64,000 nt of DNA, taken from positions 3,361 to 67,360 of the forward strand of contig CAYLQY010000015.1 of NCBI GenBank assembly GCA_964386325.1. Reading direction: 5' to 3'. Position numbers and translations under genes: made by a program. The stretch comes from an uncultured Erysipelotrichaceae bacterium. GTDB taxonomy: Bacteria > Bacillota_I > Bacilli_A > Erysipelotrichales > Erysipelotrichaceae. The notes below the pieces were generated by a model. It was not told where the DNA came from. It saw only the letters and a list, made by a program, of their open reading frames with translations, and did not search any database. How positions within the stretch are numbered: position 1 is the stretch's first letter; every line of letters starts with the position of its first letter. This document shows positions 1-64,000 of the stretch, piece by piece.

Positions 1-37
1 CTCAAGTTAGATTAAATTATACCAATTTTTCATAATT

Positions 38-92
38 ATAAAAAGAGTAGTTATACAGTGATTTCAATATGACCACTTTTTAACTACTCTTT
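38..92 (-). terminator. Terminator-like hairpin downstream of the 79-aa ORF
   Basis: 12-bp inverted repeat AAAGAGTAGTTA (42-53) / TAACTACTCTTT (81-92). On the minus strand it is followed by a TTTTT-A run. Confidence 0.4.
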
Positions 93-179
93 AAAATAAT
101 TTATACTTATTTAGTTTTCTCAAAAACCTAAATCATCCAATAAAACAAATATCCAATCTAAGTAATACTATTATTTTGA

Positions 180-419
180 TTACCATTCTCTTTCATTGAT
201 GTAAACTTGTTCATCCTTAGCCTTTACTGAGTCTATATTAACTTCTTTTACTTTTGATTCATCTAATGAGTACCACGTAATCTTTTTTTTCTTACGAAAT
301 GGATTAAGGTAAGATAAACCTTTACCAATAGTATCCCAAAAAAATATCCATAAGCGACAAACCATAAATGAAACAAATGATAAAACAAGAACTACACCAA
401 GCAACTCTAAGATGCTCAT
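180..419 (-). CDS. Small hypothetical membrane protein (79 aa, one N-terminal TM, Lys-rich juxtamembrane stretch)
   Basis: ORF with AGAGGT RBS 5 nt upstream. Start overlaps the stop of the upstream ORF (TAATG). The hydrophobic N-terminus LLGVVLVLSFVSFMV is followed by KKKK. No family recognised. Confidence 0.45.
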   Translation of the reverse strand: MSILELLGVVLVLSFVSFMVCRLWIFFWDTIGKGLSYLNPFRKKKKITWYSLDESKVKEVNIDSVKAKDEQVYINEREW

Positions 420-901
420 TATTTACCTCTAAACTTGTTCCAAAAAGATTCAAAATCCATTATTGTTCCAGGTTGATATACATACGCAAAGTACTCACTA
501 TCATACTCTTCCATTAAATAGAACTGCGTGTATCCTGCCATTAGACCACCCTCATGATAGATAAGATAAGCTGCTCCATCAGGACCTGTCTTCGCTTTTT
601 TTATATGTCCTTTTTGAAACATCACAGGTTCTCCACATCCATCTAAATCTGGTGAAGTTTGAATTAATATAAGGCTCATATCATTTTCACGATAACCTAA
701 AATATAACTTCCATATAAATACGTTGTTTTCCGTGCCAAAATATAATTACTTGTCTTAACTTCTGATGTATATGCATATACAACTTTATAACCTTCGTTA
801 TCTTCTACAACTTGATTGAATAGAGCTTTGATTTTTGCTTTATTTGCATCGCTCTTAGCAATATCCCATTCTTTTTTCTTCCCGAATCCAAATAACCCCA
901 T
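419..901 (-). CDS. Hypothetical cytoplasmic protein (160 aa from the internal ATG)
   Basis: The track ORF begins at 916, but AGGAGG lies 6 nt before the ATG at 901 (MGLFGFGKKK...), so 901 is preferred. No family recognised with confidence. Translationally coupled to the 79-aa ORF. Confidence 0.5.
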   Translation of the reverse strand: MGLFGFGKKKEWDIAKSDANKAKIKALFNQVVEDNEGYKVVYAYTSEVKTSNYILARKTTYLYGSYILGYRENDMSLILIQTSPDLDGCGEPVMFQKGHIKKAKTGPDGAAYLIYHEGGLMAGYTQFYLMEEYDSEYFAYVYQPGTIMDFESFWNKFRGK

Positions 902-966
902 AAAATACCTCCTCATCGCGTTAATGATATAGTATTTTAGTTTTATTTGGGTTATATCTTATCTAT

Positions 967-2166
967 TTATTGAGCATAAGCGTTGATAAATCGTTCAAGT
1001 TCTTTCCATGTTACTGGAATTACACTTGCATGTCTTGGTTGTTCCATAGGAGCTACCACATCTGTCAACATATTCACTTCGCTAAACTCTCCCGAACTAA
1101 CATCATAGGTCAGTTTTGCCTGAAATTGTTTTCTTGTATAATCATCATAATAAAGAATATAATCATAGTCTCTTTTCATATAGAAAGGTCCTTCACTTTG
1201 ATGACCTGTAATATATGTGTCCGAGAATTCATCAAACCCTAAGTAATCACTATCAGAGAATCCCAGAAATAACTGTGAGTGCTCCTCCATAGGTTCTCTT
1301 TCATCTTTTAATACAATTGTATAATTATACCCATTCTTTATAATTGTTCCATCAATAACTGGATATCCTGTATCTAATAGTTTTTTAGGATATGAAATTT
1401 CATTTAAATCTGGCGATAAATTGTAATACATTCCACCATCTTCAGGACTTGACCAATAAATTACATAGTTATCAATTCTTCGATCATAAAATGCTTCTGG
1501 TGCCCAAGCTTGCTTTTCTGACATTTTCAACTCATCAGACGATGAATTTACTTGTAATAGTCTTTCGTTTTCAAACGTCACACCATCTTTACTGTCCCAT
1601 GCATAAATTGAAGGATTATCCCACCCTTGTGTTGCAATCATCGAAAAGCTACCATCTTTCATTCTTACAAGGAAAGGATCACGAACTTGTTTAGTTCCTA
1701 TCTTTGCTTTAAAGATAGGTTCATCATTATTCAAGAGATACCACAGTGTCCCATTGTATGTATATGCTAGTTTAGGGTTTTCATAATCTTCTCCACTACC
1801 ACCAAAATAACTCATAACATAACCTACACGTGGATCTAGCAATACTATATTTTCAAAAACTAATTCTTCATTATTAATAACCAATTCCAAGACTATTGGT
1901 TCATATTCTTTTGCATCATCAGTCTTAATAATTTTATTATCAATGATTTCAGCGTTACCTTCTTGTATTTGCCAAGAAACCGGATTTCCTTCTTTATCCA
2001 AAGGTAATTCACTTTCTGCGAAAATAAAACTATCTAGACTTTGGTTATAATAATCAAATACTGCATTGCTAGTATTTGGATTTGAAGTTACTTCAAAAGA
2101 AGGTTGAGTACCTTTTGAACAACCTCCTAAAAATACAATTAATATCACCAGTACTATTTTTTTCAT
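967..2166 (-). CDS. Glycoside hydrolase family 43-like five-bladed beta-propeller lipoprotein
   Basis: Signal peptide with lipobox (VFLGG-C-SKG). GH43-type motifs RDPF, WAPE and EGP appear in the expected order. 399 aa. Confidence 0.6.
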   Translation of the reverse strand: MKKIVLVILIVFLGGCSKGTQPSFEVTSNPNTSNAVFDYYNQSLDSFIFAESELPLDKEGNPVSWQIQEGNAEIIDNKIIKTDDAKEYEPIVLELVINNEELVFENIVLLDPRVGYVMSYFGGSGEDYENPKLAYTYNGTLWYLLNNDEPIFKAKIGTKQVRDPFLVRMKDGSFSMIATQGWDNPSIYAWDSKDGVTFENERLLQVNSSSDELKMSEKQAWAPEAFYDRRIDNYVIYWSSPEDGGMYYNLSPDLNEISYPKKLLDTGYPVIDGTIIKNGYNYTIVLKDEREPMEEHSQLFLGFSDSDYLGFDEFSDTYITGHQSEGPFYMKRDYDYILYYDDYTRKQFQAKLTYDVSSGEFSEVNMLTDVVAPMEQPRHASVIPVTWKELERFINAYAQ

Positions 2167-2172
2167 ATTTCT

Positions 2173-2201
2173 ATTATAACAAATATATGTAGTGATAAGA
2201 A
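2173..2201 (-). promoter_or_regulatory. Sigma-A type promoter placed for a leaderless transcript of the GH43-like gene
   Basis: Minus strand reads TTCTTA - 17 nt - TGt TATAAT (extended -10), then agaaat, then ATG. The A of the ATG is 7 nt after the -10. No Shine-Dalgarno sequence is present. Confidence 0.45.
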
Positions 2202-2264
2202 CTTAAATACAAGGTGTTACCATTTCTTAAGAGTTCCAGTACATTTATTATCTTCAATAAACAT

Positions 2265-2294
2265 TAAAAAAACTCCAATCCGAAGATTAGAGTT
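2265..2294 (-). terminator. Intrinsic terminator after rplQ
   Basis: Minus strand reads ACUCUAAUC-UUCG-GAUUGGAGU followed by U7. It lies immediately downstream of the rplQ stop. Confidence 0.8.
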
Positions 2295-2307
2295 TACTAA
2301 GTTTGAA

Positions 2308-2670
2308 CTAAACTAATTCAATGATAGCCATTGGAGCATTATCTCCACGGCGGTTACCAGTTTTTATTACACGAGTATATCCACCATTACGTTCTTTGTA
2401 TTTTGGTGCAACTTCGTCGAATAATTTTTGAAGAACTGTTTGTTCAGTTTTTTCATCAGCAACAACGTTACGGATATAAGCAGCAGCTTGACGACGAGCG
2501 TGTAAGTCACCGCGTTTCCCTAAAGTAATCATTTCATCAACAACTGAACGAAGATCTTTTGCCTTCATTTCAGTAGTTTCGATTTTTCCATGAAGGATTA
2601 CTGATGTTGCCATATTTCTAAGCATCGCTTTGCGATGGTCAGCATTACGTCCAAATTTACGATTCCACAT
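2308..2670 (-). CDS. rplQ: 50S ribosomal protein L17
   Basis: 120 aa with L17-type N-terminus ([16 protein letters not shown]). AAGGAGGA RBS. Last gene of the alpha operon after rpoA. Confidence 0.95.
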
Positions 2671-2690
2671 TGTCCTATTCCTCCTTGCTA

Positions 2691-3650
2691 TTAGTCAAAT
2701 GATTTAAAGCTAAAACCAAGTTCATAGATTTTATCTTTAACTTCTTTAAGAGACTTCTTACCTAAGTTACGAACTCTCATCATTTCATCTTCAGTCTTTT
2801 GAGTTAATTCCTCAACAGTTTGAATACCAGCACGTTTTAAACAGTTATAAGAACGTACAGATAAGTCTAAATCTTCAATCATCATTACAAGACCTTTATT
2901 AACTACTTCACCATTAGCGTCTTTAATGCAAGATTCCATATCCACTACTGAATCTTGAATATTAGCTAGAATGTCGAGGTGATCAATAAGAATCTTAGAC
3001 CCTAATGCCAAAGACATTTGAGGAGTAATTGAACCATTAGTATATACTTCAACAACTAAACGATCATATTTAGCATCTTGTCCCACACGAGTTGGCTCAA
3101 CTTCATATGCAACACGTTCAATTGGTGTATAAATTGAGTCTGTATAAACAGTTCCAATACCTTGAGATGATCCTTGATAAAGTGCTTTATTACCGTCAGC
3201 ACTTATGTAGCCACGGCCGTTACGAGCTTTCAGTTCCATTTCAAGAACGCCACCTTTTTCAAGATGTGCAATCTCTAGATCTTTGTTTAAAACTTCTACA
3301 CCAGCAGGACAAATAATATCACCTGCTGTAACAGTGCATGGTCCTTTTGCTGAAATCTTTAATGTATAGATTTCATCATCTTCAATTTTCATAATCAATT
3401 GCTTGATGTTTAGAATCATCATTGTAACGTCTTCTAATACACCAGGAATTGAAGTGAATTCATGATAAACGCCATCTACTTTTATGCAGTAAACAGCTGC
3501 TCCCGGTAAAGAGGAAAGTAAAACACGTCTAAGTGCATTTCCGATTGTTGTTCCAAAACCTCTTTCCAAAGGTTCAATTACGAATTTTCCGTAATTATCT
3601 GATTCAACATATTCCTTAACTTCAAAATTGGCACGTTCAAATTTTTGCAT
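2691..3650 (-). CDS. rpoA: DNA-directed RNA polymerase subunit alpha
   Basis: 319 aa. N-terminal assembly domain and C-terminal alpha-CTD ([14 protein letters not shown]). Conserved position after rpsK. Confidence 0.95.
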
Positions 3651-3675
3651 ATCGTGTTCCCTCCTTCTTTATCTA

Positions 3676-4068
3676 TTAACCACGAGGTCGTTTTGGTGGA
3701 CGACATCCGTTATGTGGAATTGGAGTTACATCATTGATAACTGTAATTTCAAGTCCTGCTGTTTGAAGTGATCTAACAGCTGCTTCACGTCCAGGACCAG
3801 GTCCTTTAACGCTTACTTCTACTACTTTCATTCCATGATCTACGGCTGCTTTTGCAGCTGCTTCACCACACATTTGTGCAGCATATGGAGTTGATTTACG
3901 AGATCCTTTATATCCTAACGCTCCAGCACTTGACCAAGCGATAGCATTTCCAGCTTCGTCAGTGATAGTCACGATGGTATTGTTAAACGTTGAATGAATG
4001 TGAGCTACACCTTTAGCGACATTCTTACGTACACGTTTTTTACGTGTTGTTGATTTTGCATTTGCCAT
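3676..4068 (-). CDS. rpsK: 30S ribosomal protein S11
   Basis: 130 aa, S11 family sequence ([14 protein letters not shown]). Operon position matches. Confidence 0.95.
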
Positions 4069-4086
4069 TGTCTTCTCCTCCTATCA

Positions 4087-4452
4087 CTATTTCTTCTTAT
4101 TCGCTACTGTACGACGAGGTCCTTTACGTGTACGAGCATTTGTTTTTGTTCTTTGTCCGCGAACTGGTAATCCACGTCTATGACGCATTCCACGGTAACA
4201 TCCAATTTCCATTAGACGTTTGATATTAAGTTGAACTTCACGACGAAGATCACCTTCTACTTTAATTTTGTCTATTTCTTGACGAATTGCATTAACTTGT
4301 TCATCGCTTAAATCTTTTACGCGGATGCTTTCGTTAATGTTGCTATCCTTAAGAATTTTAGCCGCTGTTGATGGGCCAATTCCGTAGATATAAGTTAGAG
4401 ATATTACTACACGTTTGTCACGTGGAATATCTACGCCTGCAATACGAGCCAT
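4087..4452 (-). CDS. rpsM: 30S ribosomal protein S13
   Basis: 121 aa, starts [15 protein letters not shown]. Operon position matches. Confidence 0.95.
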
Positions 4453-4466
4453 ATCTTATTTTCCTC

Positions 4467-4583
4467 CTAGTTTCCTTGACGTTGTTTGTGTTTAGGGTTT
4501 TCACAAATTACCATAACGGTACCTTTGCGTTTGATGATTCGGCACTTATCACAAATCGGTTTGACTGATGGTCTTACTTTCAT
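4467..4583 (-). CDS. rpmJ: 50S ribosomal protein L36
   Basis: 38-aa ORF below the track length cut-off: [38 protein letters not shown]. Canonical L36 zinc-ribbon pattern. Lies between infA and rpsM. Confidence 0.9.
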
Positions 4584-4600
4584 GTGTTTTCCCTCCTAGA

Positions 4601-4819
4601 CTATTTATGTCTAAATGTTATACGCCCACGTGTTAAATCATATGGTGAAATTTCTACTGTAACGCGATCACCTGGTAAAATGCGAATGTAGTGCATACGG
4701 ATTTTACCAGAAACGTGAGCCAAGATAACGTGTCCATTTTGTAGTTTCACTTTAAACTTTGCATCAGGAAGTGTTTCTTCAACAATTCCATCAATTTCAA
4801 TGACGTCTTGTTTGCCCAT
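4601..4819 (-). CDS. infA: Translation initiation factor IF-1
   Basis: 72 aa S1-like fold sequence ([25 protein letters not shown]). GAGGAGGAA RBS. Confidence 0.95.
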
Positions 4820-4867
4820 TAAAATATGTTTCCTCCTCTTAGTGTATAGAATTGTTTCCTTTGGAAC

Positions 4868-4899
4868 TTCTATTTAGATGGAAAACCATCTAAATAGAA
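4868..4899 (-). promoter_or_regulatory. Perfect 14-bp stem-loop between adk and infA (possible processing or stabiliser element, no U-tract)
   Basis: TTCTATTTAGATGG-aaaa-CCATCTAAATAGAA. On the minus strand it is followed by a non-U-rich sequence. Confidence 0.5.
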
Positions 4900-4918
4900 A
4901 TATTATTGAAGCTTATCT

Positions 4919-5563
4919 TCACTTTGCCAAAGCGTTCTTGATATCAGCATATACTTGTTCAATTTCTTGAGAAGCATTGATATCAACAACTAAACCTTTT
5001 TCTCGATAATAATCAAGACAAGGTTGAGTATTCTTATAGTGTTCGTCTAAACGAACTTTTAATTGTTCAACTGTATCATCAGCACGTTGCGTTAGTGGAC
5101 TTCCACAAACATCACAGATGCCATCAACTTTTGGTGGATTGCTCTTGATGTGGAAAATAGCTCCACAATTCTTACAGATGCGACGACCAGTTACTCTTTC
5201 AGCTAAAGCATCAAAATCAACAGTAAGATTAAGAACAAGTTGAACTGGTTTATTAATCTTATTTGTAATTTCTTCTAATGCTTTTGCTTGAGGTAATGAA
5301 CGAGGAAATCCATCGATGAGATAACCTTTTTGACAATCGTCTTTTTGAAGTCTCTCTTCAATTAAACTAATCACCAAATCATCTGGCACTAGTTTTCCCT
5401 CATTCATGAATGTTTGAGCTTTAAGTCCAAGTGGACTTCCTTCTTTAATAGCATTTCTAAGCATGTCCCCAGTAGAGATGTGAGGAATGTTATAGTTTTC
5501 CAATATCTTTTCAGACATTGTTCCCTTGCCACTTCCAGCAGGACCCATAATTAGAATATTCAT
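4919..5563 (-). CDS. adk: Adenylate kinase (zinc-lid type)
   Basis: 214 aa. P-loop GPAGSGKGT. LID with CKNCG...CDVCG. Confidence 0.95.
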   Translation of the reverse strand: MNILIMGPAGSGKGTMSEKILENYNIPHISTGDMLRNAIKEGSPLGLKAQTFMNEGKLVPDDLVISLIEERLQKDDCQKGYLIDGFPRSLPQAKALEEITNKINKPVQLVLNLTVDFDALAERVTGRRICKNCGAIFHIKSNPPKVDGICDVCGSPLTQRADDTVEQLKVRLDEHYKNTQPCLDYYREKGLVVDINASQEIEQVYADIKNALAK

Positions 5564-5578
5564 TTTTATAACACCTTC

Positions 5579-6868
5579 TTATTTATTAAGAAAGCCTCTG
5601 TACGCTTTCTGTGTTAGTTGACCCTTTAATTGGCTCATTGTTTCCATAGCTACACCAACAACGATAATAATTCCAGTTCCACCAATTGCGGTAGAAGTAG
5701 GAAGAGAAGTAAACATTGGTAGTAAGTATGGAAGTAGTGCTAAGAATGTTAGTCCAGCTGCACCGAGAACTGTAATTCGATTCAATACTTTTCCTAAATA
5801 TTCTTTTGTTTCATTACCAGGACGAATTCCTGGAATATATGCTCCACTTTTACCTAAGTTTTCAGCAACCTTTGACGGATCGACTTGCATGTTAGTATAA
5901 AAGAATGTGAATAAAATTGTTAATAAAGCATAAATTACTAGTCCGATTGGTTTTTGTAAGCTAAGTACATTACCCATCGCAGTAGTAAACGCATTTGCTG
6001 GGAAGAAACTAGCAATAATTTGTGGCGCAGTCATAATTGATTGTGCAAAAATTACTGGAATTACAGATGCCGAATTTATTTTAAACGGCAAATATGTAAT
6101 ATCATTCTTTCCACGTTGTACAGTACTTGAAGTGTATTGGATAGGAATCTTACGTACTGCAAGTTGCATTAATACAACTAACAGAATAATTACAATATAC
6201 ATTGCAATAAACATTGCAAATTGAATTAATCCATTAAACATTGCTGTTTGATTTGTAGTATCAACTAAGATTGAATATGTTTGACTAAATGTGAATGGAA
6301 TATTTGATACGATACCCGCGAAGATGATAATAGAAACTCCATTACCAATACCTTTTTGAGAAATACGATCACCAATCCACAAGAGGAACATAGTACCTGC
6401 TGTTAATACTGTCGCTGTATAAAAATAATTTGCTAAAGAACTTGCTTCAAGGATATTATTCGAAACATCAAATGCATAAACCATTGTAAAGGCTTGAACA
6501 AAAGATAATACAACACCCAAATAACGAGTGATTTTATCCATCTTCATACGACCTTGTTGGCCAGATTTAGCCATTTCAGTTAAAGCAGGAATTACATCCA
6601 TACTCAATAACTGAATAATGATTGATGCTGTGATGTAAGGTCCAACACCCATTGCGAAGATTGAAAATCTTTGCAATGAGCCCCCACCTAATAAGTTCAT
6701 CATACTTAAGATTGAATTATCTGCAATTCCACTTCGAATTACATCCATATTAATACCAGGTGTAGGTATTGCTGCACCTAGTCGATAGATGAGAAGCATT
6801 GCAAGAGTAAATAAGATCTTATTTCGAGTATCCTTGTTTTTAAACAAGTTGATACAAGTTTGGATCAT
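5579..6868 (-). CDS. secY: Preprotein translocase subunit SecY
   Basis: 429 aa polytopic membrane protein. SecY position between rplO and adk. Confidence 0.95.
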   Translation of the reverse strand: MIQTCINLFKNKDTRNKILFTLAMLLIYRLGAAIPTPGINMDVIRSGIADNSILSMMNLLGGGSLQRFSIFAMGVGPYITASIIIQLLSMDVIPALTEMAKSGQQGRMKMDKITRYLGVVLSFVQAFTMVYAFDVSNNILEASSLANYFYTATVLTAGTMFLLWIGDRISQKGIGNGVSIIIFAGIVSNIPFTFSQTYSILVDTTNQTAMFNGLIQFAMFIAMYIVIILLVVLMQLAVRKIPIQYTSSTVQRGKNDITYLPFKINSASVIPVIFAQSIMTAPQIIASFFPANAFTTAMGNVLSLQKPIGLVIYALLTILFTFFYTNMQVDPSKVAENLGKSGAYIPGIRPGNETKEYLGKVLNRITVLGAAGLTFLALLPYLLPMFTSLPTSTAIGGTGIIIVVGVAMETMSQLKGQLTQKAYRGFLNK

Positions 6869-6869
6869 A

Positions 6870-7310
6870 TTAGATCACCTCAACTTTTCCGCCTGCGTTT
6901 TCAATTAATTCTTGAGCTGACTTAGAAAATTTGTTAGCTTGAACAGTCAACTTCTTTTCTAGTTTACCATAACCTAATACTTTAACACCATCTAAACATT
7001 TCTTAATTAGACCAGCGTTTAATAATGCTTCAATCGAAACAACTGCCCCATCTTCAAACTTATTTAAGCTTTCAACGTTTACAATTGCATATTCTTTACG
7101 AGTGAAATTAGTAAATCCACGTTTAGGAATACGTTTGTAAAGAGGAGTTTGTCCTCCTTCAAAACCTAAAGCAACTCCACCGCCACTACGTGCGTTTTGT
7201 CCTTTATTTCCTTTACCAGCTGTTTTACCATTTCCTGATCCATGACCACGACCTACTCTGAAAGACTTATGACGGGCACCTTCTGTATATTTCAATTCAT
7301 TTAATTTCAT
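6870..7310 (-). CDS. rplO: 50S ribosomal protein L15
   Basis: 146 aa with a Gly/Lys/Arg-rich N-terminus typical of L15. Follows rpsE directly, with no rpmD between them. Confidence 0.95.
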
Positions 7311-7325
7311 AACTACCTCGGCCTC

Positions 7326-7841
7326 CTATCGAATTTCTTGCGGTTTCTTTTCACGTAGTTTAGCTACGCTATTAACCGTTTTAAGATTAGTTAATGCTGT
7401 CATTGTTGCATGAACCATGTTTATTGGTGTACGAGAACCGATACATTTTGAAAGTACATCGGAAACCCCTGCAAGTTCTAATACTGCACGAACTGCACCA
7501 CCTGCGATAACTCCAGTACCTTCTGCTGCTGGGCGAAGGAATACTTCACCTGCACCATATGTACCAGTAATAGCATGAGGAATTGTTTTGCCACCGTTAA
7601 CTAAGCTAACAGTAACAACATTCTTCTTTGCAGCTTCAATTGCTTTTTTGATTGCATCAGGTACTTCGTTTGCTTTCCCTGTTCCATATCCTACGCGGCC
7701 TTTTTTATCACCTACAACTACTAGAGCTGAGAAGCGCATACGGCGACCACCCTTAACAGTTTTGCTGACACGATTAATGACAACTACGCGCTCTTCAAAT
7801 TCTTTTTCGCGTTCTACTCTTCTTGGTTTACGTTCCATCAT
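7326..7841 (-). CDS. rpsE: 30S ribosomal protein S5
   Basis: 171 aa, S5 dsRBD and C-terminal domain sequence ([26 protein letters not shown]). Confidence 0.95.
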
Positions 7842-7851
7842 GAGCTCCTTT

Positions 7852-8208
7852 CTAGAATTCTAGTCCAGCTTCTCTAGCTGCGTCAGCTAGGGCTTGGACA
7901 CGTCCGTGATATACATAACCTCCACGGTCAAATACAACTTTATTAATGTTTGCTGCTTTGCAAAGTTTTGCAATTTCAGCACCTACTTTTTGAGCTGCTT
8001 CTTTATTTCCACCATTTGCAAGCTTCATTTGAACTGAAGAACAAGCAACTAATGTTTTTGAATTTACATCATCGATAACTTGAACATGAATGTGCGCATT
8101 AGAGCGGAACACATTAAGGCGTGGGCATTCTGGAGTTCCACTAACTTTTGTACGAACACGTGCATGACGACGTAATCTTGTTTCATTCTTTGAAATCTTC
8201 TTAAGCAT
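7852..8208 (-). CDS. rplR: 50S ribosomal protein L18
   Basis: 118 aa, L18 family (RLRRHARVR...[17 protein letters not shown]). Confidence 0.95.
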
Positions 8209-8229
8209 AGTTTCTTATCTCCTTTCCCA

Positions 8230-8775
8230 CTATTTCTTACCTGCCGTTTTTCCTTCTTTACGGCGGACATGTTCACCTTTGTAACGAATACCTTTACCTT
8301 TATAAGGTTCTGGTTTTCTAGTTGCACGGATGTTTGCGGCAAATTCACCAACACGTTGTTTATCAATTCCGAAAACTCTAATTTCTGTATTTGATGGACA
8401 TTCAACAGTTAGACCCTCTTCAACAGTGAATTCAACTGGATGAGAGTATCCAACGTTAAGTGTTAATTTTTTTCCGCTTACAGCAGCACGGAACCCGATC
8501 CCTACGATTTCAAGTACACGAAGGTAACCTTCATGACATCCTTCAATCATATTGTTAATAAGGGCACGAGTTGTACCATGTAATTGTTTTGTATGTTTTT
8601 CTTCGTTTGCACGAGCAACAGTAAGAATACCGTTTTCTTGTTTAATATCCATTAATGGACTAAACTGACGTGTTAAAGTTCCCTTAGGTCCTTTTACAGT
8701 CACCTCATTACCTGCAGCTACAGTAACTTCTACACCAGCAGGAATGGTAATCGCTTTATTTCCGATACGTGACAT
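8230..8775 (-). CDS. rplF: 50S ribosomal protein L6
   Basis: 181 aa, starts [17 protein letters not shown]. Confidence 0.95.
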
Positions 8776-8798
8776 TTTAATATCTTCCTTTCAGTTTC

Positions 8799-9200
8799 TT
8801 ACCAAACGTAAGCGACAACTTCGCCGCCCGCATGTTTAGCTCTTGCTTCTTTATCAGTCATAAGACCTTGAGAAGTTGAAATAATTGCAATTCCTAAACC
8901 ATTAAGTACACGAGGTACTGCATCTGATTTTGCGTAAACGCGAAGACCAGGTTTAGAAATTCTTTTAATTCCACTAATAACTTTTTCATTGTTAGCACCA
9001 TATTTTAGTGTAACAGTAATTTTCTTTTCAGCAGCTGTTTCTCCACTTACTGCATAATTTGTAATGTATCCTTCACTCTTAAGAATCTTAGCAATTTCCA
9101 CTTTTACTTTTGAAGCGGGAATTTCTACTGATTCGTGACGAGCTTGAACGCCATTACGAATTCTAGTAAGCATATCTGCAATTGGATCAGTCATATTCAT
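8799..9200 (-). CDS. rpsH: 30S ribosomal protein S8
   Basis: 133 aa, [13 protein letters not shown] motif. Confidence 0.95.
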
Positions 9201-9214
9201 TCGTAACTTCCTCC

Positions 9215-9400
9215 TTACCAGCTAGCCTTTTTAACTCCAGGAATTTGGCCTTTGTAAGCTAATTCACGGAAGCAAATACGGCATAGTTTATATTTACGTA
9301 ATACTGAATGTGGACGTCCACAGCGTTCACATCTTGTGTATTCACGAGTTGAGAATTTTTGAGGACGTGCTTGTGATATTTTTTTAGATGTTTTTGCCAT
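9215..9400 (-). CDS. rpsN: 30S ribosomal protein S14, short zinc-binding (type Z) form
   Basis: 61 aa with CERCGRP...CRIC zinc ribbon. Lies between rplE and rpsH. Confidence 0.95.
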
Positions 9401-9413
9401 TGTTTAGTCCTCC

Positions 9414-9953
9414 TTATTTCGCAAATGGCATGCCCATTTCAGCTAGCAATGCCTTTGCTTCATCATTTGTGTTGGCAGTTGTTACGATAACAATATCCAT
9501 ACCTCTAGTTTTATTAACTTTATCGAAATTAATTTCTGGGAAGATTAATTGTTCCTTAACGCCAAGAGTATAGTTACCACGACCATCAAATGCTGTGTTA
9601 CTTACTCCACGGAAGTCACGTACACGAGGAAGAGAGATGTTGAATAATTTATCTAAGAATTCATACATTCTTTCACCACGTAATGTAACTTTACATCCAA
9701 TTGGCATACCTTCACGAAGTTTGAAGTTCGCGATAGATTTTTTAGCCTTTGTTACCACTGGTTTTTGACCAGAGATTTGAGTTAATTCAGCAACAGCTTC
9801 ATCTAATAATTTAGGGTTTGCAATTGCATCTCCAACTCCTAAGTTGATAACTACTTTATCAATCTTTGGACATTGCATAACTGTTGTGTAGTTGAACTTT
9901 TTAGTTAAAGCTGGCACTACAGCAGTTGTATATTTTTCTTGAAGGCGGTTCAT
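9414..9953 (-). CDS. rplE: 50S ribosomal protein L5
   Basis: 179 aa, L5 family. Operon position matches. Confidence 0.95.
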
Positions 9954-10276
9954 TATTTCTTCTTACCTCCTTTGATTTCAGCACCTGATTTTTTATAAAC
10001 ACGTACTTTTTTATCTCCATCTACTTTATAACCTACGCGGCTAGTAGCTTTTGCTTTTGAATCATAAGCCATAACGTTAGAAACATGAATTGGAGCTTCC
10101 TTTTCAATGATTCCACCATCTGGATTAGCTTGAGTTGGCTTTAAACTCTTTTTGATTAAGTTTACACCTTCAACAATGACTTTTTCTTCTTTAGGGAAAA
10201 CAGCAGTTACTTCCCCAATAGTACCTTTGTAGTGTCCAGTGATAACTTTTACTTTATCGCCTTTTTTAATTTTCAT
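9953..10276 (-). CDS. rplX: 50S ribosomal protein L24
   Basis: 107 aa, KOW motif ([18 protein letters not shown]). Confidence 0.95.
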
Positions 10277-10286
10277 TGTTGACCTC

Positions 10287-10655
10287 CTACAATACTTCCG
10301 GTGCTAGAGACACAATTTTCATATAGTCTCTTTCACGAAGTTCTCTAGCCACAGGACCGAAAATACGAGTTCCTTTTGGCGTTTTATCATCTTTAATGAT
10401 AACTGCTGCATTATCATCAAATTTAATGTATGAACCATTTTCACGGCGAACGCCATAAACTGTTCTTACGATTACAGCTTTGACAACTTCACCTTTCTTC
10501 ACTGTTCCACCTGGAGCAGCTGCTTTTACCGCACAAACAACGACATCGCCAATGTTTGCACTCTTACGAACGCTTCCGCCTAAGCAACGGATAACTAATA
10601 ATTCTTTAGCACCGGTGTTATCAGCGACGTTTAATCTGCTTTCATTTTGAATCAT
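10287..10655 (-). CDS. rplN: 50S ribosomal protein L14
   Basis: 122 aa, starts [18 protein letters not shown]. Confidence 0.95.
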
Positions 10656-10676
10656 CTTTCATCTTCCTCCTTGTGC

Positions 10677-10937
10677 TTAAAGAATTACAGCTTTTTCAAC
10701 GATTTTAATAAGACGGAAGTGTTTATCAGCTGAAAGTGGACGAGTCTCCATGATTTCAACGATATCACCTGTTTTTGCCTCATTATTTTCATCGTGAGCT
10801 TTGAATTTCTTAGAATACTTAACGCGTTTAGAATAAAGGTCATGACTTTTATTTGTAGAAACTTCAACAGTAATTGTCTTGTTCATTTTGTCCGATACTA
10901 CTTTACCGCGTAATACTTTACGTTTAGATCTTTCCAT
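10677..10937 (-). CDS. rpsQ: 30S ribosomal protein S17
   Basis: 86 aa, S17 OB-fold sequence. Operon position matches. Confidence 0.95.
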
Positions 10938-10950
10938 TACTCAGACCCTC

Positions 10951-11151
10951 CTACTTCGCATCACTAAGCGTACGCTCAGTTATGATTGTTTTAATACGAG
11001 CAATTGTCTTCTTGATATCTCTCATACGAGTTGGATTTTCAAGTTGACCTGTCGCTTGTTGAAAGCGTAAGTTGAATAGTTCTTCTTTTAAAGATTCAAT
11101 ATCTTTTAGTAATTCTTCATTACTTTTTTCACGAATTTCTTTAACGTTCAT
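10951..11151 (-). CDS. rpmC: 50S ribosomal protein L29
   Basis: 66 aa, [19 protein letters not shown] motif. Confidence 0.95.
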
Positions 11152-11571
11152 CTATTTCTCCTCCTCACCTTTCTTAACGAATCTTGTTTTAACAGGTAGC
11201 TTGTGAGATGCAAGACGCAATGCTTCACGAGCTATTTCTTCTGATACACCAGCGATTTCGAATAAGATTCTTCCTGGTTGAACAACGGCAACCCAACCTT
11301 CAGGTGCCCCTTTCCCAGATCCCATACGAACTTCGAGTGGTTTCTTTGTGATAGCTAAGTGAGGAAATATTTTAATCCAAACTTTACCACCACGGTTCAT
11401 ATAACGAGTCATCGCAATACGAGCCGCTTCGATTTGGCGGTTAGAAACATAAGCTCCTTCTTCCGCAACTAATCCATATTCACCAAACGCAACTTGACGT
11501 CCAGCTTTTGAACGACCTTCATAGCTAATTCTATGAGGACGTCTGTATTTTGTTCTATTAGGCATTAACAT
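11152..11571 (-). CDS. rplP: 50S ribosomal protein L16
   Basis: 139 aa, starts [11 protein letters not shown]. Confidence 0.95.
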
Positions 11572-11573
11572 AA

Positions 11574-12365
11574 TTAATTACCTCCTTCTGTAGCACCTTT
11601 AGCAGCTGGAGCAGATGTTCTTGCATCAGCATTTCTAGGAGCACGACGATCATTGCGATCGTTGCGAGGACGACGTGGTCCACGACCTTGAGGTGTTTTT
11701 GGAGCTTCAGGTTCTTTAACCATTTGTCCAGGTAATACTTCACCACGACAGATCCAAACCTTAACACCTAATTTACCATAAGTTGTATTTGCTTCATACC
11801 AACAGTAGTCGATGTCTGAACGCAATGTATGTAGAGGTACAACTCCTTCAGAGTAACCTTCACCACGAGCGATATCAGCACCACCAAGTCTTCCAGATAC
11901 TAAAGTTTTAATTCCTTTAGCTCCTGAACGCATTGTTTGTTGGATAGCTTTCTTTTGTGTTGTTCTAAATGATTGACGACCTTCAAGTTGTTCAGCAATC
12001 TTACGAGCAACTAGATAAGCATCTAAATCTGGATTAGCAACTTCGATAACATCGATTTTAATATCCTTACCACCAGTAAGTTTTGATAGTTTTTTCTTTA
12101 AAGACTCCATCTTGTCTTCATCTTTTTCATTTTTCCCTACAAGAACACCTGGACGAGCAGCACGAAGAATAAGTTTAACTTCGTTTGAAGTACGTTCAAT
12201 TTCAATTCTTGAAACATAAGCGTTATGTAGTTCTTTACTTAAGAATTCACGGATTTTAACATCTTCCATTAATAGGTTTCCGTATTCTTTTTCTGCGTAC
12301 CATCTTGAATCCCAATCACGGATGATTCCGACACGCATTCCAATAGGACTAACTTTTTGACCCAT
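11574..12365 (-). CDS. rpsC: 30S ribosomal protein S3 with an Arg/Pro-rich C-terminal extension of about 45 aa
   Basis: 263 aa. KH and S3-C domains, then the tail [42 protein letters not shown]. Confidence 0.95.
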
Positions 12366-12379
12366 ATCTGAACCCCTTC

Positions 12380-12712
12380 CTAGCGCTCATCAACCACAAC
12401 TGTAATGTGGCTAGTGCGTTTTAAAATTTGATGCGCATTACCTTTTGCCGCTGGCATGAATCTCTTCATTGTGATTCCTTCATTGGCATAGCATGCTTTT
12501 ACATATAACTTACTTTCGTCAAGTTTATGATTATTTGTAGCATTTGCTACTGCTGACTTAAGTACTTTTCCTACTTCTACAGCAGCGTGATTAGGTGTGA
12601 ACTTAAGGATTGCAGCTGCTTCTGCAGCATCCTTCCCTCTTACTAGATCAAGCACTAATCTCACTTTGCGAGGAGCGATACGTACTGTCTTTGCTATTGC
12701 TTTAACTTCCAT
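12380..12712 (-). CDS. rplV: 50S ribosomal protein L22
   Basis: 110 aa, L22 family. Operon position matches. Confidence 0.95.
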
Positions 12713-12725
12713 CTCTCTTTACCTC

Positions 12726-12995
12726 CTACGCTTTCTTATCGTCACCATGCCCGCCATATTTACGAGTAGGTACGAATTCACCAAGTTTATGTCCAACCAT
12801 GTCTTCAGTTACGAATACAGGCACATGTTCTTTACCGTTATGAACTGCAAATGTATGTTCAACGAAACTTGGGAAAATTGTTGAACGACGTGACCATGTT
12901 TTAATAACTTCTTTTTTACCAGCCGCATTCAATGTTTCAACTTTTTTCATTAAGTGGTCATCACAGAATGGACCCTTTTTTAAACTACGTGTCAT
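12726..12995 (-). CDS. rpsS: 30S ribosomal protein S19
   Basis: 89 aa, starts [10 protein letters not shown]. Confidence 0.95.
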
Positions 12996-13015
12996 TTACT
13001 TTTCCTTCCTTTCGT

Positions 13016-13849
13016 TTATTTGCCCTTACGGCCTCTTACAATTAATTTACTGCTTTGGTTTTTCTTCTTACGAGTTTTAACACCCATAGCTTTCTTACCC
13101 CAAGGAGTCATAGGAGATTTACGTCCGATAGGCGTTTTACCTTCCCCACCACCATGAGGGTGATCGTTAGGGTTCATTACTGAACCACGAACTGTAGGAC
13201 GGATACCCATCCAACGAGAACGACCAGCTTTACCAATATTTACTAAGCTGTAATCTTCGTTACCTACTGAACCAACAGTAGCACGACAGTTAGCAAGAAT
13301 TTTTCTTACTTCCCCTGATGATAGACGTACTGTTACATAACGGTCTTCAATACCAAGGATTTGAGCTGAACATCCAGCACTACGTGCAAGTTGTCCACCT
13401 TTACCAGGTTTTAACTCAACGTTATGAACAACAGTACCTTCAGGCATGTTTCTCATTTCTAATGAGTTTCCTACTTTAATATCAGCTTCTGCTCCAGAAA
13501 CAATTGTTTGACCAACTGTTAAACCTTTAGGAGCGATGATATATCTTTTTTCTCCATCAGCATAATTTAATAATGCGATGTTTGCAGATCTATTTGGATC
13601 ATATTCGATTGTCGCAACTGTAGCAGGAATATTGTCCTTATTACGTTTGAAATCGATGATACGATATTGACGTTTATGTCCTCCACCTTGATGGCGAGTT
13701 GTAATACGTCCTGTGTTATTACGTCCACCCTTTGAGCTTAGTGCAACTAATAATGAGCGTTCTGGTGTAGAAGTTGTAATCTCATCATTAAGTAATGTAC
13801 TCATGCCACGACGGCCAGGGGTCGTTGGTTTATACTTTTTAATTGCCAT
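13016..13849 (-). CDS. rplB: 50S ribosomal protein L2
   Basis: 277 aa, [16 protein letters not shown] motif. Confidence 0.95.
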
Positions 13850-13912
13850 TATTCATGGTCCTCCTTACGCATGTTATCCGGAAATAGCGTACTTCTTCCG
13901 TTATATTTTTAA

Positions 13913-14200
13913 TTAATCTTTAAATAAGTTAATGTCTTGTCCTTCAGGTAGTTTAACAATTGCTTTTCTGATAGCACTTGTTGTACCACTGTATTTACCT
14001 ACACGTTTTGCTTTTGGACGACAGTTTAAAATATTTACTTTTTCAACTTTTACATTGAAAACTTCTTCAACAGCTTGACGAACTTCAGTTTTATTAGATC
14101 CTCTAGCAACTTCAAATGTGATTTTGTTGTCGCTATCCATCATCTTCATTGTTTTTTCAGTGATGATTGGGCGGATAAGAATATCTCTAGCTTTACTCAT
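13913..14200 (-). CDS. rplW: 50S ribosomal protein L23
   Basis: 95 aa, L23 family. Operon position matches. Confidence 0.95.
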   Translation of the reverse strand: MSKARDILIRPIITEKTMKMMDSDNKITFEVARGSNKTEVRQAVEEVFNVKVEKVNILNCRPKAKRVGKYSGTTSAIRKAIVKLPEGQDINLFKD

Positions 14201-14829
14201 TATGCAAGAACCTCCCCTGCTTTATTAGCAGCAGCTTCAGTAAGTACGATTTGATCAGCATTAGCGATATCGTAAACATTTAAACCTTCAACTGTTAACA
14301 TCATTGCATTTGGAATGTTTCTCATTGATAAGAAAGCATTGTCAAATTCTTCAGTGATATCAACAACGAATAATGTTTTACGTTCGAAGTTGAATGATTT
14401 CATCATTTCTACGAAGCTTTTAGTTTTGATTGCATCGAACTTGATTGAATCAAGAACTTTACAACTATTTGAAGCCACTTTGCTACTTAATACTGATTTA
14501 AGAGCTAAACGACGAACCTTACGATTCAATTTGTAAGCATAGCTTCTTGGAGTAGGACCGAAAGCAATTCCTCCGCCTCTCCATTGAACAGCACGGATTG
14601 ACCCTTGACGAGCGCGTCCAGTACCTTTTTGTCTAAATGGTTTTCTACCACCACCAGCAACTTCACGACGTGTTTTTGTCTTGTGAGTTCCTTGGCGCTT
14701 GCTAGCTTGTTGCATTACGATTGCATCAAACATAGCTTGTTGATTCGGTTCAATGCCAAATACTGCATCGGCCAAATCGATTTGTTTTACGACTTTAGCT
14801 TCTTGGCTATATACATCTACCTTTGGCAT
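14200..14829 (-). CDS. rplD: 50S ribosomal protein L4
   Basis: 209 aa, L4 family (RQKGTGRARQGSIRA). Confidence 0.95.
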   Translation of the reverse strand: MPKVDVYSQEAKVVKQIDLADAVFGIEPNQQAMFDAIVMQQASKRQGTHKTKTRREVAGGGRKPFRQKGTGRARQGSIRAVQWRGGGIAFGPTPRSYAYKLNRKVRRLALKSVLSSKVASNSCKVLDSIKFDAIKTKSFVEMMKSFNFERKTLFVVDITEEFDNAFLSMRNIPNAMMLTVEGLNVYDIANADQIVLTEAAANKAGEVLA

Positions 14830-14832
14830 GTC

Positions 14833-15534
14833 TTATTCCTCCTCTGTTACAACAGCTTCTGTTGCATAATTTACTAATTCTTTAGCAGCAGTGTTTTTAA
14901 CAGCCTTAACTGTTGTTTTAACGATAACTAAACCTCTCTTAGGTCCAGGTACGTTTCCTTTTATTAACATGTAGTTATTTTCTACATCAACTTTTACGAT
15001 TTCTAAATTTTGATTTGTTGTTACATAGCCACCAGTTTGTCCAGCCATCATAGTACCTTTATCGATACCACCTTTTCTAGAAGTAATCCCTGTTGTAGCT
15101 AATGAACCGATATGTCTGTGATGTCCTGAACCGTGAGATTTAGGTCCGATCTTTGCGTTATTTCTAACAATTGTACCGTTATACCCTCTACCTTTACTGA
15201 TTCCTGTTACATCGACAATATCACCAGCGGAAAAGATATCAACTTTTACATCGCCACCTACTTCTAAGTTAAGCATTTCATCTGCGCGAAGTTCGCGAGC
15301 GAAACGTTTAGGAGTAGTGTTTGCTTTTGCTGCATGACCCTTGTTAGCCTTAGTAGCTCTTGATTCTTTGATGTCTTCAAAGCCTAATTGAACTGCTTCA
15401 TAGCCATCATTCTCATTTGTTTTCTTTTGCATAACTACGTTTGGTGTTGCTTCTACAACAGTAACTGGAATTAATGTACCATCTGTCGCAAACACTTGAG
15501 TCATACCAAGTTTACGTCCTAATATACCTTTCAT
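14833..15534 (-). CDS. rplC: 50S ribosomal protein L3
   Basis: 233 aa, starts [15 protein letters not shown]. Confidence 0.95.
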
Positions 15535-15552
15535 GATGTTCCCTCAAACTTT

Positions 15553-15864
15553 CTACAGTTTGATTTCGATATCGACACCACTTGGCAAATCTAAACGACT
15601 TAATGCGTCGATAGTCTCTGCGCTTGGTCCGATGATCTCAATCAAACGTTTATGTGTTCTAATTTCGAATTGTTCACGTGCATCTTTATACTTGTGAACC
15701 GCACGAAGAACTGTTACCACTTGTTTTTCAGTTGGTAGTGGAACTGGACCAACAACTTTTTTAGCACCGTGACTAGTTGCAGTTGAAACAATTTTTTCAC
15801 TTGCTTGATCTAGACTTCTGTGCTCGTAAGCTTTCAAACGAATTCTTACTGAATTTTTTGCCAT
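15553..15864 (-). CDS. rpsJ: 30S ribosomal protein S10
   Basis: 103 aa, S10 family. First gene of the S10 operon. Confidence 0.95.
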
Positions 15865-15983
15865 GAAATTTTCCTCCTTTATTTCACTTATCTTGCGATA
15901 ATCGCTCGGTGTGAATTACCCGGCTTAACGCCTATGACAACGCGTTTCGGCGTGCCGGCAACCTCCCACGTCCATGCGAGTGC
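15865..15983 (-). promoter_or_regulatory. Structured, locally GC-rich 5' leader of the S10 operon (candidate autoregulatory RNA)
   Basis: About 118 nt between the predicted TSS and the rpsJ ATG. Contains the helix CCGGCACGCC...GGCGU-uaa-GCCGG and a small GCGA-uua-UCGC hairpin. GC content is far above the surrounding intergenic DNA. Confidence 0.4.
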
Positions 15984-15989
15984 TTTTAT

Positions 15990-16018
15990 ATATTATCACT
16001 TACAAAAGCCCATTGCAA
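15990..16018 (-). promoter_or_regulatory. S10 operon promoter
   Basis: Minus strand reads TTGCAA - 17 nt - (TGa)TAATAT, an extended -10. Confidence 0.55.
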
Positions 16019-16178
16019 CAGTTTTTTTTCTATTTTTGCAACTTTCTAAAAAACAAAAAATTTGGAACAATTTGCCCCAAATTCTTATCTATTGTATCCA
16101 AATATTTTCATCAATTCCCAAAATTTATTGAAATTTCGCATTCTTACATTATTTGCCTTATATATAAGGAAAGAGAAT

Positions 16179-17063
16179 TTACCTTGGTTTTCTTACTTTT
16201 ATGATATCATCTGCCGCTAATTCACCAATTAATAATGACGATTTAGGGTTATGTAGACGCTTATTTGCATTTACTTTTGCCTCATCATAGTTCGCATAAC
16301 AATACCTACAGAAGTGACTACAACAGTTATAATAACCAATATCTACCATCTCTACACACCCACAATCGCGTGCTTGCCACTTTCTGAAACGTGTTTTTCC
16401 TGTTAATTTCTGTGCTAATTCCTTACCCACACATACATCTCTACTAAACCCTTCGGCTGTTAAATCAATATTTTCATAACATGTTTGAATAGTAAATCCA
16501 TGTTGATGAGCACTTTCAGCCAACCGTTTTGCTAGTTTCCTTTTATCTTCATCACTCAGTTCAATCAATTTTAATAAACCACTATGTTTATTCACGTTTT
16601 TGTATTCATCCACAAATGAAACAATAATACGATTACAGAAACCCTCTAATAAAGCACATAACTTTTCAAATGCTCTACTGTGATAATCCACCGTATACTT
16701 ATCATTAATAAGAATAGGATCATAGCGTAAGTCAATATTCTCTTTTCCAATCTTCTTGCTTAATTCTTGAATTGTTTCAATAATTTCTTTTTTATTCGGA
16801 ACATTGGGTTCTATATCTATTTGATACCCCGTTAGTGTAACCTGCACATTTACCGGTTTCTCTATATCATCGATATATCCCAATAACGGTTTAGGATTCT
16901 TCGTACAGAAAACAATTGCGTCAATATCATCCATATACAAACGGCTCACTTGTTTAGGATAAAAAGGATTTCTAATATCGATATAACCTTCCTTATATCG
17001 GTTCATAAACCACTCACTATAAAATGCCACTATATCTGTACGACCACTTACATTTATAATCAT
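16179..17063 (-). CDS. DUF1848 family protein (C-terminal Cys cluster)
   Basis: 294 aa. N-terminus MIINVSGRTDIVAFYSEWFMNRYKEGY and C-terminal CGCVEMVDIGYYNCCSHFCRYCYAN are as I recall for DUF1848. Family assignment is from memory. Confidence 0.6.
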   Translation of the reverse strand: MIINVSGRTDIVAFYSEWFMNRYKEGYIDIRNPFYPKQVSRLYMDDIDAIVFCTKNPKPLLGYIDDIEKPVNVQVTLTGYQIDIEPNVPNKKEIIETIQELSKKIGKENIDLRYDPILINDKYTVDYHSRAFEKLCALLEGFCNRIIVSFVDEYKNVNKHSGLLKLIELSDEDKRKLAKRLAESAHQHGFTIQTCYENIDLTAEGFSRDVCVGKELAQKLTGKTRFRKWQARDCGCVEMVDIGYYNCCSHFCRYCYANYDEAKVNANKRLHNPKSSLLIGELAADDIIKVRKPR

Positions 17064-17097
17064 ATCATCACCATTTTTATTGTATCATCCTAGTCAA

Positions 17098-17128
17098 ATA
17101 GAAAAGCAGTGATTCGTCACTACTTTTC
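17098..17128 (-). terminator. Intrinsic terminator of the giant surface protein gene (overlaps its stop codon)
   Basis: Minus strand reads AAAAGUAGUGA-CGAA-UCACUGCUUUU, 11 bp with one G-U pair, followed by U-rich sequence. Confidence 0.6.
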
Positions 17129-20100
17129 ATCATCTTTCTTAATCAACATAATAATTACTATTCCCGCGATTACTACAACAATAATAATCCACCAATAATT
17201 CTCATCTTTAACTTTTTTAGGAAAGTTTTGTTTGCGATATATTTTAACCACAAACCCATCCACAATGATATCCTCAGTAATCCCAGGAATCGTTGTAGGT
17301 TGTATTGGTCTATTTTGATTACTTCCATCTCCTAGACCACCATTGACAGGTCTTTGAATTATCGGTGGAGTTGGTATTCCATTATTTGGCGGCACTGTCG
17401 GTAACGGTGATGGCGACGGTGTTGGTGTTGGTGGATTTTGATCAATAACTTGGACGACTGTGCTGGCAGTAATTATTTTGTTAAGTGGTACAAATTCATA
17501 GCTAAACTCAATAGTGTACCTTCCTTCACGATTTGGATTATAATCCATCGCATTGACTTGAATATCATTTTTGTCTAATTCAATTCTTTGCCCCGCATAA
17601 TTTACATAACTAACTTTCGCATCTAACATTTGCAATAAGTTAGCTAGTGATGTCTTTAGTCCCACTTGTTCCACTGCAGTATACCCAATAACAGGTAGTT
17701 CATTAACTCGCACTTGGAAAATCGCTGTACTATTATTTCCAACAGTATCCTCGTAACTTACCGTTACATCATAGACACCTCTTTCCGTTACCACCGATCC
17801 ATCAACTGGAATTGTTTGAATAAATTTCGCATTCGCTAAATTTGCTTGTACACCATCATTTGTTTTGATTTGCAATTTACTATTACCAATTAAATCTAGA
17901 TTTTCACCCACAAACAACGTATAAGAATCAACTGTAATACTTGGCTTAGGAATAACAATTACATTTACTTTTTGTTCCGTTGTTCTTGATTCTCCACTTT
18001 TAAGTGTATATGTTGCACGTATTACTGCTTCACCACCAGCAAGCGGATCAACATCTGTAAAGTCAACTATATAACTTGCATCAGCACTTGTTCCATCTCC
18101 TAGTGTAACTGTTGCAGAAATATCCATCAGCTTTTCCATATTTGCTTCAGTTTCATTTTCTTTTACAGTTATCTCTGCTGATGTATTAATTTCTGGTTTG
18201 GTAATAAAATTATATTTCTTTAAATAGGTAGTTTCATTATCTGGTGCACCACTTATGTTATCTTTCGCAGTAAATTGAATTTCAACAATACTATAATCTT
18301 TTACCTCCAATGTACTACTTGGGTAATCATAAATAATTCCTAGCGATTTATCTACAAGATTATTCGTATTATCCACATATTCAAATCCTGCTGTCACTTG
18401 ATTTAAATCTATTTTTTGATCAACAAAATAATCATAGATACCATCATCACTAATCCAAACGATACCTTGAACACGCAATGTTTGTTGAACTGAAGCATTC
18501 GCTCGTAATTCATTACTATCTGGTAAATATTCATAAGTTTGAGGTGTGCTGAATAGAACATATTGCACATCCGGATTATCCAAAGATATTTCATCTGCAT
18601 ATACTGGATATATGACTTCATCACCATTTGATTCAGTATATTTTGCATATGCACTTGGATTGTATAATCCACCATCTACTTGACGTAATTGAACAACTTG
18701 TACAAACGCTTGTTGTCCTTGTTCATCATTGACAAATTCAATCGGCGTTGCAACTTCAAACATCTTAATTTCACGCGAAACATTTTTATTAACATCTTCC
18801 GCAAGATAAGTTACCTCAATAATTCCACGGTGTTTCAACGCATCAATCACTTGACTCTCCGCATTCGCATTAGATAAATCAATTACTGTATCCGTTGTTT
18901 CTATAAATATTTTTTCAATATCCAAACTAACTTGTGGTTCTACTGATGCATATTCCATTATTTTTTTATAGATGTCGCTTGCTTTAAAATCACTACCACC
19001 ACTTGGAACTACTTCTGTATTTCCATCTAACATTAAAATTGGATCTGTAGTAAGTCGGTATGTAATTGGATAGTTAATTGTAATTACCGGTGCATTTGCA
19101 CTGTTATCAAATACATGCACAAAAATATTAATTGCCTTTGTCTTTGTTGAATAACCACTTTGTATATCCGTTACCTCACATGGAATAACAATTGTATTTG
19201 ATGTTTGTCCCGATGGCAGTTCAGTAAAATCAATTTCATTAAACGGCACATCACCCACATAAGTAATATCATCAGGAACTAAATCTTTAATTTCCGGTAT
19301 ATTATTTTGTCCTAGTATTTCAACGGTCGCATAAAATCCTCGGATGGTATTCGCATCCAAAAATTCTTTTAGACTTGAATAATTTTTGACCGCACTCGTT
19401 GATGAGTAATCAAGTGTACCATCTCTTACTAAAATATTCCCTCTTACACGCAATTCCCTTTTTAATTCCGTTACTCCACCGTATGGATTTTCAAGATAAT
19501 AACTAATCTCATATACACCTACTTTTAAGATATCTTCGGATGGTTTAAAAGTAATATTAAAACTATCTTTAATACCTGTAACAATCGCAACACCTTGATT
19601 CGCTACATTCCCTAATGGAATTGATTCCATTCGATTCGTCGTAGTTTCATTGATAACTTTTTCGTATACAGGATGTAATCCCGAAAAATAAAGAGCCTCT
19701 TCATTGCTACGTTTCCTAAGTGGAAGATTTGTCAAATTTACTGGTGTACCATTCTTATCTACAAAATATGGTAAACCGTGAACTTTGACAATTAAATCAA
19801 CACTTGTCGTATTGCCATCACTATCCGTTATGGCATAAGTGACTTTATAATAACCAACTTTGTTTAAATCTAAATTAGATGTTACACGTACATCACTATA
19901 ACTCAACGTATCATAATCATCGGTTATTGGTTTTAACATTGCTGCAGCTGAAATATCGAGTGAATCACCTACTGATACATTAACTTCATTTTCATTTAAT
20001 TCTAATACTGGCGCATTATTTCCAAGCACCGTTATTGTAATTGGATCAAATGTTCGAGTATCACCATAAATATCACGAATTGTTAGCTCAATATCTATTG

Positions 20101-23100
20101 GTGTTTGAGTTATCTTTTTGCCAAACACATTCAATGTATTTGTTTTACTACTCAATAACGTCACATAGTTATTATCTAGTGGATTCACTAATTCCCAATT
20201 ATATGCATCTGTTTTCGATAATAATCGACTCATTGATAAATAACTAAATTGTGCTGTCGCACTATAGAGTTTATTCAACTTTACAGATGAAGTGTTAGGC
20301 TGAATTAATGTAATATCATTGATATTATATTTAACATATCCACTGTTCAAACTTTGCGAAGTTGGAATTGTAGGATCAATCCCTTTTATCCATCCTTCAT
20401 TAGAACCCACATAACCAACCTGACTCAAATTTTCATTACTTCCTCCTAAGGATGGTGTAAAGCGATATCCATTTTCTAACTCAAATTTAATTGCATAAAT
20501 TCCTGTAGTAACACCATGCACATCTGAAAATTCATAAATACCATTCGCATCACTTTGAATAATAATTTGATTATTACTAGCGTCCACTACTTCTTCATAG
20601 CCAGAACTCGCTTCATTATATTTCCATAAACTGATACTTTGATTTGGCATCGCAACATCTAAACCATCAAATGTTCCATTGGCATCTAAATCAAGGAATG
20701 TCTTTCCTTTAATTTCACCAATGACAAGTTGAGTACCAATTGGTGTTCCTTTTAATGAACCCTGGAATGTTGAACTCTTTACATAGTAGTATGGATTATA
20801 TTCATTCATCTTTCCAATCTTACCCTCTGCTTGCGCACTTTGTAAGGTCTCATCAATTTGTAAATGAACATTAAACGTCGCCGTAGTTTGACTTGATATT
20901 GGCTTTACTGCAGTTACTCTTACCATCGTCACTTTTGTTAAATCAGTTACATTTGTTGTATAGGTTGCAGTTGCATAATTTTCATCGCGAGCATCCACTG
21001 AATACTCTATTGTAAAGTTATTCGCAGTTTCAAAACCACTGGTTATCGCTTGTGCTAATTTCATATCCCATTGAAATGCTTCACTTTGAAAATTCGCACC
21101 AAAATTAATCCCTGTCTTAGGTATTGGAAAATAAGCCACAAACTCTTCTGCTGCTTCATTGGTATTGTTTGTAAGGAGTAATGAATAATTCGCTTTTGTT
21201 TCTGGTGTAAAGTAAGCAATGGTATTCGGATTACTTGGATCATATGCACCGTTTGGTTCCATGCCTTCAACAGCAATAAAACTTTCTACAAGCACGCTAT
21301 TATTGGATGTTACAGGATATATTACATTACTATTAGCTCCTTGATTTAATGTTTGTAGATACTCCTTAGTATCACCATTCCCATTGACATCATAAATATC
21401 TTGACGCATTCCGGTGTATCCACCAACACTATTATATTGATCTGTTCCTGTCCAATAAAAGAATTGATTAAAATTAATTTCAGCATTTGCATTTGCATTA
21501 ATGAGCACACTAAAATCAAAATCAACTTTCAACGTTTTGATCATTGCGTTTGTATAAAAATAATTACCAATCACAAAATCATTTTGAGTATTGATTACAT
21601 ACACTGTTTTTCCACTATTATCTTTTACTTGATGTTCAGTCCATGACACTTCATTTCCTGATTCATCAAATAATTGCAAGCTAGGCAAATTAATTTGTAT
21701 ACCCTCAGGAACTCTTAAATAAATAATTGGACTGCGCATAAACGTCGTTGAAAGATATTGATACTCTTGAATCGCTAGAGTTGTTTCAAAATGATATGAC
21801 TTCCCTGCTAAAATATTCGATACTACACCAGCTGAACCAGAGATGCTTGTATCACTGGCAAGCCCTACCGTACTTTGTTGATTCGAACCTAACGCTAAAA
21901 TTTCACTTGTCGCAATAACAAGTGTATTCGTCATGTTATTTTCATCATACATTTTGATTGTAACTGTCGCTTTAGGAATACCATTTTTTAAATGTCCATA
22001 TGTTGTAATTCCGGCTTTTGAAAACAATAATCCAATTCCATAGTCTTGTCTAAGTGTGCCAATATTACATTTCAATCCAATAATATATTCTCCCTCAACC
22101 AATCCTAATGTGGATCCACGTATTAACTTAGAAGTTGTAGATACATAATTAATTGTTGGAAAATCATTAACATTCTGGCGATTATACGTACGCCAATATG
22201 GATGTAAATTTGTTTGATAACTTACTGAATTTATATTCGCATCGCCTACCGCATCAAACGGCACTTTGACTTGGGTAACTTGCCAATTAGGATCAATCAC
22301 ATATTCAACAGTTTGATTTTGTAGTGGATGACCTGAAGTATTAGATACTGAAAATGCTCCTGCATAATAATTTCCATCCGTTATTGTAGAATCGAATGTT
22401 TTCATTGTTGCCCCTGCAGAAATTACCGCTTTATTCGCAATCGTATCTGGGTTTATAATCGTAACACTGTATATATTATTTCTTGGATCATTGGCAGATC
22501 TTAATTGTTTCCCATCATAGGTATCATATGTAATATAACTATGATATTGATTACTATATTTTTTGAACTCCATTCCTTCAGGAACTATATATTGAACTGA
22601 TAAAGGATCAGGAATTGTCACATATCCATCGAAATAAACATTAACTTTATGTTCCTCTGGTACATCTTCTATTCGCGCATTACCTGTATATAAATTACCA
22701 TTACGTAATATCGCATCAAAAATCATCCCCTCTGGATAATACAAACTAACAACGGGATCTTTCGGTTTAAATGGACTTCTCAAATTTGCATAATCAACTG
22801 GAAAATATGGATTTGTCCGTCCGTAAGTTGTTTCAGTCGGCGTACTTGGAATCGCTTGCACTGTTCCTGTTCCACCATACACTCGATAACCAAATGGATA
22901 ACCTGAAATTTCAACCAATTTTATTGCATATGTTGATCCTGCAACGATTTCATTATCAACACCCGCCGTAACTTTTGCTTGAATTGCGTCAACTATTTCC
23001 GTACTTCCATAAAAAAGCGTGTAATCACCTTGTATTTTAAAGTTAACTTCGATACTTTGAGTATCCGGTTTAAATTTATAAACTAATGATCCATATGTTT

Positions 23101-23845
23101 GTTTTGCTATAGCCAAATCCATTTGTGGAAGTATCATCTCTTCTATCGCTTGATAAAGAGTACTAGTATAATCTATGTTTGCCAATAATTTAGAATCAAC
23201 ATTAAGTGTATTGTATTTACCTTCCACTACAGGAATACTACTAAAACGCATACCTATCGGTACGTTAATTGTAAGCATTTTATTTTCACTCAAAGTATCT
23301 GGAAACTCTACTTTTACTTTAACTTCAACCGCTGGTGATGTTGCTAATGTAGCTGCTGTTAATCCAGTAGTTGAGTTATACCCAATAACCTCAATCGTTA
23401 CGTTTCCCGTGGATAATAAATCAGGCGCAACTGTATCTTCTAAATTTTCAGGTGTACTTGTCGGTTCTTCTGTCGGCTCTGGTATCGGACTTGGCGTAGT
23501 CGTAATAATACCATCTACCGTTACCGTTTCTTTTTGAACCAATGTTTCTTCATTTTTAATATATACGATTTCAAACTCTATATCACCATTCTCAAAAGTT
23601 TGAACTTTTGCAGACTTTGTTCCATCAGAATCCGTCATAATATTTTCATTTCGATAGTTAATTGCTTGGACATCAATCTCGGTGTTTGGCAAAACAGTAA
23701 GCTCAATATTCGCCGCCTGTTTATCTTCTGAATAGGTTATGTTGGAATTCACTAGGATATCTTGTTCTTGAGCATCGATTGGAAAATCGAAAATTGCTAA
23801 AGTTAAAATGATCGATAATAGAGATTTCAAAAGACGATGAATCAT
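17120..23845 (-). CDS. Giant cell-surface protein (about 2241 aa): signal peptide, many Ig-like/DUF5011-like modules, one SdrD-B/Cna-B-like module, Pro-rich stalk, C-terminal TM anchor
   Basis: Start set at the ATG at 23845 (GGGGTGA RBS; MIHRLLKSLLSIILTLAIF signal). The segment FLDLDANGTFDG...DANGIYEFSDV...GYRFTP resembles an SD-repeat B domain. The C-terminus has NPPTPTPSPSPLP, then WWIIIVVVIAGIVIIMLI-KKDDEK. No LPXTG motif. Confidence 0.8.
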   Translation of the reverse strand: MIHRLLKSLLSIILTLAIFDFPIDAQEQDILVNSNITYSEDKQAANIELTVLPNTEIDVQAINYRNENIMTDSDGTKSAKVQTFENGDIEFEIVYIKNEETLVQKETVTVDGIITTTPSPIPEPTEEPTSTPENLEDTVAPDLLSTGNVTIEVIGYNSTTGLTAATLATSPAVEVKVKVEFPDTLSENKMLTINVPIGMRFSSIPVVEGKYNTLNVDSKLLANIDYTSTLYQAIEEMILPQMDLAIAKQTYGSLVYKFKPDTQSIEVNFKIQGDYTLFYGSTEIVDAIQAKVTAGVDNEIVAGSTYAIKLVEISGYPFGYRVYGGTGTVQAIPSTPTETTYGRTNPYFPVDYANLRSPFKPKDPVVSLYYPEGMIFDAILRNGNLYTGNARIEDVPEEHKVNVYFDGYVTIPDPLSVQYIVPEGMEFKKYSNQYHSYITYDTYDGKQLRSANDPRNNIYSVTIINPDTIANKAVISAGATMKTFDSTITDGNYYAGAFSVSNTSGHPLQNQTVEYVIDPNWQVTQVKVPFDAVGDANINSVSYQTNLHPYWRTYNRQNVNDFPTINYVSTTSKLIRGSTLGLVEGEYIIGLKCNIGTLRQDYGIGLLFSKAGITTYGHLKNGIPKATVTIKMYDENNMTNTLVIATSEILALGSNQQSTVGLASDTSISGSAGVVSNILAGKSYHFETTLAIQEYQYLSTTFMRSPIIYLRVPEGIQINLPSLQLFDESGNEVSWTEHQVKDNSGKTVYVINTQNDFVIGNYFYTNAMIKTLKVDFDFSVLINANANAEINFNQFFYWTGTDQYNSVGGYTGMRQDIYDVNGNGDTKEYLQTLNQGANSNVIYPVTSNNSVLVESFIAVEGMEPNGAYDPSNPNTIAYFTPETKANYSLLLTNNTNEAAEEFVAYFPIPKTGINFGANFQSEAFQWDMKLAQAITSGFETANNFTIEYSVDARDENYATATYTTNVTDLTKVTMVRVTAVKPISSQTTATFNVHLQIDETLQSAQAEGKIGKMNEYNPYYYVKSSTFQGSLKGTPIGTQLVIGEIKGKTFLDLDANGTFDGLDVAMPNQSISLWKYNEASSGYEEVVDASNNQIIIQSDANGIYEFSDVHGVTTGIYAIKFELENGYRFTPSLGGSNENLSQVGYVGSNEGWIKGIDPTIPTSQSLNSGYVKYNINDITLIQPNTSSVKLNKLYSATAQFSYLSMSRLLSKTDAYNWELVNPLDNNYVTLLSSKTNTLNVFGKKITQTPIDIELTIRDIYGDTRTFDPITITVLGNNAPVLELNENEVNVSVGDSLDISAAAMLKPITDDYDTLSYSDVRVTSNLDLNKVGYYKVTYAITDSDGNTTSVDLIVKVHGLPYFVDKNGTPVNLTNLPLRKRSNEEALYFSGLHPVYEKVINETTTNRMESIPLGNVANQGVAIVTGIKDSFNITFKPSEDILKVGVYEISYYLENPYGGVTELKRELRVRGNILVRDGTLDYSSTSAVKNYSSLKEFLDANTIRGFYATVEILGQNNIPEIKDLVPDDITYVGDVPFNEIDFTELPSGQTSNTIVIPCEVTDIQSGYSTKTKAINIFVHVFDNSANAPVITINYPITYRLTTDPILMLDGNTEVVPSGGSDFKASDIYKKIMEYASVEPQVSLDIEKIFIETTDTVIDLSNANAESQVIDALKHRGIIEVTYLAEDVNKNVSREIKMFEVATPIEFVNDEQGQQAFVQVVQLRQVDGGLYNPSAYAKYTESNGDEVIYPVYADEISLDNPDVQYVLFSTPQTYEYLPDSNELRANASVQQTLRVQGIVWISDDGIYDYFVDQKIDLNQVTAGFEYVDNTNNLVDKSLGIIYDYPSSTLEVKDYSIVEIQFTAKDNISGAPDNETTYLKKYNFITKPEINTSAEITVKENETEANMEKLMDISATVTLGDGTSADASYIVDFTDVDPLAGGEAVIRATYTLKSGESRTTEQKVNVIVIPKPSITVDSYTLFVGENLDLIGNSKLQIKTNDGVQANLANAKFIQTIPVDGSVVTERGVYDVTVSYEDTVGNNSTAIFQVRVNELPVIGYTAVEQVGLKTSLANLLQMLDAKVSYVNYAGQRIELDKNDIQVNAMDYNPNREGRYTIEFSYEFVPLNKIITASTVVQVIDQNPPTPTPSPSPLPTVPPNNGIPTPPIIQRPVNGGLGDGSNQNRPIQPTTIPGITEDIIVDGFVVKIYRKQNFPKKVKDENYWWIIIVVVIAGIVIIMLIKKDDEK

Positions 23846-23879
23846 AAACTCACCCCTATCTCTATACATCCATCATAAC

Positions 23880-23916
23880 AAAAATTAGCCAAAAGTGTTT
23901 TTTAACACTCTTGGCT
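23880..23916 (-). terminator. Intrinsic terminator of the HD-GYP gene, 35 nt upstream of the giant adhesin start
   Basis: Minus strand reads AGCCAAGAGUGUU-AAAA-AACACUUUUGGCU followed by AAUUUUUG. Confidence 0.65.
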
Positions 23917-25174
23917 ATATTTCAATGCTTCCATATTTTTCAAGTAATAGTTTATACTCGTTGACAATACTCTGATACGCTTGTATTACTTCTTTACTTG
24001 ATTGAGCAACTTCTTCCATAATCACATCAAAATTTCGGATAACGATATTTACAGTACTCGACAATAATTCCCCATCATTTTTCATTTTTTCTAAGATAGT
24101 TATTGTTTTATTTTTATCAAATGCATCTTTGTAACTTCTTTGTCTAACTAATGCACTTACAATGTCCGCAACTGAACAAATGCATTCCGATAATGTTAAA
24201 TCCGCTAAAGTTAACCCTAATGGATAACCACTTCCATTAATCTTCTCATGATGCCTAGATGCTATTCTAGCAATGTCGTTATTAATAACACCCTCTAGAA
24301 TATCTTGAGTCACAGAAACATGCTTCTTCATAACTTCCATCTCATCATAAGTAAGTTTCCCAGGTTTTTCTAATATTTCCACAGGACAAGCAATTTTCCC
24401 AACATCATGCAAAAGTGCTCCAAAGTATAAATTTGATAATTCTTGTTCATCCAAATCCATTCTTTCACCAATGGAGGTGCTTACATTAACAGTTGTAACT
24501 GTATGCAAAACCATGAACTCACTTCTAAAGTCGATCGTATAAGCAATCACCGATAAATAACTTTCAATTTCATCAAACTCATAACTCAAATCTTCTGTCA
24601 TCTTCTTCATCTTTGGAATATAACCTTGATTTTCAATTTCTTCTAGAATTTCTTTATGATTTGGCATTTCTAAAAACTTATCTACCCAATACGGTGATAA
24701 AAGAGTTCCTCTATTTTCGATAATCCATTCTTCACAAAATTTCGCATTGCTATAATTTGTAATTACATCAATTCTATCCGCTAATCGAATTAACCCTGAG
24801 ACATCATTATCTTCTAAGCCTAATTCTTGATAACGACTATAAGATGCATGATGAAACAAAAGAGGTCTTGCTTTCTCTTTCATCGCAGATAAATTTTTAA
24901 GAAATAGATATCCATAAATTGAATGTTGCCAAACATGATTATTTTCAAACGCCATCATGTCATCAATCTCTTCTGTTTTATATGCACCAATGTCATGTAA
25001 GATTCCTAATAAAGCTAACTCATTTATTTCATCTTTAGTAAAACCACCTACTGCATTTAAAATGGTGTAAATAATGTATCCAACTTTTTCGCCATGATCC
25101 ACTAATCGTGCATCCACTTTATTCAGCGTTCGTCTTAAAATTTCTAAAAATTGTAAACTCGTCATTCGTCTCAT
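23915..25174 (-). CDS. Tandem HD / HD-GYP domain protein (putative cyclic dinucleotide phosphodiesterase)
   Basis: 419 aa from the ATG at 25174 (AAGGGGA RBS). The C-terminal domain has LLHDVGK ... HHEKINGSGYP (canonical HD-GYP). The N-terminal HD domain (ILHDIGAYK ... FHHASY) lacks GYP. No TM or receiver domain. Confidence 0.8.
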   Translation of the reverse strand: MRRMTSLQFLEILRRTLNKVDARLVDHGEKVGYIIYTILNAVGGFTKDEINELALLGILHDIGAYKTEEIDDMMAFENNHVWQHSIYGYLFLKNLSAMKEKARPLLFHHASYSRYQELGLEDNDVSGLIRLADRIDVITNYSNAKFCEEWIIENRGTLLSPYWVDKFLEMPNHKEILEEIENQGYIPKMKKMTEDLSYEFDEIESYLSVIAYTIDFRSEFMVLHTVTTVNVSTSIGERMDLDEQELSNLYFGALLHDVGKIACPVEILEKPGKLTYDEMEVMKKHVSVTQDILEGVINNDIARIASRHHEKINGSGYPLGLTLADLTLSECICSVADIVSALVRQRSYKDAFDKNKTITILEKMKNDGELLSSTVNIVIRNFDVIMEEVAQSSKEVIQAYQSIVNEYKLLLEKYGSIEI

Positions 25175-25242
25175 TTTATTCCCCTTATGCGAATCATTAA
25201 AAATCATTTGGTTTCGGAAATAAACTAGGATTTACTTATTCT

Positions 25243-25271
25243 ATTATAGATTCTTACTCTTTCAATCGCAA
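25243..25271 (-). promoter_or_regulatory. Promoter of the HD-GYP gene
   Basis: Minus strand reads TTGCGA - 17 nt - TATAAT. Confidence 0.55.
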
Positions 25272-25300
25272 GAAAGAAAACCTGTAATTTTATACAGGTT
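25271..25300 (-). terminator. Intrinsic terminator of the vWA surface protein gene
   Basis: Minus strand reads AACCUGUA-UAAAAU-UACAGGUU followed by UUCUUUCUU. Confidence 0.65.
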
Positions 25301-25306
25301 CTCTAT

Positions 25307-28300
25307 CTATGCTTGTATTTGTTCCTCAACTTCTTCATCTTCAACTTCATGCCATCTTCTACCTAAGTAGAAGCATAGAATATTTCCTAATGCGAATACA
25401 ATCATCAGTACTGTATACTTATCAACCAATTTCATTGGTAAAGTAATATTTTCTGTTAGAAGGAATATAACGATTGAAATTACCGCAACAATCACACCAA
25501 TTACCTTGTATATACGTTTACGTTCAAATTCATCTTTCACTTCTTGATTTTCTTCGTTTTCTTCTTCTTTTTCATGTTTCGCAAATAGAAGAACTATTGT
25601 CAACAACATTCCAATTAAAGACGCTATTAAATTAATTAACGCCCAACTTCTTCCTGCTACTTCTGGAGTTGTTTCATCAGTAATTGTTTCTGGAGTAGCA
25701 GTTGGTTTTGCTGTTGGAGCCACTTCAGGAGTGTTGTCATCTGGAACAACTTCAGGCTGAGGATTTCTTGGATTTGGGTTTGGTACTACTGGAACAAATA
25801 CTTCCGGTGTTGGTTCTGGTGTTGGATCAACAGGTGGAGTTACTGGATTTGGATTCTTCGAATAATATATCTTAATAATCGTTTTGTCATTAACACTATC
25901 ATTCGCTTTTATTGATGGTGATATGCCACTATAACTGAATCCACTAAAAGATTTTTGCGCAATTGAGTTCGCCGTCACTACTAGTGTATCCGGTGCATTA
26001 ATCCATACTGTTTCTATAAAATCTGTTGTAGTCGTCGCCACTGAATTTCCTTCAAGCCAATGTTCTACAGTGTACTTAATTTCTTTTGTTTGTGTATCAT
26101 CTTTTACATAGTTAATTGTAATTACTGTTCCTTCTATTACAACTGTAGGCACTGCATCTAATGACGCTTGATCTACTTTATAACCAGTATATGTTTTCAC
26201 CTTGATTATATTCGGTGTTCCTTCTGTTGCATTTACCCATACTGTTATTGTTTCGCTATCTATATCTTGAACTGTACCATCAATTTTGTGTTCTACTGAG
26301 TAGTGGATGTCTTTTGTTTGTGTATCGTCTTTTACATAAGTTACTTCAATCTCTGTTTTATCAGCTACAACATCTCCTGCAGTAATAGTTTTACCCGCAG
26401 TATCTTTGATTGTATCTAATTTGTAACCTACTGGTGCTTTTGTTGCGATTGAATCTGCTGTTACTTCTAGTTCATCTGCATCATTAATCCACACTGTCTT
26501 ATTTACCACTACTTCTACTGGTAAACCATTTGGAAGTGTATGTTTTACTTTATAACTTACTTCTTTTGTTTGTGTTTCATCTTTTACATAGTTAATCGTG
26601 ATAACTGTTCCTTCTGTTACAACTGTAGGCACTGCATCTAATGATGCTTGATCTACTTTATAACCAGTATATGTTTTCACCTTGATTGAATTTGGTGTTC
26701 CTTGTGTTGCGTTTGTCCATACTGTGATTGTTTCATTGTCTGTGTCTCTTACAATTCCATTAATCTTGTGTTCAACTTTATAATTGATACTCTTTGTTTG
26801 CGTATCATCTTTTACATAAGTTACTTCAATCTCTGTTTTATCAGCTACAACATCTCCTGCAGTAATAGTTTTACCCGCAGTATCTTTGATTGTATCTAAT
26901 TTGTAACCTACTGGTGCTTTTGTTGCGATTGAATCTGCTGTTACTTCTAGTTCATCTGCATCATTAATCCACACTGTCTTATTTACCACTACTTCTACTG
27001 GTAAACCATTTGGAAGTGTATGTTTTACTTTATAACTTACTTCTTTTGTTTGTGTTTCATCTTTTACATAATTGATTGTGATAATTGAATTATTAGATAC
27101 TTTACTTCCAGGAATAATATCATTTCCTGCTCCATCTTTTATCGTTCCAATTTTATATCCTGCATAATTGCCATTAGTTTTAGGTTGTAGTGATTCAGAA
27201 GTTACAACTATTGTTTTATCTGTTTCTCCACGCCAAATCGTTCCTTCTACCTTCTCACTAGTTGTAGTTCCATTGACTATATGATTTACTGTGTACTCAG
27301 TATTATCAATAATACGTGTATAGTACAGTGTCATATAATTATTTTGTGTATCTCCGTTATTCATCTCTGGTTTAGAACTTGGGTGATTCTCTACAAATGT
27401 ATAATTTGTTAAATATGCGTCATTTACATAATCTTTTGCATATAAAATTTCATCTAAATTTGTTGGTATTTCATACTTTGTAGATGGGAATTGCTCTTCG
27501 AATGTTCCATCTGCATTTTCTAGATAATGCTTTGTATAAAATATAAACGGTGGTACATTATACTCTTTATAACCATAATAAGCATTTTGATCTTTATTTA
27601 TATTATTGATTATTAATCTACTACCTATTGGTGTACTATACTCTGCATCATTGACAAGCACATATTTAGTACCGTTCAATTCAAAAGATGATGGTGGATT
27701 TAAAAGATATGTTCCAAAATCTAAAACACTATTACCATCTTTTTCATACATCTCTGTCTTCAATACAACGCGTTTTGAAAAATCAGTCAGTTCCGCTCCT
27801 GATTGTGAAATTAATTTTCCATTAGCATCAACAAGATAATAATTCATTTTAATTGAACCTTTATCTCCTATTGTTAATGCTGCATTGGGAATATCTTTAT
27901 TTTGAGGTGCATTGTTATAATCAATATAGTCTATATCCGCACTCTTATTTGTTTCAACTAGACCCACTGCATCTGAATTACTAACTCGAACATAAATTGT
28001 TAGTTTTTTCTCAGTTTCTGTAATATCTCCTAAACTCCAAGTTACTTCATTCCCTTTAACTTCTGCTGTTCCATGAGTTGCTTCAAAACTTATAGAACTA
28101 CCTGGTTTATTAGCAATCGAAAAGATTTCGTCATTGATTACATCTGTGATAACACCTTGTGTACCTGCAATCTTCATTTCACCAGCCAATGCTTCATAGA
28201 TTGGTTGTAGTTGTGCTAGTTCTTTGATATCTTTCGCATATTGTGAAGCTGGCTCAGAAGCAAGTGGTTGAATATATTTATCAAATGGAATGTATGTTTC

Positions 28301-29473
28301 ATTTCCTGATTCTTTAATTGGATCCAATTGTAATCCTAATGAATAAACTTTAATTCCATCAGCTTTCAATTCATCTGCGTAAGACTTAGCTGTGTCATAA
28401 TTTCCTTTATTAGGAACTCCATCACTTAAGAAAATGATGAATCTTGGTCTACTATTATCAATATTATTGAACATGTTTGTGGCATATCTAAATGCATCTT
28501 CATAATTTGTTGCATTCCCATTTGGTTTTAAATACTTCCAAACTTCTTGTTGATAAAACTCGACAGAGTTGTATCTTTCATTATTTCCAACGATTATCTC
28601 ATCGTTAACGCCTAAGAACTTCTCTTTGCTTTCTGGATATGCACTATCACTAAAAGAAATCATTCCTATTTTATTAGTTGAAGGTTTACCATCAACATCT
28701 TCATATAATTTACTAACAAATGCTTGCACAGATTCTTTAAGAGGCGTCCAACGATCTACTCCGTTAACCATACTTTGCGAATTATCGACAATTAGCAATA
28801 CATCAGATCCGGTAATAACTGGATTCCCTTTTACTGTAAAATCGATTGCTGCATAACCATTTTGTTCATCAACCCAACGCGCTTCCTTGGTCACAAAGAC
28901 AGCTCCTGGCTCGTCATTACTAGTTCTTGTCGCTATTCTAGCTTTAGAAGGTTGTGCTGATGAATTTATAGTTATTTCTGGACGTTCTATACTCGATTGA
29001 TAATCATAATTGTAGTAAACTACATTATTAGTATCTGCAAGTACAAGTATCTCAGCACTAACTGTTGCTAATGTATAGCCATCCATTGCAAGAGCATAAT
29101 TACGTGCATTGATTTCTTGACCAACAATTAAATCTTCTATAATAATTTCTCTATTTACTTGCTCATCATTTTCAATATATGAATGTATTGTTAAAAGAGT
29201 AGTATTAATTTCTTTTACTTCTTCAATTTTTTCTACTTCTGGTACAGTAGGTGTTACTTCTGGTGTTGCGTCAATTACTGGTGTTGTCTCTGGTGTAGCT
29301 GAAGGTAATACAACTTCTTCAGGAAGTTGTGTTTCAGACACTTCATTTTCTTCAGTTTGAACAATCACCGGTTCTGCACTACTATCTATCGCAAATGCAT
29401 TCCAACTCTCTGTTGGAACCATCGCAAAAACTAACGTTAGCACTACAAATAATTTTAGTAGTTTTTTAATCAT
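25307..29473 (-). CDS. vWA-domain cell-surface protein (about 1388 aa) with repeated beta-rich modules, Pro-rich stalk and a three-TM C-terminal anchor
   Basis: Signal peptide, then MIDAS motif LLIVDNSQSM plus FIIFLSDGVPN. Repeats of roughly 80 and 160 aa (YKVKH.../YKVEH...). The PVTPPVDPTPEPTPE stalk is followed by three hydrophobic segments separated by an acidic loop. No LPXTG. Start moved to the second ATG (29473) for RBS spacing. Confidence 0.8.
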   Translation of the reverse strand: MIKKLLKLFVVLTLVFAMVPTESWNAFAIDSSAEPVIVQTEENEVSETQLPEEVVLPSATPETTPVIDATPEVTPTVPEVEKIEEVKEINTTLLTIHSYIENDEQVNREIIIEDLIVGQEINARNYALAMDGYTLATVSAEILVLADTNNVVYYNYDYQSSIERPEITINSSAQPSKARIATRTSNDEPGAVFVTKEARWVDEQNGYAAIDFTVKGNPVITGSDVLLIVDNSQSMVNGVDRWTPLKESVQAFVSKLYEDVDGKPSTNKIGMISFSDSAYPESKEKFLGVNDEIIVGNNERYNSVEFYQQEVWKYLKPNGNATNYEDAFRYATNMFNNIDNSRPRFIIFLSDGVPNKGNYDTAKSYADELKADGIKVYSLGLQLDPIKESGNETYIPFDKYIQPLASEPASQYAKDIKELAQLQPIYEALAGEMKIAGTQGVITDVINDEIFSIANKPGSSISFEATHGTAEVKGNEVTWSLGDITETEKKLTIYVRVSNSDAVGLVETNKSADIDYIDYNNAPQNKDIPNAALTIGDKGSIKMNYYLVDANGKLISQSGAELTDFSKRVVLKTEMYEKDGNSVLDFGTYLLNPPSSFELNGTKYVLVNDAEYSTPIGSRLIINNINKDQNAYYGYKEYNVPPFIFYTKHYLENADGTFEEQFPSTKYEIPTNLDEILYAKDYVNDAYLTNYTFVENHPSSKPEMNNGDTQNNYMTLYYTRIIDNTEYTVNHIVNGTTTSEKVEGTIWRGETDKTIVVTSESLQPKTNGNYAGYKIGTIKDGAGNDIIPGSKVSNNSIITINYVKDETQTKEVSYKVKHTLPNGLPVEVVVNKTVWINDADELEVTADSIATKAPVGYKLDTIKDTAGKTITAGDVVADKTEIEVTYVKDDTQTKSINYKVEHKINGIVRDTDNETITVWTNATQGTPNSIKVKTYTGYKVDQASLDAVPTVVTEGTVITINYVKDETQTKEVSYKVKHTLPNGLPVEVVVNKTVWINDADELEVTADSIATKAPVGYKLDTIKDTAGKTITAGDVVADKTEIEVTYVKDDTQTKDIHYSVEHKIDGTVQDIDSETITVWVNATEGTPNIIKVKTYTGYKVDQASLDAVPTVVIEGTVITINYVKDDTQTKEIKYTVEHWLEGNSVATTTTDFIETVWINAPDTLVVTANSIAQKSFSGFSYSGISPSIKANDSVNDKTIIKIYYSKNPNPVTPPVDPTPEPTPEVFVPVVPNPNPRNPQPEVVPDDNTPEVAPTAKPTATPETITDETTPEVAGRSWALINLIASLIGMLLTIVLLFAKHEKEEENEENQEVKDEFERKRIYKVIGVIVAVISIVIFLLTENITLPMKLVDKYTVLMIVFALGNILCFYLGRRWHEVEDEEVEEQIQA
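26088..27070 (-). repeat. Intragenic tandem repeat, period 480 bp, about 2 copies
   Basis: Positions 26331-26590 are base-for-base identical to 26811-27070. The flanking parts of the unit (26088-26330 vs 26568-26810) are similar but diverged. Confidence 0.9.
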
Positions 29474-29592
29474 ATACATCTCTCCCCATTTTGCCTGTCT
29501 TTATCATAGAATATAGGAGTTATAATGCGGTTATAAATTAAAAAAAGCTATGATTTCACAAAGTTTTTTGTCATCATTAGCCTTTTTTCTTG

Positions 29593-30582
29593 TTATTCTG
29601 TCTTTAATGCAGCGTCGAAACTTACTTCAGAAGGTTGAAAATCCCATTTTTTAATGTATTCGCACGCTTCCTTAGCACCCGCCATACGTTCCATACCACT
29701 GTCTTCCCATTCCACTGCAACAGGTCCGTGATATCCAATTTGATTCAATTCACGTGTAATATTATCAAAATTTACATCCCCATGTCCTAGTGACACAAAG
29801 TTCCATCCTCTTCTGGTATCACCAAATTCGATATGAGAGCCTAGTATACCCGCACGACCATCTAATCTTACTTTAACATCTTTGGCATGAACATTATAAA
29901 TTCTATCACCAAAATCACGGATGAATAATGCTGGATCCATTCCTTGCCATTGTAAGTGACTAGGATCAAAATTAATTCCTAAAGTTTCACGATAATTGAG
30001 TGTTTCCAATAATTTTTTTGTTGTGTAATAATCAAACGCAATCTCTGTAGGATGAACTTCAAGTGCTAATTTAACACCACATTCATCATATACATCAAAG
30101 ATAGGTGTCCACAATTCTTTTATTTTATTAAATCCATCATCAACCATTTGTTGCGTTGTTTGAGGAAATGAATACCAAAACGCCCAAATTGGTGATCCTA
30201 AAAAGCATGTGACTACTTTTACATTTAATATTTTTGCTGCTCTTGCAATATCTTTCATTCTTTGAATTGCCCATTCACGAATCTTTTCTGGTTGATCTGC
30301 CAATTCATTTGGGGCAAAATTATTTAATCGCGGATCAAAGTTATCACCTACACATTGTCCAACTAAATGCGCTCCTAATGCGCTGATTTTTAAATTGTAT
30401 TTTGATAATGTTGCTTCAAGTTCTTTTACATAGTCTGGTTCAGTTAAAACTCGTGGCACATCGACATGTGCTTGTACTGCAAGTTCTAATCCTTCATAAC
30501 CAAAACTGCTCATTGCTTTACATACTTCATCTAAAGACAAGTCACCATATTGCCCACTGCAAATTGATATCATTCTTTTCAT
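29593..30582 (-). CDS. Sugar phosphate isomerase/epimerase (xylose isomerase-like TIM barrel)
   Basis: 329 aa. The pattern ...LALEVHPTEIAFD...GINFDPSH...HAKD... is typical of the AP-endonuclease-2/xylose-isomerase-like TIM barrel family. Confidence 0.7.
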   Translation of the reverse strand: MKRMISICSGQYGDLSLDEVCKAMSSFGYEGLELAVQAHVDVPRVLTEPDYVKELEATLSKYNLKISALGAHLVGQCVGDNFDPRLNNFAPNELADQPEKIREWAIQRMKDIARAAKILNVKVVTCFLGSPIWAFWYSFPQTTQQMVDDGFNKIKELWTPIFDVYDECGVKLALEVHPTEIAFDYYTTKKLLETLNYRETLGINFDPSHLQWQGMDPALFIRDFGDRIYNVHAKDVKVRLDGRAGILGSHIEFGDTRRGWNFVSLGHGDVNFDNITRELNQIGYHGPVAVEWEDSGMERMAGAKEACEYIKKWDFQPSEVSFDAALKTE

Positions 30583-30590
30583 ATCTTCAC

Positions 30591-31634
30591 CTAATATTTA
30601 ACTTTCACTGCCGCATTTAGCTTCGCTGATTCTTCAGCAGCTAGGACAACACGCATCGCTTTGCTTGCTTCTTTACCTGAGATAGGTACTTCTGAATTGT
30701 TTGCGATTGAATCAATAAAGCAGTCAATAACACCTGTGTTCGTTCTTCCATTATTTGTTTGCTCTTTATTTGATGTCATTTGATCAAGCGCATATCTTTC
30801 TACTTCACCATTTTTCTTTTCGACAATTAATGATGCTTCAGGATCTGCATAACATTTAATAATTCCTTCAGTACCATAAATCACTGTTGAATTATCTTCA
30901 TTACCATAGAATGTCCAACTCACATGCATTGTACCAATTGCACCTTTTTTAGTTTGATAGATACAATAGGAATTATCATCTACAGAAATAGGTGTTCCAT
31001 CTGGAAATTTTTTATCTAAAGTACGAATTGCAGAAATTACTTCTACAATTTCATCATCTAATAAATAATGAATTAAATCCGTTTTATGAACTCCTAAATC
31101 TGCCATAGCACCAAAATGTGCTAACTTCTTATCAAAGAACCAAGAGTTTGCTTCTCCTGTCCACCCTTCAGGACCCGGATGACCAAACACTGTTCTAAAT
31201 GTAAGTACTTTACCAATCGCACCACTTTGTATTAGTTCGTGTGCTTTTACATGCGCTTTTGCGAATCGTTGGTTTTGTCCAATCATAAGTTGTACATTAT
31301 TTTTTTCTGCTGCTTCAATCATCGCAACGCACTCTTCAACAGTTGTTGCCATCGGTTTTTCGCACAACACATGTTTTCCTTTATTTAACGCTTTGATACT
31401 TACTTCTGCATGAGCAACATTCGCTACACAAACACTCACTGCATCAAGATCCATATCCAATAATTCATCCATCGTTCTACATGCTACCGCACCATATTCT
31501 TTCGCTAAAGTTTCAGCACGTTCAAATTGGTTATCATAGAAAGCCACGATTTTACAATTATTATTTTCAGCGTATTCTGGCGCATGTCTTACTTGGGTAA
31601 TTTTCCCACAACCAATAATTCCTACTTTTATCAT
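30591..31634 (-). CDS. Gfo/Idh/MocA family NAD(P)-dependent oxidoreductase
   Basis: 347 aa. N-terminal Rossmann motif MIKVGIIGCGKI and the EKP motif (LCEKPMA). Confidence 0.8.
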   Translation of the reverse strand: MIKVGIIGCGKITQVRHAPEYAENNNCKIVAFYDNQFERAETLAKEYGAVACRTMDELLDMDLDAVSVCVANVAHAEVSIKALNKGKHVLCEKPMATTVEECVAMIEAAEKNNVQLMIGQNQRFAKAHVKAHELIQSGAIGKVLTFRTVFGHPGPEGWTGEANSWFFDKKLAHFGAMADLGVHKTDLIHYLLDDEIVEVISAIRTLDKKFPDGTPISVDDNSYCIYQTKKGAIGTMHVSWTFYGNEDNSTVIYGTEGIIKCYADPEASLIVEKKNGEVERYALDQMTSNKEQTNNGRTNTGVIDCFIDSIANNSEVPISGKEASKAMRVVLAAEESAKLNAAVKVKY

Positions 31635-31655
31635 AAATATCCTTCTCTCTATATA

Positions 31656-32651
31656 CTATTTCTTTTTGTTTTGTAAATTTTGTAGTAATACAGCGATAAC
31701 AATAATCGCACCACTGATTGCTCCATTTAAGAATGATGATACATCTGCACTCGTTAAGATGTTACTGATAATCTTGAACATCAAGACACCAAGGAAAGTT
31801 CCCATGATTTTTCCTTTACCGCCGCTCATGGCTGTTCCACCAATAGCTACTGCTGCAATGGCTTCCATTTCATAACCAACTGCTGCATTTGCAGATGCAA
31901 CTGCTGTTAAACGAGATGCGTATAATACTGCTGCAATACCACACATAATTCCTGTTATTGTGAATACTAAGATTTTAGTTCTATCCACATTAATACCAGC
32001 TAAGCGTGCAGATGTTTCATTACTACCAACTGCATAAATATGTTTACCAAGTTTTGTTCTCTTCATAATAATATTGAAAATAATTGTCACAACAATGAAG
32101 ATAATCATCATATATGGAATTTTAATATCGCCTATTGGAAAACCACCTACTGCAATTTGTCTAAATCCATCATAAATTTCTTTCTTTACTGTGAATGGTC
32201 CACCTTGACCATAGAAGTTGATAATTGAACGACATGCTGTTTGCATTGCTAGTGTTGCAATCATTGCTGGTAGATGCCCTTTAGCAACTAATAATCCATT
32301 CACTGTACCAATGATAGCTCCTCCAATTATACAGAAGATTAGCATAATCCAAACACTACCTGTAGCATTTAATACAGTAATACCAAATCCTCCAAGTATT
32401 GCTACTTGTGATCCTACTGAAATATCAATTTGACCCGCTGAGATAACCATACTCATACCCATTGCAATTAAGCCAATCATTGCACTTTGTACAAAGATAT
32501 TTGTAATGTTATTCCATGTAAAGAAATTTGCGTTCATTGTTGCCGCAATAATAATTAATAAGAAAAATGATAACCAATAACTGTAATCTTGAACAATTTT
32601 TCTACCAATCTCTTTTGGTGTTAAACCTTGAAATGCTTTAAACATTTGCAT
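31656..32651 (-). CDS. CUT2-family sugar ABC transporter permease (RbsC-like)
   Basis: 331 aa polytopic protein. Follows a two-cassette ATPase. Sequence is RbsC/branched-type permease-like. Confidence 0.8.
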   Translation of the reverse strand: MQMFKAFQGLTPKEIGRKIVQDYSYWLSFFLLIIIAATMNANFFTWNNITNIFVQSAMIGLIAMGMSMVISAGQIDISVGSQVAILGGFGITVLNATGSVWIMLIFCIIGGAIIGTVNGLLVAKGHLPAMIATLAMQTACRSIINFYGQGGPFTVKKEIYDGFRQIAVGGFPIGDIKIPYMMIIFIVVTIIFNIIMKRTKLGKHIYAVGSNETSARLAGINVDRTKILVFTITGIMCGIAAVLYASRLTAVASANAAVGYEMEAIAAVAIGGTAMSGGKGKIMGTFLGVLMFKIISNILTSADVSSFLNGAISGAIIVIAVLLQNLQNKKK

Positions 32652-34140
32652 TTACCCCCTTTTTTGCTCCCGTAGAATATAACATAACGTCTTTTTCATT
32701 TAATTCACTACGCTTTAACTCTGCTTGAATCTCTCCTTTGTATAACACAAAACATCGATCAGCAACTTTATAGATTTCTGGAAATTCTGCACTGAATACG
32801 ATGACTGACTTACCTTTACGTGCTAGTTCAAGTATTAAATGATAAATTTCAAATTTAGCTCCTACGTCAATTCCTTGCGTCGGATTATCAAATAACATAA
32901 TACTTGCATCAGCTTCTAACCAGCGTCCTAAAATTACTTTTTGTTGGTTTCCACCTGATAAAGATGTAATTGGATTATTTGGATTTCCCACTTTAATCTT
33001 CATTGCTTCTTTTTCACGCATGAATCTTGCATCTTCTTCTTTATTACTAATCAATAATTTTCTGAGTTTTGTATTGAAATACGCCATTGACATATTGTCA
33101 TATATTGAAAGGTCATTGAAGATACCTCTTTCTTTACGCATACGTGGAACTAATGCAACTCCACGTTTCATAAAGTCTATGATTTTGGCATTCTTCTTCA
33201 TTTCTTTTTGATTAATTATAATTGTACCTGTGTATTTTTCTGCTCCAAATAGTGCATCGGCAATGGCTTCTCTACCTGATCCTTGTAGACCTGTTATTGC
33301 GATTATCTCACCTTTGCGCAAATCAAAATTAATATCATGAAACAACTCACTTGAAAAGTTTCTTACTGACAACATAATCTCTTCTTGACTACTATTTGCT
33401 TTGTTGTCAAACGAATCTTCTGCAAGGTTGTGTCCAATCATCATTTCCGTAATTTGGCTTTCTACAACATCACTGAAGTTTCCTTCTGATACATAGTTAC
33501 CATCACGCATGATAAAATATGTTTTACATATTTCGAATAGTTCTGGCATCTTATGTGATATGAAGATAAAACTAACACCTTCTTCACTCAATTGCCTCAT
33601 GATATTGAACAAATTCTCAATTTCATTTGTAGATAATGCGGTTGTTGGTTCATCCATGATTATAAGTTCGGATTTAAATAATAGTGATTTAGCAATTTCT
33701 ATTAATTGCTTTTCTGCTGCTTGTAAATCACCTACATATCCTAAAGGATCAACGTTAATTTTCATTCTATCGAATACTTCTTTACAACGGCTTATCATCT
33801 CTTTGTTTTGCGTAATTCCATTCTTAGTAATTTCTTGAGCGAGAAACATATTTTCTACAACTGTCATTTCATTACATAAGTTTAATTCTTGATGGATAAA
33901 TCGAATTCCATATTTCCCTGCAACATGCGCATTCGCAATATTTACTTCTTTGCCATCAATGTAAATTTTCCCTTTGGTAGGTTGTAGTGCACCTGCAAGT
34001 ATATTCATCAATGTTGATTTACCAGCCCCATTTTCTCCTAGTAATCCAATGATATCTTTAGAGTTAATTTTGAAGTCAACATTATTTACTGCACGTACTG
34101 GACCAAAGTCCATGACAATACCTTTCATTTCAACAAGCAT
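32638..34140 (-). CDS. CUT2-family sugar ABC transporter ATP-binding protein (two fused cassettes, RbsA/MglA-like)
   Basis: 500 aa. Walker A GENGAGKST. Second cassette has the LSGGNQQKV signature. Confidence 0.85.
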   Translation of the reverse strand: MLVEMKGIVMDFGPVRAVNNVDFKINSKDIIGLLGENGAGKSTLMNILAGALQPTKGKIYIDGKEVNIANAHVAGKYGIRFIHQELNLCNEMTVVENMFLAQEITKNGITQNKEMISRCKEVFDRMKINVDPLGYVGDLQAAEKQLIEIAKSLLFKSELIIMDEPTTALSTNEIENLFNIMRQLSEEGVSFIFISHKMPELFEICKTYFIMRDGNYVSEGNFSDVVESQITEMMIGHNLAEDSFDNKANSSQEEIMLSVRNFSSELFHDINFDLRKGEIIAITGLQGSGREAIADALFGAEKYTGTIIINQKEMKKNAKIIDFMKRGVALVPRMRKERGIFNDLSIYDNMSMAYFNTKLRKLLISNKEEDARFMREKEAMKIKVGNPNNPITSLSGGNQQKVILGRWLEADASIMLFDNPTQGIDVGAKFEIYHLILELARKGKSVIVFSAEFPEIYKVADRCFVLYKGEIQAELKRSELNEKDVMLYSTGAKKGVNANV

Positions 34141-34213
34141 ATTCTTACTCCTTTATTTAAATAAGAAAGTCGGTCAGTGACGACCGACTTCCAACATCAT
34201 CATCAAATTTTAA

Positions 34214-35308
34214 TTATTCGAAAATGCTGTAACGTTCTGTGAATATATCGCTTCCTCTATATCCTTCGAAATCAAACTTAACATCGCCACCTGCATTAGA
34301 AATTGCAAATGTAGGGATTAAGTAAACTCCGTCTGTTAATGTTGCACCTGTATAGTCAGAACCTTGTGCTGAAGCAATTCCTAAACGGATAGCTTCTCTA
34401 ACCATACCTGGAGCAAAGTAATAAGTGATAAGTTTAACACCTAATTTAGTGTTTTCAAATTTGTCTAATGTTTCTTTACGTCCACCAATTGAAGTGATAA
34501 GTTTTAAATTACTTAAGTCAGCTCCACCTGTGTAAGCTTCTAATGCATTCATGATACCATCAGAAATTTCATCATCGTGAGTAACGATTAAGTCTAAACT
34601 TTCGATTTCTTCTTTAGTTGATCCTGCTAACCATTCTTCCATTTGGTTTTGTGCAGTTTCAGAACTCCAGTTAGTTACGAATGTATCTTTCATTTGAACG
34701 AATTTAGCTGGATCAATTACATCATCCATACCTTGTGAACGTTGAACACCAACAGTTGATGCATCACCGATGAAACGTAAGTAATTAACTGCGTCATCAT
34801 CTGCATAGAAAGTTGTTAAGTAGTTACCCATTTGAGTACCGATACCAACGTTGTCTCCCATGATGTCGCCAACAAATGTATCAGCTGTAAAACCATCGAT
34901 TAAACGGTCATAGATAACAAGTTTTACACCTGCATCTGTAATAGATTGTGCAGCACTACGTAGAGCTTCACCTTCCATTGGCCATAAAACGATAACGTCT
35001 GGGTTAGCACTTGATAATAAATTTTCGATTGATGTGATTTGATCAGAAGCTTCTAAGCCATCTTTAACGATAACTTCGATGTTTTGACCACTTGCATTAA
35101 TTGCCTCTGCTTCTTTTTTAGCATGTGCTAAACTTTCTCCAGTAAAACCATGGTCTCCTGAAGGAACTACAACGCCAATAACGATTTTGTCGCCAGTGGC
35201 AGCACCACCATCAGTTGGTGCAGGAGTTTCAGTTTTTGGTGTTGTTGAACAAGCACCAAGAGCTAAAGCTAATAATGATACTAATAAAACTTTTAAACCT
35301 TTTTTCAT
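34214..35308 (-). CDS. Sugar ABC transporter substrate-binding lipoprotein (type I periplasmic binding protein)
   Basis: True start is the ATG at 35308 (GAGAGGAAAG RBS). MKKGLKVLLVSLLALALGA-C-S lipobox. The 30-codon upstream extension in the track overlaps the lacI-type gene. Confidence 0.8.
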   Translation of the reverse strand: MKKGLKVLLVSLLALALGACSTTPKTETPAPTDGGAATGDKIVIGVVVPSGDHGFTGESLAHAKKEAEAINASGQNIEVIVKDGLEASDQITSIENLLSSANPDVIVLWPMEGEALRSAAQSITDAGVKLVIYDRLIDGFTADTFVGDIMGDNVGIGTQMGNYLTTFYADDDAVNYLRFIGDASTVGVQRSQGMDDVIDPAKFVQMKDTFVTNWSSETAQNQMEEWLAGSTKEEIESLDLIVTHDDEISDGIMNALEAYTGGADLSNLKLITSIGGRKETLDKFENTKLGVKLITYYFAPGMVREAIRLGIASAQGSDYTGATLTDGVYLIPTFAISNAGGDVKFDFEGYRGSDIFTERYSIFE

Positions 35309-35360
35309 CTTTCTTTCCTCTCTTTGATTTATGATTAACGAGTAACCTCGTAAAATCCAA

Positions 35361-36377
35361 TTACACTTGAGCAGTTGAGCCACGTACCACAAGCTCATGT
35401 TTTAAGATTTCAACGGTTGGTTCTAAGTCTGGGTTCATTAGCTTTTCTTGAATTTTTTCCATCGCAACTTCACCAAGTTGATAACAAGGTTGGTTGACTG
35501 TGGATATTTGTGGAACCATCATTTCAGAATACTCTAGATTATCAAATCCTAGAATTGATACATCATTAGGTACATCCAGCCCACATTCACGAGCTCCATA
35601 AATTGCCCCTAACGCTAAGATATCTGAGATACAGAATAATGCATCTACATGGTTTTTCTTTGAGAATAAATCTTTAGCTTGGCTTCTAGCACTGGAGAAG
35701 GAATAGTCTTTAGATGCATAGACAATATTTTTTTCTGCATCTTCTATACCATGTGCACGACATGCATCGATAAAACCTTGCTTACGAAGTTTAGTAGAAA
35801 TGTAATCATTGACACTACTCATCATGCCCACTTTTTTATGCCCAATATTGATTAAGTACTCTGTTGCTTCATAAGCAGCTTTGTAATTATCAATTGAAAC
35901 ACGATCGATTTCTAATTCTGGATTGTATTCACTGCAGAATACAACTGGATATTTCTTGACATAGGGTAACAATGCATCGTTATCCACATTCGTTGCAAGA
36001 ATAATCGCAGCATCTGCACGTCGACTATCCAAAATTTTCATCAACTCCAGTTCTTCATCTTTATCACCATTAGTACTGCAAACAAATGTACTACATTCAT
36101 ATTTTCTTGCTGTCTCGCTAATGCCTTTGATAATATTTGAATAATATGGATTGGTCATATTCGGTGCTATCACTAAAATTGCACCACTAGTATTTCTTCT
36201 TAAGTTTCTTGCGGATAGATTTGGTTCATACGCTAACTCTTCTACTGCCTTAAGAACTTTTTCTCTTGTTTCTGGATTTACGAAGCAAGTATTATTAATG
36301 ACTCTTGAAACTGTTGCCACTGAAACACCTGCCAATTTCGATACATCACTAATTTTTACATTTGAACTCTTGTCCAT
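35361..36377 (-). CDS. LacI family transcriptional regulator
   Basis: HTH ISDVSKLAGVSVATVSRVINN plus a periplasmic-binding-like effector domain. The ATG at 36377 is preferred over the GTG at 36383 because GAGGTG lies 5 nt upstream. Confidence 0.85.
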   Translation of the reverse strand: MDKSSNVKISDVSKLAGVSVATVSRVINNTCFVNPETREKVLKAVEELAYEPNLSARNLRRNTSGAILVIAPNMTNPYYSNIIKGISETARKYECSTFVCSTNGDKDEELELMKILDSRRADAAIILATNVDNDALLPYVKKYPVVFCSEYNPELEIDRVSIDNYKAAYEATEYLINIGHKKVGMMSSVNDYISTKLRKQGFIDACRAHGIEDAEKNIVYASKDYSFSSARSQAKDLFSKKNHVDALFCISDILALGAIYGARECGLDVPNDVSILGFDNLEYSEMMVPQISTVNQPCYQLGEVAMEKIQEKLMNPDLEPTVEILKHELVVRGSTAQV

Positions 36378-36387
36378 TTTCACACCT

Positions 36388-36405
36388 CATGTAATCCATT
36401 ACATG
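36388..36405. promoter_or_regulatory. Perfect 18-bp palindrome, LacI-type operator candidate abutting the regulator RBS
   Basis: CATGTAAT-CC-ATTACATG. The core TGTAAT..ATTACA resembles LacI/GalR half-sites. Confidence 0.5.
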
Positions 36406-36488
36406 AACCTCTAAAAAAATATAACTTTTTTATTAAAGTTCATCAAAATCTATTTCATGTTTCTAAATTACCATATGTTTTTTATTTT

Positions 36489-36515
36489 TGCAAGCGGTTT
36501 CTGTAATCGATTTCA
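36489..36515. promoter_or_regulatory. Two abutting cre-like / LacI-family operator motifs
   Basis: TGTAATCGATTTCA (36502-36515) fits TGWAANCGNTNWCA at every position. TGCAAGCGGTTTCT (36489-36502) differs from the looser form TGNAANCGNTNNCA at one position. Both overlap the candidate -35 TTGCAA of the lacI-type gene. Confidence 0.5.
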
Positions 36516-36695
36516 TTCTTTTGTGAATTTTTAATCAAGAGTACATTTAAAAAATCCTTTTATAATCGCTTATTTTTAAATTTTAGCATTATTGAAAATA
36601 ATTTATAAATATTTAGCATTTTAGCAAGAATAAGGTATAAAATACACTAATTTTTATCGAAAATGGTAAAATAGATATACCGAAAGGAGAATTAT

Positions 36696-37388
36696 ATGAA
36701 ACTATTCAATTTCAAAAAAGAACCTCAAACAGTTATTGTATGTATTCATGGCTTTGGACAAAGACAACAAGATGAATTTATTCCCCTTGTTAACTATTTC
36801 AAAAAGTATGAAGTGATAATCCCTGAGTTATATGATATCCATGATCCCCGTGATGATGAATGGGTTGATTGGGTACACCGTGCTGAACACGTTCTCGATG
36901 AAGCTGCTAGCCAAGGCAAGCGCATCATATTGATCGGATTTTCTATGGGTGGTGTTTTAGCAAGTTATTGTGCATCTAAAGCAAATGTTGAAAAATTAGT
37001 ATTAATCGCACCTGCTTTCGAATATGTTAATCTATCCAATGCAACTGGTTTTGTAACATCATTATTTGAGAAAAAAGAAGAATCTTCTTCCTCTTATCCT
37101 GAGTTACCACCAAACTTTACAATTACATTTGCAAATCTTGTTAATCATTGTCGACCTGCGATAGAAGATATTCCAATACCTACGCTTATTATTCATGGTA
37201 GTGATGATGATGTAATCTTGCATACTTCAAGTAAAAAGTTTATCAAAAAAATTCCTACAGAGGAAAAAGCTTTGATTACTATCGAGGGTGTTAAACACCG
37301 TGTGTTAGATCATCCTATTGGTGGAAAAATCGCTTTAGAAAATATTCAGCTTTTCTTAGAAGACAAAATTATAACAAAAAAGAAGTAG
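36696..37388 (+). CDS. Alpha/beta hydrolase, carboxylesterase-like
   Basis: 230 aa. GFSMGG nucleophile elbow, late Asp and His. AAAGGAGAA RBS. Confidence 0.7.
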   Translation: MKLFNFKKEPQTVIVCIHGFGQRQQDEFIPLVNYFKKYEVIIPELYDIHDPRDDEWVDWVHRAEHVLDEAASQGKRIILIGFSMGGVLASYCASKANVEKLVLIAPAFEYVNLSNATGFVTSLFEKKEESSSSYPELPPNFTITFANLVNHCRPAIEDIPIPTLIIHGSDDDVILHTSSKKFIKKIPTEEKALITIEGVKHRVLDHPIGGKIALENIQLFLEDKIITKKK

Positions 37389-37415
37389 TCACTATCGTTG
37401 TGATTACTTCTTTTC
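37381..37415. terminator. Shared convergent terminator hairpin (esterase / HAD genes), overlapping both stop codons
   Basis: AGAAGTAgTCAC-tatcgtt-GTGAtTACTTCT followed by TTTC. Confidence 0.5.
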
Positions 37416-38084
37416 AATTTCATGAATAGCATTCAAGATATCTGTGAATTCACGAATACGAACAACATCAGTATCGCATTGTCTTTCTTGATCATTCCAA
37501 ATCCACACTGGAACACATCCCGCAAGATGTGCACCATAAACATCAGCATAGAAGGTATCTCCTACATAGACCATCTCACTTGGCTCAACACCCAATTGTC
37601 GACATGATTCATGGAAGATTCTTGGATCAGGTTTATGCACTCCTAAATCACCAGAAACAATTACAGAATCAAAATATTCATATAAGTCGCAATATTTTAA
37701 TTTACTGTGCTGTGTTTGAGAATTACCGTTTGTGATACACCCTACTTTATAGTTCTCTCTTAATTTAATTAATGTTTCTTTTACACCATCTCTTAGTATT
37801 GAAAACGAATGAAAATCTTCCAACCATTTCTTCGTTAAGATATCCACTAACGCTTCATCCAAATCATAAGTTTTAACTAATTGCGTATAAACATAATCTT
37901 TATTTATCGTACCATATTGATCCCAAGTAAGTAAGTTTTGCACTACACTTTCAAACTCGATTGTATTTTCTTTTAAATCTGGAAAAACATAGCGAACATC
38001 ACTTTTATATTTATCATAAGCACACTTTGGACGACAAGATAATGTGCCATCAAAATCAAATACAATTGCCTTAATTTTTGTCAT
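37404..38084 (-). CDS. HAD superfamily hydrolase (subfamily IA-like)
   Basis: 226 aa. Motif I FDFDGTL, late GD..YADV motif. Confidence 0.75.
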   Translation of the reverse strand: MTKIKAIVFDFDGTLSCRPKCAYDKYKSDVRYVFPDLKENTIEFESVVQNLLTWDQYGTINKDYVYTQLVKTYDLDEALVDILTKKWLEDFHSFSILRDGVKETLIKLRENYKVGCITNGNSQTQHSKLKYCDLYEYFDSVIVSGDLGVHKPDPRIFHESCRQLGVEPSEMVYVGDTFYADVYGAHLAGCVPVWIWNDQERQCDTDVVRIREFTDILNAIHEIEKK

Positions 38085-38125
38085 ATTATTACCTCGTTGT
38101 TTTATTATACGTGATTATCATTAAT

Positions 38126-39457
38126 TTAGAAATACATATATTCATTTTTAGAACGCACTAAACAAATAATAGAAATAGCTAAACCTAAAAATTCTGCCAA
38201 TGGAACGGATAGCCAAATACCATTATACCCAATGATTTGTGGCAAAAATAAAATTGATAACACAAGAAAAACAAAGGTTCTCAACATTGAAATGAAGGCT
38301 GAAATTTTACCGTTTGAAAACGCAGTGAATAAAGCTGAAGCAAAAATATTAAACCCAGTAAATGCGAAACTTATCGCAAATAACATGAATCCTTCTTTCG
38401 CAATATTGAATACTTCAGTATGTGGTCTTGCGAAGATTCCGATTAATAAATCTTCGAATTGCATTGATACAACCATCATTAATATTGACGAAATGAATAT
38501 AATTAACATACTCATTTTAAAGTATTTTTTTATTTTAACATAATTCTTTTCACCATAATTGTAACTAAATATCGGCCCAACCCCTTGTGAATAACCAATA
38601 AAAATAGAGGTTAATAAAAACTGTGCGTATAAAATAATTGTTATGGCTGCTACTCCATTTTCACCTAAATACTTAAGCATCATAACATTAAATAAAAAGG
38701 TTGTTACTGAGATTGATAAATTTGTAATCATTTCCGAAGATCCGTTTGTACAAGTTTTAATTAAGACATGTGAACGTAAAACTGGTTTTACAAAATGTAA
38801 CAATGTCTTCTTTTTAATACCAAAATAATAAATTCCATAAATCGCTGGAATTGAATAACCAATCCCTGTCGCAATTGCCGCTCCACTGATACCCATTTGC
38901 ATCAATGCTACAAAAACATAATCTAAAACAATATTCGCAACTCCACCAATCAATGTGGCAATAAGTCCTAACTGTGGCTTTCCAGCTGTTACAAAAAAGT
39001 TTTGAAATAGCATTTGAAATATCGCCATGGGTGTAAATAGTATGATGATAATAGCATAGTCACGGCAATAATCAAACAACTTATCTGTTGCTCCTAATAA
39101 CAAAATAATTTCATCAATAAATAACACACCGACAATCGCTATGATAACACCAATTATCAGTCCAAAAACACATATCAAACTAAAGTTTTCACGAGCTTCC
39201 TGATTCTTTCCTTCACCCATATTTTTCGCTATAATCGCACTGCCACCTGTTCCCAACATGATTGCCACCGCAACAACAATACTTACTGCGGGATATACAA
39301 TATTAATTGCTGATAGTGCATAATCATTAATCAAGTTTGATACGAATACACCATCTACCATCGTATATAATGCCATGAATATCATCATCATGGTCGGTGC
39401 AAATGTAAACTTTAATAATGTCCAAATTGTAAAATCTTTTCCCAAACTATTCTTCAT
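38126..39457 (-). CDS. MATE family efflux transporter
   Basis: 443 aa with about 12 TM segments, MATE-like. Overlaps the upstream MarR gene by 11 nt. Confidence 0.75.
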   Translation of the reverse strand: MKNSLGKDFTIWTLLKFTFAPTMMMIFMALYTMVDGVFVSNLINDYALSAINIVYPAVSIVVAVAIMLGTGGSAIIAKNMGEGKNQEARENFSLICVFGLIIGVIIAIVGVLFIDEIILLLGATDKLFDYCRDYAIIIILFTPMAIFQMLFQNFFVTAGKPQLGLIATLIGGVANIVLDYVFVALMQMGISGAAIATGIGYSIPAIYGIYYFGIKKKTLLHFVKPVLRSHVLIKTCTNGSSEMITNLSISVTTFLFNVMMLKYLGENGVAAITIILYAQFLLTSIFIGYSQGVGPIFSYNYGEKNYVKIKKYFKMSMLIIFISSILMMVVSMQFEDLLIGIFARPHTEVFNIAKEGFMLFAISFAFTGFNIFASALFTAFSNGKISAFISMLRTFVFLVLSILFLPQIIGYNGIWLSVPLAEFLGLAISIICLVRSKNEYMYF

Positions 39458-39887
39458 CTTCCATCACTCTTATATATTCATTTTGGATATCCTGAAGGAT
39501 ATCACTAAATATTTTTCTCTCCTCTATACTATATTTCTTCTCAATGCTTTCAATACTTCTTACTAATGCCTTCTCATATTGCTTATAGTACGGCTCACAA
39601 TCATCACTAATTTTTAAATAAAAAACTCTTTTATCTTCTTCACTTTGAATTTTCTCAACAAGTCCTTGTTTAATTAACTCATTTACCTTGAGTGTTACTG
39701 CAGCTTTTGATATTCCCAATTTATCTGCAAGTAAACTTCCTGTACATAATGGAATCAATTTTATCAAATCTAAATACAACAAAGAATTGTAACTAATTTC
39801 CCAGCCTTCTTCTTTATGATTCATAATGTATAATTCGTTTAATGTAATTTGATAATGATAGTTTTTAATCACTCTTTTTAATTCCAT
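39447..39887 (-). CDS. MarR family transcriptional regulator
   Basis: 146 aa from the ATG at 39887 (the track start at 39899 is a TTG that contains the GAGGTGG RBS). Winged HTH LADKLGISKAAVTLKVNELIKQGLV. Confidence 0.75.
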   Translation of the reverse strand: MELKRVIKNYHYQITLNELYIMNHKEEGWEISYNSLLYLDLIKLIPLCTGSLLADKLGISKAAVTLKVNELIKQGLVEKIQSEEDKRVFYLKISDDCEPYYKQYEKALVRSIESIEKKYSIEERKIFSDILQDIQNEYIRVMEDEE

Positions 39888-39897
39888 AATCCACCTC

Positions 39898-39921
39898 AAT
39901 AGTTAAGTCAACTTAACTATT
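39898..39921. promoter_or_regulatory. 24-bp palindrome, MarR operator candidate
   Basis: AATAGTTAAGT-CA-ACTTAACTATT, 11-bp perfect arms. Spans the region from the -10 to the RBS of the marR-MATE operon. Confidence 0.55.
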
Positions 39922-39947
39922 TTATATGATTTTTCTACTATTAGCAA
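39919..39947 (-). promoter_or_regulatory. marR-MATE operon promoter
   Basis: Minus strand reads TTGCTA - 17 nt - TAAAAT. Confidence 0.5.
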
Positions 39948-39995
39948 GTTATCCGTTAGAAACATATTATTTACCCTATCCCTAGCACTAAAGCA

Positions 39996-40022
39996 CAAAA
40001 AAACTCAAGATTTCTCTTGAGT
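39996..40022 (-). terminator. Intrinsic terminator after tuf
   Basis: Minus strand reads ACUCAAGA-GAAA-UCUUGAGU followed by U7. Confidence 0.8.
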
Positions 40023-40040
40023 TTATTGTTTATCAATTTC

Positions 40041-41225
40041 TTATTTAATGATTTCGATAACGTTTCCAGAACCTACAGTTCTTCCACCTTCACGGATAGA
40101 GAATTTAGTTCCTTGTTCAACAGCGATTGGCGCGATTAATTCAACTGTCATTTCGATGTTGTCTCCTGGCATAACCATTTCAACACCTTCAGGAAGTTTT
40201 ACAACTCCTGTAACATCAGTAGTACGGAAATAGAATTGAGGACGGTAGTTTGTAACGAATGGTGTATGACGTCCACCTTCTTCTTTAGTTAATACGTATA
40301 CTTGAGCTTTGAAAGCTGTATGTGGAGTAACTGATCCAGGTTTAGCTAGACATTGTCCACGTTCGATTTCATCACGAGAAACACCACGTAATAATGCACC
40401 GATGTTGTCTCCTGCTTCAGCATAGTCTAATAATTTACGGAACATTTCGATACCAGTAACAACTGATTTTTTAGTATCATGAATACCAACGATTTCGATT
40501 TCTTCGTTAAGGTTTAAGTGTCCACGTTCAACACGTCCAGTAGCAACTGTACCACGACCTGTAATTGTAAATACGTCTTCAACAGCCATTAAGAATGGTT
40601 TGTCTGTTTCATGAGTTGGTGTAGGAATCCATTCATCAACTGCATTCATTAATTCAACGATTTTTTCTTCCCATTTTGCATCACCTTCAAGAGATTTTAA
40701 TGCAGAACCACGGATGATTGGAGTTTCATCTCCATCAAAACCGTAAGCAGAAAGAAGTTCACGTACTTCCATTTCAACAAGGTCGATTAATTCTTCATCT
40801 TCAACCATGTCGCATTTGTTTAGGAATACTACCATTCTTGGAACACCTACTTGACGAGCAAGTAAGATATGTTCACGAGTTTGAGGCATTGGTCCATCAG
40901 TAGCAGCAACAACAAGGATTGAACCATCCATTTGTGCAGCTCCTGTAATCATGTTTTTGATGTAGTCAGCATGGCCTGGGCAGTCAACGTGTGCATAGTG
41001 ACGAGCATCTGTTTCATACTCAACGTGTGCAGTATTGATTGTAATACCACGTTCTCTTTCTTCAGGTGCTCCATCGATTTGGTCATAAGCTTTAGCTTCA
41101 GCTTTTCCTGATTTTGCTAAAAAGTTTGTAATAGCAGCAGTTAATGTTGTTTTACCATGGTCAACGTGGCCAATAGTACCAATATTAACGTGTTCTTTAC
41201 TTCTGTCAAATTTTTGTTTTGCCAT
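40041..41225 (-). CDS. tuf: Elongation factor Tu
   Basis: 394 aa. [17 protein letters not shown] and NKCD motifs. Confidence 0.97.
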
Positions 41226-41266
41226 TGTGCAAATTCCTCCTAATTTTTATATGTACAGCCAAATAT

Positions 41267-41295
41267 ATTTTAAGATAAACACTTAAATAATGCAA
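41267..41295 (-). promoter_or_regulatory. Internal promoter in front of tuf
   Basis: Minus strand reads TTGCAT - 17 nt - TAAAAT in the fusA-tuf spacer. Confidence 0.45.
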
Positions 41296-41305
41296 TATTT
41301 ATCGA

Positions 41306-43381
41306 TTATTCTTTAGCGTTTTTCTTTGCAATAGTTTCTGCAATGCTCTTAGGAACTTCTGAATAGTGATCCATTTGCATTACATAGTTACCACGACCTT
41401 GTGTAAATGAACGAAGGTCAGTTGAATATCCAAACATTTCAGAAAGTGGTACATGTGCTTTTACTTTAACAGCATTTCCAATTTCTTCTTGGTCACGGAT
41501 TTGTCCACGGCGCTTAGTAATATCACCCATTACTGAACCTAAATATTCAGCAGGAGCTGTTACGTCAACAACCATGATTGGTTCAAGTAGAACTGGTTTA
41601 CACTTCTTAGCTGCTTCTTTAAGAGCCATACTTGCCGCAATCTTATATGCCATTTCAGATGAATCGACATCATGATAAGATCCGTCAAATAATGTTGCTT
41701 TAATATCTACAACTGGGTAACCAGCAACTAAACCATTGTTTAATGCAGCTTCCAATCCATCGTGTGCTGGTTTGATATATTCTCTTGGAACTGTTCCACC
41801 AACGATAGCATCAATCCATTCAAATCCTTTTCCTTCTTCATTAGGTTCGAAGCGAATCCATACGTGACCGTATTGTCCACGTCCACCTGATTGACGAACG
41901 AATTTACCTTCACACTCAGCAGTACCACGAATAGTTTCACGGTAAGCAACTTGTGGAGCACCAACGTTAGCTTCTACTTTGAATTCACGACGCATACGGT
42001 CAACGATGATATCTAAGTGAAGTTCACCCATACCAGCGATGATTGTTTGCCCTGTTTCTTCATCAGTGTAAGTTTTGAATGTTGGATCTTCTTCAGCAAG
42101 TTTTGCAAGTGCAAGACCCATTTTATCTGAGTCAGCTTTTGTTTTAGGCTCAACTGACATTTGGATAACTGGTTCAGGGAAAATCATAGATTCAAGGATA
42201 ATTGGAGCCTTTTCATCACATAATGTGTCCCCTGTAGTTGTTGCTTTTAAACCTACAGCCGCTGCAATATCACCAGCATAAACTTGTTCAATTTCAGCAC
42301 GGTGGTTTGCATGCATTTGTACTAAACGTCCAAAACGTTCACGAGTATCTTTTGTAGCATTTAATACATAGCTTCCTGAAGATGCTGTACCTGAGTACAC
42401 ACGGAAGTAAGTTAAACGCCCTACGAATGGGTCAGTCATAACTTTAAATGCTAATGCTGAGAATGGTTCGCTATCATCAGCATGTCTTGCTTCTTCAGCA
42501 CCTTCTTCAGTAACACCCATGATTGCAGGGATATCTAATGGTGAAGGTAGATAATCAAGAACTGCGTCCAACATTAATTGAACACCTTTATTTTTATATG
42601 ATGATCCGCATAATACAGGGAAGAATTCAGAAGAAAGTACTCCAGCACGAATCGCTCTTTTAATTTCTTCAATTGTTGGTTCTTCACCTTCTAATACTTT
42701 CATCATAACTTCATCGTCATAGTCTGCAACCATTTCTACTAAAATATGACGAAGTCTTTCTGCTTCTTCTTTGAATTCATCAGCAATATCTGTTTCTTCA
42801 ACATCTGTACCCAAATCATTTTTGTACATATATTGTCTGCGCTCAATTAAATCAATAATTCCTCTAAATGTATTTTCTACACCAATTGGAAGTTGAATTG
42901 CAGCAGCTTTTGCTCCAAGACGGTTACCAATTGAGTTAACTGACATTAAGAAGTCAGCCCCAGTAGCGTCCATTTTATTACAATAAACAATACGAGGTAC
43001 TTTATATGTTGTTGCTTGTCTCCAAACAGTTTCTGTTTGAGGTTCTACTCCAGCTTTTGAGTCAAGAACTGTAACCGCACCATCTAATACACGAAGTGAA
43101 CGTTCAACTTCAACTGTGAAGTCTACGTGACCTGGAGTATCGATAATGTTTACACGGTAACCCTTCCATGATGCAGTTGTAGCTGCGGAAGTGATTGTGA
43201 TACCACGTTCTTGTTCTTGAGCCATCCAGTCCATTTGAGAAGCACCATCATGAGTTTCCCCAATTTTGTGTGTTTTCCCTGTATAGTAAAGGATACGTTC
43301 TGTTGTAGTGGTTTTACCAGCATCGATGTGAGCCATGATACCGATATTTCTTGTATGTAGTAAATCAAATTCACGTGCCAT
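41306..43381 (-). CDS. fusA: Elongation factor G
   Basis: 691 aa. [17 protein letters not shown] and NKMD motifs. Confidence 0.97.
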
Positions 43382-43399
43382 AACTGTATATCCCCTCTA

Positions 43400-43873
<474 letters not shown>

Positions 43874-43886
43874 TTAACCTCCTATC

Positions 43887-44306
43887 CTATTTCGCAGCCT
43901 TTGGCTTTTTCGTACCGTATAATGAACGAGATTGATTACGTCCGTTTACTCCAGCACAGTCCAAAGTTCCGCGGATAATGTGATAACGTACCCCTGGTAA
44001 GTCTTTAATACGACCTCCACGAATCATAACCACACTATGTTCTTGTAAGTTATGTCCAATTCCTGGAATGTAAGCAGTAACTTCCATCCCGTTACTTAAA
44101 CGTACACGGGCATATTTACGAAGAGCTGAGTTAGGTTTTTTAGGAGTCATTGTTCCCACACGAGTACAAACCCCTCTCTTTTGAGGACTAGATAAATCTG
44201 TTGTAGTGCTCTTTAAAGAGTTGTAACCTTTGTTTAAAGCTGGAGATTTAGATTTCCAAACTTTATTTGTACGACCTTTACGTACTAACTGATTAATTGT
44301 TGGCAT
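43887..44306 (-). CDS. rpsL: 30S ribosomal protein S12
   Basis: 139 aa from the ATG at 44306 ([12 protein letters not shown]; AAGGAGAAC RBS). The 24-codon upstream extension in the track is not supported. Confidence 0.95.
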
Positions 44307-44409
44307 TAATAGTTCTCCTTCCGATTTAAGCACACACTTCCAAGCGTGCCATACATTAGCATAAATAATAGTTTCCATGCAGGAAACCTAATAGTCGCTA
44401 AGCCTTATT

Positions 44410-44439
44410 ATTCTAAATCATTTCATGTTGTCTTGTCAA
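44410..44439 (-). promoter_or_regulatory. str operon promoter
   Basis: Minus strand reads TTGACA - 18 nt - TAGAAT. The leader of roughly 95 nt contains a GUUUCC-ugcau-GGAAAC hairpin. Confidence 0.55.
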
Positions 44440-44601
44440 CAGCTAAAGGATGAAATATTAATATTTCATTTAAAACTTGTGTTTTTCTATATTTATTTGT
44501 CTACTAATTGATTATTTACTGTTTTTAAACCATCTTTATCGATTAAATATTTCCTGGTGAATAACACACTATTTTCATATTTAAAACCGTTAATGCAAAT
44601 G

Positions 44602-44629
44602 AAAAGGGCATTTTAAATGCCCCTTTTTT
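44602..44629 (-). terminator. Terminator after the 1591-aa lipoprotein gene (palindromic, could act in both directions)
   Basis: AAAAGGGCAT-tttaa-ATGCCCCTTTT. Confidence 0.65.
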
Positions 44630-44674
44630 ACTTTGGATAATACTAGGTCAATGTTGGAATTCTTCAGTGATGAG

Positions 44675-47600
44675 TTATTCATCACCTGCAGGTTGTTGGT
44701 CAACAGGTATCGTTTGGTCTGTACTAGGTATTATTCCTTCAACTGAAGGTGTCTCAACACTTTCAGTTATTGGACTTGATTCAATAGAGATTTCTTCCTC
44801 TTTTGATTCATCTATCGGTTCTAAAGATTCTACTACTGGTTCTAGCGCAGTTGCTTGTACTGGCTCATCAGCCACAACTTCAACTTCAACTTCTATTGTT
44901 TTTGTAACACCTCTATGTGTAGCAGATATCGTCACCTTACCTACAGCATTTCCAGTTATTCTTCCTTGACTATCGATACTAACAATCTTTTCATCAGAAG
45001 TAGTCCAAGATACTTCTTTTTCATTTGTAGCCGGTATTTTCAATGATAGATCTTTTGATTCTCCAACCTTTATTGGATCAACATTTTCTAAAACCATTAC
45101 ATCTGGATTTAAAGGAATTTTCACTGATTGCGTTTGCTTAGTTATAGTACCATTGTTAATAATAATTAAATCAACATATAAGATATCAATGTTATCTAAC
45201 CAACCTATTGGTTGGATTGTAGACGGATTTGTCCAAGTTTGCCAAGAAGTTGCTGAAACTTTTGTGCCAATACTTGTAGGTTGCCCATCTAATGCAATGC
45301 CATCAGACATTGGATTTCCTAGACTATCACAAATATATCCACTCCATAATTTATTTTTAATAAGTGGGGTATTATTTCCAGTCATAACTGGAATTCTATT
45401 ACCATCTATTTCGGTATAATACACTAAAATAATATCATTCCCTAAATTTTTTACTGCAGCTGAAATTTTCGCCGCTTCTGAACTTGTTAATAAATCAGTA
45501 TACGCTACTTGAATCGCTTGCGAAGTATCCACATTGTAGTTATCTAAATACACATCATTATTTAATGAAAACTTAACAACGATATTTTCTCCTCTACGAT
45601 ATTCAACCACAAAGTTTGATATTTCAACATCTCCAGGAATTCTTATATATGTAATTTGATCATCTGTTACATAAGCACCACCAACTAAAGACAATCCTAG
45701 ACTTTCATTTGCGTGACTGCTTATTACTTTTACAGCTCCATCATCGTTTCTTATATATCCAACAAGTGAACCTGTTTTAGAATTATCTATACCTATTACA
45801 TTCCCTGTTGCATAACTATTTTCAATTTTACTGACATTAGACATTGTAGTTGTTCCTACTTCACCAACTAAGCCACCTATAGATATTTTCTTTGCAGCAG
45901 CATATTCTGAAAAAGTATTTGTTTTTACATTCCCTGTTGCATAGCTATCCTTTATACCTACACCATAATGTAAAAATCCGACAAGCCCACCTACTTTTCT
46001 TGTTCCTTCAACATTTACATTTGTTGAACAATTTATGATTTTATCGATTGCGCTTGATTCTTGTTCACCTGTATAACCAATGATTCCTCCAACATTATCT
46101 CCTTCAGCACCTTCTGCTAGATAAATTCCAGAGACTGAACTGTTGGCACTTGCATTAATTGAACAACTATCAATCACTCCATACCCTTCACCAACGACGC
46201 CACCTACTTTATAATTACCAGAAATTTGAACATTCCCAATAATATTCACATTTTGTATTTTGCCATTATTTAATCCCGATACAGCGCCTACATTCTCTTT
46301 ACCCATAAGTTCAACATTGTTTATGGTTAAATTTTTAACAATACCTGTTCCACTAATACCACCAAACAACCCTGTTCCGCTTACTGATTCTGCATTAACT
46401 GATTTCAAATTGGAAATCGTCTTTCCATTACCGTCAAAAGTTCCTAAAAATGCTTTATTTGCAGTTTGTCCTATCGGTGTCCAATTATTCTTATTTAGAT
46501 TTATATTGTTTGTCAATACAATCGTCTTTCCTGAAAAACTATTTCCATTATTAACAAGTTGAGAAAGTCCTGCAAGTTCTTCAGCCTTTGCTAACTCAAA
46601 TGTAGTTTGTTCAGTGTTGAACCAACTTGTGTCAACTTTATTACCATCCCATACCGAAGAAGTACGTGGAATATCAACATTAAGTGATTTTTTAATAATT
46701 TCACCATTATAAACAACTATAATATCTACACAAACTTTATGACCTTGCGCAGCATCTAACCATCCTTCACTTACTGTTCCTGTAAGTGGATTTGTTGATG
46801 TAATCCATGTTTTATTATTTAACACTCTTTCACCAATATATGTCAACGGCAATAATGTTCCTGCTTCTAAACGTTTCGTCTCTGTTCCATCATGATAATT
46901 TAAATAGCCATCCCAATATTTGTTTTTAACTAATGGGTTTCCATCTTCTGTTAGTAAAGAAACTGGAACATCATTATCATCTAAATAATAGTAATTTAAA
47001 ACAACATCGTTTCCTAGTTCCCAACTACTTTCCCAAGTAATTCCATTCATCAATAGTTTTGTATATGCAGCAGTTAAAGCAGTATTATCTTTAATACCCC
47101 ATGCATTTCGCATTATAAATCCTTTATCTAAATCAAATTCGACAACGATATTTTCATTTTCTGAATCGAATGCAATTTTCGCATTTGAAATTATCGGTAA
47201 CACATATGGGTTATCCACCAGTGGTAGTTCTTTGTTTGTACCTGCTTTACTGTTTATTGTTGCTCCTGTTGTCACTAAACTATTATTTACAAAACTATCA
47301 ACCTCTTCTTTACTTTCCATATTATCAAGATAAATTGAACTATTTAAGTAATCTGTTGAATCAATTAAATTAACTACCCCTTTGAATTCAAGTTTGTCCA
47401 ACCCACAATCCACTCGAATTAAATTTTGTGATAATCCTGATAACTTAGATTCATCTGTTTGATAGTTTGTAACCGTACTATCTTCAATTGTCATTTTATT
47501 GCCAAATGCTTTTTGATTATCAAATATACCATAAATGTCGTTATTTAAGACAATTGTCGAGAAAGAATTTGCTCCGCCTACCATTTTATTAATTCCTTTT

Positions 47601-49450
47601 AATGTAGATCCTTTAACCAAATAATTTCCATAAGAACCCCAAACATTTAATGCTCCCCAAGCATTGATATTACTATTTAATACAGTAACATTTAATCCTA
47701 GGCTATTATCTTCAGCACGTGGATTATCTCCACCTACATTGATACCATATTGATACCCATATATTTTACTTGAGTTGATTGAAACAGTACCTACGGAATC
47801 TAAGAGTGAAATTCCTCTTGATGATTCATATATAACATCTGTTTCAATATCGGTAATTCTTTTATTTCTTATCTCACTATTATTAAGAAAGATATTACTT
47901 TGTAACTTTTCTGTTTTCGATTTATCTTCAATACCATTATTTGAAATACCTCTAGCATTTGTCAACAATACCGTTGAATTTAGAGTAATATCAAAATCTA
48001 TGTCATATCCTATTGATATCCCTTTAGAGTCTTTACCAATAGCATCAACAGTTAAGTTATTTAATGAGAACTTCGTTTTGTTATCAACTATAAATGCATC
48101 ACCGCTTGTAATTGTTAATTTAGTATTATTACCAAAAATAGCAAGATCTCTACTAATCGTTAACCCTTTATCGAGCGTGATATCTTGTGTAAGATTTATT
48201 GCACTAACACGATTGTCTGCAACAATTGCTACAATATTTTCACTTGTAGCATCAACTGTAATTTTCCCTGTTAATGTTTTTGCTGAAGTCACACTAGCAT
48301 TAAAATCATAAATATTTCCTAAGTCATCTAACCAAAGTACATAACTTCCAGCATAAACATCATCTTTAAGACTGACAACTGGTTTAATTATTTTTTCACC
48401 TTGTTTAATACTTTGAGAGTCTACTGAGTATCCATCCAACACAAAATTAACTGTATAAGTTGGTGTTGGTACTGCAGTTGGTTTTGGTGTTGATGGTGTT
48501 GATGGTGGTACTGGTGTTGGTTCTACTGTTGGCACTGGTGTTGCAGGTGCTTTTGTAGGAACGGCAGTTGGTTTTGGTGCATTTGTCGCAACTGGTGTTG
48601 GCGTCGCAGCAACTATTTCCTTATTTGATTCTTGAATTGGATTTTCATTTACTGTTGTTGTTTCTGCTTTAATATTTCCAGTTACATTATTTGTATCCGT
48701 TGTAATAACATTCGTTAACTTACCTTCTCCAGATACATCTATTTTTGTTTCAGTCGCTAAGTTTTTAACTTCTACGTCCTTCGCTACTGTCATTGTTGTA
48801 TTTTGAGCCGCTGCTTCAACCCTCACGTTTTCTACTGCTGCTTCTAAACTAACTTTACTTTCTGCTTTCAAATTCAAATCTGTTATAGGTGATTGCACAA
48901 GCAAACTAGTAGGAGCATTAACTTCTACTTTAGTCACTTTTGAATTAGGTTGAAGTGCAATGTCTGTTGCCTTAGCATCAGGTTTAACACTTAAATTTGT
49001 AACTTGTCCTGATACCTCTAAGTTCGTTTCTCCACCTAAATCAACAGTTTCAACTTTTGAGTTTTCAGATATTACAATACGAACTGCACTACCTGCTTTC
49101 CCACTTTCCATTGATTTTATATCACTATTATCAATGTGGATTGAGTTTGATCCTCCACCTTCAATAATTAATTTCCCATTTACTTTAACTCCATCTAGAG
49201 TTACATCACCTTCGCCGACACTTTTATCAATGGTCAAGTCACCAGAAAATGTTGTATTTTTAATAACTACATCTGAAACCGTGATTATACCTGAAGCATA
49301 ACTCGATTGATCATATGTCTTGCCCTCATTAAATGTCATTAGTGTGGGTTGTTCAGTTTCTTTCAAAGTATCATCTTTCTTAGGCGAACAGCCCGTAAGG
49401 ATACCCATCGATAAGAACGCACATAATAATGTTATTATTATTTTCTTCAT
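44675..49450 (-). CDS. Giant surface lipoprotein (1591 aa): beta-helix-like region, Pro/Thr linker, two diverged copies of an unknown module, GLUG-repeat region, Big_2 domain, acidic tail
   Basis: Lipobox GILTG-C-SPKK. GLUG-type repeats (VGGVVGE, VGGIIGY, VGGLVGF, IGGLVGE). Big_2-like segment VSWTTSDEKIVSIDSQGRITGNAVGKVTISA. GAGGGAGAG RBS. Confidence 0.85.
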   Translation of the reverse strand: MKKIIITLLCAFLSMGILTGCSPKKDDTLKETEQPTLMTFNEGKTYDQSSYASGIITVSDVVIKNTTFSGDLTIDKSVGEGDVTLDGVKVNGKLIIEGGGSNSIHIDNSDIKSMESGKAGSAVRIVISENSKVETVDLGGETNLEVSGQVTNLSVKPDAKATDIALQPNSKVTKVEVNAPTSLLVQSPITDLNLKAESKVSLEAAVENVRVEAAAQNTTMTVAKDVEVKNLATETKIDVSGEGKLTNVITTDTNNVTGNIKAETTTVNENPIQESNKEIVAATPTPVATNAPKPTAVPTKAPATPVPTVEPTPVPPSTPSTPKPTAVPTPTYTVNFVLDGYSVDSQSIKQGEKIIKPVVSLKDDVYAGSYVLWLDDLGNIYDFNASVTSAKTLTGKITVDATSENIVAIVADNRVSAINLTQDITLDKGLTISRDLAIFGNNTKLTITSGDAFIVDNKTKFSLNNLTVDAIGKDSKGISIGYDIDFDITLNSTVLLTNARGISNNGIEDKSKTEKLQSNIFLNNSEIRNKRITDIETDVIYESSRGISLLDSVGTVSINSSKIYGYQYGINVGGDNPRAEDNSLGLNVTVLNSNINAWGALNVWGSYGNYLVKGSTLKGINKMVGGANSFSTIVLNNDIYGIFDNQKAFGNKMTIEDSTVTNYQTDESKLSGLSQNLIRVDCGLDKLEFKGVVNLIDSTDYLNSSIYLDNMESKEEVDSFVNNSLVTTGATINSKAGTNKELPLVDNPYVLPIISNAKIAFDSENENIVVEFDLDKGFIMRNAWGIKDNTALTAAYTKLLMNGITWESSWELGNDVVLNYYYLDDNDVPVSLLTEDGNPLVKNKYWDGYLNYHDGTETKRLEAGTLLPLTYIGERVLNNKTWITSTNPLTGTVSEGWLDAAQGHKVCVDIIVVYNGEIIKKSLNVDIPRTSSVWDGNKVDTSWFNTEQTTFELAKAEELAGLSQLVNNGNSFSGKTIVLTNNINLNKNNWTPIGQTANKAFLGTFDGNGKTISNLKSVNAESVSGTGLFGGISGTGIVKNLTINNVELMGKENVGAVSGLNNGKIQNVNIIGNVQISGNYKVGGVVGEGYGVIDSCSINASANSSVSGIYLAEGAEGDNVGGIIGYTGEQESSAIDKIINCSTNVNVEGTRKVGGLVGFLHYGVGIKDSYATGNVKTNTFSEYAAAKKISIGGLVGEVGTTTMSNVSKIENSYATGNVIGIDNSKTGSLVGYIRNDDGAVKVISSHANESLGLSLVGGAYVTDDQITYIRIPGDVEISNFVVEYRRGENIVVKFSLNNDVYLDNYNVDTSQAIQVAYTDLLTSSEAAKISAAVKNLGNDIILVYYTEIDGNRIPVMTGNNTPLIKNKLWSGYICDSLGNPMSDGIALDGQPTSIGTKVSATSWQTWTNPSTIQPIGWLDNIDILYVDLIIINNGTITKQTQSVKIPLNPDVMVLENVDPIKVGESKDLSLKIPATNEKEVSWTTSDEKIVSIDSQGRITGNAVGKVTISATHRGVTKTIEVEVEVVADEPVQATALEPVVESLEPIDESKEEEISIESSPITESVETPSVEGIIPSTDQTIPVDQQPAGDE

Positions 49451-49470
49451 ATACTCTCCCTCATAGAATT

Positions 49471-49496
49471 AAAAAATACGAGACCTTATAGCCCCG
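49471..49496 (-). terminator. Terminator-like hairpin in the leader of the 1591-aa lipoprotein gene (candidate riboswitch expression platform)
   Basis: Minus strand reads CGGGGC-UAUAAG-GUCUCG (6 bp, 2 of them G-U) followed by UAUUUUUU. Ends about 20 nt before the RBS. Confidence 0.4.
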
Positions 49497-49514
49497 CACA
49501 CTTTAAAATACAAA

Positions 49515-49593
49515 GTTTTACTGCAACTGGCTACCATGTTAAAGGCCCTTTAGTTTTGTGTCACCATCTTTCGATGATTTTACCTATTCATAT
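49515..49593 (-). promoter_or_regulatory. Candidate divergent GEMM-I (c-di-GMP-I) riboswitch aptamer
   Basis: Minus strand GGUAAAAUCAUCGAAAGAUGGUGACACAAAAC aligns without gaps to the Vc2 core GGCAAACCAUUCGAAAGAGUGGGACGCAAAGC. Both have a GAAA-capped helix flanked by GGYAAA and GACRCAAA. The downstream AGCCAGUUGC resembles the conserved 3' strand. Confidence 0.45.
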
Positions 49594-49599
49594 AAATAC

Positions 49600-49629
49600 A
49601 TAATACCACTTATTTTAATATTTTGTATA
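49600..49629 (-). promoter_or_regulatory. Promoter of the riboswitch-like leader
   Basis: Minus strand reads TATACA - 18 nt - (TGg)TATTAT, an extended -10. Confidence 0.4.
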
Positions 49630-49634
49630 AATAA

Positions 49635-49661
49635 ACAAAAAAATGGTATAAAAATACCATT
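49635..49661 (-). terminator. Intrinsic terminator after feoB
   Basis: Minus strand reads AAUGGUAU-UUUU-AUACCAUU followed by U7. Confidence 0.75.
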
Positions 49662-49663
49662 TC

Positions 49664-51664
49664 TTAGAAAAGTAAATTTGCAATTTGATACACAATAAAT
49701 GCCACAATATAGGCTACACCCGTTTGAAAGAGAACACTTTTGAGTGTAAATAACCAGCTCTTGCTTTCGCTTTTGATTGTCGCAACAGCTGCCATACAAG
49801 GACTATATAATAAGGTAAATGTCATAAATGCTAAGGCACTTGCATGTGTAAACACTTGTGAAAGAATCAAATCTAATTGCGCTGATGTTGCTACATTATA
49901 CACAACAGCCATACTAGAAACAACACTTTCCTTTGCAATGAAGCCACTCATTAAAGAAATAACAGATTGCCAATTACCAAATCCCAATGGTGCAAATATC
50001 CATGCAATCGTTTGCCCAACTTTACCTAATATACTCAATTCTGGATTATCTACCATTTGTAATGAGAAACTAAAACTTGTTAAAAACCAAAGAAGCACAG
50101 TCATTGAGAAAATAATTGTCCCTGCTTTAATTAAGAAGCCTTTCGCTTTCTCCCACATATGCATCATTGTATTTTTGAAAGATGGGAAACGATAAGGCGG
50201 AAGTTCTAAAATAAATGTTGAACTATCTCCTTTGAAAATCGTTTTTCTTAAAAGCAATCCACATATAATCGCAACAACAATCCCTAACACGTACATTCCA
50301 AAGATTGCTATGTTGGCATTATTTGGAAAGAACACGCCTGCAAATAATGCATAAATTGGTAATCTAGCACCACATGACATAAATGGTGTCAATAACATGG
50401 TCATCTTACGATCTTTTTCGTTTTCTAACACACGGGTCGCCATAACCGCTGGAACTGTACAACCAAATCCCATTAACATTGGAATAAACGCTTTTCCATT
50501 TAAACCAATTTTTCTTAACATTCTATCCATCAAGAAGGCAGCACGTGACATGTATCCACTATCTTCAAGAATCGAAAGAAATAAAAACAACAACATGATT
50601 TGTGGCATAAATGATAAGACACTACCAACACCGCCAATTACTGTTTCGACAAGATTAATTGACCAGCCACTTGCACCCAATCCAAGTAGTGACGTTGATA
50701 ACCAAACACTGAAAGTTTCAATACCCAGTTCTACAAACCCTTGAAGCGTTGAACCTAATCCTCCAAATGTGATTGTAAATATCGCAAACAAAATTACAAA
50801 GAACATTGGTATTCCTAAATATTTATGGGTTAATAAACTATCAATTCGATCCGAAGCTGATTTCATTTCAGATACACACGGTTTACATAAACTCATTGAA
50901 ACAATGCGTTCTATTTCAGCATACCGCGTATCTGCGACAGCCATATCAATATCTCTTTGATTTTTAATTACACAGAAGTCTTTTTGAATATCTTCCAGCG
51001 CTTTGTATTGCTCTGGTGTAAAATCAAATTCTTTTTTTATCAACTCATCGTTTTCTAATAATTTAAAGGCATAGAATTTTTCATGCGTTCCATCATGTTT
51101 TTTTTCTTGAATAATTGAGATAATTCGTTTTAATACTTCTTCCGTTTGTACATCATATGTAAATGTCGAAGAATTGGTATTATGAATTAGACTATGGATT
51201 AGTTCATCCATTCCTTGGCCATTCCTTGCACTAATGGGTACTACTGGTGTATTAAGTTCACGTGATAATTGTTCAATATTTAATTCAATATCTTTTTGAA
51301 TTAATTCATCCATCATGTTTACTGCAATAACCATTGGAAGCCCTAATTCTTTAAGTTGCATACTTAAATATAAGTTTCTTTCAAGATTAGTTCCATCAAC
51401 AATGTTAATAATTAAATCTGGATGTTCGTCCATAATATAGTCACGTGATACAACTTCTTCCATACTATAGGGTGACATGCTGTATATCCCCGGTAAATCT
51501 ACCAATGTGATTTCATGTTCCTCAAAGGTAAATACACCCACTTTTTTTTCAATCGTTACACCTGGCCAATTTCCAACATGTTGTTTTGACCCAGTTAGCT
51601 GATTAAATAAGGTCGTTTTTCCACTGTTTGGGTTTCCTACCAATGCTACTGTTTGTTTCATCAT
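49664..51664 (-). CDS. feoB: Ferrous iron transporter FeoB
   Basis: 666 aa. N-terminal G domain (GNPNSGKTT, DLPG, NMMD) and a polytopic permease domain. Confidence 0.95.
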   Translation of the reverse strand: MMKQTVALVGNPNSGKTTLFNQLTGSKQHVGNWPGVTIEKKVGVFTFEEHEITLVDLPGIYSMSPYSMEEVVSRDYIMDEHPDLIINIVDGTNLERNLYLSMQLKELGLPMVIAVNMMDELIQKDIELNIEQLSRELNTPVVPISARNGQGMDELIHSLIHNTNSSTFTYDVQTEEVLKRIISIIQEKKHDGTHEKFYAFKLLENDELIKKEFDFTPEQYKALEDIQKDFCVIKNQRDIDMAVADTRYAEIERIVSMSLCKPCVSEMKSASDRIDSLLTHKYLGIPMFFVILFAIFTITFGGLGSTLQGFVELGIETFSVWLSTSLLGLGASGWSINLVETVIGGVGSVLSFMPQIMLLFLFLSILEDSGYMSRAAFLMDRMLRKIGLNGKAFIPMLMGFGCTVPAVMATRVLENEKDRKMTMLLTPFMSCGARLPIYALFAGVFFPNNANIAIFGMYVLGIVVAIICGLLLRKTIFKGDSSTFILELPPYRFPSFKNTMMHMWEKAKGFLIKAGTIIFSMTVLLWFLTSFSFSLQMVDNPELSILGKVGQTIAWIFAPLGFGNWQSVISLMSGFIAKESVVSSMAVVYNVATSAQLDLILSQVFTHASALAFMTFTLLYSPCMAAVATIKSESKSWLFTLKSVLFQTGVAYIVAFIVYQIANLLF

Positions 51665-51885
51665 ATTGTTTCCACCTTAATCTTCTTGGCTTCATCTTTA
51701 CGCAATGATAATTCATAACCACGCAAATGGATTTCAATAGGATCTCCCATTGGAGCTACTTTCTTTACTCTTAAAACTGTATTTGTAGTAATTCCCATAT
51801 CAATTAATCGCTTACGTATTGAAGATTCCCCTTCAATTGATATTACTTTTACATGCTGATTGATCGCACAGTCAAATAGTGTCAT
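51661..51885 (-). CDS. feoA: FeoA family protein
   Basis: 74 aa from the ATG at 51885 (GGAGG RBS 5 nt upstream). SH3-like FeoA sequence. Overlaps the feoB start by 4 nt. Confidence 0.85.
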   Translation of the reverse strand: MTLFDCAINQHVKVISIEGESSIRKRLIDMGITTNTVLRVKKVAPMGDPIEIHLRGYELSLRKDEAKKIKVETI

Positions 51886-51911
51886 AAATACCTCCATTTA
51901 ATTCTATAGTT

Positions 51912-51940
51912 AGTTTAGCCTAACCACCAGATAAAATCAA
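51912..51940 (-). promoter_or_regulatory. feoAB promoter
   Basis: Minus strand reads TTGATT - 17 nt - TAAACT. Confidence 0.45.
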
Positions 51941-51959
51941 GTTATTTTTTTAATTAATG

Positions 51960-51989
51960 AAAAAAAACTACCATTCTTCATGATAGTTT
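51960..51989 (-). terminator. Intrinsic terminator after the DUF3021 gene
   Basis: Minus strand reads ACUAUCAU-GAAGA-AUGGUAGU (one G-U pair) followed by U8. Confidence 0.7.
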
Positions 51990-52440
51990 AATGTGATTCT
52001 ACTTTTTCATTCATTTTTTTGATTTGATAGTAAATTGAGATATACTGTGCAACCCAAATAAATAAATAGATTGCAAAGAATATTCCAAAGTACATAAAGA
52101 TTGATTTAAAATCATGATTCATCCAATAACATAGATATGCTACTGGGAGTGTTGTTAGTGATGTTACTATAAGATGAGTTATTGTTTGCTTCATCAAACT
52201 CCAATGTTCTAGTTGAAAGATTAGGCTGGCCATACCTAGTATTGCACCATACAAAGTAGAAACTACCGTTTGCACCACTACTGCATTTAGTTCGCCACCC
52301 ATAGTTGCTGCCATTTCTAAAACCACTGGATAATACATTCCATCATTTACAGTTAGTGATATAAATAAAGGAATGATAAAACTTAAACTTATCCCAACTA
52401 ATGAGCCAATCACTGCATAGACTAAACATTTCTTTTTCAT
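51988..52440 (-). CDS. DUF3021-like small integral membrane protein (4 TM)
   Basis: 150 aa from the ATG at 52440 (the track start is a GTG inside the AGGTG RBS). Four hydrophobic segments. Adjacent to a LytTR gene, as is typical for DUF3021 (family assignment from memory). Confidence 0.6.
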   Translation of the reverse strand: MKKKCLVYAVIGSLVGISLSFIIPLFISLTVNDGMYYPVVLEMAATMGGELNAVVVQTVVSTLYGAILGMASLIFQLEHWSLMKQTITHLIVTSLTTLPVAYLCYWMNHDFKSIFMYFGIFFAIYLFIWVAQYISIYYQIKKMNEKVESH

Positions 52441-52441
52441 T

Positions 52442-52882
52442 TTATACACCTAGCACTTTCCTTATTGTAGATACATATCTTCTCGAAACAAATGTAGATA
52501 CACCATTCTTCAAAATCACATGAATTGTTCCCGTGATACTAAAATCGAATTTTTTTACCATACTTAGATTAATCAGTTCAGATTGTGAAATTCTAATAAA
52601 TCGATACTGGCTTAACTTTTCTTCACATTCATAAATTCGATACCTTAGTTTATATTCTCCATCTTTGGTTTCTGCTAATATCTTGTTATTTGAAGTATAG
52701 ATTCTTACTATATCATTCGGTTCTAGAATAACAGCTTCATCTTCAGTAATTCCTGTAAATACTTGCAGCGATTCTTTTTCTAACTTGCGTATTATGTTAT
52801 TGACTTCTTCATCAATTTCTTTTGTTGTAATTTGTACTTCTACTTCTTTACAATTACTATCCATATTTAATTTAAGTTTCAT
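52442..52882 (-). CDS. Stand-alone LytTR-domain DNA-binding protein (no receiver domain)
   Basis: 146 aa. C-terminal LytTR-like segment (FIRISQSELINLSMVKKFD...ILKNG...VSRRY). AAGGGGTGA RBS. Confidence 0.7.
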   Translation of the reverse strand: MKLKLNMDSNCKEVEVQITTKEIDEEVNNIIRKLEKESLQVFTGITEDEAVILEPNDIVRIYTSNNKILAETKDGEYKLRYRIYECEEKLSQYRFIRISQSELINLSMVKKFDFSITGTIHVILKNGVSTFVSRRYVSTIRKVLGV

Positions 52883-52941
52883 ACACTCACCCCTTATTAG
52901 CCCTAGTATATGAAATTCTAGTTTTAATTACTATCCAAAAT

Positions 52942-52974
52942 TAGTATTCGGTTATTTTGGGATAGCATTCGGTT
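52942..52974. repeat. Two 12-nt direct repeats phased 21 bp apart upstream of the LytTR gene
   Basis: On the plus strand, TAGTATTCGGTT (52942-52953) and TAGCATTCGGTT (52963-52974), 11 of 12 identical. An imperfect inverted repeat, CTATCCAAAAT (52931-41) / ATTTTGGGATAG (52954-65), brackets the first copy. Confidence 0.6.
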
Positions 52975-54512
52975 TAAAGGTTGTAGTAACGCACTTGTAA
53001 TTTATTGAGAAACATTCGGTCATGACTTATTACAATAATCGTTCCAGCGAAGTTATACAATACCTCTTCAATGATTTCACAACTTAAAATATCTAAATGG
53101 TTTGTAGGTTCATCTAAAATGATACAGCTACAACCCTTCAACATAATTTCAAGTAATTTCAGTCTTACTTGCTCCCCGCCGCTAAAACTCGAAATATATC
53201 GATACATATCCACATGATAAAAACCAAAACGAGCTAAATAACTTCGTGCTTTTTCTTCTTCTAATTCACATACACGAGTAAAATAAGCCAACAGTCTTTC
53301 TTTATCGTTATCAAACTTTAATATTTGAGGAAGATAACCCACATCAACTGAAGGTCCAAATTCAATACTTCCTTCTAATGGTTCTATTTCATGTAAGAGT
53401 GTTTTGAGTAATGTTGTTTTTCCTTTACCATTCGGTGCTACAATCGCAAAACGTTCTTTTCTTTGTACGATAAAATTCAAAGGAGAAGATAGTGGTTGTT
53501 CATACCCGATAACAAGATTTTTAGCTATTACCACATCTTTACTTCCTACTTGTGTACTCTTTATTTCAAAATCTAATTGATTGCGAATTTCAATTGGCTT
53601 AGGAAGTTTTTCTATACGTTCTAACTTCTTCTCTAATGCTTTGGCACGTTTAAATAAATCTTCATTGTCAGATTCATTTCCCCATTGACGATATCTTCTA
53701 ATCGCAAGTTTAATTTTTGATATTTCTTTTTGTTGTTCATTATAATCCAATACTAAATGTAGATAACGTTCATGTCGTTGCTCACGGTAACTATCATAAT
53801 TCCCATAATATGTAATTACTTGTCCATCCTCAATTTCGTAGAACACCGAAACAACATTCATCAAAAACTGGCGATCATGAGAAACAAGTATCAGTGTTTT
53901 ATTTATTGAACGACAATAACTTTCTAACCATTCTATGCCATCCATATCCAGATGATTGGTTGGTTCATCTAAACATAGAACTTCATAGTCTTGAAGTAAT
54001 AATTGAACTAGGACAATTCGCGTTTTTTGTCCACCACTCAATGTATCAAACGATTGTTCAAGTGCATCAAAAATACCTAGTCCTTTTGCATAAGCATCTA
54101 ATGAATTTTCTAATTCATAGCCACCTGCATGCTCAAACTTATCTAAGGTCTTTGAATATTGTTCCATGACTTCTTCAAATGTATCTAAGTTACTCATCTG
54201 TGATTCAAGTTCTTTAAGTTTTGATGATGTCGCAAGATAATCAGAAAACGCAGATATGATGAATTCTCTACTTGTACCTGTAAAATGCGGAAATATTTGC
54301 ATCATATATCCCACTGTCATTTCTCTAGGGATAAAAACTTCACCTTCTTGATAGTCTTCGATACCCGCTATTATTTTTAATAGTGTTGTTTTTCCACAAC
54401 CATTTTCTCCAACAATTGCAGATTTGCTGCCTTTGATAATTTCAAGTGAAAGATCGTTTAAAACAACTTCACCTGTGTATGTTTTTAATAAATTATTAAT
54501 TTGTATTTTCAT
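52974..54512 (-). CDS. ABC-F family ATPase (two ABC cassettes, no TM domain)
   Basis: 512 aa from the ATG at 54512 (GGAGGAAAA RBS). GENGCGKTT / LSGGQKTR / LDEPTNHLD, then APNGKGKTT / FSGGEQVR / LDEPTNHLD, separated by a charged linker of about 80 aa. Confidence 0.85.
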   Translation of the reverse strand: MKIQINNLLKTYTGEVVLNDLSLEIIKGSKSAIVGENGCGKTTLLKIIAGIEDYQEGEVFIPREMTVGYMMQIFPHFTGTSREFIISAFSDYLATSSKLKELESQMSNLDTFEEVMEQYSKTLDKFEHAGGYELENSLDAYAKGLGIFDALEQSFDTLSGGQKTRIVLVQLLLQDYEVLCLDEPTNHLDMDGIEWLESYCRSINKTLILVSHDRQFLMNVVSVFYEIEDGQVITYYGNYDSYREQRHERYLHLVLDYNEQQKEISKIKLAIRRYRQWGNESDNEDLFKRAKALEKKLERIEKLPKPIEIRNQLDFEIKSTQVGSKDVVIAKNLVIGYEQPLSSPLNFIVQRKERFAIVAPNGKGKTTLLKTLLHEIEPLEGSIEFGPSVDVGYLPQILKFDNDKERLLAYFTRVCELEEEKARSYLARFGFYHVDMYRYISSFSGGEQVRLKLLEIMLKGCSCIILDEPTNHLDILSCEIIEEVLYNFAGTIIVISHDRMFLNKLQVRYYNL

Positions 54513-54548
54513 ATTTTCCTCCATTGTATTTTTTTGAAGGAATTGCAT

Positions 54549-54576
54549 AAAAAAAAGCTTAGCAATAAAACCAAGC
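54549..54576 (-). terminator. Weak terminator-like hairpin in the ABC-F leader (possible attenuator)
   Basis: Minus strand reads GCUUGG-UUUUAUUG-CUAAGC (6 bp, one G-U) followed by U8. Lies 36 nt before the ABC-F start codon. Confidence 0.35.
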
Positions 54577-54615
54577 AATGTGTTTTAACGATAGCTACAG
54601 TTTCATTTATTCCTT

Positions 54616-54738
54616 CTATTTTAGACAGACTTGTCCCTTGTATAATGGAAGGTTTTTAAATGTGATTGTACGACAAAAAGATACAAACTCATGTACAATA
54701 TTTTCTATCATTTGTTTTTTGTCAATACATAGTAACAT
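54616..54738 (-). CDS. Small upstream ORF (40 aa), possible leader peptide of the ABC-F gene
   Basis: Not in the track (too short). AAAGGTGGTGA RBS 6 nt before the ATG. Translation MLLCIDKKQMIENIVHEFVSFCRTITFKNLPLYKGQVCLK. Stop lies about 40 nt before the hairpin. Confidence 0.35.
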   Translation of the reverse strand: MLLCIDKKQMIENIVHEFVSFCRTITFKNLPLYKGQVCLK

Positions 54739-54804
54739 CGTCGCTCACCACCTTTAACGATATTTTAATTATAGCCAAACATTATTGAATAAGTCAACAA
54801 CGAA

Positions 54805-54835
54805 TAAAAAAAGCAAACAGATAAATAATGTTTGC
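54805..54835 (-). terminator. Intrinsic terminator after the DUF975 gene
   Basis: Minus strand reads GCAAACA-UUAUUUAUC-UGUUUGC followed by U8. Confidence 0.7.
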
Positions 54836-54876
54836 CTTAATTGAACAAATTCACAATATTATTAAACAACTTTTAC

Positions 54877-55461
54877 TTATTCATTTTTGTTATTTACTAA
54901 CTCGCGATAGAAGTTTGCTTGTGCAGCGCCTACATACGGACCAACATATAGTATTGCAATTCCTAATGTAACGACACAAAGAAGATACCAGCCAATAAAA
55001 GATAAATGCATCGTAAACAAGTCTAGTTTATGACCTATCATCATATCTTGGCTTTTAGTAATAGCTTCAAGTGGTTGGATCGTTGGATCTTCCGCCATAA
55101 TGTAGAAAGTCATTGAATATGAATATATCTTGATAATCCCTGGGACAATCAAACACAAGAACCAAAGCGCTGTAAATATCGTTCTAAATAAGTTAGCCAC
55201 AATAATTCGTCCATAGTCATTGTATCCCAAAAGAATATCACTCACCTGAATTTCTTTTCCATCAATAATATTTAAGTAAAGCAGAATATACCCTAATTCA
55301 AATCCAGGTATAACTAAAAACCAATACAGTTGTTCTAACGGTGCTCCTATCTTATTAAAAACATAAGATAAGATTCCAGTGAGTAAAGTACATGTAGCTA
55401 ACACTCCCATGTTATTCTTAATTTGATCCTTGGCTCTTTGTTTAATCAACCCTGTGTCCAT
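54877..55461 (-). CDS. DUF975 family integral membrane protein
   Basis: 194 aa. N-terminal amphipathic IKQRAKDQIKNNMG followed by several TM segments, as I recall for DUF975. Confidence 0.6.
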   Translation of the reverse strand: MDTGLIKQRAKDQIKNNMGVLATCTLLTGILSYVFNKIGAPLEQLYWFLVIPGFELGYILLYLNIIDGKEIQVSDILLGYNDYGRIIVANLFRTIFTALWFLCLIVPGIIKIYSYSMTFYIMAEDPTIQPLEAITKSQDMMIGHKLDLFTMHLSFIGWYLLCVVTLGIAILYVGPYVGAAQANFYRELVNNKNE

Positions 55462-55570
55462 ATATTTCTCCCTAATTAATTTTTTCTGTTTTCATTCTAT
55501 CACGTATCTAAATCACTAAATAGCTTATCCGCAAAATTACACAGAATATTCATCTTACAGTATCTGTAAA

Positions 55571-55604
55571 TTAAAAAAACTAGCTTTAATAACAAACTAG
55601 TTTT
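55571..55604 (-). terminator. Terminator hairpin overlapping the stop of the pyrophosphatase-like gene
   Basis: AAAACTAG - 13 nt - CTAGTTTT. On the minus strand it is followed by TTTAATTT. Confidence 0.5.
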
Positions 55605-55923
55605 CCATAATTATTTTTGATATAAACCATTGTTCTTGAAACCATGTTTCCTTCTCTATCTCTTCTTTTGTGAATTTCTTTCCACGAGGAGCAACTACCC
55701 ATTTTTCTTCTACATCATCTTTACGATGAATTATCGCAATAACTTCGCCATCAAAAGAATCCACCGGTTCATCTACTCCCAAAATATACGCATCTTGAAA
55801 TTCACCATCTCCTGCTAAGATACCTTCTATATATCCGTAATTAATAGGATATATGTACGCATATACAGGGTGTTCACTTCCAAGCGGACGATCAACTGTT
55901 ACTTTTACTAAATCACCTATCAT
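55597..55923 (-). CDS. Short inorganic pyrophosphatase-like protein (108 aa)
   Basis: GYIEGILAGDGEFQDAYILGV resembles the DGDPxDxxV metal-binding core of family I PPases. The length is only about 60 percent of a canonical PPase. AGGAGA RBS. Confidence 0.5.
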   Translation of the reverse strand: MIGDLVKVTVDRPLGSEHPVYAYIYPINYGYIEGILAGDGEFQDAYILGVDEPVDSFDGEVIAIIHRKDDVEEKWVVAPRGKKFTKEEIEKETWFQEQWFISKIIMEN

Positions 55924-55933
55924 CTTGAGTCTC

Positions 55934-56026
55934 CTATAAGAAAATACTTATTAATCCCGCAAACATTGATAACACCATGCAGAATATAACAAACAACAAT
56001 GTATATTTTATAACTTTTTTACTCAT
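55934..56026 (-). CDS. 30-aa hydrophobic micro-ORF, translationally coupled to the TetR gene
   Basis: ATGA overlap with the TetR stop. GGTGGG RBS. MSKKVIKYTLLFVIFCMVLSMFAGLISIFL, a single TM segment. Below the track cut-off. Confidence 0.4.
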   Translation of the reverse strand: MSKKVIKYTLLFVIFCMVLSMFAGLISIFL

Positions 56027-56619
56027 TCTTTACCCACCTTTTTCATCATAACTGTATCAAGAATTTTAAAATATTCAACTTCTAAATTAAATTTCGTTCC
56101 TGGATGGGTAGCCCAAACTTGGGATATTCCAATCAATACACAAAAAGCGGCATGCATCAAATTCCTTGGATCTCCCATGTTTTCAATCTCTCCACGTTCT
56201 TGAGCTTTCTTAATAAATCCCATTTGCATCTCTAAGAAAGGTCTTTCTTCATTGAAGTCTTCACGCTCTTTTTGTTCATCAAAAGATACTGTTAATCGAG
56301 CAACTAATATCTTCTTTACAATATCTTTACCACATGCTTCAAAGTGACGTACGCGTTTCTTTAGTATTTCACAATATTGTTCATATGGACTATCAATCAT
56401 CATTATTCTAGCAGCCTCATCAGAAGATAATTCCTCTGGCAAGGTCATAACAGTTTTAAGTAAGCCTTCTTTAGATGCAAAATAATAGTAGAAAGTATGT
56501 TTCGATATTCCACTCTCTTCGCAAATGTCGTTGATAGTAACATTATCAAAACCACGTTCTTTAAAAAGATTCAGCGCTATTTTACGTATTTTGATTTTTG
56601 TACTGTTATCAGGTCTCAT
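56023..56619 (-). CDS. TetR/AcrR family transcriptional regulator
   Basis: 198 aa from the ATG at 56619 (GGAGGTAAG RBS). HTH VTINDICEESGISKHTFYYYF. The upstream part of the track ORF contains the predicted promoter. Confidence 0.8.
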   Translation of the reverse strand: MRPDNSTKIKIRKIALNLFKERGFDNVTINDICEESGISKHTFYYYFASKEGLLKTVMTLPEELSSDEAARIMMIDSPYEQYCEILKKRVRHFEACGKDIVKKILVARLTVSFDEQKEREDFNEERPFLEMQMGFIKKAQERGEIENMGDPRNLMHAAFCVLIGISQVWATHPGTKFNLEVEYFKILDTVMMKKVGKE

Positions 56620-56638
56620 TAAGCTTACCTCCACACGC

Positions 56639-56667
56639 AATATACCACAAACATAGTACTTGCGCAA
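56639..56667 (-). promoter_or_regulatory. TetR operon promoter
   Basis: Minus strand reads TTGCGC - 17 nt - (TGg)TATATT. Confidence 0.45.
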
Positions 56668-56685
56668 CATTTATATATAAACTCG

Positions 56686-56714
56686 TTTACATTTTTGTAT
56701 TACCGTGGTAATAT
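56686..56714 (+). promoter_or_regulatory. Promoter of the ABC exporter operon, with an embedded palindromic operator
   Basis: TTTACA - 17 nt - TAATAT. The spacer and -10 contain ATTACC-GT-GGTAAT (56699-56712), a TetR-type inverted repeat. Confidence 0.5.
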
Positions 56715-56742
56715 AATCTCACTCTAAGGAAAGGAGTGTAAC

Positions 56743-58938
56743 ATGTTTAAATTATTATTAAAATATTGTAAACCTTACATTTTATCAATACTTTGCATAC
56801 TTGCATTGGTATTTGGACAAGTTCAAGCAGAATTAGCTCTGCCAGATTACATGTCTAAAATCGTTACCGACGGTATACAATTTGGCGGTATTGTAAGTAG
56901 TGCACCTGATATTATGAGTGAAGACACCATGAATAAAGTTCTTCTTCTATCAAATGGAGAAGATAAGTCAATTATTCAATCTTCTTACACTCTTGTATCT
57001 AAAAGTGATGAATCAGTACTCAAAGACTATCCATCCATTAATGTCGATCGTTTCTATATATTAAATAAGAGTGATCGATCAAAAGTAGAAAAAGTCATTG
57101 CAAAGCCTTTACTTCTTATTCGTACATTATCAAGTGAAGAGGCTATTAAGCAAATGAATTTACCTGAAGGCGTAGACATCTGGCAAGCAATACAAGCAAA
57201 CCCAGAAATGCTTGTGACAATGGAATCTAAAATTGATAAAGAACTTGCAAGCTATTCTGAAGAGAACCTTCAAAGTGCTGCAAAGGTAATGATTAAAGAA
57301 GAGTATAAAGCATTAGGAATTAACACAGAATCAATTCAATCTAACTATATCTTTAAAGAAGGATTGATCATGTTACTGATTGCTTTAATTGGCGCAGTCT
57401 TCGCAATTGCCGGTGCTTTCTTATCTAGTAAGACAGCCGCAAAAGTTGCACGAGATACTCGTAAAGATGTCTTCACAAAAGTTGAATCATTCTCTAGCAA
57501 TGAGTTTGGTAAATTCTCAACTTCATCATTAATTACTCGTACAACAAATGATATTCAACAAATTCAACAAGTATTTACGATGATGCTTCGTATTGTACTA
57601 TATGCGCCTATTATGGGAATTGGAGCTTTACTCAAAGTTGTTCAATATCCTAGTATGCTTTGGATTTTAGGACTCGTAATCGGAATTATCATGGTTGTGT
57701 TAATCACAACATTTACAATTACTCTACCTAAATTTAAAGTCATCCAAAAATTGGTAGACCGCTTAAATCTAGTTATGCGTGAATTCTTAGATGGTATGTT
57801 AGTAATTCGTGCTTTCAACACACAAAAACATGAAGAAAAGCGTTTTGAAAAAGCCAACACTGATATCACAAAAGTAAATCTATTTGTTAACCGTACAATG
57901 GCAAGTGTAATGCCAGTAATGAACTTTATTATGAGTTCAGTCATGGTCTTAATCGTTTGGGTTGCCGCAAAACAAATTGATATTGGAACTATGGACATTG
58001 GTTCAATGATGGCCTTCCTACAATACACTATGCAAGTATTGATGAGTTTCATTATGGTATCTATGATTGCTATCATGTTACCTCGTTCATCAGTATCAGC
58101 AGTTCGTATTCTTGAAGTATTGAATACTAAACCATCCATACACGATCCAAAAGATCCAAAACCAGTTCCATCTACAAATGAAGAAATTCGTTTCAATCAT
58201 GTTTTCTTCAAATATCCGCGTGCAGAAGAATACGTATTAAAAGATATTAGCTTTTCTGCAAACCCTGGTGAAACAGTAGCCTTCATTGGAAGTACTGGTT
58301 CTGGTAAATCAACATTAATTAATTTACTTCCTCGTTTCTTTGATGTAACTGAAGGAGAAATTACTTATGGTGGTATAAACATTAAAGACTTCAAACAACA
58401 CGACTTACGCGATCGCATTGGATACGTTCCTCAAAAAGGCGTCTTATTCTCAGGAGATATCGAATCAAATTTAAGATACGCTGATGAAAATGCTAGCGAG
58501 GAAATGATTCAAACAGCGATTGATATTTCACAATCAAAAGAATTTATTGATAGTAAACCAGAAGGTATTCAAACACCAATTTCACAAGGTGGAACAAATG
58601 TTTCTGGTGGTCAAAAACAACGTTTATCTATCGCACGTGCTATTACAAAGAATCCAAGTATTTATGTATTTGATGATTCATTCTCAGCACTTGACTATAA
58701 AACAGATTCAAATCTACGTGCTGCATTAGGACACTTTACTGCAAAGACAAAGAGTACTGTCTTCATTGTTGCACAACGTATTAGTACAATTCTTAATGCC
58801 AATAAAATCATTGTTTTAGATCAAGGACAAGTAGTTGGTATTGGTACACATGGTGAATTATTAAAAACATGTGACGTTTATAAAGAAATTGCATATTCTC
58901 AATTAAGTAAGGAGGAACTAGAACATGGCAGACAATAA
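56743..58938 (+). CDS. ABC exporter half-transporter (TMD-NBD) with a large extracytoplasmic insertion after TM1
   Basis: 731 aa. TM1, then a hydrophilic segment of about 170 aa, then 5 TM segments, then an NBD (GSTGSGKST, VSGGQKQR, VFDDSFSALD). Confidence 0.85.
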   Translation: MFKLLLKYCKPYILSILCILALVFGQVQAELALPDYMSKIVTDGIQFGGIVSSAPDIMSEDTMNKVLLLSNGEDKSIIQSSYTLVSKSDESVLKDYPSINVDRFYILNKSDRSKVEKVIAKPLLLIRTLSSEEAIKQMNLPEGVDIWQAIQANPEMLVTMESKIDKELASYSEENLQSAAKVMIKEEYKALGINTESIQSNYIFKEGLIMLLIALIGAVFAIAGAFLSSKTAAKVARDTRKDVFTKVESFSSNEFGKFSTSSLITRTTNDIQQIQQVFTMMLRIVLYAPIMGIGALLKVVQYPSMLWILGLVIGIIMVVLITTFTITLPKFKVIQKLVDRLNLVMREFLDGMLVIRAFNTQKHEEKRFEKANTDITKVNLFVNRTMASVMPVMNFIMSSVMVLIVWVAAKQIDIGTMDIGSMMAFLQYTMQVLMSFIMVSMIAIMLPRSSVSAVRILEVLNTKPSIHDPKDPKPVPSTNEEIRFNHVFFKYPRAEEYVLKDISFSANPGETVAFIGSTGSGKSTLINLLPRFFDVTEGEITYGGINIKDFKQHDLRDRIGYVPQKGVLFSGDIESNLRYADENASEEMIQTAIDISQSKEFIDSKPEGIQTPISQGGTNVSGGQKQRLSIARAITKNPSIYVFDDSFSALDYKTDSNLRAALGHFTAKTKSTVFIVAQRISTILNANKIIVLDQGQVVGIGTHGELLKTCDVYKEIAYSQLSKEELEHGRQ

Positions 58939-60808
58939 AACAGCTGTTCCTCAAAGAAAAGGTCCAATGGGAGGTCCAGGCGGTGGTCCTGGTGCAATGA
59001 TGGGTAGTGGTGAAAAAGCCAAAGACTTTAATAAAACAATGTCTACATTTATTCGCTACTTAAAACCATTCTATGTACCTATCTTCGCCGTCCTATTCTT
59101 CGCAATTGGTAGTACAGTATTCACAATTCTCGGACCTAAAATATTAGGTAACGCTACAAATGAACTAGCAACTGGACTTATGAGTAAGTTTTCTGGTGGA
59201 GCTGGTATCAATTACGGAGCTATCGGAAAAATACTATTATTCTTATTAGGAATTTATGTGTTAAGCGCATTATTATCTTATGCACAACATTGGATTATGT
59301 CCGGCATTACTCAAAAAGTATCTTTCAATCTTCGTAAAGAATTATCTGAAAAGATTGATCGCATGCCACTTAAATATTTTGATACAAAAACACATGGTGA
59401 AATTTTATCCCGTGTCACAAATGATATCGATACAATCTCACAAAGCTTAAATCAATCTCTTCAACAAGTATTAACGTCTATGGTAACAATTGTAGGTATC
59501 TTAGTCATGATGCTTACAATCAGTTGGGAAATGACTCTCATGGCATTAGTTGTTATTCCATTATCTGGTATAGCTGTAAGTGCCGTTGTTAAACGTTCTC
59601 AAAAATTCTTCAAAGCACAACAAACGATTCTTGGAAACGTTAATGGACACGTTGAAGAAATGTATGCTGGACACTTAGTTATGAAAGCATTCAATGGTGA
59701 AGAACGTTCAATTAATGAATTTACTGTCCTTAACAATAATCTCTTCAATGCTGGATGGAAGGCTCAATTCTTCTCTGGATTAATGATGCCAATCACAGGC
59801 TTTATTGGAAACTTAGGTTATGTTGGTGTTTGTATTCTTGGTGGTTTCCTTGCAGTTAATGGACGTGTTGATATTGGTAACATTCAAGCGTTTATTCAAT
59901 ATGTAAGAAGCTTCAACCAACCAATTACTCAAACCGCTCAAATCATGAACGTATTACAATCTACTGCCGCTGCAGCAGAACGTGTATTTGAATTCTTAGA
60001 TGAAAGTGAAGAAATAGAAGAAACAAAAAATCCAATTTCAATCTATGATGAAAATGGAAATCTTAAAATCAAAGGTGAAGTATCTTTCGAAAATGTTCAC
60101 TTTGGATACAACCCTGATAAAATTATTATCAATGACTTCAGCGCCTTTGTTGGAGCTGGCAAACAAGTAGCTATCGTTGGACCAACAGGTGCAGGTAAAA
60201 CAACAATTGTAAAACTATTAATGCGATTCTACGAATTGAATAGCGGAACAATTTATGTCGATGGTCACGATATCAAAGAATACTCACGAAATGATTTAAG
60301 AAGTTTATTTGGAATGGTTCTTCAAGATGCATGGTTATACAATGGTACAATCATGGAGAATATTCGTTATGGTAATCTACATGCAAGTGACGAAGATGTT
60401 ATCAAAGCTGCTGATGCCGCTTATGTTGATCACTTCATTCGTACACTTGAAGATGGATACAACACTGAAATCAATGAAGAGTCTACAAATATTTCTCAAG
60501 GTCAAAAACAATTATTAACAATCGCTCGTGCTTTCCTAAAGGATCCTAAGATACTCATCCTTGATGAAGCAACTTCATCGGTTGATACTCGTACTGAATT
60601 ATTAATTCAAAAAGGTATGGAAAACTTGATGAAAGGTCGTACATCCTTCGTTATCGCTCACCGTTTATCTACAATTCGTAACGCAGATTTAATCTTAGTT
60701 ATGAAAGATGGCGATATCGTTGAAGTTGGTAAACATGAAGAACTCCTTGAAAAAGGTGGTTTCTATGCACAACTTTACAATTCACAATTTGACGAAGGCG
60801 AAGAATAA
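58925..60808 (+). CDS. ABC exporter half-transporter (TMD-NBD), partner subunit
   Basis: 627 aa. Gly-rich N-terminus, 6 TM segments, NBD (GPTGAGKTT, ISQGQKQL, ILDEATSSVD). Overlaps the upstream gene by 14 nt. Confidence 0.85.
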   Translation: MADNKTAVPQRKGPMGGPGGGPGAMMGSGEKAKDFNKTMSTFIRYLKPFYVPIFAVLFFAIGSTVFTILGPKILGNATNELATGLMSKFSGGAGINYGAIGKILLFLLGIYVLSALLSYAQHWIMSGITQKVSFNLRKELSEKIDRMPLKYFDTKTHGEILSRVTNDIDTISQSLNQSLQQVLTSMVTIVGILVMMLTISWEMTLMALVVIPLSGIAVSAVVKRSQKFFKAQQTILGNVNGHVEEMYAGHLVMKAFNGEERSINEFTVLNNNLFNAGWKAQFFSGLMMPITGFIGNLGYVGVCILGGFLAVNGRVDIGNIQAFIQYVRSFNQPITQTAQIMNVLQSTAAAAERVFEFLDESEEIEETKNPISIYDENGNLKIKGEVSFENVHFGYNPDKIIINDFSAFVGAGKQVAIVGPTGAGKTTIVKLLMRFYELNSGTIYVDGHDIKEYSRNDLRSLFGMVLQDAWLYNGTIMENIRYGNLHASDEDVIKAADAAYVDHFIRTLEDGYNTEINEESTNISQGQKQLLTIARAFLKDPKILILDEATSSVDTRTELLIQKGMENLMKGRTSFVIAHRLSTIRNADLILVMKDGDIVEVGKHEELLEKGGFYAQLYNSQFDEGEE

Positions 60809-60811
60809 ATG

Positions 60812-60845
60812 AAAAGCAGTTCACATCACGTGGACTGCTTTATTA
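60812..60845. terminator. Convergent terminator hairpin 1 (ABC exporter / PTS EIIC)
   Basis: AAAGCAGT-tCACatcacGTGg-ACTGCTTT. On the minus strand it is followed by TTTTCATTT. Confidence 0.65.
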
Positions 60846-60849
60846 AATT

Positions 60850-60874
60850 GAGAAGAGAGATTCTTCTCTTTTTT
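60850..60874 (+). terminator. Terminator hairpin 2
   Basis: GAGAAGA-gagat-TCTTCTC followed by T6. Overlaps the EIIC stop codon on the other strand. Confidence 0.6.
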
Positions 60875-61934
60875 ATCCATTTTCACTCATTGTTTCTTCT
60901 TGTGGAACATCTTTCTTCAAAATTCGAATCATAACCGCAGTAACTATTGCACCTGCAAGAATTGCGATAACAAAGGTTGGCTTTTGTCCTACTACTGGTA
61001 AGACAATAAATCCACCATGTGGTACAGGACATGTAACATTACCAAACGCCGCGATTAGTGCCCCTACTATATTGCCACAAATAGTTGCTGGATAGATAAC
61101 TTTTGGATCTTTAATTGCATACGGGATAGCTCCTTCAGTAATACCTAAGCATCCCATAATTCCTACTGCTGTTGCATTTTCTCTTTCTTCAGCTGTGAAT
61201 TTCTTTTTCGCGATAACTGTTGCAAGGAAAATTCCAATTGGTGCAACTGCAACTAAAACACGGAAGATACCATTTGGTCCCATAACACCTTCATTGATTA
61301 ATGCTAATGTAAACATACTCACTGCTTTTGTCACTGGTCCACCAAAATCTATTTCAGCAAATACCCCCATGAATAATGCGAGTCCAATAACACTTGTATC
61401 ATTCAAATTAGACATGAAGTTTGTTAAAGCCATCATTAAATAACTGATTGGTGTCGCAACGATGAAATAATAACCAAATCCTAAGATTAGAACACTAAAC
61501 ACTGGTATTACAAGAATTGGCATGATAGCACGGAGTGTTTTACCAACCTTCCATCCCTTCATCCATTTCGCCATATACCCAGCCGCTAGGCCTAAAACTA
61601 ATGCTCCTAAAAATCCTGATTTACAATCCATGCCATTAATTGAAATTGTAGAATTGGCAATATATCCAAGTATAAATCCTGGTGTTAATCCCGGTTTCCC
61701 TGCAACTGAATATGCGATATAAGCAGAGAATACTGGAATCATTAATGTCATACCAGCTTTACCTAATTGATTTAAGTAACTCATAATAGGACCATTAGGT
61801 ACAAGTCCTGTTGCTGTTTGCTCAGCACCCAACAATGATATAGCGAGAATTACTCCACCAGCCACTACAATTGGCATCATGAAAGAAACACCGCTCAATA
61901 AGTGTTTTTGAATATCTTTAAATATTTTTTTCAT
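60873..61934 (-). CDS. PTS fructose-family EIIC component
   Basis: 353 aa polytopic protein, fructose/mannitol-family EIIC-like sequence (HLLSGVSFMMPIVVAGG). Confidence 0.8.
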   Translation of the reverse strand: MKKIFKDIQKHLLSGVSFMMPIVVAGGVILAISLLGAEQTATGLVPNGPIMSYLNQLGKAGMTLMIPVFSAYIAYSVAGKPGLTPGFILGYIANSTISINGMDCKSGFLGALVLGLAAGYMAKWMKGWKVGKTLRAIMPILVIPVFSVLILGFGYYFIVATPISYLMMALTNFMSNLNDTSVIGLALFMGVFAEIDFGGPVTKAVSMFTLALINEGVMGPNGIFRVLVAVAPIGIFLATVIAKKKFTAEERENATAVGIMGCLGITEGAIPYAIKDPKVIYPATICGNIVGALIAAFGNVTCPVPHGGFIVLPVVGQKPTFVIAILAGAIVTAVMIRILKKDVPQEETMSENG

Positions 61935-61935
61935 A

Positions 61936-62250
61936 TTATTCCCCTTTTGCTAATGCAACTGCACGATTAACTAAATCTTCAACATGAGAAATTGCTTCAT
62001 CAACATCTGTGTGAATTGTTGGTTTATCATCAAATCTTTCTTCACCTTCAATAACTACACTTACTGCTAATATGACAACATCTGCAGATTTAACATCCTC
62101 TTCTGTTAATTCATTTTCAATACCCAATCCACCTTGAGTTTCTATTTTAACTTCATACCCTCTTTTTAAACATTCCTTTTCTAAACATTCTTGCGCCATA
62201 TATGTATGCGCAATCCCCGTAGGGCATGCTGTTATTCCTATAATTTTCAT
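61936..62250 (-). CDS. PTS fructose-family EIIB component
   Basis: 104 aa. Active-site Cys in MKIIGITACPTGIAHTYMA. Confidence 0.85.
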   Translation of the reverse strand: MKIIGITACPTGIAHTYMAQECLEKECLKRGYEVKIETQGGLGIENELTEEDVKSADVVILAVSVVIEGEERFDDKPTIHTDVDEAISHVEDLVNRAVALAKGE

Positions 62251-62267
62251 ATTTTTTCTCCTTACAA

Positions 62268-62729
62268 TTAATTATTTGAAACTACTTTTTCATTGATATC
62301 TTGAAGCATTTCATAGACTTCATTTTTATTATTTGCTTTACGTAGATTTTCTCTGAAGTCATCATCCATTAACTTCTTACTTATTTCCGCAAGAAAGCGA
62401 AGATGAAGATTATTCTCATTTGCTTCTGGAACACCAATCATAAAAATTAAATCAACTTCATTTTCATTTCGGTCATCCCATATAAATTCATTTTTATTAC
62501 GAAGGAAAACAACAAACGGGTTACTTACTGCTTTGCTTCTCCCATGAGGAATCGCCACTTTAAATCCTACCGAGGTTGGCATCATTTCTTCCCGTGCCAT
62601 TACTTCCGCTTTATATACTTCCTCATCTTGTAAGTATCCCAAATCATTTGCTTTTTGAATCATCACTGCTAGTGCTTGTTCACGATTTATGATAACTTCT
62701 TCTAGCAAAATTAAATCTTTATTAATCAT
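62268..62729 (-). CDS. PTS EIIA component (fructose/mannitol type)
   Basis: 153 aa from the ATG at 62729 (GAAGGAGAA RBS). Phosphorylation-site His in VAIPHGRS. Confidence 0.8.
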   Translation of the reverse strand: MINKDLILLEEVIINREQALAVMIQKANDLGYLQDEEVYKAEVMAREEMMPTSVGFKVAIPHGRSKAVSNPFVVFLRNKNEFIWDDRNENEVDLIFMIGVPEANENNLHLRFLAEISKKLMDDDFRENLRKANNKNEVYEMLQDINEKVVSNN

Positions 62730-64000
62730 TTTGTTCTCCTTCAAATATTATTTTCTCAAGTTCTTTTTTATTTGATGCTACGATAAGTTCTTCCACTTTT
62801 TCCTTACTTTGAATGAATGAAAAAGCAGTTTCCAAAATCTTCTTTGAATTCTTCATATCTTTTTCACTTAGCGAAAACATGATTACTACATGAACTTTAT
62901 ATTTAGACCATTTAACTGGTTCAATATTTACCCACATAGCTAACTGTGTTCTATTAACCAGCGTAACTGCTCCATGAGGAATTGCACCTCCTGAAATTAT
63001 ATCCGTTCCGCCTTTAGCTTCTCTTTCAAAAACACTACTTTCAAATTCTTTAGAAACCATTCCATCTTTATACAAACGAGCACATATTTTTTTGATGATA
63101 TCTTCTTTACTGATTTTTCCTTTGTGATAGAAAATGTACTCTGGTCTAAGATATTCTTTAAGTATTGTTTTATCATATTTGGTTTCTAGCTTTGGCATCA
63201 CTAATTTATTTCGATATACCCGTTCAATATCTGCCAAATCATTTTCATTCATTATTGAAGAAACAACAATGACAGGTATGGTTATATCTTTGAGCGGAAT
63301 CGTTGATACTATGAAATCTATACTCCCTAAGTCAAACTTTTCGATAACATCCATTGATGCAACTTCAATGATATCTAATGGTGGTAATATTCTTCTAATC
63401 TGATTGGCAATCATGGATGAAGTTGTTATTCCATTAGGACATATTACAAGTATTCTTTTACTACTCTTTTTCTTCTCTAAAGCATTCTGAAAATGTAGCA
63501 TTAAAAATCCTACTTCATCATCTGTTAGATTTATATTCATTTTTTCTTTTAGGGAACTCATGCATAACCATGTTAAGTCAAACATAATTCGATATTGTTT
63601 CTTAATTTCTTCTAACATTGGATTTGTTATAACCATGTTATTTTGTAGCCGATAAATCATCGGAACAATATGCATTCCTAAATTCTGATACAATACATCA
63701 TCATCGGATAAATACACACCTGTACACTGTTCCATACGATGAACGATTTCTTTAATAGTTTCTTCAAAATCTTTTCCATATTCAACTTTCATTGCACTAA
63801 ATATTATTTTATTTGCATTTAAATAGGATAATAAGAATCGAATATCTTTCTCATCATAATTAATATTCAATGGAATGGTAATCAAGGTCAATATATCTTT
63901 GGCAATCATATAATACATTAATGACATGATTTGATCTGATTCAAAAGCTTTATATTCTACTTCATGATGATAGTTTAATTGCATTCGATAACACATGACC
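62722..64000 (-). CDS. PRD-domain transcriptional regulator (MtlR/LicR-like) with EIIB-like and EIIA-like domains; N-terminus lies beyond the window
   Basis: PRD-like helices, an EIIB-like ILVICPNGITTSSM segment and a C-terminal EIIA-like GGAIPHG. The ORF is open to the window edge. Confidence 0.7.
   Translation of the reverse strand, partial: VMCYRMQLNYHHEVEYKAFESDQIMSLMYYMIAKDILTLITIPLNINYDEKDIRFLLSYLNANKIIFSAMKVEYGKDFEETIKEIVHRMEQCTGVYLSDDDVLYQNLGMHIVPMIYRLQNNMVITNPMLEEIKKQYRIMFDLTWLCMSSLKEKMNINLTDDEVGFLMLHFQNALEKKKSSKRILVICPNGITTSSMIANQIRRILPPLDIIEVASMDVIEKFDLGSIDFIVSTIPLKDITIPVIVVSSIMNENDLADIERVYRNKLVMPKLETKYDKTILKEYLRPEYIFYHKGKISKEDIIKKICARLYKDGMVSKEFESSVFEREAKGGTDIISGGAIPHGAVTLVNRTQLAMWVNIEPVKWSKYKVHVVIMFSLSEKDMKNSKKILETAFSFIQSKEKVEELIVASNKKELEKIIFEGEQND

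Follow-up and report, generated by a model that had tools for sequence, protein, structure and literature searches.

In the 64-kb stretch of DNA analysed here, which we call the window, the gene for a 1591-aa surface lipoprotein is transcribed with a leader of about 143 nt. A preliminary description had likened this leader to the GEMM-I (c-di-GMP-I) riboswitch and had suggested a divergent member, possibly a variant class or one with an altered ligand, in front of an adhesin-like gene. The locus thus raises the question of which class of element the leader contains, which ligand it would recognize, and whether that ligand would turn the gene on or off. We consider it probable that the leader carries a canonical class I riboswitch acting as an OFF switch of the single lipoprotein gene; both ligand binding and the direction of regulation are what we infer here.

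Layout of the locus and family of the aptamer

Pfam identified the feoB and feoA ORFs, and the terminator of this operon, whose hairpin-bearing segment folds at -16.3 kcal/mol (RNAfold), stands between feoB and the riboswitch promoter. Because the lipoprotein gene has a terminator of its own in addition, and rpsL a separate promoter, the riboswitch controls a single gene. The features of the locus are as follows.

49638..49665, minus strand: intrinsic terminator of the feoAB operon, AAGAAAUGGUAU-UUUU-AUACCAUUUUUU (RNAfold hairpin)
49600..49629, minus strand: promoter of the lipoprotein gene (promoter scan, 9/12 matches with TG)
49629..49624, minus strand: weak -35 element, TATACA
49608-07 and 49605..49600, minus strand: extended -10 element, TG and TATTAT
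49519..49594, minus strand: c-di-GMP-I (GEMM-I) aptamer (RF01051 match)
49583:49558 and 49582:49559, minus strand: P1a pairs (RF01051 alignment)
49578-49573 / 49568-49563, minus strand: P1b (RF01051 alignment)
49555-49552 and 49548-49544 / 49535-49533 and 49530-49525, minus strand: P2 (RF01051 alignment)
49462..49456, minus strand: RBS, GAGGGAG (sequence reading)
49450..49448, minus strand: ATG of the lipoprotein gene (sequence reading and ORF list)
44675..49450, minus strand: surface lipoprotein gene, 1591 aa (translation, Pfam)
44602..44626, minus strand: terminator 3' of the lipoprotein gene (promoter/terminator scan)
44439..44410: rpsL promoter, next after the lipoprotein gene (promoter/terminator scan)

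Promoter, aptamer, terminator, RBS and ATG follow one another in this order in the leader of the lipoprotein gene, as had been proposed, and the extended -10 promoter is indeed found as TG plus TATTAT at 49608-49600. The TAT of the -10 element is unchanged across the aligned orthologous leaders, two of which (L007 and L008_b) carry TGnTATAAT. From this promoter, transcription would start near 49593. The spacing between the U-run and the RBS had been put at about 20 nt and is in fact about 8 nt.

A search of the whole window with all 4227 Rfam family models, each at its gathering threshold, gave a single match. This was RF01051, with 58.6 bits (gathering score, 35), coverage of model positions 1-87 of 87 and an E-value of 6.8e-9 (64-kb window, both strands), which bears out the GEMM-I identity over the full length of the model. 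A covariance model built from the orthologous leaders found a single copy in the window with filters off. The c-di-GMP-II family (RF01786), for which the preliminary description had also proposed a search, gave no match in the whole window at gathering thresholds and none up to an E-value of 10 within 49400-49700.

The 32-mer core quoted earlier, GGUAAAAUCAUCGAAAGAUGGUGACACAAAAC, is present at 49584..49553 on the minus strand. Its GAAA tetraloop (49572..49569) caps the 6-bp helix AUCAUC/GAUGGU (P1b), in which four Watson-Crick pairs adjoin the loop, exactly as stated for the CAUC/GAUG helix, followed by one U-G wobble and an A-U pair at the base. The second hairpin, AACU-AAA-GG-GCC-UUUAACAU-GGU-AG-CC-AGUU, occupies 49555..49525, is followed by GC, and was drawn in the preliminary description identically to the RF01051 alignment. 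All 17 model pairs are standard in the window (17/17, RF01051 alignment). The P2 hairpin is short, and its loop has 8 nt. Of the type 1 features, the GNRA tetraloop on P1b is present as GAAA; where a tetraloop receptor would lie in P2, the bulges AAA and AG and the loop CC-UUUAACAU-GG bear only a partial likeness to the receptor CCUAAG/UAUGG.

P1, which is not part of the RF01051 model, comprises at most 3 bp from the deduced start (UAU 49592-49590 with GUA 49521-49519); the RF03167 alignment marks 2 of its 3 P1 pairs as non-canonical, and inspection of five orthologous leaders revealed no conserved P1 helix. The unconstrained fold of the 160-nt leader was not significant by itself (z -1.34), and plain MFE folding would not have revealed the aptamer; every annotation pipeline built on Rfam would label it. 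Of the features of RF01051 membership that can be tested in silico, the element shows the full-length model match, the two covarying hairpins, the ligand-contacting triad (described below) and the 5' leader position with an expression platform, and we conclude that it is almost certainly a canonical c-di-GMP-I riboswitch.

Ligand site and conservation in Anaerorhabdus

In the published numbering, Bc1 G11/A38/C81 are equated with Vc2 G20/A47/C92 (PMC11218506), and RF01051 model positions 11 and 38 correspond to Bc1 G11 and A38. The model alignment gives 49584 for G20, an unpaired G at RF01051 model position 11, 49557 for A47 and 49523 for C92. G20 reads the Hoogsteen edge of one ligand guanine and C92 is the Watson-Crick partner of the other (PMC5888326, PMC6140456), while cGAMP-sensing GEMM-Ib RNAs have an A at position 20 (PMC6140456). 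The G/A/C triad of the window thus predicts a binding site of the standard c-di-GMP type.

The deviations that had suggested an unusual element lie in paired columns, and the pairs are kept, so that the earlier proposal of compensatory changes holds. C22-G45 of the reference is replaced by U-A at 49582:49559; since U49582 pairs with A49559, the GGU and ACA that stand in place of GGC and ACG reflect a single swapped pair, seen on each of its strands. G50 of the reference corresponds to A49554, which pairs with U49526 in P2 (AAAAC for AAAGC). Each of these U-A and A-U variants recurs in 7 of 70 distinct related aptamers (described below), and the element exceeds the threshold of the standard model by 23 bits; the term "divergent" is not warranted.

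A variant class with an altered ligand, such as cGAMP or another dinucleotide, would find some encouragement in the clan competition, where RF03167 (c-di-GMP-I-GGC) had the best E-value when thresholds were permissive. Its score of 52.7 bits is nevertheless under its own gathering score of 59, whereas RF01051 is well above its threshold, and the window has the standard A (49557) in the column where the RF03167 consensus has G; the c-di-GMP-I-GGC class was rejected on both counts. Position 20 does vary among relatives: the triad reads G/A/C in 55 of the 70 distinct sequences, A/A/C in 13, U/A/C in 1 and C/A/C in 1, and the neighbouring-species leader L008_b has a U. In the window, however, 49584 is G and not the A of cGAMP riboswitches (PMC6140456), which led us to reject GEMM-Ib as well, and all the listed deviations are compensated pairs shared by other standard members. 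We give almost no credence to a variant class with an altered ligand. The element represents no new class, new ligand or new mechanism.

To compare leaders, we fetched contigs encoding eight homologues of the lipoprotein. With Rfam, the RF01051 element was recovered at 54-61 bits from the homologous leaders at L004, L007 (A. furcosa) and L008/L009, and L008/L009 is syntenic, in the order feoA-feoB, riboswitch, surface protein, rpsL; an Rfam scan found no riboswitch at the paralogues located elsewhere (L003, L005, L010). Covariation in related leaders, which the preliminary description had proposed to examine, supports the helices: in the five-leader alignment all 85 pair cells were standard (85/85) and five pairs had changed on both sides, while controls in which the partner was slid by 1-3 columns were 19-49% paired. 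When metagenomes were scanned for the P2 3' strand, numerous GEMM-I aptamers of gut and environmental origin were retrieved; 79 of them, 70 distinct, were aligned with the five-leader model. Among these 70, 98% of the cells were paired and nine pairs had changed on both sides (slid controls, 15-41%). Since the search pattern dictated the P2 3' strand and the sequences were aligned by fitting them to the model, it is in P1a and P1b that covariation is informative.

The surroundings of the element have diverged to different degrees. The rpsL-fusA DNA of the window is 91-92% identical to that of A. furcosa and of an Anaerorhabdus MAG, feoAB shows about 77% DNA identity among Anaerorhabdus species, and the coding sequences downstream of the riboswitch differ between species. 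In L008, which has two riboswitch units, a search of the intervening DNA yielded no convincing ORF. A regulatory cassette is thus conserved at a locus whose coding cargo varies between species, which is mildly unexpected.

Expression platform and direction of regulation

The expression platform of about 70 nt contains one terminator, in line with the terminator-type platform described earlier. Its features are the following.

49500..49516, minus strand: linker hairpin, ACUUUG-UAUUU-UAAAGU (RNAfold)
49471..49499, minus strand: intrinsic terminator of the expression platform (terminator scan)
49481..49548, minus strand: predicted antiterminator, an interrupted duplex of 18 bp (constrained RNAfold)

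The terminator hairpin (49499..49476, -14.6 kcal/mol) has a 10-bp stem, GUGCGGGGCU / GGUCUCGUAU, with the loop AUAA, and is followed by UUUUUU to 49471. It begins 23 nt 3' of the aptamer, with no overlap between the two. All five orthologous leaders (5/5) have a terminator at the same place, with differing 3' strands. Both alternative folds contain the linker hairpin, but it lacks conservation among the aligned orthologues. A match to L20_leader (17.6 vs 58.7 bits) was discarded as due to chance, the sequence concerned being the terminator.

In the predicted antiterminator, 49548-49542, 49534-49529 and 49526-49522 of the P2 region pair with 49498-49481 of the terminator hairpin, a fold that excludes both P2 and the terminator. 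We folded the transcript from the deduced start (~49593) to the U-run with ViennaRNA. The fold containing aptamer and terminator has an energy of -25.8 kcal/mol, essentially the MFE, and the antiterminator fold one of -25.6 kcal/mol (constrained RNAfold). Enforcing the aptamer helices raised the mean terminator pair probability from 0.42 in the free ensemble to 0.97, and the same direction was seen in L004 (0.46 to 0.82) and L008_b (0.06 to 0.94). In L007 and L008_a the equilibrium probability of the terminator was at least 0.94 with or without the aptamer, so any switching there must be kinetic.

Nascent transcripts agree with an early antiterminator. In window transcripts of 103-118 nt the antiterminator is the MFE structure, as it is in nascent transcripts of each of the five leaders, and in transcripts ending before the terminator 3' strand the CCAGUU of the P2 3' side is paired downstream in all five leaders (p 0.5-0.99, 5/5), its partner being the emerging terminator 5' strand. 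In the orthologues this 5' strand, GUGUGCUGG, is conserved and complementary to GCCAGUUGCAC of the aptamer, while the loops differ. The window counterpart reads GUGUGCGGGGCU, with GCGGGG in place of the conserved GCUGG; its antiterminator is shifted and takes in more of P2, and the complementarity is weaker than in the orthologues. By RNAduplex, the complementarity in the window had a z-score of -1.68, with 6.5% of shuffles as good, and the range over window and orthologues was a modest -1.1 to -2.2. Because this is only modestly better than shuffled sequences, the OFF assignment is not based on complementarity alone.

We applied the same folding test to two validated switches from the supplement of PMC9262584, so that the ON/OFF criterion is calibrated on one example per type. 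For Cd1, a validated OFF switch, the terminator probability went from 0.96 in the free ensemble to 0.93 on enforcing the aptamer; for pilM, a validated ON switch, it fell from 0.96 to 0.00. Aptamer and terminator coexist in Cd1 and compete with an antiterminator, whereas in pilM they are mutually exclusive (PMC9262584). Most of 67 related metagenomic leaders were Cd1-like and a few were pilM-like, with a terminator overlapping the aptamer, such as L044 and L125, in which enforcing the aptamer lowered the terminator probability from 0.95 to 0.33 and from 0.99 to 0.33, respectively. In this test the window groups with the Cd1-like OFF layout, and the folding models suggest that the element is probably a Cd1-type transcriptional OFF switch, acting by termination.

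In the mechanism that we propose, the nascent aptamer (49594..49519) would bind c-di-GMP via G(49584), A(49557) and C(49523), and the P2 hairpin would be kept closed. The hairpin 49499..49476 with its U-run could then form, and RNA polymerase would stop about 20 nt before the start codon. When c-di-GMP is lacking, the emerging 5' strand of the terminator would invade the weak P2 hairpin, the duplex of 49548-49522 with 49498-49481 would form, and the lipoprotein gene would be transcribed. The predicted net effect of c-di-GMP is premature termination and hence repression of the lipoprotein.

The opposite sign, a canonical aptamer that works as an ON switch by relieving termination or opening the RBS and so induces the surface protein, would fit the usual link of high c-di-GMP with adhesion. 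It also has a class I precedent in Bc2, the ON switch upstream of the collagen adhesin gene cap (PMC11218506). The C. difficile surface adhesins CD2831 and CD3246 are likewise c-di-GMP-induced, via class II switches (PMC6366702), the class that the clostridial precedent invoked earlier concerns. One fold of the full leader, in which CUUUGUA pairs with UAUGAGG, covers part of the RBS and may affect translation. The platform itself argues for OFF architecture and against the induction implied in the preliminary description: its terminator lies well beyond the aptamer, enforcing the aptamer strengthens that terminator, while pilM, L044 and L125 lose theirs (0.00, 0.33 and 0.33), and the folds of the window revealed no ligand-stabilised competitor of the terminator. 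We therefore regard an ON switch as unlikely. A real aptamer might also serve no working switch in vivo, the leader being a constitutive attenuator, locked in one state or dependent on an extra factor. Bc1 of B. thuringiensis, which appeared locked OFF at any c-di-GMP level (PMC11218506), illustrates such a case, and the weak P1 of the window aptamer, an antiterminator lacking the conserved GCUGG match and the dominance of the terminator at equilibrium in both states of L007 and L008_a would all be compatible with it. Yet every aptamer pair is maintained, and aptamer, promoter and terminator have been kept across Anaerorhabdus despite the divergence of feoAB and of the downstream coding sequences, which argues for selection on a working sensor and makes a non-functional switch very unlikely.

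The regulated lipoprotein and comparison with known systems

The predicted target has the lipobox LTGC with Cys21, and a lipobox is present in all homologues checked. Pfam detected a Big_2 domain at 1460-1522 (4e-9) and a GLUG match of 17.9 bits, below the cut-off of 20.5 but above it in homologues; the protein further contains a Pro/Thr-rich linker, GLUG-like repeats and an acidic tail, and its 1591 residues include no LPXTG motif. Homologues were found only in Anaerorhabdus (Erysipelotrichales), at 44-79% identity. Exact-sequence look-ups returned no record of the lipoprotein or of its homologue P0007, and neither a PDB sequence search nor NCBIfam was informative about its function. Scanning a genome collection with the lipoprotein yielded one relevant locus (L001), on a contig that ends before the leader; a weak match (L002) was unrelated.

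The same window encodes, at 25207..23915, a protein with HD and GYP motifs, which are typical of c-di-GMP phosphodiesterases. Together with the riboswitch, this protein indicates that this Anaerorhabdus genome uses c-di-GMP signalling, with a giant, lineage-restricted surface lipoprotein as a predicted direct output. That c-di-GMP should repress an adhesin-like surface protein is contrary to the common pattern. If the OFF logic is true, the element would be a further Bacillota class I switch that represses a surface-related function, after Cd1 of C. difficile, and an adhesin-like gene behind a c-di-GMP riboswitch would not necessarily be induced. Tentatively, and with rather less confidence than in the OFF assignment itself, we envisage that promoter, GEMM-I aptamer and terminator form a conserved cassette at a fixed chromosomal position between feoAB and rpsL in Anaerorhabdus, which drives species-specific giant surface lipoproteins that are repressed by c-di-GMP. 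High c-di-GMP would then be a signal to shed or swap the surface coat, contrary to the usual rule by which c-di-GMP turns adhesins on. Outside annotation, the significance of the element is small.

Several known RNAs resemble the element. GEMM-Ib, RF03167 and c-di-GMP-I-UAU share its fold and its Rfam clan (CL00126), and at gathering thresholds RF01051 was out-competed by none of the other clan members. In structure, the nearest reference is Vc2 of V. cholerae, to which the window core aligns without gaps; the two have in common the GAAA tetraloop helix, the GGYAAA and GACRCAAA junction strands and the G/A/C triad. Compared with Vc2, the window swaps two junction-proximal pairs compensatorily (C-G to U-A, and a G-pair to A-U), its P2 is shorter and its P1 very short, and its platform is a Gram-positive terminator. 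Bc1 and Bc2 of B. thuringiensis are, like the window element, Bacillota class I aptamers with a GAAA tetraloop and terminators (PMC11218506). Bc2/cap is the closest class I switch on an adhesin, but Bc2 is ON, whereas the window has OFF-type architecture; Bc1, upstream of mcpE, has a 220-nt platform with two terminators, in contrast to about 70 nt and one terminator in the window.

The closest functional analogue is Cd1, a member of the same Rfam family and a validated transcriptional OFF switch upstream of the C. difficile flgB operon (PMC9262584). The cores are very similar, AAAUAGGCAAA...GACGCAAAGCUAUAGGG...AGCCAGUUGC in Cd1 and GAAUAGGUAAA...GACACAAAACUAAAGGG...AGCCAGUUGC in the window, and G11 of the Cd1 transcript has its counterpart in the G20 equivalent of the window, likewise the 11th nucleotide of the RF01051 match. 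Cd1 has an extended distal helix, whereas P2 of the window lacks one and closes with its 8-nt loop, and the linker to the terminator is 23 nt in the window and about 40 nt in Cd1. Cd1 regulates flagellar genes and the window element a surface lipoprotein. Both nevertheless have a separate downstream terminator that is compatible with the aptamer, and an antiterminator, predicted in the case of the window, that uses the aptamer 3' strand.

A probable variable surface-protein site behind a conserved riboswitch leader

Comparison of window positions 44675..49629 with the corresponding loci in L006/L007 (L007 being that of A. furcosa) and in the related Anaerorhabdus locus L008 revealed that the riboswitch leader is kept upstream of rpsL-rpsG-fusA wherever the locus is comparable, while the cargo behind it varies by species. 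A single protein lies immediately 3' of feoAB in the window (1591 aa) and in L008 (1002 aa); A. furcosa carries two, of 1367 and 1368 aa, and there the upstream neighbour is a 1208-aa gene, not feoB. The flanking rpsL-fusA DNA is 91-92% identical, and that of the surface proteins is 64-69% identical or unalignable. The locus looks like a variable surface-protein site beneath a fixed regulator.

At the rpsL side of this site, one gene start is in doubt:

43887..44378 (-), rpsL, mechanical ORF call, 163 aa

The rpsL product called in related genomes is shorter (139 aa) and, since the mechanical ORF begins 5' of the hairpin predicted in the rpsL leader, the true start probably lies farther downstream.

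An HD-GYP protein between giant surface proteins

Three further genes of the window lie side by side:

17120..23869 (-), giant surface protein, 2249 aa, bacterial surface Ig-like domain
23915..25207 (-), HD-GYP-type domain protein, 430 aa (Pfam HD_5, 5.6e-27)
25307..29479 (-), giant surface protein, 1390 aa, VWA

The central protein, flanked on both sides by giant surface-protein genes, has its HD motif at residue 267 and GYP at residue 327, and matched an NCBIfam c-di-GMP phosphodiesterase family only partially. Its sequence makes a c-di-GMP phosphodiesterase likely. No riboswitch was found at either flanking gene.

Tandem units and variation at position 20

In L008, from a related Anaerorhabdus MAG, the spacer between feoB and the surface-protein gene contains two complete units, each comprising a promoter-like sequence, a GEMM-I aptamer and a terminator. 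They are spaced ~380 nt, and the stretch separating them has no convincing ORF. L009 shows the same arrangement:

L008 2389-2464, GEMM-I aptamer
L008 2843-2918, GEMM-I aptamer

In the aptamer nearer the gene, the G20 position is occupied by U, a substitution that could alter ligand affinity or specificity. In alignment A3, 70 distinct GEMM-I aptamers of gut or environmental origin have the same P2 3' strand as the window element, and 13 of these carry A at position 20, including those at metagenomic loci L020, L027, L052, L058, L071, L073, L080, L084, L093, L099 and L107. At L084, two aptamers lie in tandem, one with A20 (10617-10692) and one with G20 (10786-10861). A at this position is characteristic of GEMM-Ib riboswitches that sense cGAMP or are bispecific.
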